A stretch of 54,988 nt of DNA, from the NCBI GenBank assembly GCA_021081985.1, contig GCA_021081985.1_3639.2; one strand, written 5' to 3'. Source of the DNA: a phage. The notes under the pieces are model-generated. The model made no database searches. It saw only the letters and a program-made list of their open reading frames with translations, and was not told the origin of the DNA. Below are positions 1 through 54,988 of the stretch, in pieces. Each line of letters starts with the position of its first letter. Positions within the stretch are counted from its first letter, which is position 1. A program made the translations under genes and the position numbers.

Positions 1-1686
1 ATTTAACAACCCTGTATCCGTCTTATCCTCATCCATTGGGTCTAAAACAGATCGCCTGTTACGAAGTGATAGCCACTTAACAATCTGTTTTGCCATATGC
101 ACATCAATTTTCTCCAGATTTGGACACAGATGCCCAAAATTATCTTTTAGTTGAGGAGATGTCGGTAACTGGCGTGCCTTACGCCGAAATTTCTTAAATA
201 TCTCTGAATAACCCCTTTCAGATGCATGGCGATGGTCAAACTTACGCTCTGAAATGTTGAATTTCTCATCTGAATCATTAAGGTAGTCAAGAATAAGAGA
301 TTTATACTCAGACTCTGCCAACTCTTCTATGTACTTCTTAACTAGTACATCAATTTCAGAATCTTCACGAGTCTTTTTAAATTGATCCTTAGTAACATCT
401 TTTACACGCCACAGTGTAGGTTTCCAACCAGCATCTTTGATCAAATATTTTTTAATATCATCTTGATTAGAGATTTTCATTGGAACCATTAAATCTGGCA
501 TTTTTCTGTTTCGAAGGTCTTCTTTAGCCTTCTCTAGAAGATCTGGCGGTAAAGGTTCGAGTGTGTTCTCTTTGGCTCGCTGGGAACGAATGAAATCACC
601 GTATAAAGCCGGATCTTCAATGCCATTCTGGATGCAATATCTCTCCCCTGCTGCACTTACATCCCCATTACTCTTAAAAGCTGTTTTTGGTGGAGCTTTA
701 AAATCCAGAGCTTCTCTGTTAACAGGATAACCAAGTTTATATTCCAACCAATTCCACCCATGATGAGATATATTACCCGCTGTGTCAAAAGGGTTGGCTG
801 GGAATTTTGGTTGTTGGGATTTCGTCATCTCTTTCTTTGGAAGAAGTGGTTCTACCTCTTCTTCAATTTCCCGCATCATCTTATCTATGCGATCTCTTAA
901 TTTTTCTGCCTCCTCCCGATTAAAGTATACGCCTTGTATTTCTTGCTCTATCATCAAATAGTCTGTGAGCATTCTCCTACGTAATGCATTTTTCCAATTA
1001 ATCTGGTGCATCCCGTGAGGTTTATCAGTGTACATAAACTGCTTGTCATCAGGCCATCGCGTACCATTTGACTCATCAATAAGAGCTTTCCACACAAGTT
1101 CGTTAATGATAACGTCTTCCCACACACGGTTTACATATTCCCACAATGGCTGATTACGCCAATCATCAATCTGCACTTTCTTGTTTGCTACACGATAACC
1201 CCATGCCAATAAGCCGTGTGGCCCAACCCTGTCACGTTTTCCTGTTACAGGGTTCAATACAGAATCTGGGCAGCCATTAGGCAATGGGCGATCTGGGTAA
1301 AGAACACGACTCATTGAAAGAGTGTCGTAAAGATTTACCTGTTTATTACCTATCGTCCCCATACATTTTGGGTCTTTGAACATGTCATATTCAATCCCAG
1401 AAAGTTTTTTCCACAGACGTAAATCATAGCCGAACAGGTTATGTATTGCTATCCCTCTTGGCTCGGTCTGCAACCAAGAGTAAAAATCATCATAAGAAAG
1501 GATACGTAAATTAACACCTTCTTTGCTGCGTGCAAAATTAACTGCACTCTGGTATTCCTTGTGAGCAGGATCGAGAAACAATACCCAGTTATTTACAGCA
1601 TATTCTTTAAAAAGTGTGCAGTGATATTTAGTTGCCTCTTCTAATAATCCGTCAGCTTCGTTATCTCCGACAAAAAGCCCTTTCAT
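1..1686 (-). CDS. DNA polymerase, family A (T7 gp5-like), N-terminal exonuclease and part of polymerase domain; 3' end of gene lies beyond window start
   Basis: Continuous minus-strand frame from ATG at 1686 (AGGAGG RBS just upstream) to the window edge. N-terminus MKGLFVGDNEADGLLEEATKYHC and HGLLAWGYRV resemble T7 DNA polymerase exonuclease motifs (recalled, not searched). Confidence 0.75.
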   Translation of the reverse strand, partial: MKGLFVGDNEADGLLEEATKYHCTLFKEYAVNNWVLFLDPAHKEYQSAVNFARSKEGVNLRILSYDDFYSWLQTEPRGIAIHNLFGYDLRLWKKLSGIEYDMFKDPKCMGTIGNKQVNLYDTLSMSRVLYPDRPLPNGCPDSVLNPVTGKRDRVGPHGLLAWGYRVANKKVQIDDWRNQPLWEYVNRVWEDVIINELVWKALIDESNGTRWPDDKQFMYTDKPHGMHQINWKNALRRRMLTDYLMIEQEIQGVYFNREEAEKLRDRIDKMMREIEEEVEPLLPKKEMTKSQQPKFPANPFDTAGNISHHGWNWLEYKLGYPVNREALDFKAPPKTAFKSNGDVSAAGERYCIQNGIEDPALYGDFIRSQRAKENTLEPLPPDLLEKAKEDLRNRKMPDLMVPMKISNQDDIKKYLIKDAGWKPTLWRVKDVTKDQFKKTREDSEIDVLVKKYIEELAESEYKSLILDYLNDSDEKFNISERKFDHRHASERGYSEIFKKFRRKARQLPTSPQLKDNFGHLCPNLEKIDVHMAKQIVKWLSLRNRRSVLDPMDEDKTDTGLLN

Positions 1687-1880
1687 ACTCCTCCTATTCA
1701 AGATGGGCTTGACTGTATCGTCGCCCATCTCTTAGTTGGTTATAGATTATGTGGAAAACTACCTATTTTTGATTTATGTTTCTTTGCCAAAGGGCTTCTC
1801 TTGGCGGGAATGTACCCCTCAAGCCCCTTGGCAACACGAATAGCTAACTCATCATATTTTACACGTATCCTCTTTTTCTC

Positions 1881-3881
1881 TCAAAATGGTGTGTCGTTGT
1901 CCAAATCTTCAGGTTGCTCAATAACAACAGCAGGTTCTTGTTGAGGAACAGAAACAGCAATTTTACCCACAGGTGTTTCAAGCTCTAAACTTTGAACCAT
2001 TGATTTAGGTCTTAGCATTACCTCCCCGTTGAGTTTAAACATATTGTCTTCCCACACCCATCCTGACGCATCAGAAAACTGACCATTATCATCCATAATC
2101 AGGGTATCCGCTATGCCTAATTTTTTGTGTGGACGGTTTTTCAAAACAACACTACGAATACGCCCACGAGATCGGTCAGGGAGTTCTTCAGGCTCGACAC
2201 CTAAGACAACCCACGATAACTGTTCGAGTGCTGCACTTCCCCTTAAAGATTCTTTTCTCACCGGATACCAGAAAGGTAACAAATTACCTTCTTTATCTTT
2301 CGGAATTTGTATATCAACACGCTTCATATGACTGATACTGAGGATAAACACGTCATATTTTTTGCAGAAGGCAGCCAATTCCGTCATGATGTTATCTAAA
2401 TCTCTTCGCTCGTTATCGGATTTTAATCCTGATATCACCATCGATAAGTGATCTAAGATAATCCATCTACACCCATCAAGGAAAACCATCTGTTTCAATT
2501 TTTGTAGTAATTGGTCAGTTGGTATTGAACCAAAGTGATCGAAAATTTTAACCTTATCTTCGGCAATCCATCGTTGGTGTATAGCTAAGTGCTGCTCATC
2601 GGTAAGGAATTGTTCTGGGTCTGCAACAAATGCTTTCGGGTCAATCTTTAGCTCCTCAGCATATAAGCTGTTTACAGACTCCTCCTCATCCTCCTCTAGA
2701 CGAATAATTGCAATTTTCTCGTTCTCTTTCCAACCGTCTAATCGGGGAATATCCATGTTACGGAGGTACTCGATAATTGCATACTCAATCTTTCTTGAGA
2801 AAGTTGATTTCCCAGCTCCAGATGGGCCTGTCAGTGTCCACAATTCTCCTGTTCGTGGGCCTCTTGTTAGTTCATACAAACGAGGAAAGCACGGCAACGG
2901 AACGCCATCTTTTTTCTTTTTACGGAGATTCTCAATAGATATTCTCTCCAACCCAATCAATTTATCAGGAACATATTTGTCCTGCGCTTTAGCAAACATA
3001 TTCCAGATATCCATCCATTTACCTTTTTTGTAAATATCTCGGATATCTTTAACACCATTTGGGTCATTGCGTTCATTTGGGTATCGTGCAACATAGATGT
3101 TGTCAGACAGCAAAAAACTAGCAACATCATCTGTGGCTTCCTTACCTTTCTTAATTCTGTGTTCTTTTTCCCTTGCTGTGGCTTCATCATTGTCTAAACC
3201 AAGGACTATCTTTTCATATTCCCTGATAAACTTTTCGTTGTGGGCAAATGTATCCACAGCATTGGCTGTACCACAGTTCAACCCGATAAAAGGTAATGTC
3301 GGGCAATTAGAAACCTCTTCCCCATCCTGAATTGCTTTGATGCCTTTTAAAGCATTGTTTGCCCACTCACGTACTGAACGTGACGTATTAGGATTACTAT
3401 GAAGAAATTTAATATACTCAAACCCAGCTTGCCAGCCAGCCGTTACATCGCCTTCCCCCTCAACAATAAAGATCTGTTTTTTACCAGATCCCATAGCAGC
3501 TTCATGTTGCCCAAAAAATTGAGAGGAAGCCTTCACTGTGCCAACAACAGAGAAATGCCCCTTTTTCTCTTTCGGGACGGTCCAGTCTCGTTTCTTGTAT
3601 CCTGTCAATTTCCCATATTTATCATAATATGGAAGATATGTTGCCACTACTGTAGTACCGTCTTTCAAATCTGTTGCAGATCTGATCTTGAAGTACTTAG
3701 CTGCATCTAAGCTAATATCCATTTGGGGGACAGCCAAGATCCTTGTACTATCCAAGACAGACTCTACAGTTTCTTCTTCTTTTTTCTGATAATTCACTTT
3801 ACCACCACTTTTTGTAGGCCGGAATGCTTTTGGGTTCTCACCTTCAAAGTATGCACCAGCCCCCCATTTTGTCATCTTCAT
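1881..3881 (-). CDS. Primase-helicase (T7 gp4-like, DnaB-family helicase domain)
   Basis: 666-aa ORF. Walker A LTGPSGAGKST, IILDHLSMV and LRGSAALEQLS motifs parallel T7 gp4 helicase motifs. N-terminal half is consistent with a primase domain. Confidence 0.75.
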   Translation of the reverse strand: MKMTKWGAGAYFEGENPKAFRPTKSGGKVNYQKKEEETVESVLDSTRILAVPQMDISLDAAKYFKIRSATDLKDGTTVVATYLPYYDKYGKLTGYKKRDWTVPKEKKGHFSVVGTVKASSQFFGQHEAAMGSGKKQIFIVEGEGDVTAGWQAGFEYIKFLHSNPNTSRSVREWANNALKGIKAIQDGEEVSNCPTLPFIGLNCGTANAVDTFAHNEKFIREYEKIVLGLDNDEATAREKEHRIKKGKEATDDVASFLLSDNIYVARYPNERNDPNGVKDIRDIYKKGKWMDIWNMFAKAQDKYVPDKLIGLERISIENLRKKKKDGVPLPCFPRLYELTRGPRTGELWTLTGPSGAGKSTFSRKIEYAIIEYLRNMDIPRLDGWKENEKIAIIRLEEDEEESVNSLYAEELKIDPKAFVADPEQFLTDEQHLAIHQRWIAEDKVKIFDHFGSIPTDQLLQKLKQMVFLDGCRWIILDHLSMVISGLKSDNERRDLDNIMTELAAFCKKYDVFILSISHMKRVDIQIPKDKEGNLLPFWYPVRKESLRGSAALEQLSWVVLGVEPEELPDRSRGRIRSVVLKNRPHKKLGIADTLIMDDNGQFSDASGWVWEDNMFKLNGEVMLRPKSMVQSLELETPVGKIAVSVPQQEPAVVIEQPEDLDNDTPF

Positions 3882-3890
3882 CTCTTCTCC

Positions 3891-4082
3891 TTAGAAGGGT
3901 TTGGTAACTACAGCCATATACCAGCCATTACACACAGATATGCCACCTGAAATACAGTAGCCTTTTCTAAACCAAGTGTTTAGTTTTAATTCTAATTCTG
4001 AAATACTAGTTCCTGTGAGAATCTTGACATTTTTATCCACCAACCCTCCTAAAATCATTATATAGGAATACAGCTTTGGCAA
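3891..4082 (-). CDS. Hypothetical small protein
   Basis: 63-aa ORF in the same-strand gene chain; no recognisable motif. Confidence 0.3.
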   Translation of the reverse strand: MPKLYSYIMILGGLVDKNVKILTGTSISELELKLNTWFRKGYCISGGISVCNGWYMAVVTKPF

Positions 4083-4773
4083 ATCCTCTTGGGGTTAACG
4101 ATCTTATAACCTTTGTCTTTTTTGATTTACCACCCAATTTTAGGTGCTGCTCAGAATACCCGCTTACCACGGGAACAGGTAATTTCTCAGGCATCCTAAA
4201 ACCATTTCCTGTCCACAAACAAGTCTTTTTAGGGTAGGCATCTCTGGGTTTTATGTATTCTGGAAAAAATGGATGAACATCATTCTCTGTTAAATATCCA
4301 CCGTACTCATAAGGATGAAATGAATGATCTGGTTTACGCCACAGAGAAGATAGAACACTAACTGGATTTTCTATCATGTAAGGGCAGCCGTATTCATCTG
4401 CCAACCTTGCTGCCACTTTTGCTGTATTTACAGCCTTTATCTGGAATAAAGGGTCTTTTGCAGCTTTTCTTGCGAAATGCGCTGCACCACTAACAGCCAT
4501 ATCTGTGCATGGTGGGAATGCGAATATAATACTTGGCTTACAAATCCCTACCTCTGCTGGGTTAAATTGGTCATCTATCCAAACATTAATGTATTCTATA
4601 TTTTTGTGTTTTATTCTGATACTTTCATAACCGCCGTGATCAGCGCCATCATAATTAAGGCATATTACTTTGTACCCATTTTTTGCCCATTCGTAACCCA
4701 TGATACCTGATCCGTCAAACATGCACAAAACTGTATCACTCAACACACCTCCTATACCAGAAAACAGGCCCAT
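4033..4773 (-). CDS. DNA (cytosine-5)-methyltransferase-like protein
   Basis: N-terminal MGLFSGIGG (motif I FxGxGG), FPPCTDMAVSG (PC motif IV) and MIENPVS (ENV-like motif VI) in canonical order. Confidence 0.55.
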   Translation of the reverse strand: MGLFSGIGGVLSDTVLCMFDGSGIMGYEWAKNGYKVICLNYDGADHGGYESIRIKHKNIEYINVWIDDQFNPAEVGICKPSIIFAFPPCTDMAVSGAAHFARKAAKDPLFQIKAVNTAKVAARLADEYGCPYMIENPVSVLSSLWRKPDHSFHPYEYGGYLTENDVHPFFPEYIKPRDAYPKKTCLWTGNGFRMPEKLPVPVVSGYSEQHLKLGGKSKKTKVIRSLTPRGFAKAVFLYNDFRRVGG

Positions 4774-4801
4774 AGTGTGGGCCTTTTAAGTTACGCTAAA
4801 A

Positions 4802-5023
4802 TCAGTGCAACACTGCATGAACGGGGCTTCCATCAGCACCGTAAGGAATGTCTTGTACCTGGGCCACCCTTTTCACTAAAGTATACACCAGCCAACCTTC
4901 AGCTTCATGTTGTCCTGCAATATCATAACCATCATCAAGAAGTTCAGCCAGTTTGTTCTCTACTTCTTCTCTTTTTGTTTTGCTAATTTTGAACTCAATG
5001 AGTTTAACAGTGTTTTTAACCAT
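4802..5023 (-). CDS. Hypothetical protein
   Basis: 73-aa ORF tiling the minus-strand chain. Confidence 0.3.
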   Translation of the reverse strand: MVKNTVKLIEFKISKTKREEVENKLAELLDDGYDIAGQHEAEGWLVYTLVKRVAQVQDIPYGADGSPVHAVLH

Positions 5024-5027
5024 AATT

Positions 5028-5312
5028 CTAGAAACCTTCTTCTCTATTGTAACACCCGTTTATCTCTAGATCTCTCAGGTATTCTCTTAAATGATGGTAT
5101 AGCACATCATCTGGAATGTCAAGATAGATTTGCTTACCGTTTTTGAATACAGCGCAATATTCCAGTTCCTGAAAGCCGTTGTAATCCCAGTCGCTTTCTT
5201 TACTGAAGAAGTCAGGTTTTTGAACAGAAAATAGAGCTTCGACAACCACCAATCCGCAATCCTCATGGTCGTATTCGAACTCAATGTCTACCATAGGGGA
5301 TTTGCTATTCAT
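5028..5312 (-). CDS. Hypothetical protein
   Basis: 94-aa ORF; stop adjoins the next gene start. Confidence 0.35.
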   Translation of the reverse strand: MNSKSPMVDIEFEYDHEDCGLVVVEALFSVQKPDFFSKESDWDYNGFQELEYCAVFKNGKQIYLDIPDDVLYHHLREYLRDLEINGCYNREEGF

Positions 5313-5778
5313 ACTCCCCCAACTCTTGTTTTAACTCAATATTTTCTTTTAACAGGGCATTCACAAAAGCTAATATGTGAACAAGGGAACTCTGACAACC
5401 ATTAGCATATAGTTCAGCTTCTACACGCTTTTTCAATTCTGCGCCATAGCCGTCTAAGCTGTCGAGATGCTCTTTAATTTTATCATAAGCATCTCGTTTT
5501 CCTCTTAGCTCATTAATAATGTACAGAACATTATCTGGGCTTGCGGTGGCAATGTAACTGGCATCGTAGTCATTTTGCCAGTGAGATAAATTCCCTGTTC
5601 CCTCATGTCTCTTTGCCGGACCCATTTTAGGATCTGTGATGAAAACAGTTTCTATTTTATTATCATTTTGGAATGCTACCATTGCATGTCCATGGCTATC
5701 TATCCACCAGTGCCCTCTGGTGGCTTTCTTTGCCAGTTTCTCAATATCTCCGATTAAGATATCAGCTTTTGTCTGCAT
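5305..5778 (-). CDS. Hypothetical protein
   Basis: 157-aa ORF with protein-like composition; no confident motif. Confidence 0.4.
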   Translation of the reverse strand: MQTKADILIGDIEKLAKKATRGHWWIDSHGHAMVAFQNDNKIETVFITDPKMGPAKRHEGTGNLSHWQNDYDASYIATASPDNVLYIINELRGKRDAYDKIKEHLDSLDGYGAELKKRVEAELYANGCQSSLVHILAFVNALLKENIELKQELGEYE

Positions 5779-6088
5779 TGATATCCTCCTTCTTCAAGAC
5801 TAAACTTGCTCTTGAGATCTCAGAAGAAACATACTCTATGTGACTAATCACATATGTCGTCACTCCGCTTCCATCGCCAAAAATATTATCAAGATCTACG
5901 ATAACAAGATCACCATCTTCCGGTTTTTCTACATCATCGGATAAGATAATCACAGCTTCTGCAACCTCCCCAGATTGGTTGAGACGCAGTGTAATATCAT
6001 GACCATTACCCCTATACTCAGTAAAATCAAAAACTTTTTCTGCTTTTTGGTGTGGTGGGAAAAACCACTTAAAGAGCTTCTTCAACAT
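5762..6088 (-). CDS. Hypothetical protein
   Basis: 108-aa ORF, tightly packed with neighbours. Confidence 0.35.
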   Translation of the reverse strand: MLKKLFKWFFPPHQKAEKVFDFTEYRGNGHDITLRLNQSGEVAEAVIILSDDVEKPEDGDLVIVDLDNIFGDGSGVTTYVISHIEYVSSEISRASLVLKKEDINADKS

Positions 6089-6251
6089 TCATTCGCTCCT
6101 TAATTTCATTTAGGATGTCTTCGTATCGCTGCCACGACTCTTCGGCAGACAACTTTGCTTCAAGAAAGTTGTCTCGTGCAACATCTCGTAATTTCAACAA
6201 TTTTTCAGTTGAAACTTGACTCAAATCTGTAAAGTCTTCGACTTTAAACAT
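6069..6251 (-). CDS. Hypothetical small protein (start trimmed to internal Met MFKVEDF)
   Basis: The upstream part of the 132-aa ORF overlaps the 6244..6615 gene in another frame and looks non-coding; the C-terminal 60 aa look genuine. Confidence 0.3.
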   Translation of the reverse strand: MFKVEDFTDLSQVSTEKLLKLRDVARDNFLEAKLSAEESWQRYEDILNEIKERMNVEEAL

Positions 6252-6615
6252 CTTTATTTTCCTTGAAGTAATTAAACAGATCAGTGATTTTCTCTTCCAC
6301 ACCTTTATAGAAGAGATACTTTGTGTCTGCCATACGAGAATTATATGCGTCCTGACCTTTTTCCTGCAACCAGAAGAACGCTTGTGCAAACTCACCCTCT
6401 TTGAGGGTCGGGTCATATTCAAAACCAATTCTTTTACAGGCTTGCAAAGACTGATGGATAAGAACATCCAAGGAGTTTATTACATGTGCAGCATTCTCAA
6501 CATCGCACGCCATACGATGCTCACCTTTTGCAGAGAGTTCTTTAGAAATCTCCATAAGTCGACGGAAAGTTTCTTCTGCCACTGTTCTTGTACCTTTACT
6601 TGTAGATATTTTCAT
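6244..6615 (-). CDS. Hypothetical protein
   Basis: 123-aa ORF with balanced composition. Confidence 0.4.
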   Translation of the reverse strand: MKISTSKGTRTVAEETFRRLMEISKELSAKGEHRMACDVENAAHVINSLDVLIHQSLQACKRIGFEYDPTLKEGEFAQAFFWLQEKGQDAYNSRMADTKYLFYKGVEEKITDLFNYFKENKDV

Positions 6616-6617
6616 AA

Positions 6618-7043
6618 TCAGTCCTCGAATTTAATCCAACGCTTCTGGGATTTGATCTGACCTTTCTCACCTTTACCTTTCAAACGCTGGACAGCCACCT
6701 GTTGTACAATTTTACTCCGTAAAGCAAAGCTGATAGCGTCAGGAGCTAAAACACGAGCTTTACAAACACAATTATTATGAAGTGATACAGCATCTTCAAA
6801 AGACAGGTTTAAAGGGTGTTTTTCAGAACCCCAAACACGATAATATCCAAAACGCCCATCCTTAACATCTGGGTAGTTAGGCAGTAAACGAGGTGCATAT
6901 CCTAATGCAGCCATCATTTCATCAACCGATGCCATCTGGATATGTGTGGTGTCTTTACCATGATGAGATTCTTTATTATCCCACCAACCCTTTAATTCAG
7001 CTTTAAATTTCTTTAAAAGTTCACTTTTTGAATATGAGGTCAT
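6618..7043 (-). CDS. Hypothetical protein
   Basis: 141-aa ORF abutting the helicase gene. Confidence 0.4.
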   Translation of the reverse strand: MTSYSKSELLKKFKAELKGWWDNKESHHGKDTTHIQMASVDEMMAALGYAPRLLPNYPDVKDGRFGYYRVWGSEKHPLNLSFEDAVSLHNNCVCKARVLAPDAISFALRSKIVQQVAVQRLKGKGEKGQIKSQKRWIKFED

Positions 7044-7053
7044 CAGCTATCTC

Positions 7054-8358
7054 CTACTTACCAGGGAAAGTCTCTTCATAAAACTTAACAAGACGTTGAT
7101 CAACGATAATATCTTTATCCCTGATCCTACGTAATAACCTTAATCCTTTTGCACTTGTTGCTCTGCTAAAAGCCACGTATGCCATGCCTGGTGCAAAAGT
7201 CCCATTGCCAAAGTCAACATTAACTTCCGGTAATGTTAATCCTTGTGCTTTGTGTATTGTAACAGCCCACCCAAGACGAATCGGCAAAGCCCTGTACTCA
7301 CCAATGATAATCTTCTCAATTTCTTCAGTTATTGTACCATCTGGGTTTTTCACCTTTATGGGGTTATACTCAACATTTTCCCACACATAAGGTTCTACGT
7401 CAACAATATCCCCATTTTCAAGACGGACTCTAACACTGTATCTACGTAGTTCAACAATCTCTCCACGGGAACCATTCACATAACTTGGTTCCTCCAGTCC
7501 TTTAGGGTCATTGACAGTAATCATCACCTGCGCCCCCTCTTTCAGGTACAACTCTTCCGGCACAGGTGTCTGGTTAAATTGCCCTGTCTTTTTTGCCTTG
7601 TAAACTGTTGGGATTCCAGGTATTGCATCAAAACGTTTTTTGTTTATTTTGTCTGCTGCTGCGTTTGTTGAGGTTATTGTTATAGCATCCAATGGTTTTC
7701 CCATGTTGTAGCAATAAGTATTCATAAACTCAACAATCTCTGGAATACGCTCTCCCTTGCGAAGGCAATTAAGAAGTGTTGAAAAATGAACACTACTTTG
7801 CCTGTAGATTTTATCAAGAAATACAGGATATGGGTTCAATTCTTTCCATGTTTTAGAAAAGCAACAAAGTTCTGTGTCGTGGAACTGGTAGTATATCTCT
7901 TTTTCTTCACTTTTTAAAACAGGTGGATTCTGTAAGAAATCCCCGAACATACACACCTGCAAACCACCGAAAGGCTCTTTGGGTTTTTTACGTGCCAGAC
8001 GACATTTCATGTCCATTTCCCAGAGTTTGTCTGCCCTGAACATACTTATCTCTTCAATAATAAGAATCTTCAGTGCTTTACTTTTAAGCAACTTCTTAGC
8101 CTTTGCCTTTATTTCCTCTGCATCTTTTTTAGTGGACACGCCTAATGAAAGTCCGAAAGCTCTGTGTGCTGTCATACCATCCACATTAATGGCAGCAGCC
8201 CCTGTAGGGGCCACTGTCAAAACTGAGCCTGCGTATAAGGATTGGATAGTTTTTATAGTATGACTCTTTCCAGCACCTGCATAACCACTGATAAACACAT
8301 TCTCACCTGACATTATAGCGCCGAGAGCATCTTCAACGCCAACCCCGTATTGAGACAT
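7054..8358 (-). CDS. dda: Dda-like SF1B DNA helicase (RecD/Pif1 family)
   Basis: 434 aa; Walker A GYAGAGKSH near the N-terminus, Walker-B-like LIIEEISM, C-terminal GWAVTIHKAQGLT and AYVAFSRAT motifs typical of Dda/RecD helicases. Confidence 0.7.
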   Translation of the reverse strand: MSQYGVGVEDALGAIMSGENVFISGYAGAGKSHTIKTIQSLYAGSVLTVAPTGAAAINVDGMTAHRAFGLSLGVSTKKDAEEIKAKAKKLLKSKALKILIIEEISMFRADKLWEMDMKCRLARKKPKEPFGGLQVCMFGDFLQNPPVLKSEEKEIYYQFHDTELCCFSKTWKELNPYPVFLDKIYRQSSVHFSTLLNCLRKGERIPEIVEFMNTYCYNMGKPLDAITITSTNAAADKINKKRFDAIPGIPTVYKAKKTGQFNQTPVPEELYLKEGAQVMITVNDPKGLEEPSYVNGSRGEIVELRRYSVRVRLENGDIVDVEPYVWENVEYNPIKVKNPDGTITEEIEKIIIGEYRALPIRLGWAVTIHKAQGLTLPEVNVDFGNGTFAPGMAYVAFSRATSAKGLRLLRRIRDKDIIVDQRLVKFYEETFPGK

Positions 8359-9371
8359 CAGTCCTCCTTAGATTCTTGTAGATAAATCTCTTCAAGAATT
8401 TTACCCTGTACCCCAATGACAATAATATCTGGTGCACCTGCTGGTTTTGGTGTTCCTGTCAGAACTTCATAACGACAGCAACGGCATTTTTTCTGGTTAT
8501 AGTCATAAGGGACACTGACAATATCTGCCGGATCCACAGATACTTCTATAAGTACCCTTGAAGTCTTCTCAAAGGTAGCGGCATAGTCAATAGATGCAAC
8601 ATGCAAACCTTGGCTACATGTTCTATTGGGATTATCCTCAACCATATTACGTGGCATGGAAATAACTTGCCCTTTATAATTAGGAACTTTACCTGTATGG
8701 CAATCTCGTGGACCATCTACAGTTATCTTAATTTTCTTGTATGCCTTAATATTTCCGTTTTCAAGGATCTCAAGATCATTATGTTTTACAAAATCATAAA
8801 GCATTTTAACAGAAGCATACGACGGGTTGTGTAGCAACTTCTGCATGAATTTGACATATCGTTCGTCAAAGCAATCATTCTCAATATCTTTAATGATTCG
8901 TTTAGCAATACTGCTTTCCTGTTTTTGACCGTGCCAATACAAAACACTATCTATCAATACTAAATTATCACCAAAATCAATGGTCTTTTTCTTTTCTGCT
9001 TCTTTCTCTTCTAAAATACGTTGTACAGCAGCATCTATTCCTCCTGTCCAAAGGATAACACCAACTTCTTTGAAGATGGGGCTGCTACTATTTAGAGTAT
9101 ATTGTTCACCATTTAACAAAGTGATATGGATATTATCTTGGGTAACAAGGACAATTGGTTGTGCAAGAGTATGCACGGGCTTCATAATATCTACAGGATC
9201 TTCCTTAGCCTTTTTGGTTGTCGGCATTCCTTTTTTGGGTGCAACTGTCCAGCGTTTAAGAACATTTAGACCACGATCAACAACCACCATATTATTTTTC
9301 TTAGCGTATTCACGAGCTTCACGACGTGACATGAATAAAGGATTACTCACCTTTTTCTCCTTTGTTGTCAA
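8358..9371 (-). CDS. rIIB: rIIB-like protein
   Basis: 337-aa ORF immediately downstream of and overlapping the rIIA-like gene, the conserved rIIA-rIIB order. Assignment is by synteny and size, not a verified alignment. Confidence 0.45.
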   Translation of the reverse strand: MTTKEKKVSNPLFMSRREAREYAKKNNMVVVDRGLNVLKRWTVAPKKGMPTTKKAKEDPVDIMKPVHTLAQPIVLVTQDNIHITLLNGEQYTLNSSSPIFKEVGVILWTGGIDAAVQRILEEKEAEKKKTIDFGDNLVLIDSVLYWHGQKQESSIAKRIIKDIENDCFDERYVKFMQKLLHNPSYASVKMLYDFVKHNDLEILENGNIKAYKKIKITVDGPRDCHTGKVPNYKGQVISMPRNMVEDNPNRTCSQGLHVASIDYAATFEKTSRVLIEVSVDPADIVSVPYDYNQKKCRCCRYEVLTGTPKPAGAPDIIVIGVQGKILEEIYLQESKED

Positions 9372-11343
9372 TAAATTTACGATACTCTAGCATCTCTGGA
9401 GTATTGAAATGCCTAATATTAATGTATTTTAACAATGGGTAGCGATCTTTCTTAATTTGTAGCAGCTTTTTACCAATTCTCTTCTTGGCCTCTATCATCC
9501 ATAATGCTTTCTCACGGCTATCTTCGTAGCCAGGAACTGAACAATAACTGGGCATGTTTACCTTCATCTCCCATTTTGGGAAACTGGCTACCATCACGCC
9601 GAAGTAGCTAAGTTCTTTAACAATGTTATGATACTCATGGTCTTTCCCTACTTCTTGGTATAAATGATATTCAAGAAGGTTAGTTTTTGCAAGAGCATGA
9701 ATATCCTCCTCAGTTATAACCCGTGCCTCATCTGGCAGCCAACTTGATCTGTTTAAAGGCACAATATATAACTTACCAACCACACCGAGATTCTTGAGAA
9801 ATGTTGGTGGTTGCTTTCTCCAAGATGTTCTAAGATTGGAAACGTATCCTAACGGGCATAATCCTTTCACCTGCCCACCCCAGTATACCATAGCCGCCTC
9901 AATATCTTCAAATTGAGCACGGGAAATACGGGTTACATCTACGGAGCCATCTTGGTTGATTATCCAAACTTTATGACCTGGTTCGTAATAACCATAGCCA
10001 CCATACTTTTTATCTGCTTTTTGCACTGGTCGTTTTTCAAGTTCAGATAACTTGAAAATCATCCCTTCAAAGAATTTATCACTGTATAAGGACAGAGCGT
10101 AATCAGCATCGGTTATAAATGATCTCTTACCAAACTTCTCTGCGAGCCAGTTACATTTAGAGCGCACATACTTGTGATCATCATTGTAAACCAGTGGATG
10201 ACCATTCATCAACTCTGCGTATGAATATCTCTCATCCTTACCACGGCGTGAGCCTTCGCCACCATATGTTTCACAGTAATCTATGTAAGAACCATCAGTA
10301 TAATTCTTGAACTTATTTGCAATAAAAGCAGCACCATATTTTGTAGCGAAATAACCACCAACATATTTCATATGTTCAAGAACTGCTTTTAAAGTTGGCA
10401 GATCGCTTAATTCTTTTGTAATTTCTTCTCCACGAAGTCGGATAGCTTTCGTCACAAAACTTTCAAGTTTATCACGGAATCCTCCGTCATTCTTTCCTTC
10501 TACTGTCCATTCTCGGCCTGGGTCTACATTACAATCCCCAATAGGGATAGATACCGTCATCATGGGCAGTTCTTTACGAGTCGAGAGATAATCAGAGAGA
10601 TATGGTTGTTGCCCCATGATGACAACACTATCAGCGTTTCTCGACATGCTACTATACATCTCAAGAACCCAGCCAGTCTCCTCATCCTCATAACGATACT
10701 GAACAGGATAAGTACGATCTTCAATCTGCGTTTTAACAAAAGGATCATTAATGATATATGGAAATTTAGCATAGCGAAGGCATTTTACAATAGCCAGACG
10801 ATAAGCTCCTGTTTCCCAAGTGTTTACGTTAAATTTAACCTCTACACCATTCTCCTCTGTTGTTTCACAAGAAAATAAAGGCACAACCTCTGGTATTCCG
10901 CTGTTTTTGTGAACAGAGTATGTTGTTTTCACTCCATCTTTAACAGAAACAACTGTGAACATATCTGTTACTGCAAGAGGTGCTTTTGACCCAATACCTT
11001 TCGCGCCAATCAGATCATTACTGTTTCTTTTTGTGGACTCACCAATCATCATGAATGTACGTGTTACCATCTCATGATCCATACCTAACCCTGTATCCTT
11101 AACAGAATACCAAGGTTCCAAGTCTGTTGGTGAGTGGATGATGATGGGTTTATCAGAACACCCTGCCTCTGTATGAGCATCTACAGCGTTGAAGAGAGGC
11201 TCTCGTACTGCTGCTAAAGTTTTATCTTTATAAATTCCATCGATAAGAATACTGAAAGTCTCAGGATTCATTGCAATTGATGCTTGGTATCTTTCTACGT
11301 TCCCAGTTACCTGGACTTTGTTGTCAGATCTTTGAATAATCAT
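9343..11343 (-). CDS. rIIA: rIIA-like protein with GHKL/HATPase_c ATP-binding domain
   Basis: 666 aa; N-box REPLFNAVDA, G1 box DTGLGMD and G2 box GAKGIGSKA of the GHKL ATPase fold, as in phage rIIA; followed by the rIIB-like gene. Confidence 0.6.
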   Translation of the reverse strand: MIIQRSDNKVQVTGNVERYQASIAMNPETFSILIDGIYKDKTLAAVREPLFNAVDAHTEAGCSDKPIIIHSPTDLEPWYSVKDTGLGMDHEMVTRTFMMIGESTKRNSNDLIGAKGIGSKAPLAVTDMFTVVSVKDGVKTTYSVHKNSGIPEVVPLFSCETTEENGVEVKFNVNTWETGAYRLAIVKCLRYAKFPYIINDPFVKTQIEDRTYPVQYRYEDEETGWVLEMYSSMSRNADSVVIMGQQPYLSDYLSTRKELPMMTVSIPIGDCNVDPGREWTVEGKNDGGFRDKLESFVTKAIRLRGEEITKELSDLPTLKAVLEHMKYVGGYFATKYGAAFIANKFKNYTDGSYIDYCETYGGEGSRRGKDERYSYAELMNGHPLVYNDDHKYVRSKCNWLAEKFGKRSFITDADYALSLYSDKFFEGMIFKLSELEKRPVQKADKKYGGYGYYEPGHKVWIINQDGSVDVTRISRAQFEDIEAAMVYWGGQVKGLCPLGYVSNLRTSWRKQPPTFLKNLGVVGKLYIVPLNRSSWLPDEARVITEEDIHALAKTNLLEYHLYQEVGKDHEYHNIVKELSYFGVMVASFPKWEMKVNMPSYCSVPGYEDSREKALWMIEAKKRIGKKLLQIKKDRYPLLKYINIRHFNTPEMLEYRKFIDNKGEKGE

Positions 11344-11363
11344 TCAATACCTCTATGAACTAA

Positions 11364-11882
11364 TTATGCGTCAGGATGCTTGTAAAAAATATGATTCCCA
11401 ACCTTCACTGTTTTCACCATAACTTTTGCCCAAGATGGCCTAACAGTAGTTGCATGATAGTACGTTGCTGATTTTGTGTAGTCAAGAGCTTTGTATAAAC
11501 TTTTGTGGTCTTTATGCAATCTTATCAATATTTTAGCATAAAATTTAGCTCTTAACCATCTATCCTTTTCATAGACTTTAAAGGATTGCCCACCGAATGT
11601 CCAAGAGAATTGCCCTCGCTGATAAACTATTTTCTTGATAGTATGCGGGAAATTCTTGTCATCTTTTCTATTCAATGTGACAAAAGCGACACCCATCATT
11701 CCATAATCACCTTCTCCTCTTCCCTCTTTATACAAGTTACAGGCAAGAATATTAAGCTCTGTATCATTCTTCTTGCAAATGTGAAGAACTTGGGGCTTCT
11801 TTGCACTTTCTTTGGCTAGAACAGGGGTAATAGACAGAGAAAGTGCACAGCAAACTGCAAATAATAAAGATCTTATTTTCAA
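11364..11882 (-). CDS. Cell wall hydrolase, SleB/CwlJ (Hydrolase_2) family, with N-terminal signal peptide; proposed TTG start
   Basis: LYKEGRGEG, GVAFVTLNR and RGQFSW motifs match the SleB-family signature. With a TTG start the N-terminus is MKIRSLLFAVCCALSLSITPVLA, preceded by GGAG; the ORF-track start at 11987 would run through the upstream intergenic hairpin. Confidence 0.6.
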   Translation of the reverse strand: MKIRSLLFAVCCALSLSITPVLAKESAKKPQVLHICKKNDTELNILACNLYKEGRGEGDYGMMGVAFVTLNRKDDKNFPHTIKKIVYQRGQFSWTFGGQSFKVYEKDRWLRAKFYAKILIRLHKDHKSLYKALDYTKSATYYHATTVRPSWAKVMVKTVKVGNHIFYKHPDA

Positions 11883-11923
11883 AACTAACTCCAGACAAAT
11901 AAGCCCCATAAAGGGGCTTTCTG

Positions 11924-12268
11924 TTAGCGATGGAAACGAATATCTCCAGACACTGTGTTTACACTTCCATGGATTGTATTTGCGCAAACATCACCAGACA
12001 CCGAAGATACATTGCCTAAGATATCTTTCTCAACATTAATATCCCCAGATGTTGAGATCACACCATTAGAGACATTTCCATAAACATTGATACCACCTGA
12101 TGTTGTACGTACCTCTTTAGCATCACCTTTGATAATAACTGTAATGTTTTTATCGTTTGTGGTATGAACTAAATCACCATTGATATAGACATTATCACCC
12201 TTAGTGGTGATAGAGATACTACCATTGGTATAGTTTCCAGAAATTGTATTACCATTAATCGTAATCAT
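11924..12268 (-). CDS. Beta-solenoid repeat protein (bactofilin-like), start trimmed to MITINGNT
   Basis: Repeating G-x-V/I-S-G-D-I/V units (GNVSNGVISTSGDINV, GNVSSVSGDV, GSVNTVSGDI); the N-terminal 36 aa of the ORF-track call look like out-of-frame readthrough. Confidence 0.4.
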   Translation of the reverse strand: MITINGNTISGNYTNGSISITTKGDNVYINGDLVHTTNDKNITVIIKGDAKEVRTTSGGINVYGNVSNGVISTSGDINVEKDILGNVSSVSGDVCANTIHGSVNTVSGDIRFHR

Positions 12269-12443
12269 TGTTTTGTTTCTCTTTAACAATAGGTGCTTTC
12301 TGAACAGAGTATACAAATGTTTTATTGTCTTCAATAAACTTTCTGCCCTGTTCTTCATCTTCAAAAATAATTGTGTCACACTTTGCCTTTAACATACCAC
12401 GTTCTACAGTTGTGTGTGTCGTAGAAACAATTAAAGCCATCAA
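12255..12443 (-). CDS. Hypothetical small protein
   Basis: 62-aa ORF between the RNA ligase and repeat-protein genes. Confidence 0.3.
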   Translation of the reverse strand: MMALIVSTTHTTVERGMLKAKCDTIIFEDEEQGRKFIEDNKTFVYSVQKAPIVKEKQNNDYD

Positions 12444-13474
12444 AACACCTCGTTAAGTTGTTCCATGTACCAACTACGGGCTTTATTTGTTGTAAATTTT
12501 GCCACGTCTTTCATAGAAAGAGAATTGGCTTCTAACACATCTGCTTCTTCTTTGTTGATATCGCGGTTAACCCATGCGATAAATGCCCCCAGAGATGCGA
12601 TGTCCAATCCAATTTCTTGCAACCCTTGTCGTAAACGGTTCTCAGTAACTGCATACTCCACAAAATCTTTGATAGATTGCAGTTTCACAGGATCAACGGC
12701 AGCCAGTGTTTTCACTTTAGAGACAGAATGTTTTTGCCCTTTCACTTTAAACCAAAGTGCAGAAACATGTGCCAAGTGGCGATCTTTAGGTGTCCATACC
12801 ACACCCTCACCAACACCAGATACGCCAAAATATTTACCTACTGGGCACTCTTTTTCTACACCTTCGGTAATCTGTGCAATTTCTGATTGCACTGTCTCTG
12901 GCATGTTAAAAGGAATATCCAGTTCCCACTTACCAAAAGTTAAAATATTATAAATACGTTGTTCTGGTAATCCAATGCCAAGAATATCGTCTAAGGCTAA
13001 CCATTTTCGATGGTCATTCTCTTTTCCTACTGCCACACGGAAAATAGTAAAGAAAGGCATGATTTCAGATACCGCAACACCTTTCTGGATACCTTTTCCT
13101 GAAAATTCCCCAGCAATTTCTACTGGGAACTTAAATTCAATACCCCGATCTTCGCAGATCTGCTTGACTTGCTCCAACAGGGGTTTATGGTCTTTTTCAA
13201 CCATAAAGGCCATAAACCCATAATTATCTTCTTCCAAAGACAAAACGCGTTCTTTGGACTGGTACACAACCTCATCTTCAGAATTAAAGACTACACGGCA
13301 ATTAGTCCCGTGAATTTTAACTGTTCCTACATAAGAAATGAGATATTGATCTGGAGAGGCAACCTTACGCTTTATATTGCCATTCTCATCACGACCATCA
13401 TAAGTCAGACGGTCATTAACCGCTCGGATAACGTTGCGAAATTGACTAGTGCTTGGGTACTTAGTTGCTTGCAT
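12440..13474 (-). CDS. RNA ligase, Rnl2-like (ATP-dependent nucleotidyltransferase)
   Basis: 344 aa; motif I lysine in VKIHGTN (the KxHGxN adenylylation motif of T4 Rnl2); size matches the Rnl2 family. Confidence 0.65.
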   Translation of the reverse strand: MQATKYPSTSQFRNVIRAVNDRLTYDGRDENGNIKRKVASPDQYLISYVGTVKIHGTNCRVVFNSEDEVVYQSKERVLSLEEDNYGFMAFMVEKDHKPLLEQVKQICEDRGIEFKFPVEIAGEFSGKGIQKGVAVSEIMPFFTIFRVAVGKENDHRKWLALDDILGIGLPEQRIYNILTFGKWELDIPFNMPETVQSEIAQITEGVEKECPVGKYFGVSGVGEGVVWTPKDRHLAHVSALWFKVKGQKHSVSKVKTLAAVDPVKLQSIKDFVEYAVTENRLRQGLQEIGLDIASLGAFIAWVNRDINKEEADVLEANSLSMKDVAKFTTNKARSWYMEQLNEVF

Positions 13475-13847
13475 TACTATCTTCCTTATTAATAAAGGTC
13501 ACACCAAGAGTGGCCTGGGCAAGAAGTTTCGTGATCTCCTGGCTCCATACAGGACTGGAGATAAAATGTTGTAATTGGAGGCTACCTAAGCGATAGGCGC
13601 TGTTCATCGTAATAGCATAGATTTCTCCATCGTGCATAATCATGCTTTCGACAACAGAAGTCCTGATATTAGAACCACTAAATCCACGCTTTTTGAGGTC
13701 ATCTGCTAAGTATCCGCAGATACAACGCACATCTTTTGTATAACCAAAACCGAAATAGGGTTCAGCACCAAACAGGATACCAGCGTATCTCTTCCCACAG
13801 ACATAGGTATCTTTAGATACGCCTGTTACAGATTTACTTTCCATCAT
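13461..13847 (-). CDS. Hypothetical protein
   Basis: 128-aa ORF; no motif recognised. Confidence 0.35.
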   Translation of the reverse strand: MMESKSVTGVSKDTYVCGKRYAGILFGAEPYFGFGYTKDVRCICGYLADDLKKRGFSGSNIRTSVVESMIMHDGEIYAITMNSAYRLGSLQLQHFISSPVWSQEITKLLAQATLGVTFINKEDSNASN

Positions 13848-14029
13848 TGTCCCTCCACATCGTCAATATCTTCCATACCATCTTGCCACAGAACTTCATA
13901 GCAAGCGTCATAAATTGCGCTCATAGCATCTTTACGATCTAACACATCTACAATTTTTGGATCAATACTTTTAATTGCTTCCGCAATTTTATCGTAAGCA
14001 ATATCAGGATGCATGTTCTTTTTTGCCAT
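13844..14029 (-). CDS. Hypothetical small protein
   Basis: 61-aa acidic ORF, translationally coupled to neighbours. Confidence 0.3.
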   Translation of the reverse strand: MAKKNMHPDIAYDKIAEAIKSIDPKIVDVLDRKDAMSAIYDACYEVLWQDGMEDIDDVEGQ

Positions 14030-14525
14030 CTGGGATCTCCTCTTCGTTTAAGACATAAATTGTCACATCACAATCATGGAGAACAGATTCTATCATAGTT
14101 TCTATGATTTTCCAATCCCCACCTGCTAGTCCAGCACCTATTTTTGGCAGCCCGATCTTATAATCAGACATAAAGCCATCTGTGTGCCTTTGCAAACAAT
14201 CTCGCATTGCTGCTAAAGAATCGTAAAGGGCGTTATAATTCAGATCCCTCACACCCATTCTACGCCCATTATAGCCGTATTGTGTGTACAGATTAAAACC
14301 CGCCAGCTTACCTTCGTTCATGACAGCCCAAGTATAACTGCCCAGTTTTGTTCGATCACCTTTCTCTGTCTTTAAATCTTCAGCATACATTTTTGGGAAT
14401 GTATTCTTTATTTCTTTAGCAATTCCAGACCCCATGGTGCAAAATGTATTACAACCATGAGCTATCACATTAACATCCCTTTTAAGTGCTGCCTCTATTA
14501 AGCAACCAACTTTATACTTAAGCAT
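14004..14525 (-). CDS. Macro-domain protein (ADP-ribose binding/processing), start trimmed to MLKYKV
   Basis: VIAHGCNTFCTMGSGIAKEIK glycine-rich ADP-ribose-binding signature and C-terminal GLPKIGAGLAGGDW match macro-domain proteins. Confidence 0.55.
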   Translation of the reverse strand: MLKYKVGCLIEAALKRDVNVIAHGCNTFCTMGSGIAKEIKNTFPKMYAEDLKTEKGDRTKLGSYTWAVMNEGKLAGFNLYTQYGYNGRRMGVRDLNYNALYDSLAAMRDCLQRHTDGFMSDYKIGLPKIGAGLAGGDWKIIETMIESVLHDCDVTIYVLNEEEIPDGKKEHAS

Positions 14526-14700
14526 TGTCTGATACCTCTTCGCATTCGTATGGATAGATATCCAGTCTTTTCCCATTCCATTCGCAAGAGTAACACTCAA
14601 GAAAACTACCATTAAATATTTCTTCTCTTACTTCAAGAATATCTCCTGTTTTTGGATATCCATCAACATCCGAAAAATCAGAAATCATTTTAACCTTCAT
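14518..14700 (-). CDS. Hypothetical small protein
   Basis: 60-aa ORF; its ATG overlaps the upstream stop as ATGA. Confidence 0.3.
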   Translation of the reverse strand: MKVKMISDFSDVDGYPKTGDILEVREEIFNGSFLECYSCEWNGKRLDIYPYECEEVSDNA

Positions 14701-14873
14701 TCACAACTCCTTTCAAGGAAGGCATTCATACTTTCCAATGCCTCGCTTTTATTTTTAGCACAAACAACAAACACACGCTTATTTTTATAGGTGTACCCAG
14801 CCATAACCATATCGGATCTTTCAATCCACCATTTCTCATGTAGCTGGTCTTTCTTAAATTTATGTTTTGCCAT
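14697..14873 (-). CDS. Hypothetical small protein (58 aa, not in the ORF track)
   Basis: Translated by hand as MAKHKFKKDQLHEKWWIERSDMVMAGYTYKNKRVFVVCAKNKSEALESMNAFLERSCE; ATGA overlaps at both ends. Confidence 0.3.
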   Translation of the reverse strand: MAKHKFKKDQLHEKWWIERSDMVMAGYTYKNKRVFVVCAKNKSEALESMNAFLERSCE

Positions 14874-15289
14874 CAACGATTATACCATACCACATGTGTG
14901 GCCCAGTCTGGCTTTTTATCCCATACTGAAACGTCAGATTCATAGCTATCGTTAGGACACCAGTATCCATTCCCATCTTCAGGGCTAAAAATCGCCGCTT
15001 GGACACCGAAATTCCAATCATCAAGATCCATCACCTTAGCTCCAGCGGTCTTAAAATTAGCATCTGTTTTAAAATGCTCTTTCAGAAGATTACTGACAGA
15101 TGGCATAGGCATATAAGCAATGACAGGCTCACAATCAAAGTAGAAAGACCCATTGATAACATGAACAATACTGTTAAATCCTTGATAGGATTCACAAATA
15201 CCGATCTCACCATCTGCCAAAACGACAAGCCATCTACCAACATCAAGATCTTTAACACCATTTGGTGTTTTTATCCACATATCATTCAT
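14873..15289 (-). CDS. Hypothetical protein, possibly DUF551-like
   Basis: 138 aa; W-I-K-T-P and VIAYMPMPS resemble the DUF551 pattern. Weak. Confidence 0.35.
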   Translation of the reverse strand: MNDMWIKTPNGVKDLDVGRWLVVLADGEIGICESYQGFNSIVHVINGSFYFDCEPVIAYMPMPSVSNLLKEHFKTDANFKTAGAKVMDLDDWNFGVQAAIFSPEDGNGYWCPNDSYESDVSVWDKKPDWATHVVWYNR

Positions 15290-15329
15290 TCAGGTATTCC
15301 TGGGAAAAGCAGCCATTAGGCTGCTGCTA

Positions 15330-16538
15330 TTAATTTAAAATTGCATCTACATCTTTTGCAAAGTTCTTGTGATATTCAGTAATAATCTGCATGACGACAG
15401 GATACTTCTTAAGTAACTTCGCTGGCAGTCTGTCACGAAGGCCATCTAACAAAATACCCTTCCCTGTGGAACTGTCATTAATAAACGTCATGAAGACAGA
15501 TGATACAAAATCGCGGTTGGAATGAGCATCATCTTTACCAAAGTTATCATACAGATATTGCAAGAAATTGGCTGAGAAGTCAATAACCTGATCATCTGTG
15601 TAGTTGGTATTCTTCATAGCCTTACGTAGCCAGATGCAACCTTGTGATCCTAGCGTCCACAATACATCAGAGCTATCAGAGCCAGTGTGTTCCTTAATTG
15701 AACCATCCATTACTTTCTCAATGGGGACCATATCAGCAACGCGAGTATGGTAATACCATAACTCTTTCATTAACGGCCCACCAATACACCCTTGCAAAGC
15801 AGCCATTGCAAGACGGGAAGTAAGATCACCATCCTCATACGCATACAGAATATCACTTGCAGTAACCCAAGTTCGTGGTGTGGCATATGCAGGACTGTTA
15901 ATCTCATACATGGCCTCGAAGTTTTCCAGTTTATCGGGATTGGCTTGGATAAAACCAATTACTGATGGATGCACATTTTTACGCAACGCATAATCCTGCA
16001 TCCACACAGAGGCATCGTAATCAAGTTCCACAACAATAAAACGGTTAGCCAAAGGAGCTTCCATCATGGTAACTGCTGTACCATCACCAGGACGGTTCCC
16101 TGCCGCTGCAAAAACTGCACCTTTTGGAAAGGTGTACTTACCAATTTTATGATCCAAAACAATCTGGAAAGCTACTTTCTGTAAGTAGTTATCAGCATGT
16201 AAAAGTTCATCAAGGAAAATAATACCTTCCCAATCTGGGTCTTCTGGCCAGAAATCTGGTAGCGCATAGACTGTACGTGTTTTTCCATTGTCGTCTGTTA
16301 CAGGAATCTGTACACCTACTACGTCTGTCGGATCTTTATCCGCAAGACGAAAATCAACGAGATTATCATCTCGTTCACCAAACATCTCATTGGCAACTTG
16401 CTTCATGACTTGACTCTTACCAAGCCCAGCACCACCAAACATCATAAGTGCTTTGTTTGCCTTCTTACAAAATTTCATGAGGCTTGGAATATCACGAAGT
16501 GTAACACGATGATCTTCAAAAATATTTCTACTAGACAT
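15330..16538 (-). CDS. AAA+ ATPase, MoxR/AAA_5-like
   Basis: 402 aa; Walker A GGAGLGKS, Walker B IIFLDELLHA, sensor AAAGNRPGDG; the architecture usually partnered with VWA proteins. Confidence 0.7.
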   Translation of the reverse strand: MSSRNIFEDHRVTLRDIPSLMKFCKKANKALMMFGGAGLGKSQVMKQVANEMFGERDDNLVDFRLADKDPTDVVGVQIPVTDDNGKTRTVYALPDFWPEDPDWEGIIFLDELLHADNYLQKVAFQIVLDHKIGKYTFPKGAVFAAAGNRPGDGTAVTMMEAPLANRFIVVELDYDASVWMQDYALRKNVHPSVIGFIQANPDKLENFEAMYEINSPAYATPRTWVTASDILYAYEDGDLTSRLAMAALQGCIGGPLMKELWYYHTRVADMVPIEKVMDGSIKEHTGSDSSDVLWTLGSQGCIWLRKAMKNTNYTDDQVIDFSANFLQYLYDNFGKDDAHSNRDFVSSVFMTFINDSSTGKGILLDGLRDRLPAKLLKKYPVVMQIITEYHKNFAKDVDAILN

Positions 16539-16773
16539 TCGTCTCGTTCCTTAAATCGTTCTTCTGCTCAAGATAACTTTCAATGATACTGTCTATATCT
16601 GCTGATTCAATATCAGCATACAGATTTGTAATACTTGATGCAAGGTCTTTGGCAGAAAAATTGTCTACTCTTTCTGCACCAAAAACTAAAAACCATTGTC
16701 GTCGTGTCATCCTCGCTCTAACAACGGTTTTTAAATACTCCGCTCTCTCTGAAAAATCAAGAGGTTTTACCAC
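16531..16773 (-). CDS. Hypothetical protein
   Basis: 80-aa ORF. Confidence 0.3.
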   Translation of the reverse strand: MVKPLDFSERAEYLKTVVRARMTRRQWFLVFGAERVDNFSAKDLASSITNLYADIESADIDSIIESYLEQKNDLRNETNV

Positions 16774-17123
16774 TTATCCACCCAAACTCTGTTCTCATCA
16801 CACCAGTCGTAGAACTCGTTCAAAGCTAGATTGAACTGCTGTAGAGGACTCACGATAAGGTTGGGGTTATCTTCTTTGCTACAGATTTCCAAGTATTCTT
16901 CATATGTGAGAATATGCTGCATTTCTTCAAGAATATCATACAACCACCCATCGAAGTCAGCATTCTCTTCATCAGTTTGCTTTGGTAAAAGTCGTTTTAC
17001 TCTTTTTACAAGCATGTCCACAAACAGGTGAATATTATCATCTGCCCAAGGCTCTACCTTACCTTCTACGGGATTACCTTTCCAGATATCACGTAAATCA
17101 AGTCGATGTTTCCACTGTGCCAT
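16767..17123 (-). CDS. Hypothetical protein
   Basis: 118-aa ORF, Trp-rich. Confidence 0.35.
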   Translation of the reverse strand: MAQWKHRLDLRDIWKGNPVEGKVEPWADDNIHLFVDMLVKRVKRLLPKQTDEENADFDGWLYDILEEMQHILTYEEYLEICSKEDNPNLIVSPLQQFNLALNEFYDWCDENRVWVDKW

Positions 17124-17124
17124 T

Positions 17125-17319
17125 TTATAACTCCTTAACAGATTCTAAATCAAGATATTCATCACCACCCACTCGTTTACCGTCTTTCTTACGGTATTTT
17201 GCCTTGCTTTCAAATGCTACCCAATAAGCACCTTCATCTTTTAACTTGTCTTCCCATACCCAACCGAACTGCTTTTTCCTAATGGTTCCTTTGTGGGTAT
17301 ATTGTTGTTTACAATACAT
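17125..17319 (-). CDS. Hypothetical small protein
   Basis: 64-aa basic ORF. Confidence 0.3.
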   Translation of the reverse strand: MYCKQQYTHKGTIRKKQFGWVWEDKLKDEGAYWVAFESKAKYRKKDGKRVGGDEYLDLESVKEL

Positions 17320-17320
17320 C

Positions 17321-17536
17321 CTAATCCTCCCATTTTATCCATAAAGGGTATTCTGCAACATGCACTTTCTTACCCTTTTTGTTAATAAAAGTATACTCAA
17401 CAAACTTTGCTATGTAAAACCTATTGTAATCCTCTGTACCTTTAACAGGACAGTCTGTTTTCCTTATCTCCACCCATTCTCTGTGGATCACCGCTTTGTT
17501 CTTTGGATCAAATGGATGTGGTTGATAAACATTCAT
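17321..17536 (-). CDS. Hypothetical small protein
   Basis: 71-aa ORF. Confidence 0.3.
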   Translation of the reverse strand: MNVYQPHPFDPKNKAVIHREWVEIRKTDCPVKGTEDYNRFYIAKFVEYTFINKKGKKVHVAEYPLWIKWED

Positions 17537-18033
17537 TATTTCCCCTCGAATCTTTTTCTTGCATCAGCAAGTTTAAGATGCATTTCATGGTATTTCTTTA
17601 ACCTTGCCAAATCCTTATCTGATAAGGATTTAAGACGTTTTACGTCCATATTGTCTTTTAAATCAGCGAGTTTTACACGAATCGCATCATAATTAGTACA
17701 GATGCCCTCAATGTACTCTTCTTCAGTCAGGCTCTGTTTCTTTGTTAGCAGAAGAACTGCATCTTTTACTCTGTTAGTGAACCCTAACATTACCAAATCG
17801 TAAGCTGTAACTTTAGTATCCTCAAGGATATCGTGAAGGACACCGATTGCCATTAGCTGTAAGTCATCATTACCAAGTTCATGCATCACCCTTAATGGGT
17901 GAAGAATGTAGGGCATTCCACCACGATCTTTTTGCTTAAGATGGTTTTCAGAGGCCAATTTTATAGCTAAAGCCAACTCCTGATGGGGTCTTAAATCTTG
18001 CATGTTACTGGGGACAGACTTCGATTGTGCCAT
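17536..18033 (-). CDS. HD-domain hydrolase, Mesh1/SpoT-like small alarmone hydrolase
   Basis: 165 aa; PYILHPLRV, VLHDILEDT and VKLADLKDN are arranged like the His/Asp metal ligands of the RelA/SpoT hydrolase domain. Confidence 0.65.
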   Translation of the reverse strand: MAQSKSVPSNMQDLRPHQELALAIKLASENHLKQKDRGGMPYILHPLRVMHELGNDDLQLMAIGVLHDILEDTKVTAYDLVMLGFTNRVKDAVLLLTKKQSLTEEEYIEGICTNYDAIRVKLADLKDNMDVKRLKSLSDKDLARLKKYHEMHLKLADARKRFEGK

Positions 18034-18851
18034 TCATATGCCTCTTGCATGTTAAAGGGTTTTATACCAATATTATCAAAATCTACAAGAGAATCAAGAA
18101 AAAATTCTCCTTTGTACCCAGCCATTTCTATCATTAAGCGTTCCTCTTGGGTAGGGATCTCCCCCAAAATAAGCTCTTTTAGCTCTTTTTCTACAACACG
18201 ATGATACATTACTTCCTGGGTATTACACACCAAGTAGTAGTGCGACTTCTTATTCTCTGCGTTTGGCGTGTTGGTTATCTTAATTCCAGCATGGTCTACA
18301 TAATCATACATCTTTGTTTGGTAACGCATTCCATAACAACCTACCAGGGAAAAGGGTCCACAACTGGAATTAATCTCCCTGATGTGGAGAATATCTGGGT
18401 TTGTTCTGACATAGGAAGCCTTTATGGAAAACATATTACCATCCCAATGCCCCAATTGGGACAAAACAGACAGGAATTTTTGTGTTCGTGCAGACAATGA
18501 TCTTGCTAAACACATTCCATAATTAAAGCCTTGGAAAGAGATTGTTATTTGCCCACAAGTAATATCATAGCTTGAAAACTCATGCGTTAAGTTTACGCTT
18601 GCCATGTAAGCACGCTCGTCAGCTTCAACATAATATTTCCAGTAGCATTTCCTATCCCGAGTATCAAAACACATAAGCACAGCATGTTTTATGAGTTCTA
18701 TTAAAGGGTTTGGTTCATGGTGGCGACTTTCAACTTCCCTTATAATGGCTTCACGGAGTACATTAAAATCTATTTTCATAGATTTTGTGTGATGCAGGTA
18801 GGCATCAAAGTAAGAAGAAATGTTTTCGTCAGGTATCTTTGCCATGGTCAA
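17991..18851 (-). CDS. Hypothetical protein
   Basis: 286-aa ORF upstream of the HD hydrolase; no motif recognised. Confidence 0.4.
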   Translation of the reverse strand: MTMAKIPDENISSYFDAYLHHTKSMKIDFNVLREAIIREVESRHHEPNPLIELIKHAVLMCFDTRDRKCYWKYYVEADERAYMASVNLTHEFSSYDITCGQITISFQGFNYGMCLARSLSARTQKFLSVLSQLGHWDGNMFSIKASYVRTNPDILHIREINSSCGPFSLVGCYGMRYQTKMYDYVDHAGIKITNTPNAENKKSHYYLVCNTQEVMYHRVVEKELKELILGEIPTQEERLMIEMAGYKGEFFLDSLVDFDNIGIKPFNMQEAYEWHNRSLSPVTCKI

Positions 18852-18917
18852 ACTCCAAAAATATTTTCATTGGTTATGAGGAATGTACAGAACTAAAAAA
18901 CAAAAGTCAACACTTGA

Positions 18918-18947
18918 CAAACTGAAAATTTGTGAGATACTACGAAT
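18918..18947 (+). promoter_or_regulatory. Putative promoter TTGACA-17-GATACT in the divergent intergenic region
   Basis: Lies between the minus-strand block ending at 18851 and the plus-strand gene starting at 18975. Confidence 0.35.
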
Positions 18948-18974
18948 ACAAGTTAAGCGACAGAGATATTCTGT

Positions 18975-19772
18975 ATGGACTGGAATAAAGAGTTTACAAC
19001 CAAAGAGATAAGGTATCTCAAAACACGACTCTTTTTCAAAAAGAGGAATACCAAAGCGAGAGGTATAGAGTTCAATCTGACAGAAGATGACTGGTTTATG
19101 ATGGGCAACGGATTACTTGGGAAAGGTGTTTGTGATTACACAGGCCTACCTTTTTCTGCGACACCTAATGACCCCCTCTACCCGTCTGTTGAACGAATAG
19201 ATGACAAAAAAGGGTATGTTCGTGGAAACGTTTGTGTAGTCGGTAAGAGAGCAAACCAGTTAAAAGATTTTCTTGTAGACAAAAAGAAAGCTCTAACGAT
19301 TGTAGATCCACTCGACATGGATATCGTCCAAGGAATGATGTTAAATATGTCAAAGGATCACTTGGAAAAGTTAAAACTTAAATACATACCTACGGAAACA
19401 GATATGAAAGAGACAGAGAACGTAATTATTGATGAGCAGGTTGAAGAGATGAAAGAAAAATCTCTTCCTGACGATGTTGAAATTGCACTTGCATACGCAA
19501 ACTACTGTAAAACATTTGCGGAAGCAGGTATGAATGTTAGCGTTACGTATGCACAATTTAAGGCTAAATATTCAAGAAACACCTGTTCTCTAACAGGGGA
19601 GAAGTTAACAAAAACACCAAAACCTATTCTCATTATGGATTTAGATCTTGGGTTCGCAAAAGACAACTTTATTATTGTTTCTGAAAAGATGGAAACAGCA
19701 TTAACACAACTCATGATCAATACGAAAATGAGTTTACCAAAAATCACAGCTATGCTGAATAAGGTGGTTTAA
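18975..19772 (+). CDS. HNH/AP2-like putative homing endonuclease with a duplicated module
   Basis: 265 aa; two copies of a C-x2-TG ... ID ... G-Y/F ... N module (CDYTGLPF...ERIDDKKGYVRGNV and CSLTGEKL...MDLDLGFAKDNF). Residues are degenerate relative to canonical HNH. Confidence 0.4.
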   Translation: MDWNKEFTTKEIRYLKTRLFFKKRNTKARGIEFNLTEDDWFMMGNGLLGKGVCDYTGLPFSATPNDPLYPSVERIDDKKGYVRGNVCVVGKRANQLKDFLVDKKKALTIVDPLDMDIVQGMMLNMSKDHLEKLKLKYIPTETDMKETENVIIDEQVEEMKEKSLPDDVEIALAYANYCKTFAEAGMNVSVTYAQFKAKYSRNTCSLTGEKLTKTPKPILIMDLDLGFAKDNFIIVSEKMETALTQLMINTKMSLPKITAMLNKVV

Positions 19773-19960
19773 TGAAAGATTTTCTACCAAAACCGTGTCC
19801 ATTTTGTAAAAATGATGCACTTTTGCTTAAACAGAAACGCTCTGGGCAAACAATATTTCACTACATTTACTGCCAGAAATGTGGAACATCTGGGCCACAG
19901 GCTCTGAGTGAGCCTACTGCTGTAAGTTGGTGGAATGTCGGTAATAAAGAGGTAAAATAA
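19772..19960 (+). CDS. Lar-family restriction alleviation protein (zinc ribbon)
   Basis: 62 aa; PCPFCKND ... CQKCG zinc ribbon and C-terminal AVSWWN fit the Lar family pattern. Confidence 0.55.
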   Translation: MKDFLPKPCPFCKNDALLLKQKRSGQTIFHYIYCQKCGTSGPQALSEPTAVSWWNVGNKEVK

Positions 19961-19961
19961 T

Positions 19962-20141
19962 ATGTTTGAAGAGATTCTTGGAAGGCCAGCTACCGATCAA
20001 GAAGCCCAGATGATTGAATCTGGAAAGAAACCAAATTTTAAAGTTGGTGATAGGGTTCGTTATAAAAATGCCAGAAACGTTATAACTTCTGTAGAGGCTA
20101 TAGTATTATTTATGTTCCCACACCAACCAACTGGAGGATAA
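19962..20141 (+). CDS. Hypothetical small protein (59 aa, not in the ORF track)
   Basis: ATG at 19962 preceded by AAAGAGGTAAAATAAT; translated as MFEEILGRPATDQEAQMIESGKKPNFKVGDRVRYKNARN... Confidence 0.3.
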   Translation: MFEEILGRPATDQEAQMIESGKKPNFKVGDRVRYKNARNVITSVEAIVLFMFPHQPTGG

Positions 20142-20276
20142 GTTCCGGTATGGGGAGCCAGATTAACTGGCGGTAATAATTTTATGCCGCTTGATACCAT
20201 AGAATTATTTACAAGTAAAAAATAACAAGTATAATAGGTTGTCGAAAGATAGCCTATTTTTGTATGGAGCATAATT

Positions 20277-21713
20277 ATGCAAAAAGACGAATATGAAATG
20301 ATTGCCAAGTTAGAGAAGGATGCTGTAAAAGTTATCCAATCGGCACGAATAGCTCTTTTAAAGTACAGACCATTTTACGGGACTTTGTTAAGTTCTCTAC
20401 CCTTAGTTGCTAACTGGAAATGGTTGCCAACAGCAGCGACTGATCACAAAAACCTCTACTTCAACCCTGAGTTTATTATGGGTATGCCTGAAGAAAGGAA
20501 GAAGAAGGTTTTTGAGCGTGTGGATAATCACCCCACAATGACACAACAAGAAAAAGATGACTATAAAGACTATGTGAACGTATTTTATCGTAAGAAAACA
20601 CCCAAAGAGGTTGTTGTTATTCTTATGCACGAGCTACGTCATATTACTAACGATCATTTATCCCGTGGAAAAGCATTTGATTCTAAAACCTACAACACAG
20701 CAGCAGATCATTATATTAACACGGATTTAGTGGTGTCTGATCTTGGGCCACGCTCCAGCCAGATGTGTTTCTTCCCAATGGGGAAACAGACAACCTTTGA
20801 CAAAGGTAAAGAGTTTGGGTTTATGGCTTATTGCTACTGTGATTTTAATTTCCACGGTAAGACAGCGGAGGAGATTTACAGTCTCATAAACAAAGGCCAA
20901 CCGTCTGTTGGTAAACCTATGGGCACACACATAGGTGATTATGATCAAGACAGCAATATCCTAGGATATGAAGATCCTCACCCAGTGCCAAGCCAAGCAG
21001 AAAAAGATGATAATATGTCGTGGTCATCTGGTCTTATCGAGGCAGCGATGGAAGCAGCGGGAGGAGAGGGGCCGAAAGAGGTGCGTGACGTTATTGCAAG
21101 AATGCGTAAACCACACATAAATTATCTTCAGATAATCAAACAGCGTATGCTTTCTCGGATCAAGTCTAACCTGACATACAGGAAACCATCTCGTAGGTCT
21201 GGATCTATGACACAGGCACTTCGGCAGTATGGAGCTATTGAAAAAAAACAGCATATTGTTTTACCAGGAAGGGAGTACGATAATACTATAGATATAGTTA
21301 TTGGCTTCGATGTGTCTGGATCAATTTCGAAGGCGAATTTAGACAAAATCTTCGGAGAAATTGTAGGATTATGCCAGCTTTACCGCGTTTTTCGCGTGAC
21401 ATTGTTCTGTTGGTCAACAAAAGTCGGAGAGGTTAAAGTTTATACACATGATAATATCAAGGAAATGCTTGATTATAAAGTAAATTCTACGGGTGGGACA
21501 CTTGCAGCATCGGCTTTTGAGTATATTGAAAATAACATTTTTGATGCAAAAGACGTTATTATTTTTACAGACGGGTATATAGAGGATTTAAGCCACAAGA
21601 AAAAAGATTGGGGACGCAAGTGGGATATTCTTTGGGTTATTTGTGGTCGCGGAAATAATAAATTTGTACCACCTTTCGGAAGGGCTGTAAATTTAGATGA
21701 ACACGCAAAATAA
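20277..21713 (+). CDS. VWA-domain protein with N-terminal putative HExxH metallopeptidase domain (DUF2201-like)
   Basis: 478 aa; HELRH zinc-binding-like motif in the N-terminal half; MIDAS motif D-x-S-G-S in VIGFDVSGSIS in the C-terminal half. Confidence 0.65.
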   Translation: MQKDEYEMIAKLEKDAVKVIQSARIALLKYRPFYGTLLSSLPLVANWKWLPTAATDHKNLYFNPEFIMGMPEERKKKVFERVDNHPTMTQQEKDDYKDYVNVFYRKKTPKEVVVILMHELRHITNDHLSRGKAFDSKTYNTAADHYINTDLVVSDLGPRSSQMCFFPMGKQTTFDKGKEFGFMAYCYCDFNFHGKTAEEIYSLINKGQPSVGKPMGTHIGDYDQDSNILGYEDPHPVPSQAEKDDNMSWSSGLIEAAMEAAGGEGPKEVRDVIARMRKPHINYLQIIKQRMLSRIKSNLTYRKPSRRSGSMTQALRQYGAIEKKQHIVLPGREYDNTIDIVIGFDVSGSISKANLDKIFGEIVGLCQLYRVFRVTLFCWSTKVGEVKVYTHDNIKEMLDYKVNSTGGTLAASAFEYIENNIFDAKDVIIFTDGYIEDLSHKKKDWGRKWDILWVICGRGNNKFVPPFGRAVNLDEHAK

Positions 21714-22131
21714 ATTAAAAGTTTTCGACATGTTAGTGGATATTCACTTTCTATCTTTAGGGTGTGCAATAGATATATCATGGAAGAGTTGGAACGGTGG
21801 CAAATTTATTTTTGGATCGCTTAGACAAGATACCACAAAATATTTTGTAAGTTGCACAAGGAAATCTCTTGAAATACAGAAATTTTCTGGGTCTGGTTGG
21901 AAAACATTAATTGACCCCAGCATGACACTTGACCCACAAAATATATCAGAGAGTGAAAAACTCTTGGTAAATATTCTCCCAGGACTCACAGATTTTGAGA
22001 GGGAACTCTACGAAGTGGCTGGGAATGTGGCTAAAATGTGGGCAGATGACCACACACAAGAAACGGATGCAAGGGAGTACGTGAGGAAGTTTCTCCATAG
22101 TCATCTCGATTGGGATACACCAGAAGAGTAA
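21697..22131 (+). CDS. Hypothetical protein
   Basis: 144-aa ORF overlapping the VWA gene end by 17 nt. Confidence 0.4.
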   Translation: MNTQNKLKVFDMLVDIHFLSLGCAIDISWKSWNGGKFIFGSLRQDTTKYFVSCTRKSLEIQKFSGSGWKTLIDPSMTLDPQNISESEKLLVNILPGLTDFERELYEVAGNVAKMWADDHTQETDAREYVRKFLHSHLDWDTPEE

Positions 22132-22239
22132 AATTTAACCACACAGGGAGGCTAACGCACGTAGTCTCCCATATGTCCCCATTTCAGGGACATGGGTATG
22201 TCCCCGTTTTGGGGACACAATACTAACTGATCAAATTAA

Positions 22240-22440
22240 ACTAACTTATAAGATCTATTAAATATAATACTACGTATTATAATACTATGATCTATTTAAT
22301 ATGATCTAATATAATATAAATTATATAATATAATATAATTTAATATAATACTACGTATTATATATAATATATATATATATATATATTATATAAAATTTAT
22401 TTAAAATACATTAAGTCTTGAAGAATGTCAAGACTTGATT
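22240..22440. repeat. A/T-rich low-complexity tract with TATAATA-type repeats and a (TA)n run
   Basis: Repeated TATAATACTACGTATTATA, AATATAATATAAT and ATATATATATATATAT in a non-coding interval. Confidence 0.6.
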
Positions 22441-22625
22441 TTAAATATTTTTGTTGATATGATTCGATTGAGTCGAATCGTATGGTTCGATGATTTCGAA
22501 TCATAGAGTTCATAGTGTTTTGCCTGAAAGCATGAGTCGATGAGACTCTTCAGGCAATACGTGAGTGTGTAAGATGCTCACTGCGCTGATAGCTTGTGAT
22601 CATCTAACCCTCATGAGCCATTCTG

Positions 22626-22678
22626 AGATAAACACACAGAGACAAACCCTACAGGTTTGTCTCTGTGTGTTTATCTCA
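22626..22678. repeat. Perfect 24-bp inverted repeat with 5-nt loop
   Basis: GAGATAAACACACAGAGACAAACC - CTACA - GGTTTGTCTCTGTGTGTTTATCTC; no flanking T-run. Confidence 0.7.
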
Positions 22679-22843
22679 ATCATGGATTCGGGTTGTCACA
22701 AGTCACTATGTGACTCTGTGTGGGGATCTTGAATGTGTACCGGAGCATGGCGCACAGGACTGGTTCATCTGTCCGTCTCAACTGGGGCGCGGTGGGTGTC
22801 AAGGTTTAGTTTTACGTTTTGTGTGGGTGTGGAGGAGAGTCTT

Positions 22844-23155
22844 ATGGCCTACGATGAAAATTCTATCCGTGTGCTGTCACCTGATGATATCAAACAGCGA
22901 TTTGACTGGGTACGCATCGGGGATTTGGTTCACGAATATAACTTACCTGTGGATTGGGTCAGACGTGGCTTTGAAGCGTGCTGGAGGTTAGGCATCGAGC
23001 CTGATTATTTTATCAACAAGTACATCCTCAAGCATGGTGTTGATCCTGTACCTGATTTCGAGGCTGTTTTTAAAGAGATTATTATGGAATCTCGATTCAG
23101 GGATCAGGTATGCACTCGGCAGTCTCAAAAACGCATCTGCGAATCAGATTTGTAA
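22844..23155 (+). CDS. Hypothetical protein (start trimmed to ATG after GGAGGAGAG)
   Basis: The ORF-track start at 22733 lies inside the structured intergenic region; the ATG at 22844 has a strong RBS. Confidence 0.4.
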   Translation: MAYDENSIRVLSPDDIKQRFDWVRIGDLVHEYNLPVDWVRRGFEACWRLGIEPDYFINKYILKHGVDPVPDFEAVFKEIIMESRFRDQVCTRQSQKRICESDL

Positions 23156-23241
23156 ATGTGGTCCACAGATAGGTAAAAACATCAACGCGCAAACGATCGC
23201 GCGTGGCATCTGTAGAGCAAATTTTCAATTTTAGGAGAAAA

Positions 23242-23604
23242 ATGATGAATCGTACCATTACAGAAAAAGATCGTGAAATTGCTAAACAAAAACGAGAGCA
23301 ACAAAAGCGAGAATGGACTGCCTTGGCAGAAGCGGGAAAAATACGCCAACATTTCGCTGACGCTAATCACTGGGCAAGGCTCCGTAGTCAATACGGGATT
23401 ACATCCCCGAATAAGCTAGCACCAGCCGAAAGTAAGTATGGTTTGAAAATCCTTCGAAAGACGGTTAAGCTAACCGGAGGGTTCGAGTGGTTCAATGAGT
23501 CTTTCGGTATGGACATCAAGCAGTTTGTCAGAATGAACCCTTCATGGCCTGCATACGCTATTCAAGGGATCATCCTTGAAGAGTGGGATGATTATCAGAA
23601 TTGA
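23242..23604 (+). CDS. Hypothetical protein
   Basis: RBS TAGGAGAAAA then ATG at 23242; charged N-terminal helix. Confidence 0.4.
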   Translation: MMNRTITEKDREIAKQKREQQKREWTALAEAGKIRQHFADANHWARLRSQYGITSPNKLAPAESKYGLKILRKTVKLTGGFEWFNESFGMDIKQFVRMNPSWPAYAIQGIILEEWDDYQN

Positions 23605-23697
23605 TTTTTGTTGTGTTTCTGATAGCCAACTGGTATGTTTATTACAGGGAGTGATAACCACCCCTGTGTTACTTGTTTTATACAGGAGAGTTGATAT

Positions 23698-24321
23698 ATG
23701 TCTTGGCCTTTTTTGATTTATCTTATTGATGTTCTTAGTACTGATGGGAAGTATGATGGCTGGGGATTCTTGTTGTTTCTGTGTGTTATTGTATACATGC
23801 TGATGCGTCTTCTTCCAAAGATCCTCGAAGAACCTAAGCTGGATATCTATCCAGGACAAAATCTTGTTTTAGCACAAGATTGGTCACGATTTAAAGCCGG
23901 AGATGTTCTTGTTGTGAAGGATACTGCTGGTGGTGATGTTCTTCTTCGCCACGGGGAGGAATCCCTTGGTTCTTGGGTGAGCAAGAGCATTTTACGAAAA
24001 GTGTGCAAACTTGATGAAAAACAAGGATATATCCCACAGCAAGATGCGATGGAAACACCGCGAAAGTTAACTGTGATTGCTATGGTTGTCTGTGTGATGG
24101 GTATTCTATATGCCAACTTCATGCCGCAGAAAGAGACTTCTTACAAGATGCTTGCTGCGTATGTGGGTCAAAACATTGTTGAATCTCCAAGGACTCAACA
24201 ACTTGCGGATAGCACAATCAAGTATCTAGATGCCCAAATCAAGAAGTACACTCAAGAATTAGGTGACTCTTCAGAAGTGGCGAGTAAGGATTCTAAGCCT
24301 GGTGAGAAGGTGAAAGAGTGA
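23698..24321 (+). CDS. Putative membrane protein
   Basis: 207 aa with two hydrophobic stretches (GFLLFLCVIVYMLMRLL and LTVIAMVVCVMGILYANF). Confidence 0.4.
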   Translation: MSWPFLIYLIDVLSTDGKYDGWGFLLFLCVIVYMLMRLLPKILEEPKLDIYPGQNLVLAQDWSRFKAGDVLVVKDTAGGDVLLRHGEESLGSWVSKSILRKVCKLDEKQGYIPQQDAMETPRKLTVIAMVVCVMGILYANFMPQKETSYKMLAAYVGQNIVESPRTQQLADSTIKYLDAQIKKYTQELGDSSEVASKDSKPGEKVKE

Positions 24322-24683
24322 TGGGAAAGCCATTTGAAACAAAACGCATAGCGTTGGACTTTGATGATACTTTCACGCTAGAGCCTGAGAGATGGTCACA
24401 ATTTGTTTCTCTATTTGCAGCAAAGGGTTCAGGTTGGTGTGTTAAATTTGTTACTTATCGCTTCGATTCAGATGATAACTCTGATATCCAGTTTTGGGCT
24501 GAAAAACTAGGTATCGAAATAATTTATTGCAATGGTATCCAGAAAGCACAAGTTTGTGCAGAACTTGGTTGGATCCCAGATGTGTGGATAGACGATTTTC
24601 CTGTTCTCATTCCTGTGAAACAACAACTACAGGGTATGCTTTTAGGAATAGAAAATAACGAAGAAAAACATAATGCTAAGTAG
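24318..24683 (+). CDS. Hypothetical protein, possibly HAD-like phosphatase
   Basis: 121 aa; IALDFDDTF resembles HAD motif I DxDxT. Weak. Confidence 0.3.
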   Translation: MMGKPFETKRIALDFDDTFTLEPERWSQFVSLFAAKGSGWCVKFVTYRFDSDDNSDIQFWAEKLGIEIIYCNGIQKAQVCAELGWIPDVWIDDFPVLIPVKQQLQGMLLGIENNEEKHNAK

Positions 24684-24920
24684 TTTAAGGGGGAGTGTTG
24701 AGAAGCATTGCGTATTACAAATTCAAATGTTGGGAGAAACTCTATGATTTGAGCTACCTTATTTTTGGGAATCTCCCTGTCACTGAAGACATTAAACACA
24801 AAATGTATCTTGCATACATGAAATACCGTCTCCACGAAAGAAAGAGTGGTTGATGAGAATGTTATGATGCCCTGTAGATACTCTCTACAGGGCTTGAATG
24901 CTTAATCACAGGACTTACCA

Positions 24921-25745
24921 ATGACAAGTATTTTACACACGACAGGTATTTTACCACACTATCAGAAGGACTATTCTTTCCCTGATTTATCTGGGGATAT
25001 GTTGCAAATATACGACAAAGTGCAAGGCGAAGTGTCGGAGCTACAGTTTAGTTCAGACCCTGATGATGAGCAAGAGTTTGATAAACAGATTTGTCGTGTA
25101 GAAAACGAGCTTATAGAGCTACAATCATTAGCCAAATCAACAGATATCGAAGACTTAAGGCGATACGTTGAGAATCTTGAAAATTTAGTGTTCGGGCTTT
25201 CGCAAGCTATTATAAACATTGGTGAAATTGCTAAAATTGCCTCTGACAAGTTGCCAGACAACGCAGAAGATATTGAAGAAGCGTTGCAGAATATCTGCTA
25301 TGAAGGAAGTTCTGCTCTCGGTTGTGAATGTAATCTAGGAAATGCTCTTGAAGAACGTGGGTGGAGCCTGTTCCAAAAAACTTTTGTTTATCGTGTTATT
25401 GGTGGTGAGTTCCCACGACTCTTACAACTTAATACCCTTTTTGGAAACAGTCAGAGTGATAATATTGCATTAGGTATTGATGGCTGGTTCTGCTTAAGAG
25501 GTAAAGAATTAACATTTTGTCGTGGCGATGATGTGTTAATTCTCAATGCTTCTAAACCTGGTGTTGGAATAACAGTGAGACTTAATGGTAAGTCCGCTAA
25601 TTTCCACACCACAGAATTGGCAGATATTTTTATGGACATATTAGATCCTACAGAAGACGAAATTCTTATGTATGAAATGACCAGTGGAAAAAGATATGAT
25701 ATTTTGTCGTGGAGAAATATTTTCGGTAAGAAGAAAAGTTTATAG
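24921..25745 (+). CDS. Hypothetical protein
   Basis: 274-aa acidic ORF followed by a hairpin at 25776-25798. Confidence 0.45.
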   Translation: MTSILHTTGILPHYQKDYSFPDLSGDMLQIYDKVQGEVSELQFSSDPDDEQEFDKQICRVENELIELQSLAKSTDIEDLRRYVENLENLVFGLSQAIINIGEIAKIASDKLPDNAEDIEEALQNICYEGSSALGCECNLGNALEERGWSLFQKTFVYRVIGGEFPRLLQLNTLFGNSQSDNIALGIDGWFCLRGKELTFCRGDDVLILNASKPGVGITVRLNGKSANFHTTELADIFMDILDPTEDEILMYEMTSGKRYDILSWRNIFGKKKSL

Positions 25746-26010
25746 TATGATATTTTATCGCTGATATTTGTTTTCCCTGTGATATTTTGTCACAGGGAGA
25801 AGTTTCAACAACAGATATTTTCTTGATACTTTAAAATTCTACCAGAATTTTAAATTCTGTAAATTTAGAAAACTATTACTTATAAGCGTTTCGACACAAT
25901 TTTGTTATGAAAGCCTTGTTTTTATATAAAAACCTGTTTTAGCATGAGTGGTAGGATCACACTCCATACTACCTTTATTCCTACAGATGAGCACCTCCAT
26001 GTCCGAAAAC

Positions 26011-26200
26011 TCGGTTCTCGATCGAAAATTCATTTTCTAAATCGTATTTGCTCCTTACGGAGAAAATTTTTTAGGGCTACAAATTTCAGTTCTCGATCGG
26101 TTTTTCGATTTCAAAATCGTATTTGTTTTTTCTTGCGAAATTTTTCGCACGCTCAGTTCTCGATCGAGTTTTCAAAATCGAAATCGTATTTGCTCTATAG
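26011..26200. repeat. Three imperfect direct repeats (GTTCTCGATCG ... AAATCGTATTTG), 67-75 bp period, with flanking A/T palindromes
   Basis: GTTCTCGATCG at 26014, 26089 and 26156; AAATCGTATTTG at 26039, 26114 and 26181. Confidence 0.6.
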
Positions 26201-26601
26201 CGCGAAAAAATTTTTATGGGTATCATAATTCTATCACACACTTAAACGCAAAGCAACATAAAAATTTTTGTTGAATGATAATCATTCTCATTTGCAGAAT
26301 GACAGGTAGGATTGGTGTCTTATCCTCCCCCGTTGACCATCGTCGCCGTAGTTTGAAGTTTATAGCCGTTCTCGGCTTATCTCTTTGTTAGATAGAGATT
26401 AACATAGTTGCCAAAGGAATCAAGCGTTAATTGTAATCTTTACGTTTCTTTACAAATTTATTTTGGACGAGTTACCGGCGATCGACCTTACAACCAGCGC
26501 CATGGTATGTTAGCCCCGCCTTTACGCCGTGGGGATGGCGTTTCCTCTTTTGTATGTTAGTCATAATAAGCCCAATCCCTGGGCTTGTCAAACATTTTTA
26601 T

Positions 26602-26865
26602 CTATTTATTTTCTTGCCAGGTTAGGACACCTAACCAGAAATGGCAATCACCTTTCGCCCATTGTGGTATATTGCTTTCTTTCCCACCTTCTCGCGCCCA
26701 GGAATAACCGCCCGTGTAACTTTGCAATTGATAACTATCCTCGACCTTATAATCTGACAGGTTGAGAACTGTTTCTACCTTTAAGCCCGTTGCGCTCGCT
26801 ACCTGGTGGATAGTTCCCCCTTGCCAGCCTAACGCGTACATAAGGTGCATTGTGGTAGTGGTCAT
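26602..26865 (-). CDS. Hypothetical protein, divergent from the early cluster
   Basis: 87-aa ORF; GAGGAA upstream of ATG on the minus strand. Confidence 0.35.
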   Translation of the reverse strand: MTTTTMHLMYALGWQGGTIHQVASATGLKVETVLNLSDYKVEDSYQLQSYTGGYSWAREGGKESNIPQWAKGDCHFWLGVLTWQENK

Positions 26866-26950
26866 TTTTCCTATTCCTCTGTTAGTTGGTTAGTTGTTAA
26901 AATTGTATCTATAATCAGCCAGGTTTGCAAGGCAAATAAAAGAGAAAAAT

Positions 26951-26996
26951 TTTTTAAAAATAGTATTGACAGCGGGGGGTAGTATAGATCTACTAT
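26951..26996 (+). promoter_or_regulatory. Putative sigma70-type early promoter with A/T-rich upstream element
   Basis: AAAAATAGTATTGACA with TTGACA at 26966-26971; the -10 is ambiguous (TATAGAT or TACTAT). The same AAAAATAGTATTGACA element recurs at 32021-32037. Confidence 0.4.
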
Positions 26997-27050
26997 GTGC
27001 ACATCAAGGCGATACACCGCCACCAACCAACCTAAAAGGGGTAAATTAAT

Positions 27051-27674
27051 ATGAAAACCATCGTTAACGCTGAGAATGTATCTTTCGATAAGTTGAACGA
27101 CGAACAAAAAGAAAAAGCCATTGATCTTATTCGTGAGCGTGAAAGAGAAAGCGCCGATAATTTCTTTGCGGATAGTGTCATTGAAGACTATAAGAATGAC
27201 ATTTTACCAGAGTACGGGATCGATGACGCGGTTATCTATTGGTCAGGATTCTGGTCGCAAGGCGACGGCGCATCAATCAGCACTGACAGCGTGGATATTG
27301 AAAAATTTTTAAGAAAAGTTAAATCTTTAACAAAATTTAGAGGTATCCGCAAACTATTTGATCTCGGTGAATATAGCCAGTTATATGCAAGCATTGAGCG
27401 GGATAACTACAGCCGTTACCATCATGAAAATACTGTATCAGGTTACGTTGAGACTATGTATTGCGGTGATTTAACGGCAAAACAGGAAGATCTGATCAAT
27501 CAGCTTGAAAACTTGTTAACTGAAACGATCCGCGATCTGTCTTGTAAACTTTACAGAGATTTAGAATCAGCCTACGATGACCAGTTTACAGATGAAGCCA
27601 TCACCGAGTCAATTGAAGCCAATGATTATCGTTTTGATATTGATGAAGATGGAAAAGTTTACGCTATCGCTTAA
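27051..27674 (+). CDS. Acidic hypothetical protein (first gene of the early cluster)
   Basis: 207 aa, Asp/Glu-rich; RBS AAAAGGGGTAAATTAAT before ATG. Confidence 0.5.
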   Translation: MKTIVNAENVSFDKLNDEQKEKAIDLIRERERESADNFFADSVIEDYKNDILPEYGIDDAVIYWSGFWSQGDGASISTDSVDIEKFLRKVKSLTKFRGIRKLFDLGEYSQLYASIERDNYSRYHHENTVSGYVETMYCGDLTAKQEDLINQLENLLTETIRDLSCKLYRDLESAYDDQFTDEAITESIEANDYRFDIDEDGKVYAIA

Positions 27675-27680
27675 AAGTAC

Positions 27681-27710
27681 TTGCATTCAGTTTTAAAATA
27701 GTATTATACT
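27681..27710 (+). promoter_or_regulatory. Putative promoter TTGCAT-17-TTATAC
   Basis: Precedes the 5' stem-loop at 27721-27740 and the gene at 27762. Confidence 0.35.
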
Positions 27711-27761
27711 ACTATCACAAAGCGGGGAATCTCTCCCCGCGACATTCAGGAGATCATCAAA

Positions 27762-27974
27762 ATGGCTAATATCCGCACCTTGTTAAAAAATGCAAAGCAA
27801 GTTTTATTTTCCGATCACGATTATTTAAATAAAGACATTACAGGCGTAAAGAATATCAAAGACGTAAAAAATGTCATGGGTATCTATTGCAATATGAAGC
27901 GAGTAGGCACATTTGGTAATAAAGTATTATATCAGGCAGGTGACTACAATTTTACTTTGACAATTATTTCATAA
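27762..27974 (+). CDS. Hypothetical small protein
   Basis: 70 aa; RBS CAGGAGATCATCAAA before ATG. Confidence 0.45.
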   Translation: MANIRTLLKNAKQVLFSDHDYLNKDITGVKNIKDVKNVMGIYCNMKRVGTFGNKVLYQAGDYNFTLTIIS

Positions 27975-27980
27975 AACCAC

Positions 27981-28008
27981 TTGCAAAGTTATATAGTCCT
28001 GTTATACT
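27981..28008 (+). promoter_or_regulatory. Putative promoter TTGCAA-16-TATACT
   Basis: Hexamers at 27981-27986 and 28003-28008. Confidence 0.45.
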
Positions 28009-28041
28009 ACCAACATTGACAAACGAGAGGTAAATAAAAAA

Positions 28042-28398
28042 ATGGCAATCCAGGCAATCCTGTTAGAACTTACAGACTTCCGTAATACTGTAAAAAATTT
28101 AACCAAAAAACAGGTTGATAATATTATCAACGGATACCGTAGCAAGATTAAAGATCTTCCGCTTAAACGCGATCAACATGCGGCTAATATGATGCTTGAC
28201 GCTATGATCAAAAAGATGATTCAGTGCGATCTTACTCTGGCTTATGAATACGCTGGCGATCTCTTTGTAACGTATAATAAGCCAGTGCCAGGCATGTGCA
28301 CCACGGAAGAATTGCACGCCCTGAATCTAAAACAAGATGCATGGGATAATATGCGCCGCGTTATGGTGTGGGCAGAAAGCGGTAAAATTTATCAATAA
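28042..28398 (+). CDS. Hypothetical protein
   Basis: 118 aa; RBS GAGAGGTAAATAAAAAA before ATG. Confidence 0.45.
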   Translation: MAIQAILLELTDFRNTVKNLTKKQVDNIINGYRSKIKDLPLKRDQHAANMMLDAMIKKMIQCDLTLAYEYAGDLFVTYNKPVPGMCTTEELHALNLKQDAWDNMRRVMVWAESGKIYQ

Positions 28399-28404
28399 AG
28401 ATAG

Positions 28405-28442
28405 TTGTCTTTTAGTTATGCCGTGGTAGAATACACGGCATA
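28405..28442 (+). promoter_or_regulatory. Promoter TTGTCT-16-TAGAAT with a 9-bp inverted repeat (TATGCCGTG / CACGGCATA) bracketing the -10
   Basis: Arms at 28417-28425 and 28434-28442; near-identical copy at 32649-32686. Confidence 0.5.
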
Positions 28443-28474
28443 GATAAGAGAAACTACTTATCAGAGTTTAAAAG

Positions 28475-28693
28475 ATGAAAAATATTACTGGTAAAACCGA
28501 GCTATTAAAGGCGCTTTCTGTCGGTGAGTCAGCTTTATGGGTATGTGAAAAAGATCGCCTACCGTCGCGTGAGATGGCCTTGTTTAAGGCTTTATCTCTG
28601 AAGCTGAAAATTAAATTATCCCAAAAATTAGCGGTTGTTGCCGCACCTGGGGAAACTGCTTTCAGTGTTGTAATGGTTAAAAGGTTGGAGTAG
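28475..28693 (+). CDS. Hypothetical small protein
   Basis: 72-aa ORF. Confidence 0.4.
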   Translation: MKNITGKTELLKALSVGESALWVCEKDRLPSREMALFKALSLKLKIKLSQKLAVVAAPGETAFSVVMVKRLE

Positions 28694-28713
28694 AAAAAAA
28701 ATTAAAAATTATA

Positions 28714-28742
28714 TTGACAAGCAAAACAGCAAAAATTAAACT
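28714..28742 (+). promoter_or_regulatory. Putative promoter TTGACA-17-TAAACT
   Basis: A-rich upstream tract; precedes the gene at 28781. Confidence 0.35.
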
Positions 28743-28780
28743 TACACACAGTTAAACAAATAATATTAACGAGGTAAATC

Positions 28781-29152
28781 ATGAAACAGTTAACCGCTTC
28801 CCAAAAAGCAATGATCCGCAAGTATGTTTTAAACTCTCTTTCTTTCGATATTGAATCGGGTAGCGAGCAAGATCAGATCAAAGAATTAAAAAACCGATTT
28901 GAATCTGAATACTGGTACGATAGCAACAAGAAACGCTATCAAAATGATAAAGTACAAGGCCTCAAAAATTGGTTGCAAGGTTTGCCGAGTGGTGTTAATA
29001 TCGATTTCACTTATTACGATATTGAGCAACGCCTTAAAGATCTTGGAATCATTACCGAGACGACCAGAGAAAGCACTATTGAAAAATATGTATCTGAGTG
29101 GTGGGATCTGATAGCGCCGTTTTATGCTGGGCTAATCGTCAACTTAAAATAA
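28781..29152 (+). CDS. Hypothetical protein
   Basis: 123 aa; RBS ACGAGGTAAATC before ATG. Confidence 0.45.
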   Translation: MKQLTASQKAMIRKYVLNSLSFDIESGSEQDQIKELKNRFESEYWYDSNKKRYQNDKVQGLKNWLQGLPSGVNIDFTYYDIEQRLKDLGIITETTRESTIEKYVSEWWDLIAPFYAGLIVNLK

Positions 29153-29230
29153 TTATTGTAAACTGTCTGAAACTGGTTTAAATTAAAGGGAGTGAGTTTA
29201 ATCACTCCCAACATGAAAGAGGTTAATCAA

Positions 29231-29542
29231 ATGAATACTTATTTTTCTACTCGTTCACTTGCACGCATTGCAGCGAAAGAAACAGGCGGTAAAGTTTTAG
29301 ATAATGGAAAAGATGCGCCGATCGGTAAACGTTGGCAAGTTATCCCTGGCTATGTTATTGAAGCCGTCCAGGATACAGCGAAACAACGCGCTGAGATGGA
29401 AAATAAACCAGTAGTCACCTTGTCCATTGGTAAGCGTAGCAATGTAGCGAATCAAGCCCGTAAGGCGCTTTATTACGCCATCAATTACGCAAAAAATAAT
29501 AAAACTGTTCCGGTTTATCATAAGCGTTCATTTAAAAAATAA
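29231..29542 (+). CDS. Hypothetical protein (start trimmed to MNTYFST)
   Basis: RBS AAAGAGGTTAATCAA before ATG at 29231; basic C-terminus. Confidence 0.4.
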   Translation: MNTYFSTRSLARIAAKETGGKVLDNGKDAPIGKRWQVIPGYVIEAVQDTAKQRAEMENKPVVTLSIGKRSNVANQARKALYYAINYAKNNKTVPVYHKRSFKK

Positions 29543-29559
29543 TTTTTAATTAGATAAAA

Positions 29560-29583
29560 AAGCGCCCATCTCTTAGGGCGCTT
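29560..29583 (-). terminator. Stem-loop AAGCGCCC/GGGCGCTT with the T-run on the minus strand
   Basis: On the plus strand an A-run precedes the hairpin, so it is oriented to terminate minus-strand transcription inside a plus-strand gene block. Confidence 0.35.
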
Positions 29584-29620
29584 AACCAAAACACCAAAAC
29601 ACTTAAAGAGGTAAATTATT

Positions 29621-29971
29621 ATGAATAATATTGTAGAAGTTTTCAAAAAAGCCGTAGAAAATAAAAACGCTGAATTGTCTTTAGTATCTCTAGATTTCAC
29701 TGATGTTTACGGTAACACTTATTTTGTTTATGAGCTTAGTTTTACTTGTCCTGAGTTAAAAACATGGGAGACGTTGCATAAATCTCGCGATCTGCAATAT
29801 GGATATGGTGATCACGTTTTAACTGTTGCAATGAAAGACCTTTCAACTATCACCGGGGTAAAATCTGAGGCCGCATATATTACCCGTTGGGCGCATGACA
29901 ACGGTTTAAAAATTAGTGTCAACAAGCGCACCAATTGCCGGAAAAAAGATTTAAAACAGTTTATCGCTTGA
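29621..29971 (+). CDS. Hypothetical protein
   Basis: 116 aa; RBS AAAGAGGTAAATTATT before ATG. Confidence 0.45.
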
Positions 29972-29996
29972 TCCTGTTAATCATCTTGGTGGTTGT

Positions 29997-30347
29997 ATGA
30001 TTCAGTTTTATATAATCATCGCGGCGCTTGCAATTTACTTAGGATTGCACAAAAAAGTATTCAGGGTGATTATCTGGTTTTATTACGAGTACAGGATCAA
30101 AATGGTTTTCCATTATATTGAATACTCTTTCCACGGTGAGAGATACCACACAAGAAGATCCGGCCCATTAAATGATCTTGAGGGCAACGGTTTAATCTGT
30201 GAGATTAAAAAGCGTGGCGGTAAAATTCTTTACCACAAAGAGGGTACTTTTGATTATATTGATGAGGTGATTAATTTTAGGCAACAAGCCGTAAAAGATC
30301 ACGCCAGCAAAATAATCAACGGCAGCTATAAACGCAAAGCGGGGTAA
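29997..30347 (+). CDS. Hypothetical protein with N-terminal transmembrane segment
   Basis: 116 aa; N-terminus MIQFYIIIAALAIYLGL is hydrophobic. Confidence 0.4.
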   Translation: MIQFYIIIAALAIYLGLHKKVFRVIIWFYYEYRIKMVFHYIEYSFHGERYHTRRSGPLNDLEGNGLICEIKKRGGKILYHKEGTFDYIDEVINFRQQAVKDHASKIINGSYKRKAG

Positions 30348-30348
30348 T

Positions 30349-30531
30349 ATGCGGAATTTTGAAAAAATTGTTAAAGCTAATCGCCTGGAATACGGGGAAA
30401 CAGACGAAAAACGGGAACGGGTAGGCAAACGCCACAAACCTAAAAAGGTTCCTAAGTTGTGGTGTCCTGATAAATACGATCACAAATTAAAACAGCGTAT
30501 CGCTGAAAAACAGCGACTTAATGCAAGATAA
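30349..30531 (+). CDS. Hypothetical small basic protein
   Basis: 60 aa, Lys/Arg-rich; followed by a terminator. Confidence 0.4.
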   Translation: MRNFEKIVKANRLEYGETDEKRERVGKRHKPKKVPKLWCPDKYDHKLKQRIAEKQRLNAR

Positions 30532-30536
30532 CAGAC

Positions 30537-30561
30537 AAGGCCGGATAGTTCCGGCCTTTTT
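30537..30561 (+). terminator. Rho-independent terminator
   Basis: AAGGCCGGA-TAGT-TCCGGCCTT followed by TTTTT. Confidence 0.6.
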
Positions 30562-30749
30562 AATGCCTGGTGGCGTTCAGAACGATTAAAACTCTTAAAG
30601 ATGGTCCAATGTACCACAAAATAAAATAGCTCGTTAGAGAGTGTTTTAGAGGCCTTAAAATCGATCCGAAAATATCTATAAAAATGCTTGCAATGCTTTC
30701 CCGCTATCGTTATAGTGTTCCCAACAAGCAAGCAAACGAGGTAACGGCA

Positions 30750-30887
30750 ATGATTGAGATTCTTAAAAATCCTATTTTGTGTGGTATGGTTGTTTCTGTG
30801 TCACTTCCGATCGTGCTGTTAGTCGTTGGCGAGATAGATGATCTTATTTTCAATAAAAGACTTGCCAACAAGTCAAAAACAAATTAA
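30750..30887 (+). CDS. Small membrane protein (start trimmed to MIEILKNPIL)
   Basis: RBS ACGAGGTAACGGCA before ATG at 30750; hydrophobic core CGMVVSVSLPIVLLVVG. Confidence 0.35.
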   Translation: MIEILKNPILCGMVVSVSLPIVLLVVGEIDDLIFNKRLANKSKTN

Positions 30888-30924
30888 CATAGTATCAACA
30901 TACTAACTGACGAGGTGATTTAAT

Positions 30925-31143
30925 ATGTTTGGTTTTATTGTTCTATCTTGTTCTCTTTCTGTCACTGCTGCAAAGGTAGAATGTAACTACACTGTAAAAG
31001 AGACTTTTAATGATGAAAATTCTTGCAATGTATACGAAAATAATTATAAACTAGGAGACGGGGAGCAGTTCGGGATCTGTGATGAATTAAAGGACGGTAT
31101 CAAGAAAGGCGATAAGCGCCCGATCCTGGTCCTGAAAAAATAA
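30925..31143 (+). CDS. Small secreted protein (signal peptide-like N-terminus)
   Basis: 72 aa; N-terminus MFGFIVLSCSLSVTAAKV; RBS GACGAGGTGATTTAAT. Confidence 0.4.
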   Translation: MFGFIVLSCSLSVTAAKVECNYTVKETFNDENSCNVYENNYKLGDGEQFGICDELKDGIKKGDKRPILVLKK

Positions 31144-31175
31144 TTTTTCTAATCATGTTGATCAATTTTTAAGAG

Positions 31176-31472
31176 GTGAATAAAATGTTTGAAGTTTTCG
31201 CGGGTATGTGCTTTTATACAGCTTTGGCAGTTCGCCAGTGTGATGATTATATCGTTGAATCATACGATGATCAGTTGACTTGCGAAATAGTCGCTAATGA
31301 CTACGGCAAAAAAGATCGCTGGATTAATCCGGCTTGCATACCATCCCCAGAGGTTGAAGCCATGCCGGAAGGGGAAGAGGTATCAGATCCAGTTGTAGCA
31401 GTATCCTCCTTTTTCGTTGACAACCTGGACGCCCAAGAATTGATCAACATGTATGTAAAAAATCAAAAATAA
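31176..31472 (+). CDS. Hypothetical protein
   Basis: 98 aa; RBS TAAGAGGTGAATAAA before ATG. Confidence 0.45.
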   Translation: MNKMFEVFAGMCFYTALAVRQCDDYIVESYDDQLTCEIVANDYGKKDRWINPACIPSPEVEAMPEGEEVSDPVVAVSSFFVDNLDAQELINMYVKNQK

Positions 31473-31475
31473 CGC

Positions 31476-31510
31476 TTGACGTTGATTTGTGCCACCTTAT
31501 AATAGGTGGC
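31476..31510 (+). promoter_or_regulatory. Promoter TTGACG-16-TATAAT with the -10 inside the inverted repeat GCCACCT/AGGTGGC
   Basis: TTGACG at 31476-31481, TATAAT at 31498-31503; palindrome arms at 31491-31497 and 31504-31510. Confidence 0.5.
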
Positions 31511-31562
31511 ATAGGTAAGCGAAAGCGGATCTAAGTCTTAAACAAGTTAAGAGAGGTAAATC

Positions 31563-31697
31563 ATGGAACAAGCTAATAAATTTTTCTTTCTGGCTGGGAT
31601 CGTGGATAATGTGAAATATGATTTCAAGCGTGAAAATGATAAGACGTTACTCACTTTCTGCGATATGCTTGATCATGAGAATGCCGACAAGTTATGA
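31563..31697 (+). CDS. Hypothetical small protein (44 aa, not in the ORF track)
   Basis: RBS AAGAGAGGTAAATC before ATG; translated MEQANKFFFLAGIVDNVKYDFKRENDKTLLTFCDMLDHENADKL. Confidence 0.3.
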   Translation: MEQANKFFFLAGIVDNVKYDFKRENDKTLLTFCDMLDHENADKL

Positions 31698-32031
31698 ATC
31701 GAGATCCGCACGATAACCAATATCGACAATTCAAGCCGTTTAATTTATAAATCTCATTCGATAGCTTACAGCTTGGAAACATCAACAAGCTGCATACAAC
31801 AAGGTGAGAGCTTGCCCATTCTAAATAGTGCCGATGTATTTGGCGCGGTTGTTGCAATTGTAAATGATGTTTTTTCTCGTTGATTGGTGTTAATATTATG
31901 TTAGAGAATATCGTGTTTTGGTGTGGTGTCGTTATCGCTGTTATGGTTGGCATCCTGGCGACGATGGCGAACATTGTGATCTCAAACAACCTGGCAGGGT
32001 AAAAATTTTTTAAAAATAGTATTGACATACT

Positions 32032-32059
32032 GGCGGCATATGGTATCATTTACCACATG
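32032..32059 (+). promoter_or_regulatory. Promoter TTGACA-16-TATCAT with extended -10 TG and upstream AAAAATAGTA element
   Basis: TTGACA at 32032-32037; TGGTATCAT at 32051-32059. Confidence 0.45.
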
Positions 32060-32100
32060 AAGGGGCGAGATTGACTTGCCTCACTAACGAAAGGTAAATA

Positions 32101-32370
32101 ATGATGAACATTTCTAAAACTACTTTTAACTTTGCTAAAAAGCGTGGAATTGAGCTTGAGCTAGTCGAAGCAGATGATCGCTTGCTCCTGGCTTTTTATG
32201 AAGCTAAAAACGAATGTGAGTGGATGTTCTCTTATAATGTTAATCATGATTGCCTAACCTGGCGCGGAAATATCTATCTTTCAAACGAAGTGAAAGAGGA
32301 ATTACCCGCCACGATCACGACTGAGAAAAAACTACGTGAGGTTATTGACTTCATCTCTAAAAGTATCTAA
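32101..32370 (+). CDS. Hypothetical protein
   Basis: 89 aa; RBS ACGAAAGGTAAATA before ATG. Confidence 0.45.
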   Translation: MMNISKTTFNFAKKRGIELELVEADDRLLLAFYEAKNECEWMFSYNVNHDCLTWRGNIYLSNEVKEELPATITTEKKLREVIDFISKSI

Positions 32371-32417
32371 GATTACAGGGAAAGGGGCAAAAGCCCCCTA
32401 CCGCAGAAGGTATAAAA

Positions 32418-32642
32418 ATGGATAAATTAACAAAGATTGAACATGAAGTTATGGATCTTGCACGGGCTAATAAGCCATTTGACAAGATTTACTCTAAGGA
32501 GAATAAAGAGATCTTGAAAGATCTAACGCAAGGCCAAAAAGACGGCTTGCGCCGCTTATATCGTGAGGCGTATGACTATTTTCGCTGGTGGGAAATAGAA
32601 GAGGCTAACGCGAAAATAGAAGGCTTAGAAAATTTAGTATAA
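32418..32642 (+). CDS. Hypothetical small protein
   Basis: 74 aa; RBS CAGAAGGTATAAAA before ATG. Confidence 0.4.
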   Translation: MDKLTKIEHEVMDLARANKPFDKIYSKENKEILKDLTQGQKDGLRRLYREAYDYFRWWEIEEANAKIEGLENLV

Positions 32643-32648
32643 AAGTAG

Positions 32649-32686
32649 TTGACTTTTAGTTATGCCGTGATAGAATGCACGGCATA
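32649..32686 (+). promoter_or_regulatory. Promoter TTGACT-16-TAGAAT with the same 9-bp inverted repeat (TATGCCGTG / CACGGCATA) as at 28405-28442
   Basis: The two copies share about 40 nt including both palindrome arms. Confidence 0.5.
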
Positions 32687-32737
32687 GATAAGAGAGACGG
32701 CATAAGCCATTAATTAAACTTAAAGAGGTGAATTATC

Positions 32738-33139
32738 ATGAATACTTATGGTACTGTTTTTAATTTCGACAACTTCAAAGCTATCTGTGACGATCAGATC
32801 GGTAAGTGCCGTAAAGAAAAAGGATTCTATAAATCTTATAAATTGATTGCGGTTGTTGATGAAGAGATCACCGAAGTGGCGACGCTCAACCTGTACCACA
32901 CCAACGCTACTAATTACGCTTGCTTATGGATGCACTGGACCAATATTAAAGGTTGGGATCATGGCTATGTTGGCGGGAAAGCAAGCGGATACGGTTACAA
33001 CAGGGAAGAGGCCGCGATCCATGTTGCAGCTAATAAACTCGGTATTACCGGCAACTGGTTTAACGGTGAACAATTGTTAGATGCAATGGCACGTCATTTT
33101 GATATGAAAGGCGCGAAGGTTATCTGCTGCAACGCGTGA
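32738..33139 (+). CDS. Hypothetical protein
   Basis: 133 aa; RBS AAAGAGGTGAATTATC before ATG. Confidence 0.45.
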   Translation: MNTYGTVFNFDNFKAICDDQIGKCRKEKGFYKSYKLIAVVDEEITEVATLNLYHTNATNYACLWMHWTNIKGWDHGYVGGKASGYGYNREEAAIHVAANKLGITGNWFNGEQLLDAMARHFDMKGAKVICCNA

Positions 33140-33186
33140 TCACTCAATAGCGGGGAATATTCCCCGCTTATAGATAGGGCATAATC

Positions 33187-33570
33187 ATGATTTACGATCT
33201 TAAATATTACGACGAATTGAGCATTGCAGCACAATTAACCGCCCGTGTCAATATTATAGCAGACCTGGAGAATCACCACAGAAAGCGCATAGCTCAGACT
33301 ATCGCCAGTTTTAAAAATGATCCCCATAAAGTGATTAATGACACGAAGCACATTCAACGCCTGATAAACGGCGCAAAGGCGCTTTATAGTGTACGCCATT
33401 ACGTGGATGATTACCTTATAAAGTTTATTCGTGATAATCGTTTGATCTTTACCCCTGGGGGCAGCTATATAACCTATAGCGACGGCTTTATGATGATTAT
33501 TGGAGGTAAGGAATACACCCCCCACGGCCTCACAACAAAAAGCATTGAGGGAGCTTTACATAGCCATTAA
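33187..33570 (+). CDS. Hypothetical protein
   Basis: 127-aa ORF preceded by the stem-loop at 33149-33168. Confidence 0.4.
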   Translation: MIYDLKYYDELSIAAQLTARVNIIADLENHHRKRIAQTIASFKNDPHKVINDTKHIQRLINGAKALYSVRHYVDDYLIKFIRDNRLIFTPGGSYITYSDGFMMIIGGKEYTPHGLTTKSIEGALHSH

Positions 33571-33642
33571 TGAACGCGGTCCGTCATATCATGATTGGTT
33601 ATATAGAATACACCACAAGATAAAAATTTTTATGATTCCCGC

Positions 33643-33671
33643 TTGACACCCTCATAAAAACGCCTTATTAT
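33643..33671 (+). promoter_or_regulatory. Promoter TTGACA-17-TATTAT
   Basis: Followed by the 5' stem-loop GGCGGGGAGCGGTTCCCCGCC (33683-33703) and the gene at 33725. Confidence 0.45.
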
Positions 33672-33724
33672 CTATCTCATAAGGCGGGGAGCGGTTCCCC
33701 GCCACACTTAAGAGGTAAATAATC

Positions 33725-34090
33725 ATGCGTAACCTGGTTCATGTTTCCAACGTTGAAAAATTCCAATCTTTACAGGCTATCGTAAACGATACAGCGCTTT
33801 TTATCGTTAAAGGCTTGATCGCAAGAATGCAACAGAAAAAACCTGAAATCTGGGCTAATTATTGCCTTGATAATGATGATCAGGCCGCCGCTTTCATGGT
33901 TGGCGAACTGCTGGGAAGTGTAGGGAACATGTTACCGGAAAACATCGCAGAAGAGATCGCCTACCGTTACAATATGGCGATAACTTATCAGGAAGTCGCA
34001 CAATTTAACCTGATGGATGACGACGAACAACAGGACAGGAAATTTTCTGGGAGTATGCCGACCGCCAAGCCGTTTTTGATGAGCGGTTAG
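33725..34090 (+). CDS. Hypothetical protein
   Basis: 121 aa; RBS TAAGAGGTAAATAATC before ATG. Confidence 0.45.
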   Translation: MRNLVHVSNVEKFQSLQAIVNDTALFIVKGLIARMQQKKPEIWANYCLDNDDQAAAFMVGELLGSVGNMLPENIAEEIAYRYNMAITYQEVAQFNLMDDDEQQDRKFSGSMPTAKPFLMSG

Positions 34091-34118
34091 AGATGTACTA
34101 TAATGAATGGTAATGAAC

Positions 34119-34147
34119 AGGCCGCATATTAGCGGCCTTTAATTTTT
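34119..34147 (+). terminator. Putative rho-independent terminator
   Basis: AGGCCGC-ATATTA-GCGGCCT followed by TTTAATTTTT. Confidence 0.5.
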
Positions 34148-34150
34148 CTA

Positions 34151-34178
34151 TTGACAATATTACACTAACCTTTAAAAT
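34151..34178 (+). promoter_or_regulatory. Putative promoter TTGACA-16-TAAAAT
   Basis: Precedes the small gene at 34210. Confidence 0.4.
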
Positions 34179-34209
34179 GTTCTCTGTTAAGTATCTTTAA
34201 AGGTGTAAC

Positions 34210-34389
34210 ATGTTTCAATCAATCATTGATGTTCTATCAGTCGCTAACAACGTGATGAATGTAATTACAATGATTAAACTTGTTGCGTGGTTTGTTTCTG
34301 GGGATTATCGCTATATCAAATGGCGCAAGCCAACCATAAAAGACGTAGCGAAGATCTCATTTGAAGCAATGACAGAATATTATCTATAA
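34210..34389 (+). CDS. Hypothetical small protein (59 aa, not in the ORF track)
   Basis: RBS AAAGGTGTAAC before ATG; translated MFQSIIDVLSVANNVMNVITMIKLVAWFVSGDYRYIKWRK... Confidence 0.3.
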   Translation: MFQSIIDVLSVANNVMNVITMIKLVAWFVSGDYRYIKWRKPTIKDVAKISFEAMTEYYL

Positions 34390-34401
34390 CGATTATTTTT
34401 G

Positions 34402-34430
34402 TTGACATCCTGGGATTACTCTTTTACTAT
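34402..34430 (+). promoter_or_regulatory. Putative promoter TTGACA-17-TACTAT
   Basis: Precedes the gene at 34485. Confidence 0.4.
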
Positions 34431-34484
34431 TAACGTGACTGGAAGGCCGTAACTGGTACGACCTGATTTGAAAGGTGAATTAAT

Positions 34485-34685
34485 ATGAAACGTTTTACTT
34501 ATGGTGTTGTCGGTGGTTCTGTTTCTAATCGGTTTTACAATACCGAGCGTGGTGCTAAAAATGCGGCTACCCGTGAACATGGCAATAGTGTGAATTTACA
34601 AGTTGGCTATATTAGCAAAATTAGCGGCATGTTTATTCCGGTTGCTCAACGCGGCATGTATTGCATAAACTGGATGCCAATGTAA
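34485..34685 (+). CDS. Hypothetical small protein
   Basis: 66 aa; RBS AAAGGTGAATTAAT before ATG. Confidence 0.45.
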   Translation: MKRFTYGVVGGSVSNRFYNTERGAKNAATREHGNSVNLQVGYISKISGMFIPVAQRGMYCINWMPM

Positions 34686-34700
34686 AAAGGAGTAATAAAA

Positions 34701-34892
34701 ATGGATGTACCACAAGTTAGAAAGGTATTAGCAGCGTTACGCTATCACAATTATAGCAAGGTGAAGAATGATCCTGATTATGTTGATTCAAGCCTGGAGG
34801 AAGACACATTGCAAGCTATAAGCCATATGCAGAAATTGCTTAAACGTATGACAGAGAAGAACAGATCTGATTATATAGGTGAAGAGATTTAA
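34701..34892 (+). CDS. Hypothetical small protein
   Basis: 63 aa; RBS AAAAGGAGTAATAAAA before ATG; last gene before the gene-poor region. Confidence 0.45.
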   Translation: MDVPQVRKVLAALRYHNYSKVKNDPDYVDSSLEEDTLQAISHMQKLLKRMTEKNRSDYIGEEI

Positions 34893-34923
34893 TCTCTTAC
34901 AACCGCACAAAGTAAAATTGTAC

Positions 34924-34952
34924 AAAGGGCGCTTAATGCGCCCTTTCTTTTT
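34924..34952 (+). terminator. Rho-independent terminator ending the plus-strand early cluster
   Basis: GGGCGC-TTAAT-GCGCCC followed by TTTCTTTTT. Confidence 0.6.
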
Positions 34953-35429
34953 GCTCTAATAAACATGATAAGTTTTATCTATCAAAACACCACACAGAAC
35001 AAAAATGAATAAAACGCGGTATCGAGCTAAACGAGGATAGGCAATACAACGGCAAGGCTAAACACTTAAGGCCGTTACAACGCGATTTAGGCCGCTTAAA
35101 ATCGATCCCCACCACAAACAACCCCCACAAAATGACCAAAACGACACAACATTACTTAAATGATAACCATTATCAATAACATAAGCATTTTTATGCGTTT
35201 TTAGTGAATATCTATTTAAATGATAATGACTCTCAACAACAAAATAACACGACCGAAGCGATTTAATCGCCTATCACAAAATAAATCAATTGTAAAGAAC
35301 AATTTAAAAGCTGCATAGGTGGCGCGACCGTAGGGAGCGACACAATAACGCAGTAGTAACCCCTCCCCCTCACTCCTTACAGTCGCCCGGTATCGGGCTA
35401 GCGTTATTATGTCGCTACGCGCCAACGCG

Positions 35430-35720
35430 TTAACAATTTTGCAAAGAAGCCTGCTTTGCAGGTTAAGCGCAATGCGCTTAATCGCGTAGCGACTATGTGA
35501 AATTATAACAGTTAAATTATTAATAAAATCTTGCAAAATTGTTAACCTCCTGCGTTATTGTGTCCATGAATGGATGAGGAATAATATTCCTCCCAGCTAC
35601 CGCTGCAAAATTGTGTCCTGTACGGATTAGTTACGTATGTAACTAACAACTAACGTTGCAAAATTGTGTCACGTAGTGATTAGCTGAGAATCAGCTAACC
35701 CGTAAAACGGGCTAAATTAT
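35430..35720. repeat. Cluster of TTGCAAAATTGT-type repeats, each followed by a short palindrome
   Basis: TTGCAAAG/TTGCAAAATTGT occurs near 35444, 35531, 35609 and 35661; palindromes include GTTACGTATGTAAC, TAGCTGAGAATCAGCTA and AAGCGCAATGCGCTT. Confidence 0.5.
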
Positions 35721-37482
35721 TCCCATTAATCCCCCGATTATTACGCAGTAAATCACTTGCTTATTACGTTTAATTAGCCTGTTAAACAGGCTAGTAATGT
35801 GATGACCATTAACCACGATTATTGTTTGGATTATCCAGCCTAAACCGCTTATCATGCTGTTAAATTCTGTTAAGTGCCTGAAATGCCAGATCAATTTGGT
35901 CACTGCGTGATTATGATTGCGACAATAATTTGCTTATGATTGTTTATGTGCTGTTTATAATTGCTTATGTTTTGTTATAGTTTGCTATTTATTTGTTATG
36001 TTTTGTTTGTGATTTGTTAAACACCCTTTTATCTTTCCTCTTACATTTTCGTTATATTTGATTTGTTATCGTTTTCCCTCATTTCGCTTCGTTATTGAAA
36101 ACAAGAATTATTATCATTGATACGCCTTAACAGGCTGGCAGGTCTGTTAGTGGTCTGGTTCTCTGTGTGGTCATGTGATGGTTGGTTGTAGTAGCCTGGT
36201 TTTATGGTCTGGCCTGTTATTGTTAGCTTGCTTATTGTTGTGTGGTGTATGTATCAGTTAGCTAGTGCATTAGCTGGTGCGCATAACGTGTATTATGTTA
36301 AATCACTAAGCCCACAAATAAGGTGGCTTGTCAATAACAATAAGTGCTGTGTGCGGTAGTCTGGCCCATCAGTGTGCCCTTTTGTTGTGTGGTGTCCGAT
36401 GACAAGGCGGGACTATCCACCCGACATCGTGAAAACTCGATGGATTCTCGATCACAATAGCTGTAAGATATTTTGTAAAGATTCGTAGTTTTTCTTGACA
36501 CCCACAATCATCCGTCTAACCCTTCAGAGATAAATACATGACAAATTCGCACAAATTCACCACCTGCCGTGCCACGTCACTAATCTCGCAAGGATATTTC
36601 TGGAAGTGAACCTGCACGCAATGCAGCACGCGTCTTGTTGTGTGGGGAGGGTGGGGTAACAATCAGGAAGTGGTGTGGCTGTGATAACGTATTGGATAAA
36701 AACTCTGGCTGGCTTGTCGATGATATTTGTGTGGGGAAATGCTGATGGGTAAGAGATAAGACACTTGTCTCCGGCAGGGGTGGGGTGTGGAAAAGAAATG
36801 GGTCGGACAGACCCATTGTGATATAGAAATGAAATGGCCATCTCACCATTGACCAGGTAAGCCAATATCAAGGCCAAATTCGTGGCACTCATCCCAGTCA
36901 AGACTTTGATTCCAGTTTGTAACTGTCCTCTCTGTGTGGTGGGTGTATGATGCTCTCTGTGACTGCTTTGGCATCTTTTTTGTCTGAGATTTCCCGAAAA
37001 GAGGTGTGTTGTCATTGAGTCTTCCGGCAGCCTTTTCACCCTTTTTGACTTGTCTCCCACGGGCATTCCACTGCTCCAGTGTCCTGTAACACATAAAATC
37101 ATTCTCCTGTAATATCTGGTGTGGGGAATGGTAGTGGAGAATATCAACCGTGTCAAGTAGGTTTGCTTAGAGGCGTTATTATAAAAATTTTTTGGTGGGC
37201 TTTCTGGGGCTGGCTGTCGGGCTGTAAACAAGCTGTGAAGCCAGATGTGACGGGGCTTTCAGCTATGTTGTGTGTTGATCGCAAATAAGGATAAAATAAT
37301 CAATATAAATGCAGATAAATGTTGTTTTATTGAGTTTGTGTAATAGGTGTGTCATGTCTTGATAGGTTATGACCTGTACATATTTTGTACAATTGTGTGG
37401 TGTGCAGAGTTTGGGTGGCAATTCCCCAGACGGGGCAGGGTAGGTTATGGTGGAGAGCAGGGGCATGGTTAGCCCCATATGA

Positions 37483-37806
37483 TCAGGGTTGTGCGTCTGT
37501 TTGTTTGAACTGGTCTTTTGAACGTATTACATAACCACAACCATATTTTCTCAGCCAGACCAGTTCCCATGGACTATCACTCAGGTTTTTCCTGTTTATC
37601 TCTTTTAGCTGGGCAACCGCATCGTCCCATGATGTGACTTCGAGATAACCGATGAGACTGTCCTCTCCAAAATCTCCGTAATCAAATGTGCATCTGACCT
37701 TGGCGATAAACTCTGTCTGTGGATTTTCGGGTTTTACAAAAGCCCAGTGAAAGATTTGTTCTGTGCAATGCTCATTAACCCACCTTATTTGTGTGGTCAT
37801 AATCAC
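37483..37806 (-). CDS. Hypothetical protein
   Basis: 107 aa; first gene of the minus-strand block after the gene-poor region. Confidence 0.4.
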   Translation of the reverse strand: MIMTTQIRWVNEHCTEQIFHWAFVKPENPQTEFIAKVRCTFDYGDFGEDSLIGYLEVTSWDDAVAQLKEINRKNLSDSPWELVWLRKYGCGYVIRSKDQFKQTDAQP

Positions 37807-37809
37807 CTC

Positions 37810-38433
37810 TTATCGTATAATCTCGCCTCGGAAAACTGTCTCTTGCTCCTGAAGATGCCTTGTTATGTAGTCTTTAATCCGATCATCAACCCATTTAATA
37901 CGTTCTGGGTTGGTGTGACATTTATCATTGAGGCTTTCCAACCAGTAAGCCGCTTGGTCAGCGGTGAATGGAAAATTCAATGGGCGACCCGCAGCTACGA
38001 ATTGTGCTTGCATCTCCCGAAGTAAGTTATCCCTTTCTCGCCATGACCAGCGCCATTCTGCATAAGCCTTCAGATTGTTTTTCAGACCTGTTTGTTTTGA
38101 AAATTTATACCCTAAATATTTGTCAGGGTCATTAAGCCATTTCTGGTAAGCCGTGTAAAACTCATATAGTTTTTCACTTGAAACTTTTACCTTTGTTGTC
38201 TGCATTGGTGGCAGAGGCAGATATGCCCAGTGTGTTGGTTCACACACAATACGTGTATCATCGTGGTAAGCATACTGGAATACACCTTGCCCAATATGAG
38301 CACCAACAAACATTTCTTTAGTGTCTGAGCAGAACACCAGAACATCTACAAAATCTGGTGGTAACTTATCGGAGCACATTACCCATGTATCTGTGTGATT
38401 GGTTTTTAATTCCGCAAAAAATTTATTGTTCAT
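37810..38433 (-). CDS. DUF551-domain protein (start trimmed to MNNKFFAELK)
   Basis: WVMCSDKLPPDFVDVLVF ... THWAYLPLPP matches the DUF551 signature; RBS AAGGGTG before the internal ATG. Confidence 0.5.
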   Translation of the reverse strand: MNNKFFAELKTNHTDTWVMCSDKLPPDFVDVLVFCSDTKEMFVGAHIGQGVFQYAYHDDTRIVCEPTHWAYLPLPPMQTTKVKVSSEKLYEFYTAYQKWLNDPDKYLGYKFSKQTGLKNNLKAYAEWRWSWRERDNLLREMQAQFVAAGRPLNFPFTADQAAYWLESLNDKCHTNPERIKWVDDRIKDYITRHLQEQETVFRGEIIR

Positions 38434-38626
38434 ACTTACACCCTTAAAAATAAGGAAAACAGACAGGCGACCCCACCAAATACATTGACACAACTTAGAA
38501 GAATACTCCACAATCTTTTCCAGCCTTTAACAGCAGCACTTTCCGAGAATCCGCAGAGTGCCAATATGAAATTGGAAATTCCAAGAAAGGCCAGTAGTAA
38601 ATTTAATAGTATATCTATCATCGGCA

Positions 38627-38983
38627 TCACCCAAACCACATTACTATCCCTAATACTACGAAAAGAAACCCAAGTAGGCAAAAGGAGGTTATTCTCTCTT
38701 TCTTTTTAAACTCTTTTGTTGGGTTGTAATTTTCCTGTTTTAATACAAGGTTCTCATCATACCAAGTAATCCGTTGCCCGTTCAGGTTATGATACCGCTT
38801 ATGAAGCTGCACAGCTTTTTTGGCAATATCTCCTGTTGGGTATGGGTTTGAGTACATGGCCTCGCCATCATCTGAAACTACTGTTTGGTTTATCGCATTA
38901 CCATCGTAGTACACTTCCCAGCAGGATTTAGTTATAACCCCATCAACCATGTCTTCTATGTGGTATATATTGTACTTGCTCAT
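38627..38983 (-). CDS. Hypothetical protein with C-terminal hydrophobic segment
   Basis: 118-aa ORF. Confidence 0.35.
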   Translation of the reverse strand: MSKYNIYHIEDMVDGVITKSCWEVYYDGNAINQTVVSDDGEAMYSNPYPTGDIAKKAVQLHKRYHNLNGQRITWYDENLVLKQENYNPTKEFKKKERITSFCLLGFLFVVLGIVMWFG

Positions 38984-39351
38984 GCGTACTCTTTTATCTC
39001 CTGGATTGCATCTTTCGATAGCCAGCTATCAACAGGAATACTACTGAAATCTTTGTGCCAACGATGCGGTTTGTGTCCCTCCCTATGATCAAGGGTACAT
39101 ATATCCTCTGGCACTTTAAAGTGAATGCCTTCGATATCGTAATAGTTTCCGTCTATAAGGGTATAGACGTGCCCTTGTATCCTGCTATAGCATATCTGCG
39201 CCTGTGGGAAAATGTGTTTAAGTACTAATGCCACTTGGTAGCACTTTCCATTCTGACCAATCCACACACTATCTACTTGTGGTGGGAAAATATCTCTGAT
39301 TTTTCTTATCAGAGATGTTATATGGTTCTCTACACAACCTGCCATACTCAT
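38980..39351 (-). CDS. Hypothetical protein
   Basis: 123 aa; ATGA overlap with the downstream gene. Confidence 0.4.
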   Translation of the reverse strand: MSMAGCVENHITSLIRKIRDIFPPQVDSVWIGQNGKCYQVALVLKHIFPQAQICYSRIQGHVYTLIDGNYYDIEGIHFKVPEDICTLDHREGHKPHRWHKDFSSIPVDSWLSKDAIQEIKEYA

Positions 39352-39626
39352 CGCCTTGTTTTTAGCAGTGCCTTGAAAAATTTTCTCGCTGCTTTTTCTG
39401 CTTGCCCCTTACGAGAAAACTCGTTCTCTCTGAATCTCCATTTCCCAGTGTCTTCGTCCTTCCAGACTTCTGTACTAAGGAAATCAAGAATATTATCTGT
39501 AATCAATTCAATATCCTCATCTGTAAACCAATATTTTATGGCCCCGCTATAGACCTCTCGGAGGTACTCTCTACGGTCATCACCAGAAATCATATTTTTC
39601 CCTGATGGCTGCTCCCAACCCAACAC
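39348..39626 (-). CDS. Hypothetical protein
   Basis: 92-aa ORF. Confidence 0.35.
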   Translation of the reverse strand: MLGWEQPSGKNMISGDDRREYLREVYSGAIKYWFTDEDIELITDNILDFLSTEVWKDEDTGKWRFRENEFSRKGQAEKAARKFFKALLKTRR

Positions 39627-39767
39627 CTATAACTAGTAGTACTGCCACGAATACCAACCAAAAGAGATAAGCATTGCCAAAAATGGTTGTTGGAAACACA
39701 ACAATAAACAAAACAATCAGTACGACAGGAACCCCGATACACAAATTCTTCAGCACTTCCTTCATAA

Positions 39768-40088
39768 TTACAAACTGACCTCTTTCTTTGGTAAAGGTTT
39801 AAAGCATGGCGGTAATTCACCACCTAGCGACCAACGTAGAAGATAATTATACCCTGGGAGTCTCTTGATACCGCCTTCTCCTTTATACATCCACGGAACA
39901 AGCGTAGATTCAAATTTTCTCTTGCCTGTCTTTGACTCGTACAATAGCCACATACCTTGGGTATTGGTTCCTGTATCCTTCCAGTTTATCTGCCAATCTG
40001 ATGTTCCCACTAATTCGAAATTGTCTGTTTCTTTCTTTTTCTTAAACCATCCAAACATTACTCTATCCTCACTGATACGTAGCGCCAT
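39768..40088 (-). CDS. Hypothetical protein
   Basis: 106-aa ORF. Confidence 0.35.
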   Translation of the reverse strand: MALRISEDRVMFGWFKKKKETDNFELVGTSDWQINWKDTGTNTQGMWLLYESKTGKRKFESTLVPWMYKGEGGIKRLPGYNYLLRWSLGGELPPCFKPLPKKEVSL

Positions 40089-40215
40089 GTTCTTTTGTAA
40101 TATTCCACAGTTTCCTCCAGTTTGTCAAGAGGAACTCTAGTTTTCAATACCCACCAGTTCCCTAGATATTCGGCAGAACATGCACTCATCCTGCCACATA
40201 TGGTATACGTTGCCA

Positions 40216-40416
40216 CTACATCCTCCACGTTAGTTTCTGAGCGATCTCCAACAAGGCATCTATCTTATGCATATACTCTTTCCTTTTCTCACTGCCAGGA
40301 GGGAATTGGTCTCTCGTTTGCATCAAGGTTTTTATCTCTTCGGACAGATGATTAAGGATTTCAACGCGCTCTCGTTTCCGACCTAGTTGTTCAATTTCTT
40401 TGTCACGACAATTCAT
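40216..40416 (-). CDS. Hypothetical small protein
   Basis: 66-aa helical, charged ORF. Confidence 0.3.
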   Translation of the reverse strand: MNCRDKEIEQLGRKRERVEILNHLSEEIKTLMQTRDQFPPGSEKRKEYMHKIDALLEIAQKLTWRM

Positions 40417-40496
40417 AATGTACCTTACAGTGTTGTCAAACTATGAGAGTATGATAATATACGGTACAACTATTTACAATAGTAGGAGACGATCTA

Positions 40497-40777
40497 TGAC
40501 TGTAAAAATCCCAAGAGGCGGTAAACCAGACAGAAATGAATGTGATAAGCGTGTAAGGGTAGGGAGAATGTGTCTGATTTATGGAATAACCTATCCACCA
40601 ATGGTGCGACTTAATGGTAAAATATGTAAGGTCATCGACATACCAAAAGATAACACAACACGCTTCTTGTGCAAGGTCAAAGGTGAAGAGAAGGTTTTTA
40701 ACATCCCACACAAAAACCTAACAGTTTTGGATCTTAATGACAACATTGTTATCTCCAAATACCGTTGTATAAACTAA
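40497..40777 (+). CDS. Hypothetical protein (plus-strand gene inside the minus block; start trimmed to MTVKIPRGG)
   Basis: Promoter-like TTGTCA ... TGATAATAT upstream, RBS TAGGAGACG, and a bidirectional terminator just downstream. Confidence 0.4.
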
Positions 40778-40782
40778 AATAA

Positions 40783-40810
40783 AAGCCCCACATGGGGCTT
40801 TTATTTTTAT
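40783..40810. terminator. Bidirectional rho-independent terminator between convergent genes
   Basis: AAGCCCC-ACAT-GGGGCTT flanked by an A-run upstream and a T-run downstream. Confidence 0.6.
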
Positions 40811-41547
40811 TCAAAATCATCAACACCGCTATCGGTAAGGTTTTCTCTGCTCGAAGGTTTTGTCGAAAGAACTTGCTCAAGCAGAGAGGAAAATTTCTGC
40901 AAATTACTTACAGAAGAAGCCCCTGCTGCCATGGCAAGCATATCCACTTCTTTTTCGGTAGGTTGCGTCCAGTCTAGAAACATCTCTTTCATGTACAACG
41001 TTGATGTCCCTATTGGTGTGGCGTGGTCAACCCTATCAGCATAGACCCAGAAAAGAACTTCTTTCTCTATACATACACACAAAGCAGCACCCAACGAGTA
41101 TCCTGCAACGAGGGATGGATATCTTGCAACGAGGATCTCGACATTCAGGTCATCCCAGTGAAATACAACACCCAAACACTTCATATCCACAATGTCTTCC
41201 ACTGCGGGTCTTAGCTCCTCATGGGAAGAAAAGGAGTCATAGTTGATATTCTTTATGAATTTAAGAACGTCTTGGCGGTTGTAGGCACAATCGTTATCAC
41301 CTTGCTTCCAGTAACCCCAAAATGAAGTCGATAAATTCAACCAAAAACTTGCAGTTGTCCCTAATGTCTCAGCCAGTTTTTCAGCCACATCCTCTGATAC
41401 CTCTTCCATGTTATAAAGGATGGTTCTCAACTTATTTACCGGTATACCAGATCTGTCAGCAAGATCATCCACACACCAACCTAATGGATCCAGATATTCG
41501 TGGATAATAACCTCCCCTGGTGACACTGGTGCTCTTTCTTTCTGCAT
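40807..41547 (-). CDS. HTH (XRE/HigA-like) DNA-binding protein with a C-terminal domain of unknown function
   Basis: N-terminus after the internal Met: PVSPGEVIIHEYLDPLGWCVDDLADRSGIPVNKLRTIL ... ASFWLNL resembles HigA-type HTH antitoxins; RBS AAAGGAGAA precedes that ATG. Confidence 0.5.
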   Translation of the reverse strand: MQKERAPVSPGEVIIHEYLDPLGWCVDDLADRSGIPVNKLRTILYNMEEVSEDVAEKLAETLGTTASFWLNLSTSFWGYWKQGDNDCAYNRQDVLKFIKNINYDSFSSHEELRPAVEDIVDMKCLGVVFHWDDLNVEILVARYPSLVAGYSLGAALCVCIEKEVLFWVYADRVDHATPIGTSTLYMKEMFLDWTQPTEKEVDMLAMAAGASSVSNLQKFSSLLEQVLSTKPSSRENLTDSGVDDFE

Positions 41548-41600
41548 TCTTTCTCCTTTCTCTCTACCAGAAAACCCTGCTTTGCAGGGTTTTGTTACTA

Positions 41601-41804
41601 TCAGCATTTAGGCGAGCATTTATCGCACGGGCATGAAATTCCGTGGAAACACAAACCTGTTCCGTCTTTCTTGACCCCTGTTCCACCACATTGGGGACAA
41701 CTATCGTGTAAGCATTTTGTTTTTGTTGTCTCCTCTTTATCTTTATTAAAGAAGTTTTTCATAATCATTTTCTGTTGTTCAATCGTAAACATTTGCGTCC
41801 CCAA
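41601..41804 (-). CDS. Small Cys-rich zinc-binding protein
   Basis: 67 aa with C-x2-C and C-x-C clusters (CPQCGGTG, CPCDKCSPKC). Confidence 0.35.
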   Translation of the reverse strand: MGTQMFTIEQQKMIMKNFFNKDKEETTKTKCLHDSCPQCGGTGVKKDGTGLCFHGISCPCDKCSPKC

Positions 41805-42085
41805 AATCTTTCAAGTGCTTCTACCTCTTCCATGTTTGGGAAGATACCATAGAAACAGAACTTACCTTTAGAGAAGTACGGAATAAATACCCGTCCATCA
41901 GATGTTTGAAACATCTTGTCAAAATTTGGTAGCTTCAGGTGGGATTTTATAGCCTCTTTAATACTTTTATCCCATTGATGCTGCCATTTACAGGCTTTTA
42001 GGTACTCACTAATATTGTAAGAACCTACTCTCCCCAAGATACTGGTGAGAAACTTTTTGTTTTTACTAATAATCTTCTTTTTCAC
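41765..42085 (-). CDS. Hypothetical protein
   Basis: 106-aa ORF. Confidence 0.35.
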   Translation of the reverse strand: MKKKIISKNKKFLTSILGRVGSYNISEYLKACKWQHQWDKSIKEAIKSHLKLPNFDKMFQTSDGRVFIPYFSKGKFCFYGIFPNMEEVEALERFWGRKCLRLNNRK

Positions 42086-42314
42086 TCAAAAACCTCGTTT
42101 CTTCAAACTGCTCTGGTGTCAATAAACTTGTTCCTACACGACTGCCATTGCCACACATAATGGGCACGGCAATCATGTGGCTATCCTTTTCTGCATTACC
42201 TAAATCAAGGTACTGCCCATAACGTTTGATAAGTCGGATACTCATTTTTGAATTAGCTAAAGCCCTTGTATTATAGAGATAATCCTCAAGGTACAAATGT
42301 AGAGCGTTTGCCAC
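42066..42314 (-). CDS. Hypothetical protein
   Basis: 82-aa ORF. Confidence 0.3.
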   Translation of the reverse strand: MANALHLYLEDYLYNTRALANSKMSIRLIKRYGQYLDLGNAEKDSHMIAVPIMCGNGSRVGTSLLTPEQFEETRFLSEKEDY

Positions 42315-42316
42315 CT

Positions 42317-42565
42317 TTAAAGATTTTGATAAGAATAATTTATTACGCCGGACCAGTTTTTTTTTTCTTCATGCAACCCTCGCTTGTGCCTGTACATTGC
42401 TAAAGGCCATACAGAACTCACTATAAAGCATTTCCATGCCCAACCCCATGGAGTCTTTGGTGCATAAGCTCGTTCAAGCCATTTACTCTTTTCCATCTCT
42501 GCCGTATGTACAAACCATACGGCAATATACAGTGCAACTATAATGTAGATAAAGCCATTAATCAT
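42317..42565 (-). CDS. Small membrane protein
   Basis: 82 aa; hydrophobic N-terminus MINGFIYIIVALYIAVWFV. Confidence 0.3.
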   Translation of the reverse strand: MINGFIYIIVALYIAVWFVHTAEMEKSKWLERAYAPKTPWGWAWKCFIVSSVWPLAMYRHKRGLHEEKKNWSGVINYSYQNL

Positions 42566-43619
42566 TCATCTTATCCCAACACATTTGTTGTGCTGTCATC
42601 AAAACATCGGCAGCAAAGTTAAGATCTGTTGTCTTCGGTAAATGCGTGTTCTTGTACAGAGTGTTACGAATATAATCATCCTTCTCTTCTGCCCAAGCCA
42701 AGAGCTTCTCCAAAGACCATGCACCATTTCTGATTGCAAGAAGCTCCTGAGCATCAGGTCTTTTTACAAGAACTTTCCCTTCCGTCAGGATTTCTTCTGC
42801 TTGTCGCATCAACCTAACCAAGTGCATACCATGCTTTGAATCGAAGCCATACTTTTCTTCTAACTCATGACGTGCTGGGTTTCTGTTTTCAACCCATGTC
42901 CAGTAGTTCTTATGCTTTTCCTTTGCTTGTTTATGGTCATCTGCTAGATACTTAACGATTAAAATTGGTTTACGTTTCTTATCCTCGCCAGAGAACTGTT
43001 CGTATGGGACTTTACGAATAGAGCCGTCAGAGTTAAACAAGCCAGCATTGTCGTGTGTTCCGATCACGCCATAGATATTATCACCCATTGGTAAAAAGAC
43101 ACACAACTTGTTAAGGTCATCCAGCATTTTCTGGAAGTCTTTGTGTTTTGTAAGATTATCATCCATCCACGAGTGTGTCAAGCGCATGAACTCTTTTTGT
43201 GTTGGTTGCTCTTTAGGCTGCGGGTTATTAATCCATTTATTATGGCCTTTGATACGCTTCAGTTGCGCCATCGCGTACCCAGAAAATGTAAAAGCAACTT
43301 TGCTGGATAGGAGTTTTGGCGCTTGCTCGCGTAGGTACTCGTAAACATCTGAAGTTTGCAGAATGTCACCTCTATCAACAAACATAAGCTCGATGATGTT
43401 TGGGTTCATATCAACGAACAACTTCATGTAGTTTGTTAGCTCATACAGCTTACCATCCTCTTCATCAATAAGAGTCATTTCTCTGTCAACGAAAAATGGG
43501 GTAAGAATGCTTTTAGGCTCTGCACAATAAATTCCGCGAATATCCACATCGGATGTTGGTAAGTTAGTTCCATAGGCAATACTACCGGAGTAACAACGCA
43601 TTAGTTCTAGTTTCTTCAT
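42558..43619 (-). CDS. Pol-beta superfamily nucleotidyltransferase
   Basis: 353 aa; N-terminal G-S-x4-G-T-x4-S-D-V-D-I (GSIAYGTNLPTSDVDI), the minimal NTase signature shared by OAS/CD-NTase-like and RNA-modifying NTases. Confidence 0.55.
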   Translation of the reverse strand: MKKLELMRCYSGSIAYGTNLPTSDVDIRGIYCAEPKSILTPFFVDREMTLIDEEDGKLYELTNYMKLFVDMNPNIIELMFVDRGDILQTSDVYEYLREQAPKLLSSKVAFTFSGYAMAQLKRIKGHNKWINNPQPKEQPTQKEFMRLTHSWMDDNLTKHKDFQKMLDDLNKLCVFLPMGDNIYGVIGTHDNAGLFNSDGSIRKVPYEQFSGEDKKRKPILIVKYLADDHKQAKEKHKNYWTWVENRNPARHELEEKYGFDSKHGMHLVRLMRQAEEILTEGKVLVKRPDAQELLAIRNGAWSLEKLLAWAEEKDDYIRNTLYKNTHLPKTTDLNFAADVLMTAQQMCWDKMND

Positions 43620-43996
43620 TGTTGTACCTTTTTGTCTTTTCTTGCATTATCCCAAAAATTAAGGATATTTTGGTATCGGATCTTGTCTTCCATATATTCA
43701 GCTTCATCCCGAAGATCGCATACATGATCTATTAAGGCACATACCTCATTATGGTATTCTGTATTACTGGTGATGTGCTTAATCATACAAGATCCTGCTT
43801 TCCATTTCGAGAGGGAGTATCTCAGATTATCATCTTTTTCTGTGGGGGAAGCATCAACTAGCACCTTTGCCCTGTTCCCTTGTATCGTTTGTATTGTTCC
43901 TTGGCGCAGTTCGTTATTACCCCAATAGATAAATACTGTATCGCCAACAAATAATCTTGTTCCGCTTGCATCCCTCATTTTATGCCCCCAACACAA
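43616..43996 (-). CDS. Hypothetical protein
   Basis: 126-aa ORF. Confidence 0.35.
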   Translation of the reverse strand: MCWGHKMRDASGTRLFVGDTVFIYWGNNELRQGTIQTIQGNRAKVLVDASPTEKDDNLRYSLSKWKAGSCMIKHITSNTEYHNEVCALIDHVCDLRDEAEYMEDKIRYQNILNFWDNARKDKKVQQ

Positions 43997-44363
43997 AGAA
44001 ATAGTGAACTGTTACCGCTGCGAAGTAAAGCGTTTTGTAAATCAATTGTAACCAGCAATCTCTGTTTGTATACACTTTTCCTGCTAAGATATAGCTACCT
44101 GTTACGAAATGCTCACACACCCAGATCCCCATCAGGAAACCACTAAGCAAGCCTCCTGTTGGTGGTGTTAGTGTGGTAATCATTGCAATTCCTTCGAGGA
44201 AAGTGAATATGAAGAAATATGAGAATCCTTCTCTTGCACATTTTATTCCTCTGCCAGTAACACAGGTATGAACTAAACCTATGAGACAAAAGATCGTCCA
44301 AAGTACATACAATGTATAAACCATAAACCACTTAACCCAAAAAAAAAATGTTAACCTCTCCAA
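43980..44363 (-). CDS. Putative membrane protein
   Basis: 127 aa with several hydrophobic stretches. Confidence 0.35.
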   Translation of the reverse strand: MERLTFFFWVKWFMVYTLYVLWTIFCLIGLVHTCVTGRGIKCAREGFSYFFIFTFLEGIAMITTLTPPTGGLLSGFLMGIWVCEHFVTGSYILAGKVYTNRDCWLQLIYKTLYFAAVTVHYFFVLGA

Positions 44364-44393
44364 CCCTATCAGAGAGGTTTCAGAAATGATTTG

Positions 44394-44891
44394 TTACTCA
44401 CCTTTCAGCTTAAAACTTTTCAATGTTTTGATAAAGTTTTTCTCTGCTGGTGTGTAAGTGTGAACGAAACCTGTTTCTTCACAGGTGTAGGTATCATTAA
44501 TCTCCATCGCATGTTGAGGGATAAATGCACCTTCAGGAGCAGGTTTATATTCTGGGTTGTAGATAAACTCCGGCAGCACAACAGCTACAGCAGTCATTGC
44601 TCCGTTCAAGGCTTTCTTTTCTTCACGCCACCACGCTACTGGGTAAGTCTCTAAAGACATTGCCTGGTCAAGAAAATCTTCAAGCACGGACTGATAACCG
44701 CCATTCAAAACAATAATGGTCTTATCTTCTTCTTTCCAGCATTTCAGCCAATAGTGTGCAGTGATCTGCTCTGGTGTATATGCTTCACCACTATGCAAAA
44801 CCATAAGCTCTGCAATGGCGTGTGCTGATTGGATACCAGCATGGATACCGGAGATATACTGATTAACAATACAATACATTCTTGTTTTCAT
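44394..44891 (-). CDS. Hypothetical protein, possibly PTH2-like peptidyl-tRNA hydrolase fold
   Basis: 165 aa; spacing of AGIQSAHAIAEL, a conserved W, IVLNGG and MTAVAVVLP resembles the PTH2 core. Tentative. Confidence 0.3.
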   Translation of the reverse strand: MKTRMYCIVNQYISGIHAGIQSAHAIAELMVLHSGEAYTPEQITAHYWLKCWKEEDKTIIVLNGGYQSVLEDFLDQAMSLETYPVAWWREEKKALNGAMTAVAVVLPEFIYNPEYKPAPEGAFIPQHAMEINDTYTCEETGFVHTYTPAEKNFIKTLKSFKLKGE

Positions 44892-45106
44892 TTTTGTTTT
44901 TTCCTCAGAATTATTCTATCTTCACTAAAAATTTCCTGTAACCCAGCAGCTATCAGTGCAAATATTGCTACCCACCATACAACTAACAGGAGTACCCCAA
45001 CAAGCAAATCTCTACCTGTGATCTGTTGCTCAATCCTGTAGGTAAAAATAAAGAAAGCTACGGATACTAAAGCACCAACAAAGAAGTAGATAAACACTTC
45101 AGTCAT
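44888..45106 (-). CDS. Small membrane protein
   Basis: 72 aa, two hydrophobic helices. Confidence 0.3.
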   Translation of the reverse strand: MTEVFIYFFVGALVSVAFFIFTYRIEQQITGRDLLVGVLLLVVWWVAIFALIAAGLQEIFSEDRIILRKKQK

Positions 45107-45434
45107 TATCTCTTTTCTCCAAATCCCGTTTCTCCAAGTATCCTTTTACCATAAGTGCTACAGCGTAAATTCCCACAAGACAAATACAAAATGTAAAAAT
45201 AATAGGTAAAACCATTACCGCAAACATCATAAATAGCGGTCCCGCAACAGTAATGAATGCTGTTCCAAGCAACAATAGAAATACTACATATTTATCTGCC
45301 GTCTCATCCACCTTCTTAAGATACACACCTAAACACACAGAAGACAATAGGAATGATAGAATGGACAGCAACAGATACCAATTATCAATAAAGATGATAA
45401 TTGGACCAGCAACATTTTCTAACCACCACATCAT
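45099..45434 (-). CDS. Membrane protein
   Basis: 111 aa, three hydrophobic segments. Confidence 0.35.
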   Translation of the reverse strand: MMWWLENVAGPIIIFIDNWYLLLSILSFLLSSVCLGVYLKKVDETADKYVVFLLLLGTAFITVAGPLFMMFAVMVLPIIFTFCICLVGIYAVALMVKGYLEKRDLEKRDND

Positions 45435-45448
45435 ATATACTTACCTCT

Positions 45449-46693
45449 TTAGAATAACATATCCCTGCTGATTGCTTTACGAATAGCATCAATACGGGCT
45501 ACTCGCACAGCTTCACCAATCTCTTTACCATTCTTACCCTTTTCCAGAAGGGGTTTTGTTATAGCTTTAGAATCAACTTTTGTCATAGCGTCGTAGGCTT
45601 CCAGCAAAATATGACCTTGAAGATAAGGCTTATGCCTAAAATCACCACCTCTTCCTTTAGCATCACAATAACACGCATCTGCAAGTGTGTAAACCTTCAT
45701 TTTCTGATCCGCTTGTCCAGCAGCTTCAAATATTTTCATGATGCTTTTTGGTTTCAAACCGTTGTTACCATCTCTGGGAGAGATGGCGTGCACTTTTGTG
45801 TGATTTTCTGCAACATATTTTGCCGTGTCACGATAGATATTATAAATCTTCAACCTTTCACACAAGGATTGGATAACATCTACACCAGCTTTCTCATGAC
45901 CATGAAGATTACCATTGTCCTTGTAAGTTATAGCTTTGCCAAAATCATGGCACAGCACAGCAAACTTGGTCAGTGGATCAGCTTCTAATTCATCAGCAAC
46001 CCTTAACGCTAGAATTGTATGGGTGTAAGCATCCCCTTCTGGGTGATGTTCTTTAGGTTGTTGCACACCACGTAGGGCTTCCAGTTCAGGAAGTTCGCCA
46101 ATACGTCCCATATTGACAGCAAAAGATCTGAAATAACTACTCTTTAAGGCTTTCAACATTTCCTTCCATTTACGCTCGGCGCTTATTTCTGCCAAAGAGT
46201 GTCGGTTGTCATAAGCCAGTTTAAAAGTTTCTGGATGGATATGCCATTCTTCCCCAAGCTGGGCTTTAAATCTAAACAGGCGTAGAATACGTAATGGATC
46301 TTCAATAAACGCCTCTGATGTATGACGTAATGTTTTAAGTCCTAAGTCAACCTGACCGCCAAAAGGATCAATAATCTCACCACTATCAACATCCATCGCC
46401 ATGGAGTTGATGGTAAGATCTCTACGTGCCAAATCCTCTTCCAGTGTTACATCTGGACTAAAGCATACCTCAAATCCTTTATGGCCTTCGCCTGTTTTTC
46501 TTTCTGTGCGTGCAAGAGCGTACTCTTCTCTTGTTTCTGGGTGAAGATAAACTGGAAAAGATGCGCCAACTTGTGTGAACCCTCTTTTCAGCATCTCTTC
46601 ATGCGTAGCACCAACAACCACATAATCACGGTCTGATATTTCACGACCTAACAATTTATCTCTTACTGCGCCACCTACCAAGTATACCTTCAT
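45449..46693 (-). CDS. cca: CCA-adding enzyme (tRNA nucleotidyltransferase) with C-terminal HD domain
   Basis: MKVYLVGGAVRDKLLG, RDYVVVG, EEYALARTERK, RRDLTINS, GEIIDPFGG and EDPLRILRLFRF closely parallel the E. coli Cca head domain (recalled); C-terminal HDFGKA ... HGHEKAG gives the HD motif. Confidence 0.8.
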   Translation of the reverse strand: MKVYLVGGAVRDKLLGREISDRDYVVVGATHEEMLKRGFTQVGASFPVYLHPETREEYALARTERKTGEGHKGFEVCFSPDVTLEEDLARRDLTINSMAMDVDSGEIIDPFGGQVDLGLKTLRHTSEAFIEDPLRILRLFRFKAQLGEEWHIHPETFKLAYDNRHSLAEISAERKWKEMLKALKSSYFRSFAVNMGRIGELPELEALRGVQQPKEHHPEGDAYTHTILALRVADELEADPLTKFAVLCHDFGKAITYKDNGNLHGHEKAGVDVIQSLCERLKIYNIYRDTAKYVAENHTKVHAISPRDGNNGLKPKSIMKIFEAAGQADQKMKVYTLADACYCDAKGRGGDFRHKPYLQGHILLEAYDAMTKVDSKAITKPLLEKGKNGKEIGEAVRVARIDAIRKAISRDMLF

Positions 46694-47016
46694 TTCTTCG
46701 CCCACGTATTCATATAATTAACAATATCTTTTACGGTTCTCTTTCCGTCCAGTGGATAAACCATGTCATCGCTCATCCCACCGTGTTTTAGCATTGCTAC
46801 CAGTCTAGTATATACCTCTTTTGGTCTTTTGCAAGTTCTTTTCTTCCATTTATGACCGTCTGGGGAGTACTCCTTATCTTCAAGAGAGATATGAAGGATG
46901 TCTCCTATAAACTCTTTTGCCTGTGTGCTGTAAAGCGGACGGTGGAATATATAGAATTTCATTGCTTGCTCCTTTATTGTAATAACAATATCAGTGCAAG
47001 CTACATGTGTCAACAC
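46690..47016 (-). CDS. Hypothetical protein
   Basis: 108-aa ORF. Confidence 0.35.
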   Translation of the reverse strand: MLTHVACTDIVITIKEQAMKFYIFHRPLYSTQAKEFIGDILHISLEDKEYSPDGHKWKKRTCKRPKEVYTRLVAMLKHGGMSDDMVYPLDGKRTVKDIVNYMNTWAKK

Positions 47017-47044
47017 ATAAAGAAAAACCCGCTAAAAAGCGGGT
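47017..47044 (-). terminator. Putative rho-independent terminator (minus strand)
   Basis: On the minus strand AACCCGC-TTTTTA-GCGGGTT is followed by TTTCTTT. Confidence 0.45.
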
Positions 47045-47052
47045 TATCTCTC

Positions 47053-47334
47053 TTACCATGTTACAAATATGTTTATAGATGTGCCTTGTTTTGTTGGCTG
47101 ATAGCTAATAATATCTACCGTGAAACCACCACCACGAAGATCGCCAACAATATGAGGCAGGTAATCACCCATTTCCTCCGGGAACTGTAGTGACATACCC
47201 ATTCCAAATAGACCTTTCTTTGCACATTGGCTGATCCCGTTTACTATCTGGTCGTACAGTTCCACCAGAGATTTTGGGGTGTCCTTTTTCGACTTGTTCG
47301 CTATCTCTCTCATTTTGCTGGCGACATTTGCCAT
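47053..47334 (-). CDS. Hypothetical protein; overlaps the 3' end of the Dam-like gene in another frame
   Basis: 93-aa ORF with protein-like composition; about 170 nt overlap with 47165..47845. Confidence 0.35.
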   Translation of the reverse strand: MANVASKMREIANKSKKDTPKSLVELYDQIVNGISQCAKKGLFGMGMSLQFPEEMGDYLPHIVGDLRGGGFTVDIISYQPTKQGTSINIFVTW

Positions 47335-47845
47335 CTTTACCTCTTAAAAAATAGAAAGGCTTCAAATTAAGGGTGTTCTTTTTGTCCCACACATACCATG
47401 CATACCCGCTTCCATCTGTCTTACCATCCTCTGTAAAAGATGGTCTTTGAGAAAGTACAAGCAGAGATGTTGGGGGATTATCTTGCCACCACTCCCACCT
47501 TTTCATACTTTCAAGAAAACCAAGACGTAGAAGCATGATAACGACATCAGCGTCACGCAGAGCTTTCTCAACAAATTCTTGAGCCAGTGAGTATGGAGGA
47601 TTAGAGATTATGATGTCTGTGTGATTATACTCTGTTGCCAGATAATCAACACCTTGACGTATTTCTCCCCAAGCACTTCCGATTGGTAGAAAATTATAAA
47701 TCCTACCGGAAGCTCTGCACGGCTCCATATATTTCTTTTTCATATCTATGGGGATGACTTCCAACAGGGCTTCAACAGCCCATACTGGGGTTTCATACGT
47801 GTCGTATTCTCTCCGATCACCCTTCCTTTTCAGGGGTGCTACCAT
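47165..47845 (-). CDS. DNA N6-adenine methyltransferase, phage Dam-like (true 3' end uncertain)
   Basis: YETPVWAVEALL near the N-terminus, DIIISNPPYS (NPPY catalytic motif), VVIMLLRLGFLES and YAWYVWDKK; the last 55 aa of the ORF look like readthrough. Confidence 0.6.
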   Translation of the reverse strand: MVAPLKRKGDRREYDTYETPVWAVEALLEVIPIDMKKKYMEPCRASGRIYNFLPIGSAWGEIRQGVDYLATEYNHTDIIISNPPYSLAQEFVEKALRDADVVIMLLRLGFLESMKRWEWWQDNPPTSLLVLSQRPSFTEDGKTDGSGYAWYVWDKKNTLNLKPFYFLRGKDGKCRQQNERDSEQVEKGHPKISGGTVRPDSKRDQPMCKERSIWNGYVTTVPGGNG

Positions 47846-48792
47846 CAGTTACCAACCTTTTCGATAGTTTCTTTCAGAATATCTTCGGAAACACTAAGAA
47901 TTTGATTCAGTAGAATGTCTCTTTTGTGTGGTATTACTCTGGCTTCATTCTCACCATATTGCATGTTGTTTAATTGTACAAGAATTTCTTTTAGCTCGTC
48001 AACATTAAAACCATCAAAATCACGTTCGTTCAAAGTTGACATATTGAAACTAAAATTCTCGCCACCAACCGCAATGTTCATAAGCATTTCTTGTACCTCA
48101 CCTTTAGGAACAGCATCTATGTTTTGGGGTGTGACATTCTTAACCACTGTTGTTTTTGTGGTTTTTGAGCCTGTTACATACTTCAGCCCTTGTTGCTCTC
48201 TTCGGATATTCTCTTTATCCAGTAAAGCGGCTTCTGTGCGTGCCAAAATATCTTCTTCTGTCAACCAAACTTCCCCACCACCTTTAATGGTTTCCATTTC
48301 TTCAGGTGTTAGCACATCTTTATAGAAATAATCGAAGACACGATCAAAGTAGTCTTTTTGGAACACAGCTTGGCGGTAAATGTTGGATCCGTCTCCACCT
48401 ATCCAACCCTGATAGTTATGGAACATAAAAATTGTCAATGGTGAAACAGTTCTACGCTCACATGCCAACCATAATACTGTTCCTGCTGAACACACTTGGC
48501 CTTCTGCATGAACAATAACCATGGCCTGACTTTCTCGGATGGCGCTAACGTATGCCATAGCAATAGCAACATCTCCACCCAATGTATTTATAATAATGCG
48601 TACCGTATCCTCTGGATTGGCTGCACGAATTGTTTGTAACCGCTCTTGGTGATCTTCCAACCAATGCATCTCATTAACGTAAATGACATGATTATTAGCA
48701 TGAGCACGATATGTAAAAACATTAGCAGTCTCTACACGGTTAACGTTAAAATCATTACTCAGTTTTTGCATTACAACCTTCTCCGTTTTCAA
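47845..48792 (-). CDS. ClpP-like serine peptidase (S14 family)
   Basis: INTLGGDVAIAMAYVSAI ... VHAEGQVCSAGTVLWLAC parallels the ClpP active-site region INSPGG ... GQAASMG. Confidence 0.55.
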   Translation of the reverse strand: MKTEKVVMQKLSNDFNVNRVETANVFTYRAHANNHVIYVNEMHWLEDHQERLQTIRAANPEDTVRIIINTLGGDVAIAMAYVSAIRESQAMVIVHAEGQVCSAGTVLWLACERRTVSPLTIFMFHNYQGWIGGDGSNIYRQAVFQKDYFDRVFDYFYKDVLTPEEMETIKGGGEVWLTEEDILARTEAALLDKENIRREQQGLKYVTGSKTTKTTVVKNVTPQNIDAVPKGEVQEMLMNIAVGGENFSFNMSTLNERDFDGFNVDELKEILVQLNNMQYGENEARVIPHKRDILLNQILSVSEDILKETIEKVGN

Positions 48793-49252
48793 TGAGGATA
48801 CCCATCAAAATATGGCTATTACTCAAAAGCCAATCTATGTTTATGCCGCACTCCTCATCAACAATAACTTTGTCGCTATATCTGGAGCACCGGATAACTC
48901 TACGAGCATATTCAGCCGCTATAGCTGCTTGGTGTATAATTGTAAACCTATCAAGTTCATCTTTAGTAAGATGAATGAACTTAGATTTACCATTCATACA
49001 GATGAGATGCTCCAGCAACTCAATTCTGTTAGAGAACATCAATTCAGCATCCTTCTTAGCAGCACTTTCAGAATAAAACATACTAGCTAAGAGGCTTTTA
49101 TTAACAATTCTTAAAGAATTAGCCACCGTGGTCATATATCTGTTATAAAGCTCAGTAGCCATCTCTTCAAACACGTCAGGCTCTACAACACCACAATTCT
49201 GTAACTTTACCAAGGTATCGTTTGTTAAGACACTACAGACAGTATTTTTCAT
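48755..49252 (-). CDS. Hypothetical protein
   Basis: 165-aa ORF. Confidence 0.4.
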   Translation of the reverse strand: MKNTVCSVLTNDTLVKLQNCGVVEPDVFEEMATELYNRYMTTVANSLRIVNKSLLASMFYSESAAKKDAELMFSNRIELLEHLICMNGKSKFIHLTKDELDRFTIIHQAAIAAEYARRVIRCSRYSDKVIVDEECGINIDWLLSNSHILMGILIENGEGCNAKTE

Positions 49253-49258
49253 TGTCCC

Positions 49259-49567
49259 CTACCTAGCAATTAGATATTGTATCTTTCCGTCATCTTCCTG
49301 ATACCCAACATCTACAACATAGTATTCTCCAACATCAGGAATCAACAACTTATCCCCAACCTCGTACTCTTTTGGGGTATGGTATACCATTGATTCTGTA
49401 AAATATTTGTACTTATCCGTATCGTTAATGTTGCATGAAATTTCCATTTCTCCGTTGTTGTTGGGTATGAGAATATCCTCACCATTCTTTTTCCCAACCA
49501 CATAACCACCTACCAATGTTTTAACTAAGCACAGTGTTTTATTGAGTTTGTCTTGGAACTTTGGCAA
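49259..49567 (-). CDS. Hypothetical protein
   Basis: 102-aa ORF. Confidence 0.35.
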   Translation of the reverse strand: MPKFQDKLNKTLCLVKTLVGGYVVGKKNGEDILIPNNNGEMEISCNINDTDKYKYFTESMVYHTPKEYEVGDKLLIPDVGEYYVVDVGYQEDDGKIQYLIAR

Positions 49568-50183
49568 AAGAATCCTCCATTTTGTCCAGGAATGTTTCCA
49601 GGAGTTTTATTCTTTCTGGTGTGTTAAGATTAAGTGTTTTAATCCCTTTCATCTTAGCAAGATTGACAGCAGTAGCCGTGCCGCCTCTTGGATTACCATT
49701 CTTATCTTCTTTTGCGAAGTAGAGCACAAAGGAAGATGGCTTTGGGTTGTTAATATTCACTCCCAACACTTGATGCACATTCCTAGAATGTAACGCAAAT
49801 GCTGCTCTGTTTCTCAACAATGCTTGTGGGTTTGGATGCACCTTTTGCACCAACTCATCTCGGTATTCTATTTGATCGATATATAGATGGTTAATATATT
49901 GTAAGCCATAATCCCAGTTATCGTACAAATCCACTTCTTTATCGCCAAAACCTTTCCATGGTATGTAAATTTCTGCGAGTCTGTTACCATACAATATTTT
50001 GGTTTTATCGTCAAGGCTATCGAAATATCGCTGCATCCCTCTCTGGAACGCCGCATCAGCCCCTTCTGCCTTACCGCTCCGCAATGTAAACCCTAACCCA
50101 GCCAGTCTAAAAGCAGCGTCTTCCATGACGCTGATAACTTCTGGGGGTGTTTCACGAGAACCTACCCCAGTATAATAACGCAT
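49539..50183 (-). CDS. Hypothetical protein, possibly SLOG/DprA-like Rossmann fold
   Basis: 214 aa; N-terminal YTGVGSRETP and C-terminal GGTATAV are reminiscent of SLOG-family nucleotide-binding proteins. Weak. Confidence 0.3.
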   Translation of the reverse strand: MRYYTGVGSRETPPEVISVMEDAAFRLAGLGFTLRSGKAEGADAAFQRGMQRYFDSLDDKTKILYGNRLAEIYIPWKGFGDKEVDLYDNWDYGLQYINHLYIDQIEYRDELVQKVHPNPQALLRNRAAFALHSRNVHQVLGVNINNPKPSSFVLYFAKEDKNGNPRGGTATAVNLAKMKGIKTLNLNTPERIKLLETFLDKMEDSFAKVPRQTQ

Positions 50184-50191
50184 AAACCCCC

Positions 50192-50980
50192 TTATGATGC
50201 CATTGGTGTGTAAATACCTTTATCTCTGTCTTTCAACAATCCCTTGGCGATTTCCTTGACAACACCACCACGGACTACATCCTGTAGTTGATTAAATTGA
50301 ACAATACCCACACCAGAAATATTATGTCTGTGGAGAAAATCTTCAACCCATTCCAAACCAGAGACACCACGTATATCTTTTTGACTTTCATCCCCCATGA
50401 TGACAAGAGTGCAATTATCTGAAATACGAGTTACAATACTCAGCATTTCTTCTGGAGTGCTTTGTTGTGCCTCGTCAATCAGTAGAAAGCTGTTTTCATC
50501 AAACGATCTTCCTCTAATACTCTCCAACTCTTGCACCTCGATACGTCCATGCAGTCCATCTTTCAATGAATTATAATACGCCCCATCACCCATTCTTTTA
50601 CGAATTGTATCGAGCATATTCCTTACGTAAGGATATAGTTTCTCCAGAGTAGAACCAGGTTTGAATCCAGAGGTCTTTCCCGTTTGCACATATGGCCTTG
50701 CTACAATGATTTTATCTATCTCATTTTTCCTGAGAAGATCAGCAGCATATGCAGAGGCGAGATATGTCTTTCCTGTTCCAAAGATCCCTTTTGCTATAAT
50801 GATGTTACAGGTCTTAAGTTTTTGGAGGTAATCTTGTTGCTTTCTATTCATGGCAACAAGTGTTGGGGCACTATTTCTCTCTTCCTCAAACTTAGGCTTG
50901 TATTTCATCTTTCTTTCATCGCGTGCTTTCTTCCTTGCAGCAAGTTTCAAAGCACGCGTCTCTTTACTTCTTCCCATCAA
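50192..50980 (-). CDS. phoH: PhoH-like ATPase
   Basis: 262 aa; Walker A GIFGTGKTYLA, then RGRSFDENSFLLIDEAQ and the VIMGD region, typical of PhoH. Confidence 0.75.
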   Translation of the reverse strand: MMGRSKETRALKLAARKKARDERKMKYKPKFEEERNSAPTLVAMNRKQQDYLQKLKTCNIIIAKGIFGTGKTYLASAYAADLLRKNEIDKIIVARPYVQTGKTSGFKPGSTLEKLYPYVRNMLDTIRKRMGDGAYYNSLKDGLHGRIEVQELESIRGRSFDENSFLLIDEAQQSTPEEMLSIVTRISDNCTLVIMGDESQKDIRGVSGLEWVEDFLHRHNISGVGIVQFNQLQDVVRGGVVKEIAKGLLKDRDKGIYTPMAS

Positions 50981-50989
50981 AGGATCTCC

Positions 50990-51694
50990 TTAAGAGTTCA
51001 GAACAGATTTGGCTTTATTATAGTATGCAGTTCTTTCAGACAGATGATTTGTCCCACCATTCACAAGTTTTGTTATTTTTACAATATCGTCAGCATCACA
51101 GGCTGCATTAATATCCCGAGATTGCCAGTACCAACCAGCACTTAACACAGCATACTCCGGCTGCTCAAGAAGCTCTGGGTGATTAATCAAATCTATACCT
51201 AGAGCTTTGCCACAATCTCTATAATTGGCATAACCTGTAATCTGGATAAGGCCTCTTCCTTTATACTTTGCCCCATCACCATCTTTTTCCGGTGTATTGC
51301 CGAGTTTTTTTGCTAGGCTACCTGTGTCATACTTATCAAAGTATGCATCATTACCAAGCTCTCTGACATATTTAAACTCAGCAGACTCAACACCTATCTG
51401 GGATAGAAAACCAGCTATCCTGTTTGTGGTGTTAATATCTGTTTTCAAGAAAAGATTGTTTAGGGGTTCAAGGAATTTAGAATTTCTGTTTGCTTTTGCT
51501 CCGATAGGAAATATCTTGTCCAATTGCGCTTGTGTAAGTAGTGTATTCCCCCCGTTTGTCGAGTTAGCTTTTTGTATGCATTTTTCCAATGCGGATTTAG
51601 TGGCGGGGCCATAGATACCATCAGCCCCAGATTTTCCTACACTAAAACCACCATTTATCAGCATACGTTGAATTTCGGCTATCGCAGAGTTCAT
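50990..51694 (-). CDS. Endolysin: N-terminal peptidoglycan-binding domain plus glycoside hydrolase family 19 catalytic domain
   Basis: N-terminal GADGIYGPATKSALE (PG_binding_1-like); catalytic AGFLSQIGVESAEF, KYKGRGLIQITGYANY and SAGWYWQ are GH19 hallmarks. Confidence 0.7.
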   Translation of the reverse strand: MNSAIAEIQRMLINGGFSVGKSGADGIYGPATKSALEKCIQKANSTNGGNTLLTQAQLDKIFPIGAKANRNSKFLEPLNNLFLKTDINTTNRIAGFLSQIGVESAEFKYVRELGNDAYFDKYDTGSLAKKLGNTPEKDGDGAKYKGRGLIQITGYANYRDCGKALGIDLINHPELLEQPEYAVLSAGWYWQSRDINAACDADDIVKITKLVNGGTNHLSERTAYYNKAKSVLNS

Positions 51695-51709
51695 TTTCCC
51701 TCTTCTGTG

Positions 51710-52168
51710 TTAGCCCTCTCCAATTGCCTCACTAAAAGCTGTTTGAAAACTGGAAGCGACCCCAGCAAGTTTAATCGTAATTCTTTCTTGGTAAATTGCA
51801 TACGCTAGCTCATCTGGTGAAAGAGCTTCTTTCAGATGACCAGCCATTACACCCATCACTTTCTCAAGTGTGTCTTCAGATAACATCTTCTTGAGCCGTT
51901 TCTGGGCTGTGTTTAACTCTTTCTCAAGGGTTGGGTTAGAGTCTTTCTTGGCTTGCGCTTTCATCCTCTTCATGGAATCAATCATTAACTGAGTATCCTC
52001 AGTCACCTGATTAATCAATCTTGGAAAGATCAATTCTGCAAAAATATAGGCCAACTCTTCATGAGTTTTAAGAAGTAAGCTATCAATCGTTAATTTTGGT
52101 GCGTACAAGTTTTCTTCATTAATGATATCTGCCATGATATTATCCTCTACGGGTTGCCCGTGCTGCAT
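51710..52168 (-). CDS. Hypothetical protein
   Basis: 152-aa helical, charged ORF. Confidence 0.4.
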   Translation of the reverse strand: MQHGQPVEDNIMADIINEENLYAPKLTIDSLLLKTHEELAYIFAELIFPRLINQVTEDTQLMIDSMKRMKAQAKKDSNPTLEKELNTAQKRLKKMLSEDTLEKVMGVMAGHLKEALSPDELAYAIYQERITIKLAGVASSFQTAFSEAIGEG

Positions 52169-52286
52169 TATCTGCCATTACCTGAAACAATTCCTCTTCG
52201 GTAATCTTTCTTTTCTTGCGTTTTCCACTACGCAGTGCCAGCGCAAGCTCTTTTTCATATGCCTTTCGTAGAGTTTTCTTACTCAT

Positions 52287-52760
52287 TTAAATCCCCTCTT
52301 TCCACAAACCATCTTTTTTAACCCACATTTTTTGGTTATCAGAACCCCTGAACCTTTTGGTTGTAGGCTTAGTCATATCATACTTACCATCTATAACAAT
52401 GTCAACAAGATTCTTAATTCTTTCAGGTATTTCTTCAAATAAATACCCTGTCCACAGCCAAATGTTTTTATCATCTCCGTAAACTGACCGTACCTTTAAA
52501 ATAATCTTTATAACACCATCAATATTTTGCGGATCAAGTGGTTCCCCACCTAAAATTGAGAGTCCTTTTATTTGCTTACGTGCCAAATCCTTTATGATTC
52601 TATCTAAATGTTCATCTGTAAACACTTCGCCATAACTGTATGACCAAGCTCTTTGGTTAAAACAGCCGCGACAACCATGACCACAACCGCTAACCCAGAG
52701 GGAGCATCGCACTCCCTCCCCGTTGATCATATCTGTTGGTTCATAACCGCAGAAATTCAT
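52287..52760 (-). CDS. nrdG: Anaerobic ribonucleotide reductase activating protein NrdG (radical SAM)
   Basis: 157 aa; GVRCSLWVSGCGHGCRGCFN carries the CxxxCxxC radical-SAM cluster motif; sits directly downstream of the NrdD C-terminal exon. Confidence 0.8.
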   Translation of the reverse strand: MNFCGYEPTDMINGEGVRCSLWVSGCGHGCRGCFNQRAWSYSYGEVFTDEHLDRIIKDLARKQIKGLSILGGEPLDPQNIDGVIKIILKVRSVYGDDKNIWLWTGYLFEEIPERIKNLVDIVIDGKYDMTKPTTKRFRGSDNQKMWVKKDGLWKEGI

Positions 52761-53241
52761 GTATGTTTCACTCTCTCAATAACCTCTTGCATCTTACCTT
52801 TGTTGTAAGGACGGCTGTTTGGAGCAGACAAATATCCAGACACACGTCTAATCACACTTATTGTTTCTTCATCATGATTGCCACAAGAAGGACACTCGAA
52901 CCCCTTGGCTGTGGCCTTAAACTCACCAGAGAAGCCACACTCGTGACATCTATCTACAGGTTGATTTATACCAAAATAAGGGATGTATTCATATCCATAA
53001 TCCACTAAGGCTTCCAATGCTTGCATGTTGTTTTTTAGATTAGGAACTTCCACATAACCTATGTTGCCACCATTACTTATCTCAGCAAACCCACATTCAT
53101 AATCCCATTTGAAGAATGGATCAGACGTTTTCCACACTGGTTGATGGAACGAGTTTGTCAAATAATCTCTTTCAATTAACCCAGGATATGCTTCTTTAAG
53201 TTTTGTGGCAAATTTATAACACAGAGATTCTGCCGATGTAC
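52757..53241 (-). CDS. nrdD: NrdD (anaerobic ribonucleoside-triphosphate reductase) 3'-terminal exon; upstream boundary approximate
   Basis: C-terminal zinc ribbon CHECGF ... CPSCGN followed by glycyl-radical motif RRVSGYL and ERVKH tail. The frame stays open upstream of the annotated TTG start (...SAESLCYKFATKLKEAYPGLIERDYLTNSFH) up to an in-frame TAA inside the intron. Confidence 0.75.
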
Positions 53242-53514
53242 CGCTGCTTTCGCAGTATTTTTACGGACTAGACTATATCACGATCTTGTGACCACTCACA
53301 AGACCCTCCACATTTCGCCATTCAAGGCTACTCTACTCGCTTCTTCACATCAGGTGAGGCTGATGCTATGCTTTCGATAGTCGTTAGAGACAATTTCTTG
53401 CCTACGGGGTTAGCTCTGCCCCCAGCGGGGTTTAGCCTTTCTTACCAGCTTATTGTTTATTCAGCTATGCCCGTTTAGTGGAGTTATTCGACAACCATCA
53501 CTGGTTGAAGGCCC
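53242..53514 (-). other. Group I intron (ORF-less, about 270 nt) within nrdD; boundaries approximate (about +/-20 nt)
   Basis: Minus strand carries CUAAACGGG, R-like AACGACUAUC, S-like GAUAUAGUC (P7 pairing GACUA/UAGUC), a GNRA-capped hairpin CUGCGAAAGCAG before the 3' junction, and a possible P1 between exon ACAACU and internal guide GGUUGU. Confidence 0.65.
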
Positions 53515-54019
53515 AGTTGTGTCTAGGCGTGCCATATAAGCTAAATGCTAAACCACTTCGCTCTTTAAAATCAGCACAAATATCCTTCATATATTTCAGG
53601 ATATTCATTGCCATCTCTTTACGAACTGGCTCACCATGCAAAATTTCAACTGCTTCATAAAGACCTACATAACCAATACTGATTGATGCGTAGCCATTAA
53701 AGAAGAGTTTACTAATCTTCTCATCAGGTCCGAGCCGTGCAATAGCCCCCTCCATAAACATTGTAGGGTTCTGGGATGCTTTTACATCCATCAATCTACC
53801 GACTCTAACCATATGCGCTTTATATGCCATTTCCATGTGCTTTTCAAGCAATTCGGTAAACAGAGTTTTCTTAGATTTTGCTTCTGCTGCAATCATAGGT
53901 AAGTTTAGAGAGACAACACCAAGATTGAATCTACCATCATATTTCTCACCATGCTCTGTTGCATAATAAGATAAGAAACTTCTACACATTATGTTCGAAG
54001 TGGTTCGCAAGGTCACTCC
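53515..54019 (-). CDS. nrdD: NrdD internal exon; boundaries approximate
   Basis: Open frame (ORF 53498..54016 plus upstream codons) with NLGVVSLNLP, IMCRSFL and GYASISIGYVGLYEAV; ends near ...SLYGTP before the intron. Confidence 0.6.
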
Positions 54020-54238
54020 CGCACCATTACGTGCTGCTGCATGTCACCATGCAGATCAGACCATATCTTCATGCTTAAAGCATGTCTGCCGTTTGGGGTG
54101 TCATCAGCTTACACTCTACATCCTTACATTCATCAGGATTGGTCGTTAGGCATTTACGGTTGATACCGATTTAGCACGGGATTCCCTCCATAGAGGATTC
54201 CCCCGTTTAGGCAGATTTTACATGAGCAGTTATAGTTT
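54020..54238 (-). other. Group I intron (ORF-less, about 220 nt) within nrdD; boundaries approximate
   Basis: Minus strand CUAAACGGGGGAAUCCUCUAUGGAGGGAAUCCCGUGCUAAAUCGG closely resembles the T4 td intron core as recalled; R-like AACGACCA and S-like GAUAUGGUC show a compensatory P7 change (GACCA/UGGUC); GNRA hairpin CUGCAUG-GUGA-CAUGCAG near the 3' end; P1 candidate exon CAUGGGU with guide GCUCAUG. Confidence 0.7.
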
Positions 54239-54544
54239 ACCCATGCTTGTAACACGCCCGTCTGAAGAACCTGTTACCTTTTTATTCAACGGTACAGATA
54301 TGAAATCTGGATAAATCCTTTCAACACAACACTCCATGGCTAATTGCTTTAAGTCGTAGTTTGGATCGCCAGGCTTCATGTTTACACCATCTTCCAAGAA
54401 GAAGATAACTTTTGGAAAAACAGGTGTGACTTTATCTTTGCCAAGTCCGTTTTTGTGAACAAGAAAATAATTCTTTGTAATCATTCTCCCAAAATAGGAA
54501 GTATCAAGCCCAAGGCTCAAGGTGATAAATGGGCATTGCATTGC
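54239..54544 (-). CDS. nrdD: NrdD internal exon; boundaries approximate
   Basis: ORF 54230..54541 (MQCPFITLSLGLDTS ... RVTSMG); the in-frame stop lies just inside the following intron. Confidence 0.55.
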
Positions 54545-54817
54545 CCACTTTATGTTTCCATAAAGACAGACTATCTCTTAGCATCTCCTAGATGCTCTCT
54601 CCGTTTCGGAGTTGGTATTTCAACCAACCACTACACTACTGGGTTGTGCTTCACAAAATCCATTTCGCACCTTTTCGTTAGTCGTTACAACCGCCAAGCC
54701 AGATGCCTGACTGGTCACGGGATTAGCATAGCTCTATGCCTTAGCGTTCCCCGTTAGCCAGAATATATCTGACCCCACTTGTGTGGTTAGGAGAGTTTTA
54801 TAACGGCCATTGTGTTA
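54545..54817 (-). other. Group I intron (ORF-less, about 270 nt) within nrdD; boundaries approximate
   Basis: Begins UAACACAAUGGCC (compare the td intron start UAAUUGAGGCC, recalled) right after exon codon GGU; contains CUAACGGGGAACG, AAUCCCGUG, R-like AACGACUAACG, S-like GAUAGUC and a GNRA hairpin CUUUAUG-GAAA-CAUAAAG before the 3' junction. Confidence 0.6.
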
Positions 54818-54988
54818 ACCGTTAGCACTCATCAAGGTATTTACCTGATAAAGCAATGTCTGCATGGCATCGTAAACATCTTTTTCCGTCATCTGCATAG
54901 CTACACCTTCTGGATCTGGCAGCCATTGCTCCTGACAAAATTTTAGATTTTTATCGTAACTTGCCTTGGCATATTGTTTTAATCCTTC
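54818..54988 (-). CDS. nrdD: NrdD upstream exon, partial (gene continues beyond window end)
   Basis: Minus-strand frame from the window edge reads EGLKQYAKASYDKNLKFCQEQWLPDPEGVAMQMTEKDVYDAMQTLLYQVNTLMSANG, then a stop at the proposed intron start. Confidence 0.45.

Follow-up and report, generated by a model that had tools for sequence, protein, structure and literature searches.

The stretch of DNA analysed here (the window, 54,988 nucleotides of GCA_021081985.1_3639.2) comes from a phage of the Vequintavirinae with 95% identity to Escherichia phage Av-05. It carries the genes of a MoxR-class AAA+ ATPase and of a protein combining a zincin-like HExxH domain with a VWA domain. The two genes lie head to head on opposite strands and are transcribed divergently, with 3,738 bp (16539-20276) between them. 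The first-pass annotation had put the ATPase on the minus strand and the VWA/HExxH gene on the plus strand about 3.7 kb away, and both ORFs were found there. It had also named four intervening genes, among them the HD, HNH-like and Lar-like genes; the list was too short, as nine ORFs were counted, six on the minus and three on the plus strand. The minus-strand ORFs encode products of 80, 118, 64 and 71 aa, a 165-aa HD hydrolase and a 286-aa protein. The neighbourhood (rII, RNA ligase, macro domain, HD hydrolase, Nudix, endonuclease V) is of the early/middle, non-structural kind, and at the strand switch, at about 18-19 kb, a negative GC skew gives way to a positive one.

Table 1. Features of the ATPase/VWA locus, with positions counted from the first letter of the window.
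Feature	Position	Strand	Basis
Terminator-like hairpin with U-run, directly 3' of the ATPase stop codon	15308..15325	-	scan
MoxR-class (AAA_5-like) AAA+ ATPase, 402 aa	15330..16538	-	ORF call
Six genes upstream of the ATPase, leftward unit	16531..18851	-	ORFs and PHROG matches
SpoT-type HD hydrolase, 165 aa	17536-18033	-	TIGR00691 match, E 7e-14
286-aa ORF	17991-18851	-	ORF call
Divergent intergenic region at the strand switch	18852..18974	.	promoter-like sites facing both ways
Three genes between the strand switch and the VWA gene	18975..20141	+	PHROG 3118, 4592 and 1400
'HNH-like'/Srd-like protein, 265 aa	18975-19772	+	PHROG families with mixed labels
Lar-like protein, 62 aa	19772-19960	+	Pfam Lar_restr_allev, 36.9 bits
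Truncated ORF, 59 aa	19962-20141	+	truncation demonstrated
Sigma70-like promoter match overlapping a hairpin with T-run	20208..20258	+	consensus scan and fold energy
Zincin-like (HExxH) and VWA (MIDAS) protein, 478 aa, N4 gp25 homologue	20277..21713	+	

Profile searches, which the first-pass annotation had proposed as a check, gave a divided result: DUF2201_N and DUF2201 were above their cut-offs, whereas the window ATPase stayed below threshold against AAA_5. None of the Pfam AAA models reached threshold with the ATPase, the sole match being bpMoxR with 16.5 bits (cut-off 27). Its assignment to the MoxR class rests on transitive homology, a midasin profile match, conserved motifs and fold. 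The homologues P0177-P0205 (26-38% identity, most 32-37%) carry PF07728 (AAA_5), and most of them also PF07726 (AAA_3). When the family profile was compared with the PDB, the AAA_5 modules of midasin turned out to be the best sequence-profile match (E 5e-18). The ATPase has a Walker A motif (G35-x-x-G38-x-G40-K41-S42), Walker B (D110-E111) and sensor 1 (N148); these residues, together with R149, R166 and R222, are invariant across the 25 homologues compared, and individual arginines may serve as arginine finger or sensor 2. In fold, the predicted monomer most resembles known MoxR members: helix 2 carries a beta-hairpin insert, a hairpin precedes sensor 1, and a long C-terminal helical domain extends beyond the AAA+ core. 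The AAA+/VWA metal chelatases (CobS/CobT, BchI/BchD) were considered and rejected: the combination of CobT/Mg_chelatase domains with a nearby cofactor pathway was not found.

The partner protein matches DUF2201_N at residues 108-308 (70.5 bits, cut-off 23.2) and, C-terminal to it, DUF2201 at residues 340-474 (41 bits, cut-off 26.4) in Pfam. The zincin motifs comprise H118-E-x-x-H122, H127, D144 and N148; among 28 sequences, H118 and E119 are kept in at least 90%, and H122, H127, D144 and N148 are invariant. The MIDAS is complete (D345-x-S347-G-S349, T408, D432), the protein has the VWA fold, and the MIDAS domain of midasin is a fold match on this side of the pair. The description of this gene product as a VWA protein with an N-terminal HExxH domain is thus confirmed by DUF2201_N and the complete MIDAS. 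Two independent inteins occur in VWA homologues, exactly at HExxH and at a conserved A-x-D-x-x-x-N, which indicates that these motifs form the functional core. A profile search of the protein against the PDB gave marginal matches only, minigluzincin MJ1213 (E 0.12) and BepA (E 0.6). The chances that the zincin domain is an active protease are about even.

The two genes are orthologues of a widespread module in which a MoxR-class AAA+ ATPase is followed by a zincin(HExxH)-VWA(MIDAS) protein. Gp24/gp25 of N4, core genes of the Schitoviridae, resemble the window pair in the two-domain partner protein and in the non-structural context. The window ATPase has 27% identity (E 2e-17) to the 'N4 gp24-like protein' of LUZ7, and the metallopeptidase/vWA proteins of N4-like phages have 21-24% identity to the window VWA protein over about 95% of its length. 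Identity is low and, in contrast to the opposite strands and 3.7-kb separation in the window, the N4-like genes adjoin and are co-directional. The group 2.2 jumbo phages described by Iyer et al. (2021) possess a MoxR ATPase and a vWA protein with an N-terminal metallopeptidase, the same architecture as in the window. Genes 563/564 of Escherichia phage 121Q are 24% (ATPase) and 27% (VWA) identical to the window proteins; unlike the window genes, they adjoin, both on the plus strand (274327-275346 and 275760-277127). In bacteria, an AAA_5 + DUF2201_N/DUF2201 operon ('predicted metal-dependent peptidase') has both proteins in the order of the module. It is chromosomal and uncharacterised, its proteins have about 350 and 400-430 aa, and they lack a stretch of about 40 residues that is inserted ahead of HExxH in the Vequintavirinae proteins. 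The zincin-VWA family as a whole comprises 13,214 representatives at 50% identity (E <= 1e-30).

More distant likenesses are found among better-known systems. CbbQ/CbbO (Rubisco activase) and NorQ/NorD (iron insertion into NO reductase) are MoxR/VWA chaperone couples; unlike the window VWA protein, however, CbbO and NorD have no peptidase domain, and sequence identity is only 14-15%. Their substrates are metalloenzymes encoded nearby, whereas no such substrate gene is evident in the window. Midasin/Rea1 of ribosome assembly likewise uses an AAA_5 motor and a MIDAS domain to pull factors off a complex, but it is a eukaryotic, single giant polypeptide with six fused AAA modules and a C-terminal MIDAS, and it has no protease domain.

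The expectation that such ATPases usually sit next to their VWA partners was borne out, and the pair is ancestrally adjacent. The ATPase gene precedes the VWA gene on a common strand in all 46 other phage loci (the non-split IMG/VR loci with both genes complete), where the median distance between them is about 100 bp; the VWA gene likewise follows directly downstream of the ATPase, on its strand, in 79 of 80 bacterial loci. Two non-prophage chromosomal contexts show the ATPase-then-VWA order too, and by coordinates the pair adjoins in N4-like phages and 121Q. The proposed comparison with related phages gave the same picture, since the genes adjoin outside the split lineage even within the Vequintavirinae: Certrevirus retains the adjoining ATPase-VWA order, and in phage A73 80 bp lie between the two genes. 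The separation is a trait of the rV5 / PVP-SE1 / Mydo / Henuna / Av-05 lineage alone, where all 15 rV5-type loci, the window included, have the genes on opposite strands 3.4-5.1 kb apart. In kind, this is a commonplace rearrangement of a gene pair already known.

How the pair came apart can be read from a Certrevirus-like locus (L016), in which three left-flank markers on the minus strand and the VWA gene on the plus strand match the order and orientation of the window, while the HD and ATPase genes are reversed in both respects. Collinear flanks, reversal of the HD-to-ATPase block alone and partner genes on opposite strands are the mark that an inversion leaves. Certrevirus-like loci keep HD ahead of the ATPase on one strand, and HD is the single minus-strand intervening gene that can be traced in relatives with the adjacent state, where it is the ancestral upstream neighbour of the ATPase. 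Because HD was already on the upstream side of the ATPase, the minus-strand genes are read as carried within the inverted block rather than inserted, and the six of them together with the ATPase are taken to make up that block. An old inversion in the phage lineage very probably split the pair. The event would date to the ancestor shared by the Vequintavirus, Seunavirus, Mydovirus, Henunavirus and Avunavirus lineages, and would have flipped a block that began with the first genes of a rightward early operon, included the HD hydrolase and ended with the ATPase. Of its two breakpoints, one would lie in the short ATPase/VWA intergenic junction and the other close to the former strand switch; the left one can be narrowed no further than to the interval from the macro/o128 homologues to HD, few markers being recognisable between Certrevirus-like and rV5-like phages. 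The ATPase would thereby have become the last gene of a leftward unit, and the VWA gene would have stayed on the rightward arm, preceded today by a promoter-like site of its own and a handful of small, lineage-specific genes.

The first-pass annotation had suggested that mobile elements might have split the pair; the opposite strands, the collinear flanks and the reversed HD-to-ATPase block speak against this as stated. Homing endonuclease genes or morons inserted between adjoining ATPase and VWA genes could in principle have pushed them apart, and the junction does hold free-standing endonucleases elsewhere: HNH_3 in phiTE (L018), a SegE-like GIY-YIG protein with NUMOD3 in L043 and L053, and perhaps one in L056, where the same gap of about 860 bp is the only indication. 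Inteins invade the VWA gene itself in some homologues, the Lar-like gene, alone among the intervening genes, is specific to the Av-05 lineage, and an endonuclease of this kind could have set off the rearrangement by cutting both DNA strands. However, insertion cannot produce opposite strands, junction insertions in other lineages add only 0.5-0.9 kb, and HD was present upstream of the ATPase, on one strand, before the split. The 'HNH-like' gene of the window carries mixed PHROG labels (HNH endonuclease, Srd anti-sigma factor, sigma70 decoy), matches none of the Pfam HNH families even at E <= 1 and shows no similarity to the genuine HNH_3 gene of phiTE. It stands next to the strand switch in six of six split-lineage loci (tblastn; five genus-level lineages) with 38-64% identity. 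Given this fixed position it is not a recent invader, and as a candidate free-standing HNH homing endonuclease it was rejected, having no HNH model match and not being sporadic among relatives. Insertion of mobile elements as the sole cause of the split is largely refuted, and a history of this kind seems very improbable.

Separate regulation of the two genes, the other option raised in the first-pass annotation, is plausible, as promoter- and terminator-like sites put them in separate units, although these sites are consensus matches only. The hairpin behind the ATPase (-13.2 kcal/mol, z -2.2), as good a fold as which was reached by 6 of 200 shuffled sequences and which is thus weakly supported, would mark the end of the leftward transcription unit. 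In the divergent intergenic region, promoter-like sites face rightward (18914-18941, plus strand, TTGACA-16-GATACT with TG) and leftward (18910-18882, minus strand); promoter-like matches in the region number 25 as against 23 +/- 5 in shuffled sequence and are not above chance. The best sigma70-like match in the region, TTTACA-16-TATAAT with 11 of 12 consensus matches, lies upstream of the VWA gene, and the element to which it belongs ends 19 bp before the start codon. The overlapping hairpin has -13.3 kcal/mol (z -4.3) and its PVP-SE1 equivalent -15.7 kcal/mol (z -5.1); the same -35/-10/hairpin layout, with diverged sequence, recurs in the PVP-SE1 and L012 lineages. This element may insulate the VWA gene from upstream transcription and supply it with its own promoter. 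On such sequence features, the two genes are tentatively placed in separate transcription units.

This arrangement could also mean that the proteins parted ways after the inversion, each now acting alone or with another partner while their co-occurrence is merely inherited. The apparent separate units, the ATPase being followed by a terminator-like hairpin and the VWA gene preceded by a hairpin and promoter-like site, would fit such a history, as would the loss in the window of an adjacency whose usual presence implies that co-expression matters. In Bacillus phage 0305phi8-36, moreover, a MoxR/vWA pair is deletable, with a growth defect as the result (PMC3357382). On the other hand, both genes are kept in 15 of 15 split-lineage genomes and still flank one divergent control region, and no further gene of either kind was noticed in the region. 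The catalytic columns of the ATPase, HExxH and MIDAS motifs are all invariant or nearly so, and the two proteins diverge at equal rates within the split clade (mean identity 60% for the ATPase and 58% for VWA, r = 0.95), a correlation that may simply reflect overall genome divergence. A parting of the two proteins thus appears quite improbable. Since both are intact and always retained together, we infer that they probably still act together as a MoxR/VWA couple.

In the proposed mechanism, the two proteins would cooperate in trans. On the model of CbbQ/CbbO and NorQ/NorD, a hexameric ring of the ATPase would have the VWA domain docked on it, an acidic residue of a target protein would be bound at the MIDAS site, and ATP hydrolysis would remodel the target, which the fused zincin domain would then cleave. 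In the NorQ/NorD couple, a single NorD is bound by a NorQ hexamer and its VWA domain plugs the pore of the ring, an arrangement proposed by the authors as general for MoxR/VWA couples (PMC9976466). A complex for ATP-driven remodelling and proteolysis is most likely what the pair forms. Taken as a whole, the account in which orthologues of the module were split by an inversion and probably act jointly in trans is a likely one.

As to the target, the pair might instead be a virion-assembly chaperone with a maturation protease rather than a host-directed factor. Such a role in virion assembly was put forward by Iyer et al. for the homologous pair of jumbo phages, with ATV p618/p892 as the precedent cited (PMC7824862); it is described as shown for the MoxR/VWA pair of Acidianus two-tailed virus, and MoxR/VWA systems are generally maturation chaperones for large complexes (PMC9976466). 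The genes of the window, however, stand among early/middle non-structural genes. Those encoding N4 gp24/25 are middle genes and belong to the core set of N4-like phages, and their homologues are not among the RPP1/RLP1 virion proteins, RPP1 virions containing neighbouring gene products instead (PMC4193335). The phAPEC6 virion proteome paper does not mention either protein, which is absence of evidence only, and the two-gene module also occurs in bacterial chromosomes with no phage genes nearby. Both the non-structural early/middle context and the occurrence of the module in ordinary bacterial chromosomes point to a cellular or non-virion target, and a role in virion assembly seems unlikely.

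The statement that the function of MoxR/VWA pairs in phages is not established was borne out by the literature searched, in which experiments on members of the zincin-VWA/MoxR subfamily were not found. It is conceivable, if distinctly improbable, that the inversion was not neutral and that separate units around an early control region let the phage time the protease assembly against a host protein. Should this be so, the pair would serve host takeover or counter-defence by means of an ATP-driven, MIDAS-targeted protease, and the bacterial homologues would be cellular forms of this targeted-proteolysis machine. An uncharacterised class of AAA+-coupled site-specific proteases would then unite N4 gp24/gp25 with thousands of 'DUF2201' operons.

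The MoxR-class ATPase and the zincin-VWA protein of this phage are encoded by divergently transcribed genes with 3,738 bp and nine open reading frames (ORFs) between them, which bears out the first-pass annotation of a minus-strand ATPase gene and a plus-strand VWA/HExxH gene about 3.7 kb apart. The phage belongs to the Vequintavirinae: in the 6.4-kb region, nucleotide identity is 95% with Escherichia phage Av-05 (genus Avunavirus) and 94% with four further E. coli phage records. The zincin-VWA protein scores above the curated thresholds of two Pfam profiles, DUF2201_N ("putative metallopeptidase", E = 2.4e-19) and, for the VWA-like part, DUF2201 ("VWA-like", E = 2.5e-10). In an alignment with 27 homologues (23–75% identity), the zincin domain reveals the pattern HExxH-x4-H ... 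A-x-D-x-x-x-N, with H122, H127, D144 and N148 invariant and H118 and E119 nearly so; the MIDAS residues D345, S347, S349, T408 and D432 are also invariant. Both fold searches of the protein were dominated by VWA matches.

The ATPase is more divergent than the VWA protein, and its sole Pfam match, bpMoxR, is below threshold. The AAA_5 family proposed for it at first pass was not matched directly in Pfam; the assignment seems sound on transitive and structural grounds. Homologues at 32–35% identity carry AAA_5 and AAA_3 (MoxR families), a family profile (25 homologues) hits the midasin AAA_5 modules with E = 5e-18, and the motifs are intact, with no variation in Walker A (GxxGxGKS, K41), Walker B (D110-E111), sensor 1 (N148) or three arginines. 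The ATPase also matches PHROG 1297 ("ATPase") with E = 4e-105. Searching the PDB with single sequences was unproductive for both proteins, and profiles were needed for the comparison. Neither protein has a meaningful NCBIfam match or matches a known defence-system model in PADLOC.

Features of the locus and of the loci compared with it (L-numbers denote loci fetched for comparison)
Feature	Sequence	Position	Strand	Remark
Marker a	window	7063-8358	-	homologue of L016 a
Marker b	window	11367-11876	-	homologue of L016 b
Marker c	window	13554-13796	-	homologue of L016 c
Hairpin with U-run after ATPase stop	window	15308-15325		-13.2 kcal/mol, z -2.2
ATPase ORF	window	15330-16538	-	402 aa
Overlap of ATPase start codon with preceding stop	window	16531-16538		
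Intervening ORFs in the ATPase's own unit, upstream of it	window		-	80, 118, 64, 71 aa; 165-aa HD hydrolase; 286 aa
HD hydrolase	window	17536-18033	-	SpoT/RelA type
Strand switch	window	18852-18974		GC skew changes sign
Intervening ORFs upstream of VWA gene	window		+	265-aa "HNH-like"/Srd-like, 62-aa Lar-like, 59 aa
PHROG 10489 ORF	window	19962-20141	+	59 aa (87 aa in Av-05)
Sigma70-like match	window	20208-20235		TTTACA-16-TATAAT
Hairpin with T-run before VWA start	window	20233-20258	+	-13.3 kcal/mol, z -4.3
Zincin-VWA ORF	window	20277-21713	+	478 aa
Equivalent pre-VWA hairpin with T-run	L002	5680-5703	-	upstream of VWA start codon
"HNH-like" gene, two matches	L007 (rV5-like)	6487-6795; 7075-7437		
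HNH_3 gene at ATPase/VWA junction	L018 (phiTE)	11226-11738	+	free-standing homing endonuclease
SegE-like GIY-YIG/NUMOD3 gene at ATPase/VWA junction	L043 (uncultured phage)	9044-9706	-	strand opposite to pair
SegE-like GIY-YIG/NUMOD3 gene at ATPase/VWA junction	L053 (uncultured phage)	4716-5369	-	strand opposite to pair
ORF between ATPase and VWA genes	L039	11174-11725	+	183 aa

The pair belongs to a known type of system. When about 50,000 phage genomes were searched by tblastn, 830 records matched the ATPase and 599 the VWA protein, including rV5-like, N4-like, 121Q-like jumbo phages and many others; the zincin-VWA family has 13,214 representatives at 50% identity (E ≤ 1e-30). The LUZ7 homologue of the ATPase is annotated as "N4 gp24-like protein", and N4 gp24 (AAA ATPase) and gp25 (vWFA) are among the 14 core genes of N4-like phages, middle genes of unassigned function (PMC4193335, PMC2784036). 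The architecture of the window pair is also that which Iyer et al. described from group 2.2 jumbo phages (PMC7824862), where a MoxR ATPase accompanies a vWA protein that has a metallopeptidase domain at its N-terminus.

It had been suggested that MoxR ATPase genes usually adjoin those of their VWA partners, and this appeared to be the rule. Using the ATPase alignment as query, 80 IMG/VR loci with an ATPase homologue were fetched and HMM-scanned for both proteins. The VWA gene lies downstream of the ATPase gene on the same strand in all 46 loci outside the rV5-type lineage with both genes complete, the median gap between the reading frames being about 100 bp (172 bp or less in 40 of the 46); loci clipped by a contig end show the start of the VWA gene in the same position. 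A search of bacterial genomes with a narrower, bacterial ATPase alignment found the VWA gene directly downstream in 79 of the 80 best-matching loci (L084-L163). Almost all of these 80 come from sulfur-oxidising or chemolithoautotrophic Beta- and Gammaproteobacteria, among them Thiobacillus, Sedimenticola, Thiohalomonas and bivalve symbionts, and two chromosomal contexts that were inspected hold ordinary housekeeping genes and no phage genes. In L039, the ORF between the two genes is a stand-alone copy of the ATPase C-terminal helical domain, its last 100 residues having 35% identity with the C-terminus of the ATPase next to it (E = 9e-20); L046 has the same gap of about 610 bp.

The split layout, with the genes on opposite strands and 3.4–5.1 kb apart, is found in 15 of 15 loci of one lineage (the window and L002-L015). 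These include PVP-SE1 (Seunavirus), Raoultella Ro1-like (Mydovirus-type), rV5-like (Vequintavirus) and Erwinia pEp_SNUABM_01-like (Henunavirus-type) loci; Av-05 itself (L001) has the same layout and is not counted among the 15. Elsewhere in the subfamily, the adjacent order is kept in Certrevirus (L018, which is phiTE, and L020) and in phage A73. The A73 ATPase gene A73_51 (38% identical) lies 80 bp upstream of the VWA gene A73_50, as genes 3 and 4 of a rightward operon that starts at a strand switch 1.2 kb away. The earlier idea of an ancestral pair, later split, thus holds, since these relatives and the outgroups keep the two genes together.

Comparison with the Certrevirus-like locus L016 suggests how the pair was parted. 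Its order is a(-) b(-) c(-) ... HD(+) ... ATPase(+) VWA(+), whereas in the window the minus-strand markers a to c are followed by ATPase(-), HD(-) and VWA(+). The flanks keep their order and orientation, and the HD-to-ATPase block alone is reversed in both, which points to one inversion. We consider it very probable that an inversion parted the pair in the rV5-type lineage, and that the inverted order is the derived state, since all outgroups (N4-like, jumbo and uncultured phages, bacteria) have the adjacent one. One predicted breakpoint is in the ATPase/VWA junction; the other would lie somewhere from the macro/o128 homologues to HD, the former strand switch being the simplest location. Both are visible only as intervals, because few genes are recognisably common to L016-type and split genomes. 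No description of the inversion was found in the searchable literature; it is a routine comparative-genomics result on a lineage whose genomes are already public.

Splitting by mobile elements, the other possibility raised at first pass, is not borne out here. An insertion would part the genes without reversing a strand, and HD, the sole traceable minus-strand intervening gene, was already a neighbour of the ATPase in the ancestor. HD (TIGR00691, E = 7e-14; PHROG 990) is probably a phage (p)ppGpp hydrolase and accompanies the ATPase in split and adjacent-order Vequintavirinae lineages alike. The "HNH-like" gene has no Pfam HNH match even at E ≤ 1 and occupies the same position in the six split-lineage loci checked by tblastn, which cover all five genus-level lineages. 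Descent from the homing endonuclease at the phiTE junction was ruled out, the two having no similarity. Its PHROG matches carry mixed labels (HNH endonuclease, Srd anti-sigma factor, decoy of host sigma70, endonuclease VII), and it may be a transcription-takeover factor rather than a nuclease; rV5-like loci contain two separate stretches that match it. The Lar-like gene, with a Pfam Lar_restr_allev match above threshold, is the sole gene specific to the Av-05 lineage. The PHROG 10489 ORF is truncated in the window phage, as a substitution cluster makes a TAA stop at 20139-20141.

In other lineages, homing endonuclease genes have repeatedly settled in the ATPase/VWA junction (see the table), and L056 has the same gap of about 860 bp as the loci bearing SegE-like genes. 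A double-strand break made by a homing element could have started the inversion. Two zincin-VWA homologues, P0236 (794 aa) and P0264 (733 aa), are interrupted by independent inteins. One (Hint + LAGLIDADG) sits directly after HEVLH of the HExxH motif, the other within N-M-A-C-D-x-x-x-N, between A and C (A142-D144-N148 of the window protein). Both proteins were considered as ATPase-VWA fusions ("Rosetta stone") and rejected, since the extra length is intein and a comparison with the ATPase profile by hhalign was negative. As active sites are the usual homing targets of inteins, the HExxH and A-x-D-x-x-x-N motifs are probably the catalytic core of the zincin domain.

As predicted from sequence, the inverted block suggests a complete leftward transcription unit, which would start at about 18.9 kb and be closed by the hairpin and U-run after the ATPase gene. 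The best sigma70-like match of the 7.5-kb region lies just before the VWA gene, overlapped by the hairpin directly upstream of its start, which suggests a gene with its own promoter, insulated from upstream transcription. The same -35/-10/hairpin layout is found in PVP-SE1 (-15.7 kcal/mol, z -5.1) and in the Henunavirus-type locus L012, in both of which the surrounding sequence has diverged. The hairpin is kept as a structure in Avunavirus, Seunavirus, L012 and rV5-like loci, with differing stem sequences. The region holds 25 promoter-like sites against 23 ± 5 expected by chance, and the transcription-unit model is therefore offered as a hypothesis.

All 15 split-lineage genomes keep both genes, and all catalytic columns of both proteins are conserved. 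Within the clade, mean identity is 60% for the ATPase and 58% for the VWA protein, and their divergence is correlated (r = 0.95), which may reflect overall genome divergence. To our knowledge, no member of the zincin-VWA/ATPase module has a known substrate. Conserved neighbours offered no indication of one: those recurring in phage loci encode a wHTH protein, an AAA protein resembling clamp loaders, and unknowns, and the only ones to recur in the 80 bacterial loci are a Nudix gene and, in 22 loci, a gene downstream of VWA for an unannotated protein (about 374 aa). In the characterised NorQ/NorD couple, one NorD is bound per NorQ hexamer, with its VWA domain set as a plug in the pore of the ring. 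Both the MIDAS domain and carboxylates on the substrate surface are needed, and the authors suggest that MoxR/VWA couples in general work in this way (PMC9976466). Unlike the NorD-type adaptor, the window VWA protein has an additional zincin domain. Given this model and the intein-targeted zincin motifs, we propose that the two proteins would form an ATP-driven remodelling and cleavage complex.

Iyer et al. proposed a role in virion assembly for the jumbo-phage pair (PMC7824862). Such a role, taken strictly, seems unlikely for the window pair: the neighbouring genes are non-structural and early/middle, the module is present in bacterial chromosomes, the N4 pair is expressed in the middle phase, and homologues are absent from roseophage virion proteomes (PMC4193335). 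Papers on a transposon screen of phiKZ and on the virion proteome of phAPEC6 make no mention of either protein. In Bacillus phage 0305phi8-36, a pair comparable at the level of the MoxR/vWA class is encoded within a stretch that can be deleted at a cost to growth (PMC3357382). Literature searches found no functional study, in agreement with the first-pass statement that the function of such phage pairs is not established.

Public annotation of the zincin-VWA gene includes "HNH endonuclease" (phrog_1314; RefSeq Av05_00170, NC_025830), "DNA repair ATPase" and "anti-sigma factor". The ATPase homologue of Salmonella phage SSBI34 is labelled "ribosomal protein uS19", and for several small ORFs nearby the names "tail protein" and "internal head protein" have no visible basis. 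The present result corrects the widespread misannotation of the protease/VWA gene as an "HNH endonuclease" in RefSeq and PHROGs. The finding in the window is a modest one, in that a known pair has been parted, most probably by an ordinary inversion, in a phage lineage that is already published. In general, the module is very common, with more than 13,000 zincin-VWA clusters at 50% identity, and the pair belongs to the core of N4-like phages and is found in jumbo phages, rV5-like therapeutic phage candidates and many bacteria. In the rV5-type lineage it tolerates unlinking into what would be separate transcription units while both genes are still constrained, and the split pair is a natural system for the separate manipulation or expression of each partner.

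What the first reader, a model, noticed from the sequence alone, without database searches (positions are those of the whole stretch)
18975..19960. HNH/AP2-like protein with internally duplicated module next to a Lar-like restriction alleviation gene
The 265-aa protein contains two copies of a roughly 45-aa module (C-x2-TG ... I-D ... G-Y/F ... N) that resembles degenerate HNH/AP2 DNA-binding units; canonical His residues are replaced, so it may be a DNA-binding derivative rather than a nuclease. It is immediately followed by a 62-aa zinc-ribbon protein matching the Lar pattern. The pair sits at the switch between two transcription blocks, a common landing site for mobile genes.
Basis: partly seen in the sequence, partly recalled or inferred. 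Interest (0 to 1): 0.4.

Follow-up and report, generated by a model that had tools for sequence, protein, structure and literature searches.

The report
Srd-like phage protein, PacI-type nuclease fold
The 265-aa gene is the rV5-like-phage version of phage T4's Srd host-takeover protein: one unusual (PacI-type) HNH nuclease domain that keeps its active-site residues, plus a decayed second copy, followed by an unrelated, lineage-specific Lar-like zinc-ribbon gene.

Summary
Both ORFs exist (18975-19772, 265 aa; 19772-19960, 62 aa) at a strand switch, and the internal repeat is real. It shows up only with profiles (P about 1e-5 to 1e-4) and in the predicted structure.

The interpretation needs correction. 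The window is a Vequintavirinae phage, 92% identical in DNA to Av-05. The protein is a homologue of T4 Srd (BLASTP 1e-12, N-terminal about 100 aa). Srd is reported to bind RNase E and speed host mRNA decay.

No AP2, NUMOD or Pfam HNH model matches, and there is no similarity to sigma-70. The gene is syntenic across genera, so it is not mobile. The Lar-like gene passes Pfam's threshold but occurs only in Av-05-like phages. No function was tested.

The parts
18914..18941 (+). Sigma-70-type promoter-like site (TTGACA, 16 nt, TG-n-GATACT, extended -10), 34 nt upstream of the Srd-like start codon, in the 123-bp divergent intergenic region.
   Evidence: 10 of 12 matches, TG present. Identical in Av-05 and TH18, and partly kept in more distant relatives. 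This is a consensus match only; function is not shown.
18975..19772 (+). Srd-like gene, 265 aa. Two His-Me finger domains joined by a disordered acidic linker.
   Evidence: Full-length match to phrog_3118, 2.5e-94. BLASTP against T4 Srd 1e-12. 98% identical to the Av-05 protein annotated 'anti-sigma factor'. AF2 mean pLDDT 87.
18975..19394 (+). N-terminal domain (residues 1-140). Srd-type, PacI-like His-Me finger with two extra C-terminal helices.
   Evidence: hhalign against T4 Srd 7.8e-12. phrog_1400 3.7e-14, phrog_3322 2.2e-19 and phrog_1035 1.2e-9. Strands at 70-74 and 86-90, helix at 91-101.
19191..19265 (+). Active-site-like segment E73-R74-I-D76 ... G80-Y81 ... N85 ... N94 ... K97. It aligns with PacI D92-R93 ... 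Y100 ... N104 ... N113 ... K116.
   Evidence: Alignment of the family profile to PacI 3ldy_A, E = 8.3e-4. Conservation in 330 domain instances: R74 325, Y81 327, N85 328, N94 321, E/D73 326.
19131..19133 (+). C53, a lone invariant cysteine. It corresponds to PacI C66, one of that zinc site's four ligands. The other three positions are K50, G90 and A93 here.
   Evidence: C53 is kept in 327 of 330 domains, and as C204 in the dead copy.
19395..19466 (+). Variable acidic linker (residues about 141-164), predicted disordered.
   Evidence: pLDDT below 50 for residues 144-160. This is a length-variable, gap-rich region in alignment A1.
19467..19769 (+). C-terminal domain (residues 165-265). A decayed second copy of the same fold. 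It retains C204, T207, D222 and N231, but has L219, I220, F227 and E240 at the positions of E73, R74, Y81 and N94.
19772..19960 (+). Lar-like zinc-ribbon gene, 62 aa (C9-x2-C12 ... C34-x2-C37). Its start overlaps the Srd-like stop (TAATG).
   Evidence: Pfam PF14354 36.9 bits, above the 28.6 cut-off. TIGR03655 37.0 bits, below its 39.6 cut-off. phrog_599 4.9e-11. BLASTP against Rac RalR/Lar E = 7e-6. Present in only six Av-05-like phage records.
19962..20141 (+). Third small ORF of the unit, 59 aa, function unknown (the phrog_10489 'tail protein' label is doubtful). Cut short by a TAA where relatives read CAA.
   Evidence: matches positions 1-57 of the 86-position profile; alignment with Av-05 and TH18, where the ORF is 87 aa.
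20233..20266 (+). Terminator-like hairpin plus T-run that closes the three-gene unit. It overlaps a promoter-like site (20208-20235) for the next gene.
   Evidence: Conserved in Av-05 and TH18. A pattern match only.

Best explanation
The 265-aa gene is the Vequintavirinae form of the phage T4 Srd family.

Shown here:
- It has two copies of a zinc-less, PacI-type His-Me (HNH) finger domain joined by a disordered acidic linker.
- The N-terminal copy is homologous to the N-terminal domain of T4 Srd. It keeps residues matching PacI's D92-R93, Y100, N104, N113 and K116: E73-R74, Y81 in the loop between the two strands, N85, N94 and K97.
- The C-terminal copy keeps the fold but has lost these residues.
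- The gene is a fixed, syntenic gene of this phage subfamily, placed first in a rightward gene block.

Inferred:
- It is made early from a host-type promoter and acts in host takeover like T4 Srd. Srd is reported to bind the catalytic N-terminal half of RNase E and accelerate host mRNA decay.
- The conserved PacI-like site is the working surface, binding (or possibly cutting) nucleic acid or engaging RNase E.
- The dead copy stands in for the second subunit of what is a homodimer in PacI.

The Lar-like gene downstream is a separate accessory gene specific to this lineage. It probably protects against type I restriction and is not a partner of the Srd-like protein.
For: Identity of the phage:
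- The window is 92% identical in DNA to Avunavirus Av-05.
- The protein is 98% identical to the Av-05 protein annotated 'anti-sigma factor'.

Homology to Srd:
- BLASTP against T4 Srd gives 1e-12.
- hhalign gives 7.8e-12.
- phrog_1400 'Srd' gives 1.2e-14. Reciprocally, T4 Srd hits this protein's own family phrog_3118 at 1.5e-16.

Fold:
- AF2 mean pLDDT is 87 for the full length and 92 for the C domain alone.

Sequence link to PacI and the active-site residues:
- A family profile hits PacI at E = 8.3e-4, with E73-R74/Y81/N85/N94/K97 aligned to D92-R93/Y100/N104/N113/K116.
- PacI coordinates its metal with an Asp and an Asn, and uses a Tyr in the loop between the strands in place of the His.
- These residues are at least 97% conserved in 330 domain instances. 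The wider family has 20,421 representatives at E <= 1e-3.

Duplication.

Synteny across genera.

Promoter-like site upstream.

Srd function as reported in the literature: both citing Qi et al. 2015.
Against: - Only the N-terminal ~100 aa are homologous to T4 Srd, at about 27% identity. The C-terminal halves are unrelated.
- It is not known which part of Srd contacts RNase E, so carrying the function over is uncertain.
- No assay was possible for RNase E binding, RNA decay or nuclease activity.
- Such strict conservation of an active-site-like motif fits an enzyme better than a pure protein-protein adaptor.
- The relative orientation of the two domains is undefined (pTM 0.51, disordered linker). 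The pseudo-dimer idea is therefore conjecture.
- Assigning PacI residue numbers to catalytic roles rests on the alignment plus review statements. The primary paper could not be read.
Confidence: 0.55

Rival explanations
1. It is an active tyrosine-dependent (PacI-type) nuclease or nickase that attacks host or competitor DNA or RNA. The N domain cuts and the dead C domain only helps binding. Any effect on RNase E would be secondary or absent.
For: Residues matching PacI's D92-R93, Y100, N104 and N113 are all retained and are near-invariant across 330 domains. PacI is the best structural match. PacI shows that this arrangement without a His can cleave DNA. Tandem copies that both keep the motif are common in the wider family: 76 of 248 proteins have two, and some have four.
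Against: The Cys4 zinc sites that stabilise PacI are missing; only C53 remains. As reported in the literature, the one characterised homologue, T4 Srd, acts by increasing RNase E activity on host mRNA. No nuclease assay exists for any member of the family.
Confidence: 0.27
2. It is a catalytically dead, DNA-binding HNH/AP2-type derivative carried on a mobile (homing-type) gene that landed at the strand switch.
For: It has a His-Me fold without the canonical His. The C-terminal copy is indeed degenerate. The small-ORF slot just downstream differs between lineages.
Against: No AP2, NUMOD or HNH Pfam model matches at E <= 10. The N domain retains residues matching the PacI-type catalytic set. The gene sits at the same position in three genus-level lineages, and 264 phage records hold a full-length copy. 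That pattern is the opposite of the patchy distribution of homing genes. No second copy occurs elsewhere in the window.
Confidence: 0.06
3. It is an anti-sigma factor, or a decoy of host sigma-70, or an anti-terminator, as GenBank records label it.
For: The annotations 'anti-sigma factor' (Av-05, AlexBoehm), 'anti-termination protein' (TH18) and phrog_4592 'decoy of host sigma70'. These derive from T4's 'postulated decoy' note.
Against: There is no detectable similarity to E. coli RpoD (BLASTP E = 1.5; hhalign P = 0.55). The fold is that of a nuclease-type His-Me finger. The T4 label is explicitly 'postulated', and the reported Srd activity concerns RNase E.
Confidence: 0.05

Closest known systems
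Phage T4 Srd (NP_049634; labelled 'postulated decoy of sigma factors', reported to activate RNase E)
   Same: The N-terminal ~100 aa are homologous (BLASTP 1e-12, hhalign 7.8e-12). They share the motif C-x-Y-x-G ... S-x-E-R-x-D ... G-Y ... G-N-V ... N. Both belong to the same network of PHROG families. Both are carried by large lytic myoviruses of enterobacteria.
   Different: T4 Srd has a single domain followed by a Lys-rich helical C-terminal half. This protein instead has an acidic linker and a decayed second copy of the domain. Identity is only about 27%. The RNase E activity has been reported only for T4 Srd.
[quoted passage not shown]
   Different: PacI has two Cys4 zinc sites per subunit and works as a homodimer. 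Here three of the four ligands of the aligned zinc site are gone. Two unequal copies are fused in one chain. No DNA cleavage has been shown.
T4 endonuclease VII / Pfam Endonuclease_7 (PF02945)
   Different: Direct profile-to-sequence comparison is not significant (P = 0.06). There is no CxxC...CxxC zinc site, no catalytic His and no dimerisation domain.
Lar / RalR of the E. coli Rac prophage (Pfam PF14354) - relates to the 62-aa ORF
   Same: A small four-Cys zinc ribbon, 29% identical over 49 aa (E 7e-6). It scores above the Pfam threshold.
   Different: It scores just below the NCBIfam TIGR03655 cut-off. It lies in a lytic phage rather than a prophage. No RalA-like antitoxin RNA was looked for. 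RalR has also been described as a DNase toxin, so the function of the family is itself unsettled.

Membership tests
T4 Srd family | Significant sequence homology to T4 Srd | tested here: met
   BLASTP 1e-12. hhalign 7.8e-12. phrog_1400 1.2e-14, and reciprocally T4 Srd hits phrog_3118 at 1.5e-16.
T4 Srd family | Full-length collinearity with Srd (N domain plus helical C-terminal half) | tested here: not met
   The match is confined to Srd residues 2-91, or positions 3-87 of the 251-position profile. The C half here is a second His-Me copy.
T4 Srd family | Binds the RNase E N-terminal half and speeds host mRNA decay | not testable with these tools
   Known only from the literature on T4 Srd.
PacI-type His-Me finger (classification group 20) | Beta-beta-alpha-metal fold closest to PacI | tested here: met
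PacI-type His-Me finger (classification group 20) | Asp/Glu and Asn as metal ligands, with a Tyr in the inter-strand loop replacing the catalytic His | tested here: met
   For the N domain, E73, Y81 and N94 align with PacI D92, Y100 and N113. They are near-invariant. This is not met in the C domain, which has L219, F227 and E240 at these positions.
PacI-type His-Me finger (classification group 20) | Structural Cys4 zinc sites | tested here: not met
   Only C53 (equivalent to PacI C66) is present. K50, G90 and A93 replace the other ligands.
PacI-type His-Me finger (classification group 20) | Metal-dependent DNA cleavage | not testable with these tools
   Requires a biochemical assay.
Canonical HNH (Pfam HNH, HNH_3, Endonuclease_7 and related models) | Match to a curated model, and a catalytic His at the end of strand 1 | tested here: not met
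   No Pfam hit at E <= 10 for the whole protein or either half. No NCBIfam hit. R74 occupies the His position.
AP2 / NUMOD DNA-binding modules | Match to the AP2 or NUMOD models, or that fold | tested here: not met
   No hit. Fold searches return His-Me nucleases, not AP2.
Sigma-70 decoy / anti-sigma factor | Similarity to sigma-70 regions | tested here: not met
   BLASTP E = 1.5 and hhalign P = 0.55 against E. coli RpoD.
Homing / mobile endonuclease gene | Sporadic presence among close relatives | tested here: not met
   Same position in Av-05, TH18, AlexBoehm and Klebsiella phage K54_rec3. 264 phage records hold a full-length copy.
Lar restriction-alleviation family (62-aa ORF) | Score above the curated Pfam PF14354 threshold | tested here: met
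   36.9 bits against a 28.6 cut-off.
Lar restriction-alleviation family (62-aa ORF) | Score above the NCBIfam TIGR03655 cut-off | tested here: not met
   37.0 bits against a 39.6 cut-off. A near miss.
Lar restriction-alleviation family (62-aa ORF) | Four-Cys zinc ribbon and direct similarity to Rac Lar/RalR | tested here: met
   C9, C12, C34 and C37. BLASTP E = 7e-6, 29% identity.
Lar restriction-alleviation family (62-aa ORF) | Alleviates type I (EcoKI) restriction | not testable with these tools
   Needs a plating assay.

The most novel reading that the evidence does not exclude
Srd-family proteins, T4 Srd included, may not be sigma decoys or passive adaptors. They may instead be zinc-less, tyrosine-dependent PacI-type nucleases or nickases, or nucleic-acid clamps that use that site. 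Their conserved E/D-R...Y...N...N centre would then drive host shut-off. On this reading the rV5-like version is a single-chain live/dead mimic of the PacI homodimer.
Probability: 0.25. Interest if true: 0.65.

Novelty: new variant of a known kind. Interest (0 to 1): 0.4.

Why it matters
T4 Srd is one of only three phage effectors listed in a 2016 review as acting on the host RNA-decay machinery. Its fold and working surface are not described in any paper I could find.

This work indicates that the Srd domain is a PacI-type His-Me finger that keeps a tyrosine-based active-site-like motif. That gives a concrete set of mutations to test: E73, R74, Y81 and N94 here, and by the alignment E63, R64, Y71 and N84 in T4 Srd.

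The domain also belongs to a very large family, 20,421 cluster representatives, that matched no Pfam or NCBIfam model in the members I scanned.

For annotation, the result shows that the labels now on this gene ('anti-sigma factor', 'anti-termination', 'HNH endonuclease') are respectively unsupported, unsupported and only half right.

For the window itself the result is modest. This is a conserved early gene of rV5-like phages, not a mobile element, and it has no functional tie to the neighbouring Lar-like gene.

Tried and rejected
- **Pfam and NCBIfam scans.** I scanned the whole protein, each half and T4 Srd at permissive thresholds. No HNH, AP2 or NUMOD model matched.
- **PDB sequence searches.** The single protein and the Vequintavirinae-only profile found nothing. 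Only a broad family profile reached PacI.
- **BLASTP of the N half against the C half.** Not significant and misaligned (E = 13). The repeat is visible only with profiles or structure.
- **N-domain profile against T4 endonuclease VII.** P = 0.06, not significant. The link to endonuclease VII rests only on the shared phrog_1035 hit and on fold.
- **Sigma-70 similarity.** None found, so the decoy idea is rejected at the sequence level.
- **Mobile or homing gene.** Rejected because of synteny and because the window holds no paralogue.
- **Srd-like and Lar-like genes as a functional pair.** Rejected. Vequintavirus has no gene between the Srd-like gene and the metallopeptidase gene. The Klebsiella phage has an unrelated 66-aa ORF in that slot.
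- **Extra domains or names for distant multi-copy relatives.** Pfam found nothing in 10 proteins. Cluster look-up gave no informative names.
- **Primary papers.** Neither could be read (Qi et al. 2015; Shen et al. 2010). Their content is cited second-hand.

Full report
**1. What is there**

The window holds ORF 18975-19772 (+, 265 aa) and ORF 19772-19960 (+, 62 aa). The stop of the first overlaps the start of the second as TAATG. Upstream, ORFs run on the minus strand from 7054 to 18851. From 18975 onward they run on the plus strand. The pair therefore does sit at a divergent junction.

The 123-bp intergenic region holds a sigma-70-like site at 18914-18941 (TTGACA, 16 nt, TG-n-GATACT). It is identical in the closest relatives. 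A terminator-like hairpin at 20233-20258, overlapping a second promoter-like site, closes a three-gene unit.

The DNA is 92% identical to Escherichia phage Av-05 (Vequintavirinae, Avunavirus) and about 91% identical to TH18 and three related records. In those records the 265-aa gene is labelled 'anti-sigma factor', 'anti-termination protein' or 'HNH endonuclease'.

**2. Is the internal repeat real?**

- C53-x2-T56-G ... I75-D76 ... G80-Y81 ... N85
- C204-x2-T207-G ... M221-D222 ... G226-F227 ... N231

BLASTP of one half against the other sees nothing (E = 13). Every more sensitive test agrees that the halves are related:
- Profile against profile gives P = 1.6e-4 and 1.8e-5, in the expected register.
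- The C-half profile matches the N-terminal domain of T4 Srd (P = 1.5e-5).
- The C half alone hits phrog_4592 over the same profile region as the N half.
- A family HMM built without the C half still detects it in the window protein, and in the Av-05, Klebsiella phage and AlexBoehm homologues (i-E 0.0025 to 6.5e-5).

AlphaFold2 (31-sequence alignment, mean pLDDT 87) gives two domains with the same order of elements. Each has a long helix, a short helix, a beta-beta-alpha unit and further helices. A disordered acidic linker at 144-160 joins them. The repeated unit is the whole domain of about 100 aa.

**3. What the domain is**

No Pfam or NCBIfam model matches, even at E <= 10. PHROGs puts the full protein in phrog_3118 (2.5e-94). 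It links the N domain to four other families:
- phrog_3322 'endonuclease' (1e-19)
- phrog_4592 'decoy of host sigma70' (6e-19)
- phrog_1400 'Srd anti-sigma factor' (1e-14)
- phrog_1035 'endonuclease VII' (2e-10)

Direct BLASTP against T4 Srd gives E = 1e-12, 27% identity. hhalign gives 7.8e-12 over Srd residues 2-91. T4 Srd hits phrog_3118 in return (1.5e-16), and T4 endonuclease VII hits the same part of phrog_1035.

**4. The active-site question**

An exhaustive search with the N-domain profile found 20,421 cluster representatives at E <= 1e-3. Many of these hold two, and up to four, tandem copies.

In 330 domain instances from the top 248 proteins, five positions are essentially invariant:
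- C53: 327 of 330
- R74: 325
- Y81: 327
- N85: 328
- N94: 321

E/D73 (326) and D/N76 (319) are close behind.

A profile of 37 diverse domains hits exactly one significant PDB sequence, PacI (E = 8.3e-4). The alignment puts E73-R74, Y81, N85, N94 and K97 on PacI D92-R93, Y100, N104, N113 and K116.

Reviews state that PacI lacks the catalytic histidine and that a tyrosine in the loop between the two strands takes its role. They also state that one Asp and one Asn hold the metal. Y100 is the only tyrosine in that loop of the aligned PacI segment. Assigning it the catalytic role is my inference.

So the N domain is not a generic degenerate HNH. It carries residues matching all those of the PacI-type centre. 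What it has lost is the Cys4 zinc site: only C53 (equivalent to PacI C66) remains. The C domain has L219, I220, F227 and E240 at the key positions and keeps only C204, T207, D222 and N231. It looks like a dead copy.

**5. Distribution and context**

tblastn finds the protein in 1015 phage records. Of these, 264 hold a full-length copy (Vequintavirinae and relatives). T4-like phages match only through the N domain of Srd.

In Vequintavirus AlexBoehm the gene is again the first gene after the strand switch, followed directly by the DUF2201 metallopeptidase/VWA gene. In a Klebsiella phage the slot after it holds an unrelated 66-aa ORF. The Lar-like ORF was found only in the six Av-05-like records.

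The Srd-like gene is therefore a fixed gene of the subfamily, not a mobile insert. The Lar-like gene is a variable passenger. No paralogue of the domain occurs elsewhere in the window.

**6. The Lar-like ORF**

- It has four Cys: C9, C12, C34 and C37.
- Pfam Lar_restr_allev scores 36.9 bits, above the 28.6 threshold.
- TIGR03655 scores 37.0 bits, just under its 39.6 cut-off.
- It is 29% identical to Rac RalR/Lar (E = 7e-6).

RalR is annotated as, and has been published as, a DNase toxin. The biochemical role of the family is therefore unsettled. Restriction alleviation here is inference only.

**7. How it most likely works**

Shown here: family membership, fold, duplication, retained and lost residues, and synteny.

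Inferred: early expression from a host-type promoter, and an Srd-like role in host takeover. T4 Srd is reported to bind the catalytic N-terminal half of RNase E and increase decay of host mRNA.

The near-invariant PacI-like site is the obvious candidate for the working surface. Whether it cuts nucleic acid, only binds it, or engages RNase E cannot be decided here. PacI is a homodimer, so the live/dead tandem may mimic a dimer within one chain. The model gives no fixed orientation between the domains (pTM 0.51).

The 'anti-sigma / sigma-70 decoy' label finds no support. There is no similarity to RpoD, and the T4 note itself says 'postulated'.

**8. Verdict**

This is a new architectural variant of a known but poorly understood family. 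Interest is moderate. It lies mainly in the indication that the Srd domain is a zinc-less PacI-type His-Me finger with an intact tyrosine-type motif, which makes Srd's mechanism directly testable.

Noticed in passing
window 19962-20141 (+): This 59-aa ORF (phrog_10489, labelled 'tail protein') stops at a TAA where Av-05 and TH18 read CAA and continue to 87 aa. The DNA downstream stays almost identical. This points to a recent nonsense mutation or a sequencing error.
   Followed up: partly
window 20208-20266 (+): A strong promoter-like site (TTTACA, 16 nt, TATAAT; 11 of 12 matches) overlaps a terminator-like hairpin with a T-run, just before the metallopeptidase/VWA gene. It is conserved in Av-05 and TH18. 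It may both end the three-gene unit and restart transcription.
   Followed up: partly
window 15330-16538 (-) and 20277-21713 (+): A MoxR-type ATPase (so named in Av-05) and a DUF2201 metallopeptidase plus VWA-like protein lie on opposite strands about 4 kb apart, on either side of the strand switch. From general knowledge, MoxR ATPases and VWA proteins usually work as partners. The 'HNH endonuclease' label of phrog_1314/RefSeq on the 478-aa protein looks wrong, because Pfam sees only DUF2201_N, DUF2201 and VWA.
   Followed up: no
window 17536-18033 (-): This 165-aa HD-domain protein matches phrog_990 and, weakly, Pfam HD_4. It is annotated as a ppGpp 3'-pyrophosphohydrolase in phage TH18. It may be a phage-encoded alarmone hydrolase.
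   Followed up: no
window 19131-19133 (C53) and 19584-19586 (C204): A single cysteine is almost invariant across the family (327 of 330 domains) and is kept even in the dead copy. The other three ligands of the ancestral Cys4 zinc site are gone. Its role is unexplained.
   Followed up: partly
related proteins P0118 and P0119 (827 and 852 aa, metagenomic): Some distant relatives carry four tandem copies of the Srd/PacI-type domain, all with the R...Y...N...N motif. The 10 multi-copy proteins scanned have no Pfam-recognisable domain. The Pfam and NCBIfam searches run here detected almost none of this 20,421-representative family: 1 of 37 diverse domains gave a weak Endonuclease_7 hit.
   Followed up: partly

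Follow-up and report, generated by a model that had tools for sequence, protein, structure and literature searches.

Which function connects the G-rich/C-rich stem-loops that recur at predicted transcript 5'-ends and behind genes in the early region of this phage? The window, i.e. the whole stretch of 54,988 bases analysed here, derives from an Avunavirus-like myovirus sharing about 94% identity with phages Av-05 and TH18. The sequence-only reading had listed hairpins with GCGGGGA/TCCCCGC-type stems together with a tandem array at 22147-22215, and a sequence check found all of them in place. The motif CGGGGA-N2-10-TCCCCG occurs exactly three times in the window (N4-5 in the copies found), compared to a mean expectation of 0.02, and none of 100 dinucleotide-preserving shuffles reached three; the looser GGGGA-N2-12-TCCCC gave three matches against 0.20 expected. 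All three sites are intergenic and belong to the + strand cluster of small early genes, hence their occurrence is non-random. A covariance-model search of the 55 kb returned only four sites, each inside the early cluster, to which the hairpin family is limited.

Two of the three hairpins directly follow promoters, as had been proposed, each located 11 nt 3' of the -10 box with 21 nt between its own 3'-end and the start codon. The hairpin at 27722-27740 (+ strand, previously placed at 27721; GCGGGGA-atctc-TCCCCGC; covariance-model E=0.001) lies between a probable early promoter read by eye (TTGCAT-18-TATACT, 27681-27710, + strand) and gene 27762-27974 with its ATG at 27762. This promoter falls under the scan threshold with 3 of 6 matches in the -35 box and is unchanged in TH18 and Av-05; the orthologous cassette of the phi92-like phage Paula carries TTGACA-16-TAAAAT. 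The hairpin reads GACGGGGA/TCCCCGTC in TH18 and Av-05, a compensatory change from G-C to A-T, and the loops differ. The hairpin at 33683-33703 (+ strand; GGCGGGGA(G)-cgg-(T)TCCCCGCC, loop gcggt) scores 48.9 bits with the covariance model, of which its sequence is itself one seed. An early sigma70 promoter matching the consensus at 11 of 12 positions (TTGACA-17-TATTAT, 33643-33671, + strand) precedes it and gene 33725-34090 (ATG at 33725). Compensatory changes at the orthologous site were found in Av-05 (GACGGGGAG/TTCCCCGTC), Paula (GGCGGGAAA/TTTCCCGCC), and PVP-SE1 and GAP31 (GCCGGGGAA/TTCCCCGGC).

The third copy, at 33149-33168 (+ strand; AGCGGGGA-atat-TCCCCGCT), is also matched by the covariance model and lies in a promoter-less gap of 47 nt, 9 nt past the stop codon at 33139 and 18 nt before the ATG at 33187. 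It is kept in TH18 and Av-05, with a single loop change in the latter, and comparable promoter-less copies are found at 9401 in L125 and at 9315 in L003. A diverged member at 32062-32082 (+ strand; GGGGCGAG-attga-CTTGCCTC, with two G.U pairs; E=0.044) begins 12 nt 3' of the -10 box of the early promoter TTGACA-16-TATCAT (32022-32049, + strand; 11/12 match, extended TG), which precedes gene 32101-32370 and whose AT-rich upstream element and -35 box are 100% identical to a copy at 26945-26971 (repeat D8). Its orthologues in Av-05 (GGGGAGAG/CTCTCCCC) and TH18 (GGGGCAAG/CTTGCCTC) connect A-T to C-G via G.U intermediates. A possible distant member at 29188-29209 (+ strand; GGGAGTGA-gtttaa-TCACTCCC), scored by the covariance model at only E=1.2, is located 21 nt before the ATG at 29231, and no clear promoter was seen there; in TH18 and Av-05 this site (GGGGTGA/TCACCCC) differs by one whole base pair preserved on both arms. 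The hairpin is present at only three to four of about a dozen early promoters in the window and is thus dispensable for any single gene.

The tandem hairpins (22146-22170, 22172-22194, and 22199-22217, + strand), which follow gene 21697-22131, had been described as related to this family. This relationship is unsupported: the covariance model of the family found zero matches to the stems GGGAGGCTA/TAGTCTCCC, (T)ATGTCCC/GGGACAT(G), and TGTCCCCG/TGGGGACA at 22146-22217, which we regard as non-members. The first of them spans a synteny breakpoint relative to Av-05 and TH18 at about 22166, and TH18 does not contain the segment 22194-22299. RNase III processing had been one of the suggested functions, and the T7 sites of this enzyme, like the family hairpins, are found in the leaders and intercistronic regions of early mRNAs. 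However, RNase III requires a helix of about two turns, its known substrates offering about 20 bp or more that are mostly paired, and the family stems comprise just 7-10 bp. A role as RNase III sites is therefore very unlikely, to the point of being negligible. The only nearby helix of suitable size is a 25-bp palindrome at 22624-22678, a separate element.

Beyond the window, the leader hairpin is a conserved RNA stem-loop family of early-gene cassettes in rV5-type (Vequintavirinae) and phi92-type (Stephanstirmvirinae) myoviruses. The hairpin family spans at least 5 genera. Its cassette was found in rV5, PVP-SE1, GAP31, Av-05, TH18, and Paula and consists of an AT-rich upstream element, the -35 box, the -10 box, a stretch of 9-12 nt with CAYAA/G at its end, the hairpin, an A-rich spacer, a Shine-Dalgarno sequence, and the ATG. 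The hairpin has a G-rich 5' arm, a stem of 7-10 bp, and a loop of 3-7 nt, and the spacer up to the Shine-Dalgarno sequence is unstructured. Within 12 kb Paula carries 14 hairpins of identical layout, rV5 has GGCGGGAA/TTCCCGCC after TTGACA-16-TAAACT as well as after TTGACA-16-TATACT, and PVP-SE1 and GAP31 contain variants of GCCGGGGA/TCCCCGGC. Of 26 cassettes with a strictly scored promoter, 24 have the hairpin 9-12 nt from the -10 box; the distance to the ATG (17-25 nt) is as tight.

The nearest described relatives of these cassettes are the promoter-early stem-loops (PeSLs), mobile regulatory cassettes of the T4-like phages RB49, phi1, PST, and nt-1 (Arbiol et al. 2010, PMC2839356; Comeau et al. 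2014, PMC4122927). Both are intergenic, are placed within a variable early region before small genes whose function is unknown, and combine an AT-rich element, a strong sigma70-type promoter, a G-tract/C-tract stem-loop (GGGGATC..GATCCCC in RB49), a Shine-Dalgarno sequence, and a start codon. In both, copies repeat along the cluster and close relatives differ with junctions inside the cassettes. PeSLs have been described for T4-like phages only, whereas the carriers of the leader hairpins belong to different families, and the genome papers of rV5 and CB7 mention just promoters. The geometry also differs. In RB49 the stem sits either in the spacer of the -35 and -10 boxes or around the -10 box, hence outside the transcript of its own promoter, and can act only on read-through. 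Some window hairpins (28417, 31490, and 32661) enclose the -10 box exactly as those of RB49 do. In contrast, the stem in the window phage, rV5, and the phi92-like and PVP-SE1-like phages lies 9-12 nt past the -10 box, i.e. at the predicted 5'-end of its own mRNA, 17-25 nt from the ATG.

Base pairing of the leader hairpin is maintained by selection with compensatory change. Among 35 distinct sense sequences 98% of the pairs are standard, as compared to 80% +/- 1.3% after shuffling, and none of 1000 shuffles reached the observed value. In the full alignment both sides change in 8 of 9 stem pairs, and the covariation score of 0.468 versus 0.167 collapses once the partners are slid; since the covariance model fits this alignment to the structure and paralogues are numerous among the copies, the counts do not represent independent events. 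Changes at orthologous sites comprise G-C to A-T, G-C to C-G, and A-T to C-G, G.U intermediates, and one insertion of a whole pair. On the sense strand 16 G.U pairs were counted against 4 A.C pairs, and the sense fold is more stable than the antisense fold in 35 of 45 cases (-12.0 versus -5.5 kcal/mol for 32062). This excess of G.U pairs and the stronger sense fold indicate that the element acts as a sense RNA rather than as DNA or antisense RNA.

These data bear on two readings outside the sense transcript. A double-stranded DNA operator at about +3 to +22, at which a dimeric repressor would turn off the early promoters, would account for the constant position relative to the -10 box and for the conserved near-palindromic GGCGGG..CCCGCC half-sites. 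However, half-site spacing varies with the loops of 3-7 nt, many copies are non-palindromic in DNA (16 G.T positions, two of them in 32062), and copies without promoter exist (33149, L125 9401, L003 9315). Compensatory changes on two arms are expected from pairing and not from protein contacts, and we consider an operator improbable. Alternatively, the hairpins might be antisense terminators stopping polymerases arriving in the early cluster from adjacent - strand gene blocks. A terminator scan marks 27740-27722 on the - strand as weakly terminator-like, which qualifies the initial statement that no hairpin has a T-run; this holds for the + strand. The Paula annotation places at least 8 such terminators opposite to the strand of the genes, and the conserved CAYAA 5' of the stem reads TTRTG after the stem on the - strand. 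Nevertheless, the 16 sense G.U pairs would turn into antisense C.A mismatches, the antisense fold is the weaker one in most cases, and the - strand tails contain only 3-4 T per 10 nt. The fixed spacing to the sense Shine-Dalgarno sequence and ATG would also be left unexplained, making antisense termination highly improbable.

A sense attenuator or terminator that cuts read-through, leaving each small gene mainly to its own promoter, is the role suggested for PeSL stem-loops; for the leader hairpins it has more in its favor and yet appears unlikely. One RB49 PeSL stem-loop cloned alone was reported to reduce a downstream reporter to the same degree as the rrnB T1 terminator (PMC2839356), and the stem type is shared. 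The hairpins in promoter-less gaps (33149; L125 9401) directly follow stop codons, and the Paula annotation labels the hairpins as terminators, though on the opposite strand. On the other hand, a U-tract is present in none of 35 copies, the T-run never exceeds 2, and the next 10 nt contain 51% A and 15% T. In at least 33 of 38 cassettes the hairpin lies 3' of its own promoter, where efficient termination would abort its own transcript at about +25. The RB49 stems, followed by a T/A-rich -10 box, match in their placement the promoter-coupled terminators, unlike the leader hairpins. In such terminators about 10 bp separate the RNA 3'-end from the transcription start that follows, and the T-tract of the terminator forms part of the promoter (Fletcher et al., bioRxiv 2026, doi 10.64898/2026.08.19.745784). 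The leader cassettes similarly unite hairpin and promoter in one short gap between genes of the same direction, but the promoter comes first, the hairpin second, and a T-tract is missing.

The shared stem had been taken to suggest a common function. Its occurrence in at least 5 genera, its constant placement between the -10 box and the Shine-Dalgarno sequence, and the covariation bear this out, although not for every function offered. Binding of one specific phage or host protein that marks early mRNAs, with possible roles in protection, translation control, or shut-off at the early-to-middle switch, is doubtful, at about the level of sense termination. Stem sequence and orientation are kept beyond the needs of pairing: at two stem pairs G-C occupies 67 of 69 cells, the core G-G/C-C pairs are nearly invariant, and the 5' arm is G-rich throughout. 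Lineages prefer their own stem variants (GCCGGGGA in Seunavirus, GGCGGGAAA-tgg in Paula, CGGGGA in the window phage), and the flanks are conserved as A-Y-A 5' and A-C 3' of the stem. Such conservation may point to a sequence-specific partner or to homogenisation from copy to copy; common descent together with exchange between copies could also explain it. In contrast, the loops vary in sequence and length (3-7 nt) even among orthologues, several stem positions switch from G-C to C-G or become A-U, and many early promoters of the window phage have no hairpin. No candidate RNA-binding protein was found, the neighboring early proteins being without Pfam match. The boxB element of the lambda nut site, which is accompanied by boxA and binds the N antitermination protein via a conserved purine-rich pentaloop, is likewise a short G+C stem-loop in an early transcript shortly after the early promoter. 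The leader hairpins, however, have unconserved loops, are present a dozen times or more in each genome, and are placed directly at the predicted 5'-end.

Among the functions initially offered, a 5' stabiliser fits best because of the predicted overhang of 2-5 nt, the G.U pairs favoring the sense strand, and the missing U-tract. We give an even chance to the most likely explanation, namely that the hairpin stabilises or insulates early mRNAs at their 5'-end or between cistrons. Host RNA polymerase presumably starts about 7-8 nt past the -10 box, which would place the hairpin 2-5 nt from the mRNA 5'-end; of this predicted range, 5 nt would be borderline for protection. A literature search found no study mapping transcript 5'-ends in any of these phages. 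That 5' stem-loops protect mRNA is well established: RNase E cleaves RNA more than ten times slower when the 5'-end is base-paired than when it is an accessible 5' monophosphate (review PMC3997798, citing Emory 1992, Bouvet and Belasco 1992, and Bricker and Belasco 1999). A 5'-proximal hairpin may hinder 5'-end-dependent decay at the steps in which RppH removes pyrophosphate and RNase E senses the 5'-end. It may also keep the ribosome-binding site free of pairing with upstream sequences. In read-through transcripts and promoter-less gaps such as that of 33149, it might cap the 3'-end of the upstream cistron or the processed 5'-end of the downstream one. The low number of window promoters with a hairpin, the excess stem conservation, and the RB49 reporter result were counted against a stabiliser.

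The ompA and papA leaders of E. coli carry 5'-terminal stem-loops acting as mRNA stabilisers (review PMC3997798). Like these, the leader hairpin is short and stable, lies few nt from the 5'-end before the ribosome-binding site, has no U-tract, and depends on pairing more than on loop sequence. The ompA and papA elements are single, gene-specific, and of experimentally shown function, whereas the leader hairpin is a module repeated across the family, has a predicted 5'-terminal position, and also occurs between cistrons without a promoter. The hairpin of the T7 phi10 leader, used in pET vectors, is another 5' stem-loop stabiliser.

In addition to an effect on the mRNA, the cassettes may double as short homologies for gene swapping, as proposed for PeSLs, because promoter, hairpin, and Shine-Dalgarno sequence recur before many unrelated small genes. 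Gene order differs between the window phage and Paula. The segment 34410-34474 of TH18 is absent from the window: the sequences diverge right after the -35 box (TTGACATCC) and rejoin at the Shine-Dalgarno sequence (GGTRAATTAATATG), as might be expected if early genes of these phages were exchanged at the cassettes.

The + strand of the window carries about 30 small ORFs at about 22.8-35 kb, which form the early-gene cluster of an rV5-type myovirus. A 12-kb stretch around the hairpins shares 94% identity with the Escherichia phages Av-05 (Avunavirus, Vequintavirinae) and vB_EcoM_TH18 (TH18), and patchy matches of 78-83% to phi92-like phages. Nearly every gap between ORFs in the cluster combines a sigma70-like promoter, a stem-loop and a strong Shine-Dalgarno sequence. 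The counterparts of the small early ORFs in TH18 and Av-05 are all annotated as hypothetical. Of 10 neighbouring proteins from 18975-34090 (8 inside the cluster) that were searched against Pfam, one exceeded the family threshold, that of 20277-21713 outside the cluster, and no RNA-binding or nuclease candidate was found among them.

Three GCGGGGA-type hairpins described in the sequence-only reading were recovered exactly at their positions on the + strand: 27722-27740 (GCGGGGA-atctc-TCCCCGC), 33149-33168 (AGCGGGGA-atat-TCCCCGCT) and 33683-33703 (GGCGGGGA-gcggt-TCCCCGCC). A diverged member at 32062-32082 (+ strand, GGGGCGAG/CTTGCCTC) contains two G.U pairs. The motif CGGGGA-N2-10-TCCCCG occurs 3 times in the whole window against 0.02 expected, and none of 100 shuffled sequences reached this number. 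The claim that the hairpins at 27722 and 33683 lie just downstream of promoters held for 33683, located 11 nt past a promoter found by the scan (11/12, TTGACA-17-TATTAT), and is probable for 27722, located 11 nt past the weaker, conserved TTGCAT-18-TATACT, which was read by eye and is absent from the scanner list. The promoter of the 32062 hairpin scores 11/12 against the sigma70 consensus. The hairpin at 33149 lies in a promoter-less gap of 47 nt, 9 nt past a stop codon and 18 nt ahead of the next ATG.

This arrangement recurs in related phages. In Paula (Justusliebigvirus, another subfamily) 14 gaps within 12 kb show the layout TTGACA, 16-17 nt, -10 box, about 10 nt to CATAG or CATAA, GGCGGGAAA-tgg-TTTCCCGCC or a near variant, about 10 nt, Shine-Dalgarno sequence and ATG. 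In rV5, GGCGGGAA/TTCCCGCC is found 10 nt past TTGACA-16-TAAACT and past TTGACA-16-TATACT, and the Seunaviruses PVP-SE1 and GAP31 carry GCCGGGGA/TCCCCGGC and GGCCGGGAG/TTCCCGGTC at the same position. Among 26 cassettes with strictly scored promoters, 24 have their first paired base 9-12 nt past the end of the -10 box. In all copies 17-25 nt separate the last paired base from the ATG, with AAGAGG or AAAGGT in between; a AAGAGGTAAAT..ATG motif is repeated in the window (repeats D1, D3 and D9). A few promoter-less copies right after a stop codon, like that at 33149, were found in the fetched loci L124 and L125 (both at 9401) and in Paula (L003, at 9315). The hairpin is thus spaced no less regularly from the ribosome-binding site than from the promoter.

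Orthologous sites retain the hairpin but differ in its sequence. Before gene 27762, TH18 and Av-05 carry GACGGGGA/TCCCCGTC, in which A-T replaces a G-C pair and the loops are different (actgc, tcgc). The Av-05 stem before gene 33725 is GACGGGGAG/TTCCCCGTC, and in the orthologous gap Paula has GGCGGGAAA/TTTCCCGCC and PVP-SE1 and GAP31 have GCCGGGGAA/TTCCCCGGC. The counterpart of 32062-32082 is GGGGAGAG/CTCTCCCC in Av-05 and GGGGCAAG/CTTGCCTC in TH18; across phages one pair at this site changes from A-T to C-G and another appears as G-C, G.U or A-U. The hairpin at 29188 has one base pair more in the window than in the relatives, with the change on both arms.

A MAFFT alignment of 45 hairpins was off in its structural register and was replaced by a covariance model for which 11 copies sharing one geometry were used. 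In the 55-kb window this model matched only 33675-33713, 27713-27751, 33140-33178 and, weakly, 32053-32092, and found nothing in the flanking - strand gene blocks or at 22146-22217; all fetched loci together gave 61 matches, with both strands of palindromic stems counted. In the resulting alignment, which is model-fitted and consists of related copies of a family chosen on the sense strand, standard pairs fill 98% of cells against 80% +/- 1.3% with partners shuffled (35 distinct sense-strand sequences), 8 of the 9 pairs vary on both sides in the full alignment, the covariation score of the full alignment is 0.468 against 0.167 and was reached by none of 500 shuffles, and pairing falls to 41-69% when partners are slid by 1-3 columns. 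Base pairing is thus maintained, yet stem orientation and core G-C pairs are conserved too: the 5' arm is always G-rich, two core pairs are G-C in 67 out of 69 cells, and every lineage prefers a stem variant of its own.

On the sense strand G.U outnumbered A.C by 16 to 4, and the sense RNA fold was more stable than the antisense fold in 35 of 45 cases. In the annotation of Paula (LR865361), family hairpins at 2831-2855, 3283-3302, 6154-6177, 6411-6438, 8724-8747 and 9310-9335 are given as terminators, on the opposite strand from the genes. Antisense terminators of this kind are disfavored by the G.U asymmetry and the weaker antisense folds; covariation and the same asymmetry argue that the Paula elements are sense-strand leader hairpins. 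A DNA operator was rejected in view of variable spacing, G.T positions and copies without a promoter.

Termination on the sense strand was likewise considered. The lack of a T-run noted in the sequence-only reading was confirmed on the + strand of all three window hairpins, and in all 35 distinct copies the longest T-run was 2, the 10 nt past the hairpin being composed of 51% A and 15% T. An intrinsic terminator was rejected, as no U-tract follows the hairpin, and termination at +25 would defeat the cassette's own transcript. Attenuation of read-through is still kept as an improbable explanation because in one PeSL (promoter-early stem-loop) cassette of the T4-like phage RB49 the stem-loop alone was reported to strongly reduce downstream expression (PMC2839356). 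The comparisons across phages demonstrate a stem-loop that is conserved at the RNA level, on the coding strand, with a fixed place between -10 box and Shine-Dalgarno sequence, without a U-tract and at early genes only.

In IMG/VR the bare stems GCGGGGA-N3-7-TCCCCGC and GGCGGGAA-N2-6-TTCCCGCC each occurred in at least 120 stretches, and among the matches listed nearly all were single-copy on unrelated contigs. Among the 246 sites in these listed matches, 72 had a T-run and none showed the layout of promoter, hairpin and Shine-Dalgarno sequence with ATG. By itself the stem is therefore generic, and for the family the scans serve as a negative control only. Searching 18000-37500 against Rfam 15 yielded no relevant match, only spurious microRNA-precursor matches to the 25-bp palindrome at 22624-22678.

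E. coli RNA polymerase usually starts 7-8 nt past the -10 box. With the hairpin 9-12 nt from the -10 box, early mRNAs would begin 2-5 nt before the stem, and the conserved C-A-Y-A-A/G ahead of it would offer a pyrimidine-purine start. The stems are stable, with fold energies of -12 to -18 kcal/mol for GCGGGGA/TCCCCGC and similar sequences. A paired 5'-end is a classical guard against 5'-end-dependent decay (reviewed in PMC3997798): RNase E cuts RNA with an accessible 5'-monophosphate more than 10-fold faster than RNA with a base-paired 5'-end, and the ompA and papA mRNAs are stabilized by 5' stem-loops (PMC3997798 and papers cited there). Furthermore, the hairpin may keep upstream sequence off the ribosome-binding site, and in read-through or processed transcripts it may cap the adjacent cistron. 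Protection of the 5'-end together with insulation of the ribosome-binding site and cistron capping would be the likeliest role, with roughly an even chance of being correct.

Of the common functions that had been suggested for the shared stem, that of a 5' stabilizer is thus the favored one. RNase III processing sites comprise a largely double-stranded helix of about 20 bp or more; this function was rejected, since stems of 7-10 bp are far too short. Binding of a specific RNA-binding protein is unlikely: the loops show no conservation (atctc, atat and (g)cgg(t) in the window; tgg, tag, atag, cgc and others elsewhere), whereas the invariably G-rich 5' arm, the nearly invariant core pairs and the lineage-favored variants (GCCGGGGA in Seunavirus, GGCGGGAAA-tgg in Justusliebigvirus, CGGGGA in Avunavirus) speak for it. 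It is conceivable, but doubtful, that the hairpin is a sequence-specific tag on early mRNAs that is read by a dedicated phage or host factor, e.g. sparing them from a phage-stimulated attack of RNase E on host mRNA or timing early shut-off, with stem variants co-evolved in each lineage. rV5 was reported to encode an Srd-like protein. A site resembling boxB of a lambda-type nut antitermination site was rejected on the grounds of the variable loops; boxB has a conserved loop sequence that is recognized by the antiterminator.

Several other elements were observed around the cluster. The tandem hairpins reported at 22147-22215 exist, at 22146-22217, although their proposed relationship to the shared stem had to be rejected as they gave no covariance-model match and differ in context. 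Synteny with Av-05 and TH18 breaks off at about 22166, inside the first of them. Av-05 has identical copies of the other two, and TH18, lacking 22194-22299, keeps only the first of these two. Upstream of the break the window (18975-22166) differs from both relatives: it carries + strand genes, including one for a 478-aa DUF2201 metallopeptidase-like/VWA protein (20277-21713), whereas Av-05 and TH18 have - strand genes for nicotinamide phosphoribosyltransferase and PRPP synthetase. The tandem hairpins lie at the edge of a non-coding region of about 700 nt (712 nt, between 22132 and 22843) with AT-rich repeats and a long palindrome. In its extremely AT-rich tract at 22240-22400, TATAATA and ACTACGTATTATAATAC are repeated in degenerate form; the tract may represent a promoter array or a replication origin. 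The palindrome at 22624-22678 (TGAGATAAACACACAGAGACAAACC-ctaca-GGTTTG...) has a perfect 25-bp stem. It precedes the first early gene, and no other helix nearby reaches RNase III length. The TH18 and Av-05 versions are imperfect; perfect pairing in the window phage results from four substitutions confined to the 5' arm, which look templated (hairpin-copied).

At 26010-26214 a repeat of about 63 nt (..TTCTCGATCG..AAATCGTATTTG..) is present in three tandem copies, spaced 67-75 nt apart and shared with TH18 and Av-05. They are located inside a 1.3-kb stretch (25746-27050) without a + strand gene call. They look iteron-like, and a replication origin may be located there. AATGATAATNATTNTCA occurs in three near-perfect, non-coding copies (0-1 mismatch) flanking the early cluster, at 26274-26290, 35159-35175 and 35219-35235; these resemble the E. 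coli Fur box, GATAATGATAATCATTATC. A 118-bp segment at 35429-35546, which includes hairpins at 35448-35483, is 97% identical to Av-05 in reversed orientation and corresponds to two inverted pieces in TH18. Possibly this small segment is invertible or palindromic.

The closest described system is the PeSL cassette of T4-like phages such as RB49 (PMC2839356, PMC4122927). Like PeSLs, the cassettes of the window are intergenic and precede small hypothetical genes in a variable early region, have a Shine-Dalgarno sequence and start codon at their 3'-end, and contain a stable stem of a G-tract followed by a C-tract (GGGGATC/GATCCCC in RB49, GCGGGGA/TCCCCGC in the window). The sigma70-like promoter with AT-rich upstream element is shared by 33683 and 32062 by consensus and probably by 27722, but not by 33149. 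In RB49 the cassettes read TTGACA-GGGGATCnnnnGATCCCC-TATAAT or place the -10 box inside the loop; a Shine-Dalgarno sequence and ATG come next. The difference is in stem position: the RB49 stem most often lies upstream of the transcription start, whereas GCGGGGA-type hairpins begin 9-12 nt past the -10 box, in the predicted mRNA leader. Promoter-coupled terminators (Fletcher et al., bioRxiv 2026, doi 10.64898/2026.08.19.745784) also have their stem upstream of the start, as in RB49 and unlike the hairpins described here. Inverted repeats enclosing the -10 box of an early promoter are present in the window at 28417-28442 and 32661-32686 (TATGCCGTG-gtagaata-CACGGCATA) and at 31490-31511 (TGCCACCT-tataat-AGGTGGCA), and have the geometry of RB49 PeSLs and promoter-coupled terminators.

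Repeated cassette sequence, another hallmark of PeSLs, is also present in the window. An 81-nt direct repeat at 28374 and 32618 (80% identical) holds the inverted repeats at 28417-28442 and 32661-32686, a segment comprising upstream element and -35 box is identical at 26945 and 32001, and gene order is shuffled relative to Paula. A segment present only in TH18 (L001 16088-16410, opposite window 34410-34474) diverges right past TTGACATCC in the -35 box and rejoins at GGTRAATTAATATG in the Shine-Dalgarno sequence. Gene gain and loss junctions inside cassettes, a PeSL hallmark, thus seem to occur here, on the thin basis of one or two events. TH18 16088-16410 and 16838-17276 are two cassettes of promoter, hairpin and ORF that are missing from the window and Av-05, the latter with the short direct repeats TTTACAATC and TTTACAGCC on either side. 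In the genome papers of rV5 and Certrevirus CB7, sigma70-like early promoters are described but the hairpin is not, and no transcript maps for Vequintavirinae or phi92-like phages were found in the literature. The conserved hairpin is classed as a putative 5'-leader element of a PeSL-like cassette of early genes.

If this is true, rV5-, phi92- and PVP-SE1-like coliphages, a large and therapeutically popular group, build their early genes from a standard module with three parts, a promoter, a 5' hairpin and a ribosome-binding site. This would provide a simple annotation rule for early transcription units, whose hairpins are now either unannotated or given as terminators on the wrong strand, and a compact natural part to stabilize or insulate mRNAs in E. 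coli. It would also raise the question why stem orientation and core sequence are kept beyond the need for pairing. Finally, the cassettes would constitute a second, independent case, in another phage family and with another geometry, of the idea derived from PeSLs that regulatory cassettes also serve as recombination linkers by which small genes are shuffled.

Follow-up and report, generated by a model that had tools for sequence, protein, structure and literature searches.

A duplicated inverted intergenic repeat with origin-like and promoter-leader features in Avunavirus phages

The DNA analyzed here, a stretch of 54,988 nucleotides referred to as the window, belongs to an rV5-like Escherichia coli phage of the genus Avunavirus (Vequintavirinae). 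It carries one copy of a 565-bp non-coding element, named R, which is present in two inverted copies per genome. The reading that we prefer, and hold with roughly even confidence on the basis of sequence comparisons, is that R is a duplicated composite cis-acting module, in which an origin-like element is combined with a promoter and a structured leader, and which bounds the early/middle gene block. R is a good candidate for the replication origin of the rV5-like phage group.

Escherichia phage Av-05 and the marmot isolates TH18/18-1-2, 24-2-1, and 19-1-2 share about 95 % identity with the window. The phage is lytic and has a genome of 134–138 kb. The gene blocks are designated A, B, Z, and W, labels set in this analysis, and the second repeat copy is R'. 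The order of blocks in the Avunavirus genome is A–R–[B> <Z]–R'–W. The gap between blocks A and B, described previously as a long structured non-coding region between two plus-strand genes, is indeed present at 22132–22843. The upstream gene, encoding a 144-aa protein, stops at 22131, and the downstream gene starts with an ATG at 22844 preceded by the Shine-Dalgarno sequence GGAGGAG (22831–22837). The features of the gap and its surroundings are the following:

up to 22131, + strand: block A, with genes for an Srd-like/HNH protein, a VWA/DUF2201 protein, and the 144-aa protein
22132–22165, + strand: spacer specific to the A junction, missing from the W-side copy in alignments
22146–22170: hairpin GGGAGGCTA...TAGTCTCCC, overlapping the first bases of R
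22166–22730: repeat R (565 bp), which occurs twice per genome in inverted orientation
22173–22193 and 22198–22217: two palindromic sites ATGTCCCC-N-GGGACAT, 25 nt apart
22217–22249: core ACAATACTAACTGATCAAATTAAACTAACTTAT, 33 nt, with two ACTAACT repeats 18 nt apart
22220–22412: A/T tract, 10 % GC, candidate DNA-unwinding element
22403–22431, - strand: predicted leftward sigma-70 promoter TTGACA-17-TATTTT, predicted start near 22396
22413–22436: hairpin AAGTCTTGA-AGAATG-TCAAGACTT, bearing the -35 boxes of the two back-to-back promoters
22435–22463, + strand: predicted rightward sigma-70 promoter TTGATT-17-TGaTATGAT, start near 22470
22460–22715, + strand: structured leader of about 260 nt, Avunavirus-specific, with nested GATTCGA palindromes at 22460–22503
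22520–22557, 22561–22581, 22624–22678 (25 bp), and 22701–22715: leader hairpins
22731–22843, + strand: B-specific part of the leader, 113 nt to the Shine-Dalgarno sequence and ATG, homologous to the Seunavirus A–B leader
from 22844, + strand: block B, composed of small early genes and numerous sigma-70 promoters
outside the window: block W, with genes for a winged-helix protein, PRPP synthetase, and NAMPT, followed by tRNA, terminase, and structural genes

The structural elements listed in the first-pass annotation are all present, well above chance. The GGGA/TCCC-type hairpins correspond to the hairpin at 22146–22170 and to the 20–21-nt palindromes at 22173–22193 and 22198–22217, the A/T-rich tract with TAATA and (TA)n is 193 nt long, and the palindromes built on GATTCGA/TCGAATC form the nested set at 22460–22503. 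The inverted repeat reported as a perfect 24-bp one is perfect, but its length is 25 bp, with arms at 22624–22648 and 22654–22678 separated by a 5-nt spacer. By chance, about 5e-10 perfect inverted repeats of 25 nt would be expected in 55 kb. Relative to shuffled controls, the folding z-scores of the region 22466–22846 are -8.3 for RNA of the + strand and -8.2 for RNA of the - strand, that of DNA 22132–22470 is -9.6, that of the 25-bp hairpin is -12.7, and the smaller hairpins taken singly reach -4.3 to -4.8. The hairpin at 22146–22170 may stop transcripts that leave R leftward; a terminator scan did not flag it. Searches of the whole window against Rfam 15, on both strands and at gathering score, gave no family match in the gap region, and at E<=10 the gap produced solely sub-threshold miRNA-type noise matches to the long hairpin. 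No tRNA or tmRNA was found. The small open reading frames within R (52–55 aa on the + strand, 40 aa on the - strand) were rejected as genes, as they have no PHROG match and cross the palindrome.

An intergenic repeat in two inverted copies

The first-pass annotation recognized the gap as a structured region, but that positions 22166–22730 are a repeated element escaped it. Copy 1 of R lies between A and B, in the window, and copy 2 between Z and W, which gives the four junction types A–R, W'–R, R–B, and R–Z'. The copies are about 55 kb and about 79 kb apart on the circular map and flank unique segments. Both arrangements are found contiguous in metagenomic assemblies. In ENA scaffold_96 (137,934 bp), Z on the - strand, a full-length R', and W on the + strand follow one another, and this R' (L031 2422–2987) is the reverse complement of window 22730–22166, with 91.4 % identity over 572 nt. 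In ENA scaffold_28 (70 kb), A, R, and B are in a single piece. We regard the presence of two inverted copies as nearly certain.

The positions at which assemblies end delimit the repeat. More than 20 short-read assemblies break within R, and the short-read assemblies of isolates break inside the region in three cases out of three. In TH18, positions 79742–79864 are repeated inverted at 133882–133759, and positions 72–99 at 79447–79420; inverted end matches are also found in the contigs of 24-2-1 and 19-1-2. Both ends of contig 1 of 24-2-1 (beside W and beside A) carry the outer 106 nt of R in inverted orientation, and both ends of contig 2 (beside B and beside Z) carry the inner ~107 nt. Among the matches listed (of 23) to metagenome contigs that are 97–100 % identical to the window, all ten contigs with A genes end at 22195–22325, and contigs with the first B gene begin at 22686–22701. 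In Logan assemblies with k=31, the A-side contig that is shortest stops at 22195, and no B-side contig starts later than 22701. These limits are exactly 30 nt inside both boundaries of R, which is the de Bruijn signature of a repeat. Because R is repeated, Avunavirus short-read assemblies have contig breaks or mis-joins at two fixed places.

The Av-05 GenBank "complete genome" is chimeric or scrambled (L003 102,828 ff.; L014 41,728/41,763): its sequence after block A has no match in TH18 or in the window, and it jumps from metabolism genes to tail-fibre genes. In the TH18 record, the two 18-1-2 contigs have simply been joined end to end (79,447/79,448), and the joint lacks part of R. Neither record informs on the orientation of the segments, and both "complete genomes" are structurally unreliable. 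Pattern scans of IMG/VR had Av-05 as the sole match, and a scan of GTDB genomes found nothing.

Inverted copies of about 0.57 kb could be substrates of a site-specific invertase of the Mu G or P1 C type, and the repeats of the P1 C segment, at 0.6 kb, are similar in size to R. The Av-05 record has the alternative junction W'–R–B, which is what inversion would produce, but that junction occurs solely in this scrambled record, and Av-05 was rejected as evidence for a second isomer since it is chimeric. The junctions resolved in metagenomes, five of type A–R–B and two of type Z–R'–W, all have one orientation (7/7). Short-read contigs cannot tell orientation. The scanned neighboring genes include no recombinase, and the flanked segments of 55 and 79 kb carry essential genes for replication, nucleotide metabolism, and structural proteins. 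An assembly artefact is excluded by the independence of the assemblers, projects, and samples. We regard the invertase or artefact explanation as extremely improbable.

A packaging site was also proposed for the gap. Assemblies do terminate within R, and the A/T tract, palindromes, and GATC cluster of R recall the pac site of P1. However, the contig ends are accounted for by the repeat, with overhangs of k-1 at either side and junctions of four types. Relatives of the phage in the Vequintavirinae have direct terminal repeats (DTRs), of 459 bp in Gotham and 514 bp in KPP-1 (PMC7471380, PMC9862379). The DTR of KPP-1 (116316–116829) is located where two gene blocks converge, and its motifs align to the zone of B/Z convergence of the window, at 36270–36303 (31/34) and 36467–36487, not to 22.1–22.8 kb. 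The copies of R are inverted and internal rather than repeats of the same orientation at genome ends; R resembles the DTRs of Gotham and KPP-1 in being non-coding, in its size, and in its occurrence in the same subfamily. The proposal is thus not upheld: judged from these sequence comparisons, R is very probably not the packaging site, and pac or terminus function as the explanation of R appears highly improbable. By homology to KPP-1, the terminus or DTR is probably near 36.3 kb of the window.

The non-coding stretch of about 1.1 kb at 35500–36650, where B (+) and Z (-) converge, contains the KPP-1 DTR-like motifs, a cluster of TGTGTGG, and, at 35535–35670, three copies of TGCAAAATTGT. Block B contains a second long non-coding stretch, at 25746–27050, with three direct repeats of about 63 nt (26010–26214) and a strong minus-strand sigma-70 match at 26591–26563. 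A promoter cassette composed of a UP-like A/T run and TTGACA is duplicated at 26945–26971 and 32001–32027 (27/27 identical), and an 81-nt promoter-plus-hairpin unit at 28374–28454 and 32618–32698 (80 % identity). At 54037–54277 on the - strand, a group I intron (Rfam RF00028, 80.9 bits) lies in the anaerobic ribonucleotide reductase gene, which TH18 annotates in three pieces.

Outer half of R and the winged-helix gene

Positions 22166–22310, in the outer half of R (22173–22412), have homologues in three other genera, namely in the intergenic region from which W and Z' diverge: Seunavirus (FENT2, PVP-SE1), Mydovirus (KB57, Ro1), and Henunavirus (Hena1). The match to FENT2 is 76 % over 100 nt (E 5e-12), and the FENT2 intergenic region is matched by 61 phage records. 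The flanking 144-aa protein is merely 36–41 % identical over the same genera. The layout shared across genera starts with TGTCAAC(C)CCT, followed by two palindromes about 24–25 nt apart. In place of the Avunavirus palindrome, the other genera have two to three copies of TTATTCCC-N4-GGGAAT(A); in comparison with ATGTCCCC-N-GGGACAT, both arms have changed together. The core that follows reads ACAATACTAACtnAT..A..TAAACTAACtTAt and is almost invariant in the alignment of Avuna-, Seuna-, Mydo-, and Henunavirus sequences. Next comes an A/T tract with three or four AGATCT-type GATC sites, and the layout ends in back-to-back sigma-70 promoters, the -35 boxes of which form the palindrome TGTCAAG-N-(G)TTGACA. 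The palindromes at 22173–22217 are putative dimer-binding sites, or alternatively RNA or DNA hairpins.

The A/T tract of the window contains four GATC sequences (22229, 22252, 22289, and 22303), within (A/T)GATCTAWT repeats, where about 0.1 would be expected in 193 nt from the composition. The 17-nt palindrome ATAATACTACGTATTAT occurs in the tract twice (22264–22280 and 22345–22361), and a (TA)n run with a period of 2 and 18 copies (TRF) extends over 22359–22392. The length of the tract, including that of (TA)n, differs between strains. Within the window and TH18, the palindrome and the paired ACTAACT are confined to R, and single ACTAACT sequences elsewhere are at chance level; this uniqueness led us to reject both as a general promoter motif. 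R contains no DnaA boxes and no IHF sites. There is no turn of the GC skew at 22 kb, and the skew in this phage group tracks gene orientation.

The first gene of block W (phrog_8453; P0001) adjoins R' at its outer end, as it does the homologous module in all the other genera. Its product is 57–64 % identical across genera. Weak PHROG matches point to a "replication initiation protein" (3e-4) and a "DnaD-like helicase loader" (1e-3), Pfam matches are sub-threshold and belong to helix-turn-helix (HTH) families of regulators, and a sequence-profile search of the PDB gave nothing significant. The best structural matches of the predicted model, which is of medium confidence (pLDDT 74), are plasmid initiators of the RepA_N family. 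According to this model, the protein resembles the origin-binding domain of RepA_N/DnaD-type initiators. The window copy of R has no initiator-like gene alongside.

The Seunavirus A–B junction encodes a paralogue of the winged-helix protein, phrog_8102, which has an HTH_36 domain, is annotated as a replication initiation protein, and is 29 % identical to the first W protein over 68 aa (E 5e-7). The gene is accompanied by a degenerate inverted ACTAACT/GATC module and an A/T tract, as well as by a palindrome pair of its own, which in PVP-SE1 consists of two copies of TGCAAAATTTGCA. Neither the window nor TH18 has a homologue of phrog_8102; the Avunavirus A–B junction has a full copy of R where Seunavirus has the paralogue. 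A lies next to B in Seunavirus and Justusliebigvirus too, and this order is the ancestral one. The A–B position of Justusliebigvirus and Phapecoctavirus is occupied by a 1.5-kb non-coding block that is 97 % conserved in more than 140 records (L012 8367–9895; phage alia 76,769–78,297). Three 63-nt repeats and palindromes resembling Fur boxes (GATAATCATTCTCATT...) lie in this block, which corresponds to R in position but is unrelated to it in sequence.

The annotated starts of the first W gene (L001 3562–3987, Av05_0018) and of the first Z' gene (L015 154–537) look too far upstream. They are doubtful because the alignments with PHROG families and homologues begin at about residue 18–26 (W) and 33 (Z'). 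With the starts corrected, both leaders would become longer, and the TTGACA box beside R would be freed.

The same observations can be read differently: R may be purely transcriptional, with the winged-helix protein an autoregulating repressor that acts on the palindromes, the A/T tract a spacer or promoter-upstream DNA, and the core with the palindromes possibly the RNA leader of a leftward W operon. The palindromes flank the promoter of the winged-helix gene itself, so an autoregulated operator fits equally well, and the commonness of the winged-helix fold among repressors weakens the initiator reading. The back-to-back sigma-70 promoters are kept across genera, the third palindrome of the other genera is downstream of the TTGACA box of the W gene, as an operator would be, the weak Pfam matches of the protein are to regulator families, and the (TA)n length varies between strains, as it would in a spacer. 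However, the best structural matches of the protein are replication initiators, and the PHROG hints agree with them; a genome-unique, invariant 33-nt core accompanied by a GATC cluster is unusual for a simple operator region; and the A–B copy of R has no W gene to control. Overall, we consider the purely transcriptional explanation, in which R has no origin function, unlikely but the strongest of the rivals.

Inner half of R: predicted promoters and structured leader

The inner half of R (22413–22730), for which a promoter with a structured 5' leader is the better explanation, begins with the hairpin 22413–22436, which carries the -35 boxes of both promoters. As it is followed by a T-rich run, the hairpin looks like a terminator too. 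Its homologue in other genera is the palindrome TGTCAAG-N-(G)TTGAC. The predicted rightward promoter is homologous, in position and in sequence, to TTGAC(A/T)-16/17-TAGAAT/TATGAT ahead of Z' in Seuna- and Mydovirus. Transcription from it would run through the leader into block B or, in the other copy, into block Z'. The predicted leftward promoter reads into the A/T tract, core, and palindromes, and in R' toward the winged-helix gene; equivalents with TTGACA-17-GATAAT/CATACT were read by eye in KB57, FENT2, and PVP-SE1. No further promoter matches are found between 22470 and 22844. The sequence features indicate that the rightward promoter and the leader are probably active.

The same R leader precedes the first genes of B and of Z, between which no paralogy was found. 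On the Z' side, R is followed by a copy-specific leader of about 50–150 nt, and the other genera have a short leader. The inner end of R (22700–22730) together with the B leader is homologous to the Seunavirus A–B leader, which indicates that R is a mosaic that was homogenized between the two junctions. In a metagenomic relative (L022, ENA OVXI01000030.1), Z' is preceded by the promoter and leader alone (the equivalent of 22376–22730), so the outer half is dispensable at the Z' copy of this relative, which counts against an origin role. Where the outer half of R would be expected upstream of Z', the last 172 nt of this contig hold the end of another gene (...IIAALALDKFNSKVKVE*) and an intrinsic terminator.

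The hairpin stems of the leader are nearly invariant in six R sequences. The changes fall in the spacers and bulges, but their concentration outside the stems does not reach significance (Fisher p = 0.11) in what is an underpowered comparison. The leader is confined to one genus, and a divergence of about 5 % affords no real covariation test. The long hairpin has five mismatches in Av-05, in TH18/24-2-1, and in four metagenome sequences. In the lineage of the window, five left-arm positions and a single right-arm position make it perfect. Perfected arms of this type are produced by template-switch "quasi-palindrome correction". The predicted energy of the 25-bp stem is -42.5 kcal/mol, and that of the mismatched version of other lineages is -21.1 kcal/mol. 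The stem is of the kind cut by RNase III; transcription through it is predicted, and it may be cleaved.

The strength of the predicted structure (z -8.3), the stems that are almost unchanged in six sequences, the identical leader ahead of two unrelated first genes, and the presence in the Z' copy, between R and the first gene, of a hairpin with a U-rich run behind it would also agree with a stand-alone structured non-coding RNA, or with a put/nut-like processive antitermination or attenuation signal, made from both copies, as the main function of R. However, no Rfam family is matched on either strand, the elements are palindromic, so that both RNA strands and the DNA fold equally well, the restriction of the leader to one genus precludes the test of covariation, and the Z'-side hairpin is not significant (z -1.7). 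An RNA element as the main function of R is therefore improbable in our assessment.

Candidate replication origin and comparison with known systems

The resemblance of the gap to a replication origin, suggested in the first-pass annotation, gains from the conserved, genome-unique palindromes and core, the A/T tract, and the initiator-like neighbor of R', and is plausible but not proven. R provides a candidate A/T-rich unwinding element (22220–22412, 10 % GC; DNA fold z -9.6) and, next to it, unique repeated putative binding sites, the palindromes and ACTAACT, that are found in four genera. Several observations speak against an origin: R lacks DnaA boxes and IHF sites, the GC skew does not turn at the window copy, no initiator-like gene adjoins that copy, and the sequence matches of the winged-helix protein are sub-threshold. 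We assign origin function a probability slightly short of even. If R is an origin, the winged-helix protein would bind the palindromes and/or the core, transcription from the leftward promoter into the A/T tract would aid melting, and the phage primase-helicase would then be loaded. The phage Dam methylase may time firing via the GATC cluster.

The elements of R are of known kinds: phage origins composed of a promoter and an A/T-rich element, modules of an initiator with its sites, and inverted repeats that flank genome segments. The primary origin of T7 and oriF and oriG of T4 consist of a promoter and an A/T-rich unwinding element. Like them, R belongs to a lytic phage, lies in an intergenic gap of the early region, and has a sigma-70-type promoter that reads directly into an easily melted A/T tract; unlike them, it adds palindromes, an invariant core, a GATC cluster, an initiator-like gene (at R'), and a second copy. 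The origin activity of R is predicted. The winged-helix protein is about 15 % identical to the RepA_N initiators (pSK41/pTZ2162; PDB 4pta, 4pt7, and 5kbj), but it has about 120 aa in a single domain and lacks the C-terminal host-interaction domain. R differs from RepA_N replicons in having palindromes and not proven iterons, and in belonging to a 134–138-kb lytic phage rather than to a plasmid.

In herpes simplex virus (HSV), oriS is within the inverted c repeats around the US segment, and the genome isomers are equimolar. Like HSV oriS, the origin-like R is A/T-centered, rich in palindromes, positioned between promoters, and present twice, in inverted repeats that flank a segment. However, R has no homology to HSV, the resolved assemblies have one segment orientation, and the origin function of R is predicted. 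RNase III sites are known from phage early transcripts, such as those of the T7 R1.1 type and in the lambda N leader. The R stem is similar to these hairpins in having at least 20 bp and in its position in a putative early-mRNA leader, and the version of the stem in other lineages has a T7-like internal loop. In contrast to the T7 and lambda sites, cleavage of the R stem is predicted, and the stem is equally a DNA cruciform motif.

A bolder possibility, which we regard as rather doubtful, is that Avunavirus has two identical origins within the 565-bp inverted repeats, served by one RepA_N-like initiator, and that homologous recombination between the repeats flips the central 79-kb block to generate isomers. 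If so, the sister genera would instead have two diverged modules, each with a paralogous initiator, the genome of a lytic coliphage would have an architecture like that of herpesviruses or plastids, and the newly perfect quasi-palindrome would mark active hairpin or template-switch chemistry at R.

Skew analysis in a study of rV5 gave no location of the origin (PMC3606486). The literature searched contains no report of Avunavirus termini, origin, or inverted repeats, nor of the conserved R module with its partner. Phages related to rV5 are widely used for therapy and biocontrol, and R offers a concrete origin candidate for them beside an initiator-like gene. The two inverted copies raise the possibility of genome isomers, and the long hairpin of R is a natural example of a quasi-palindrome turned perfect.
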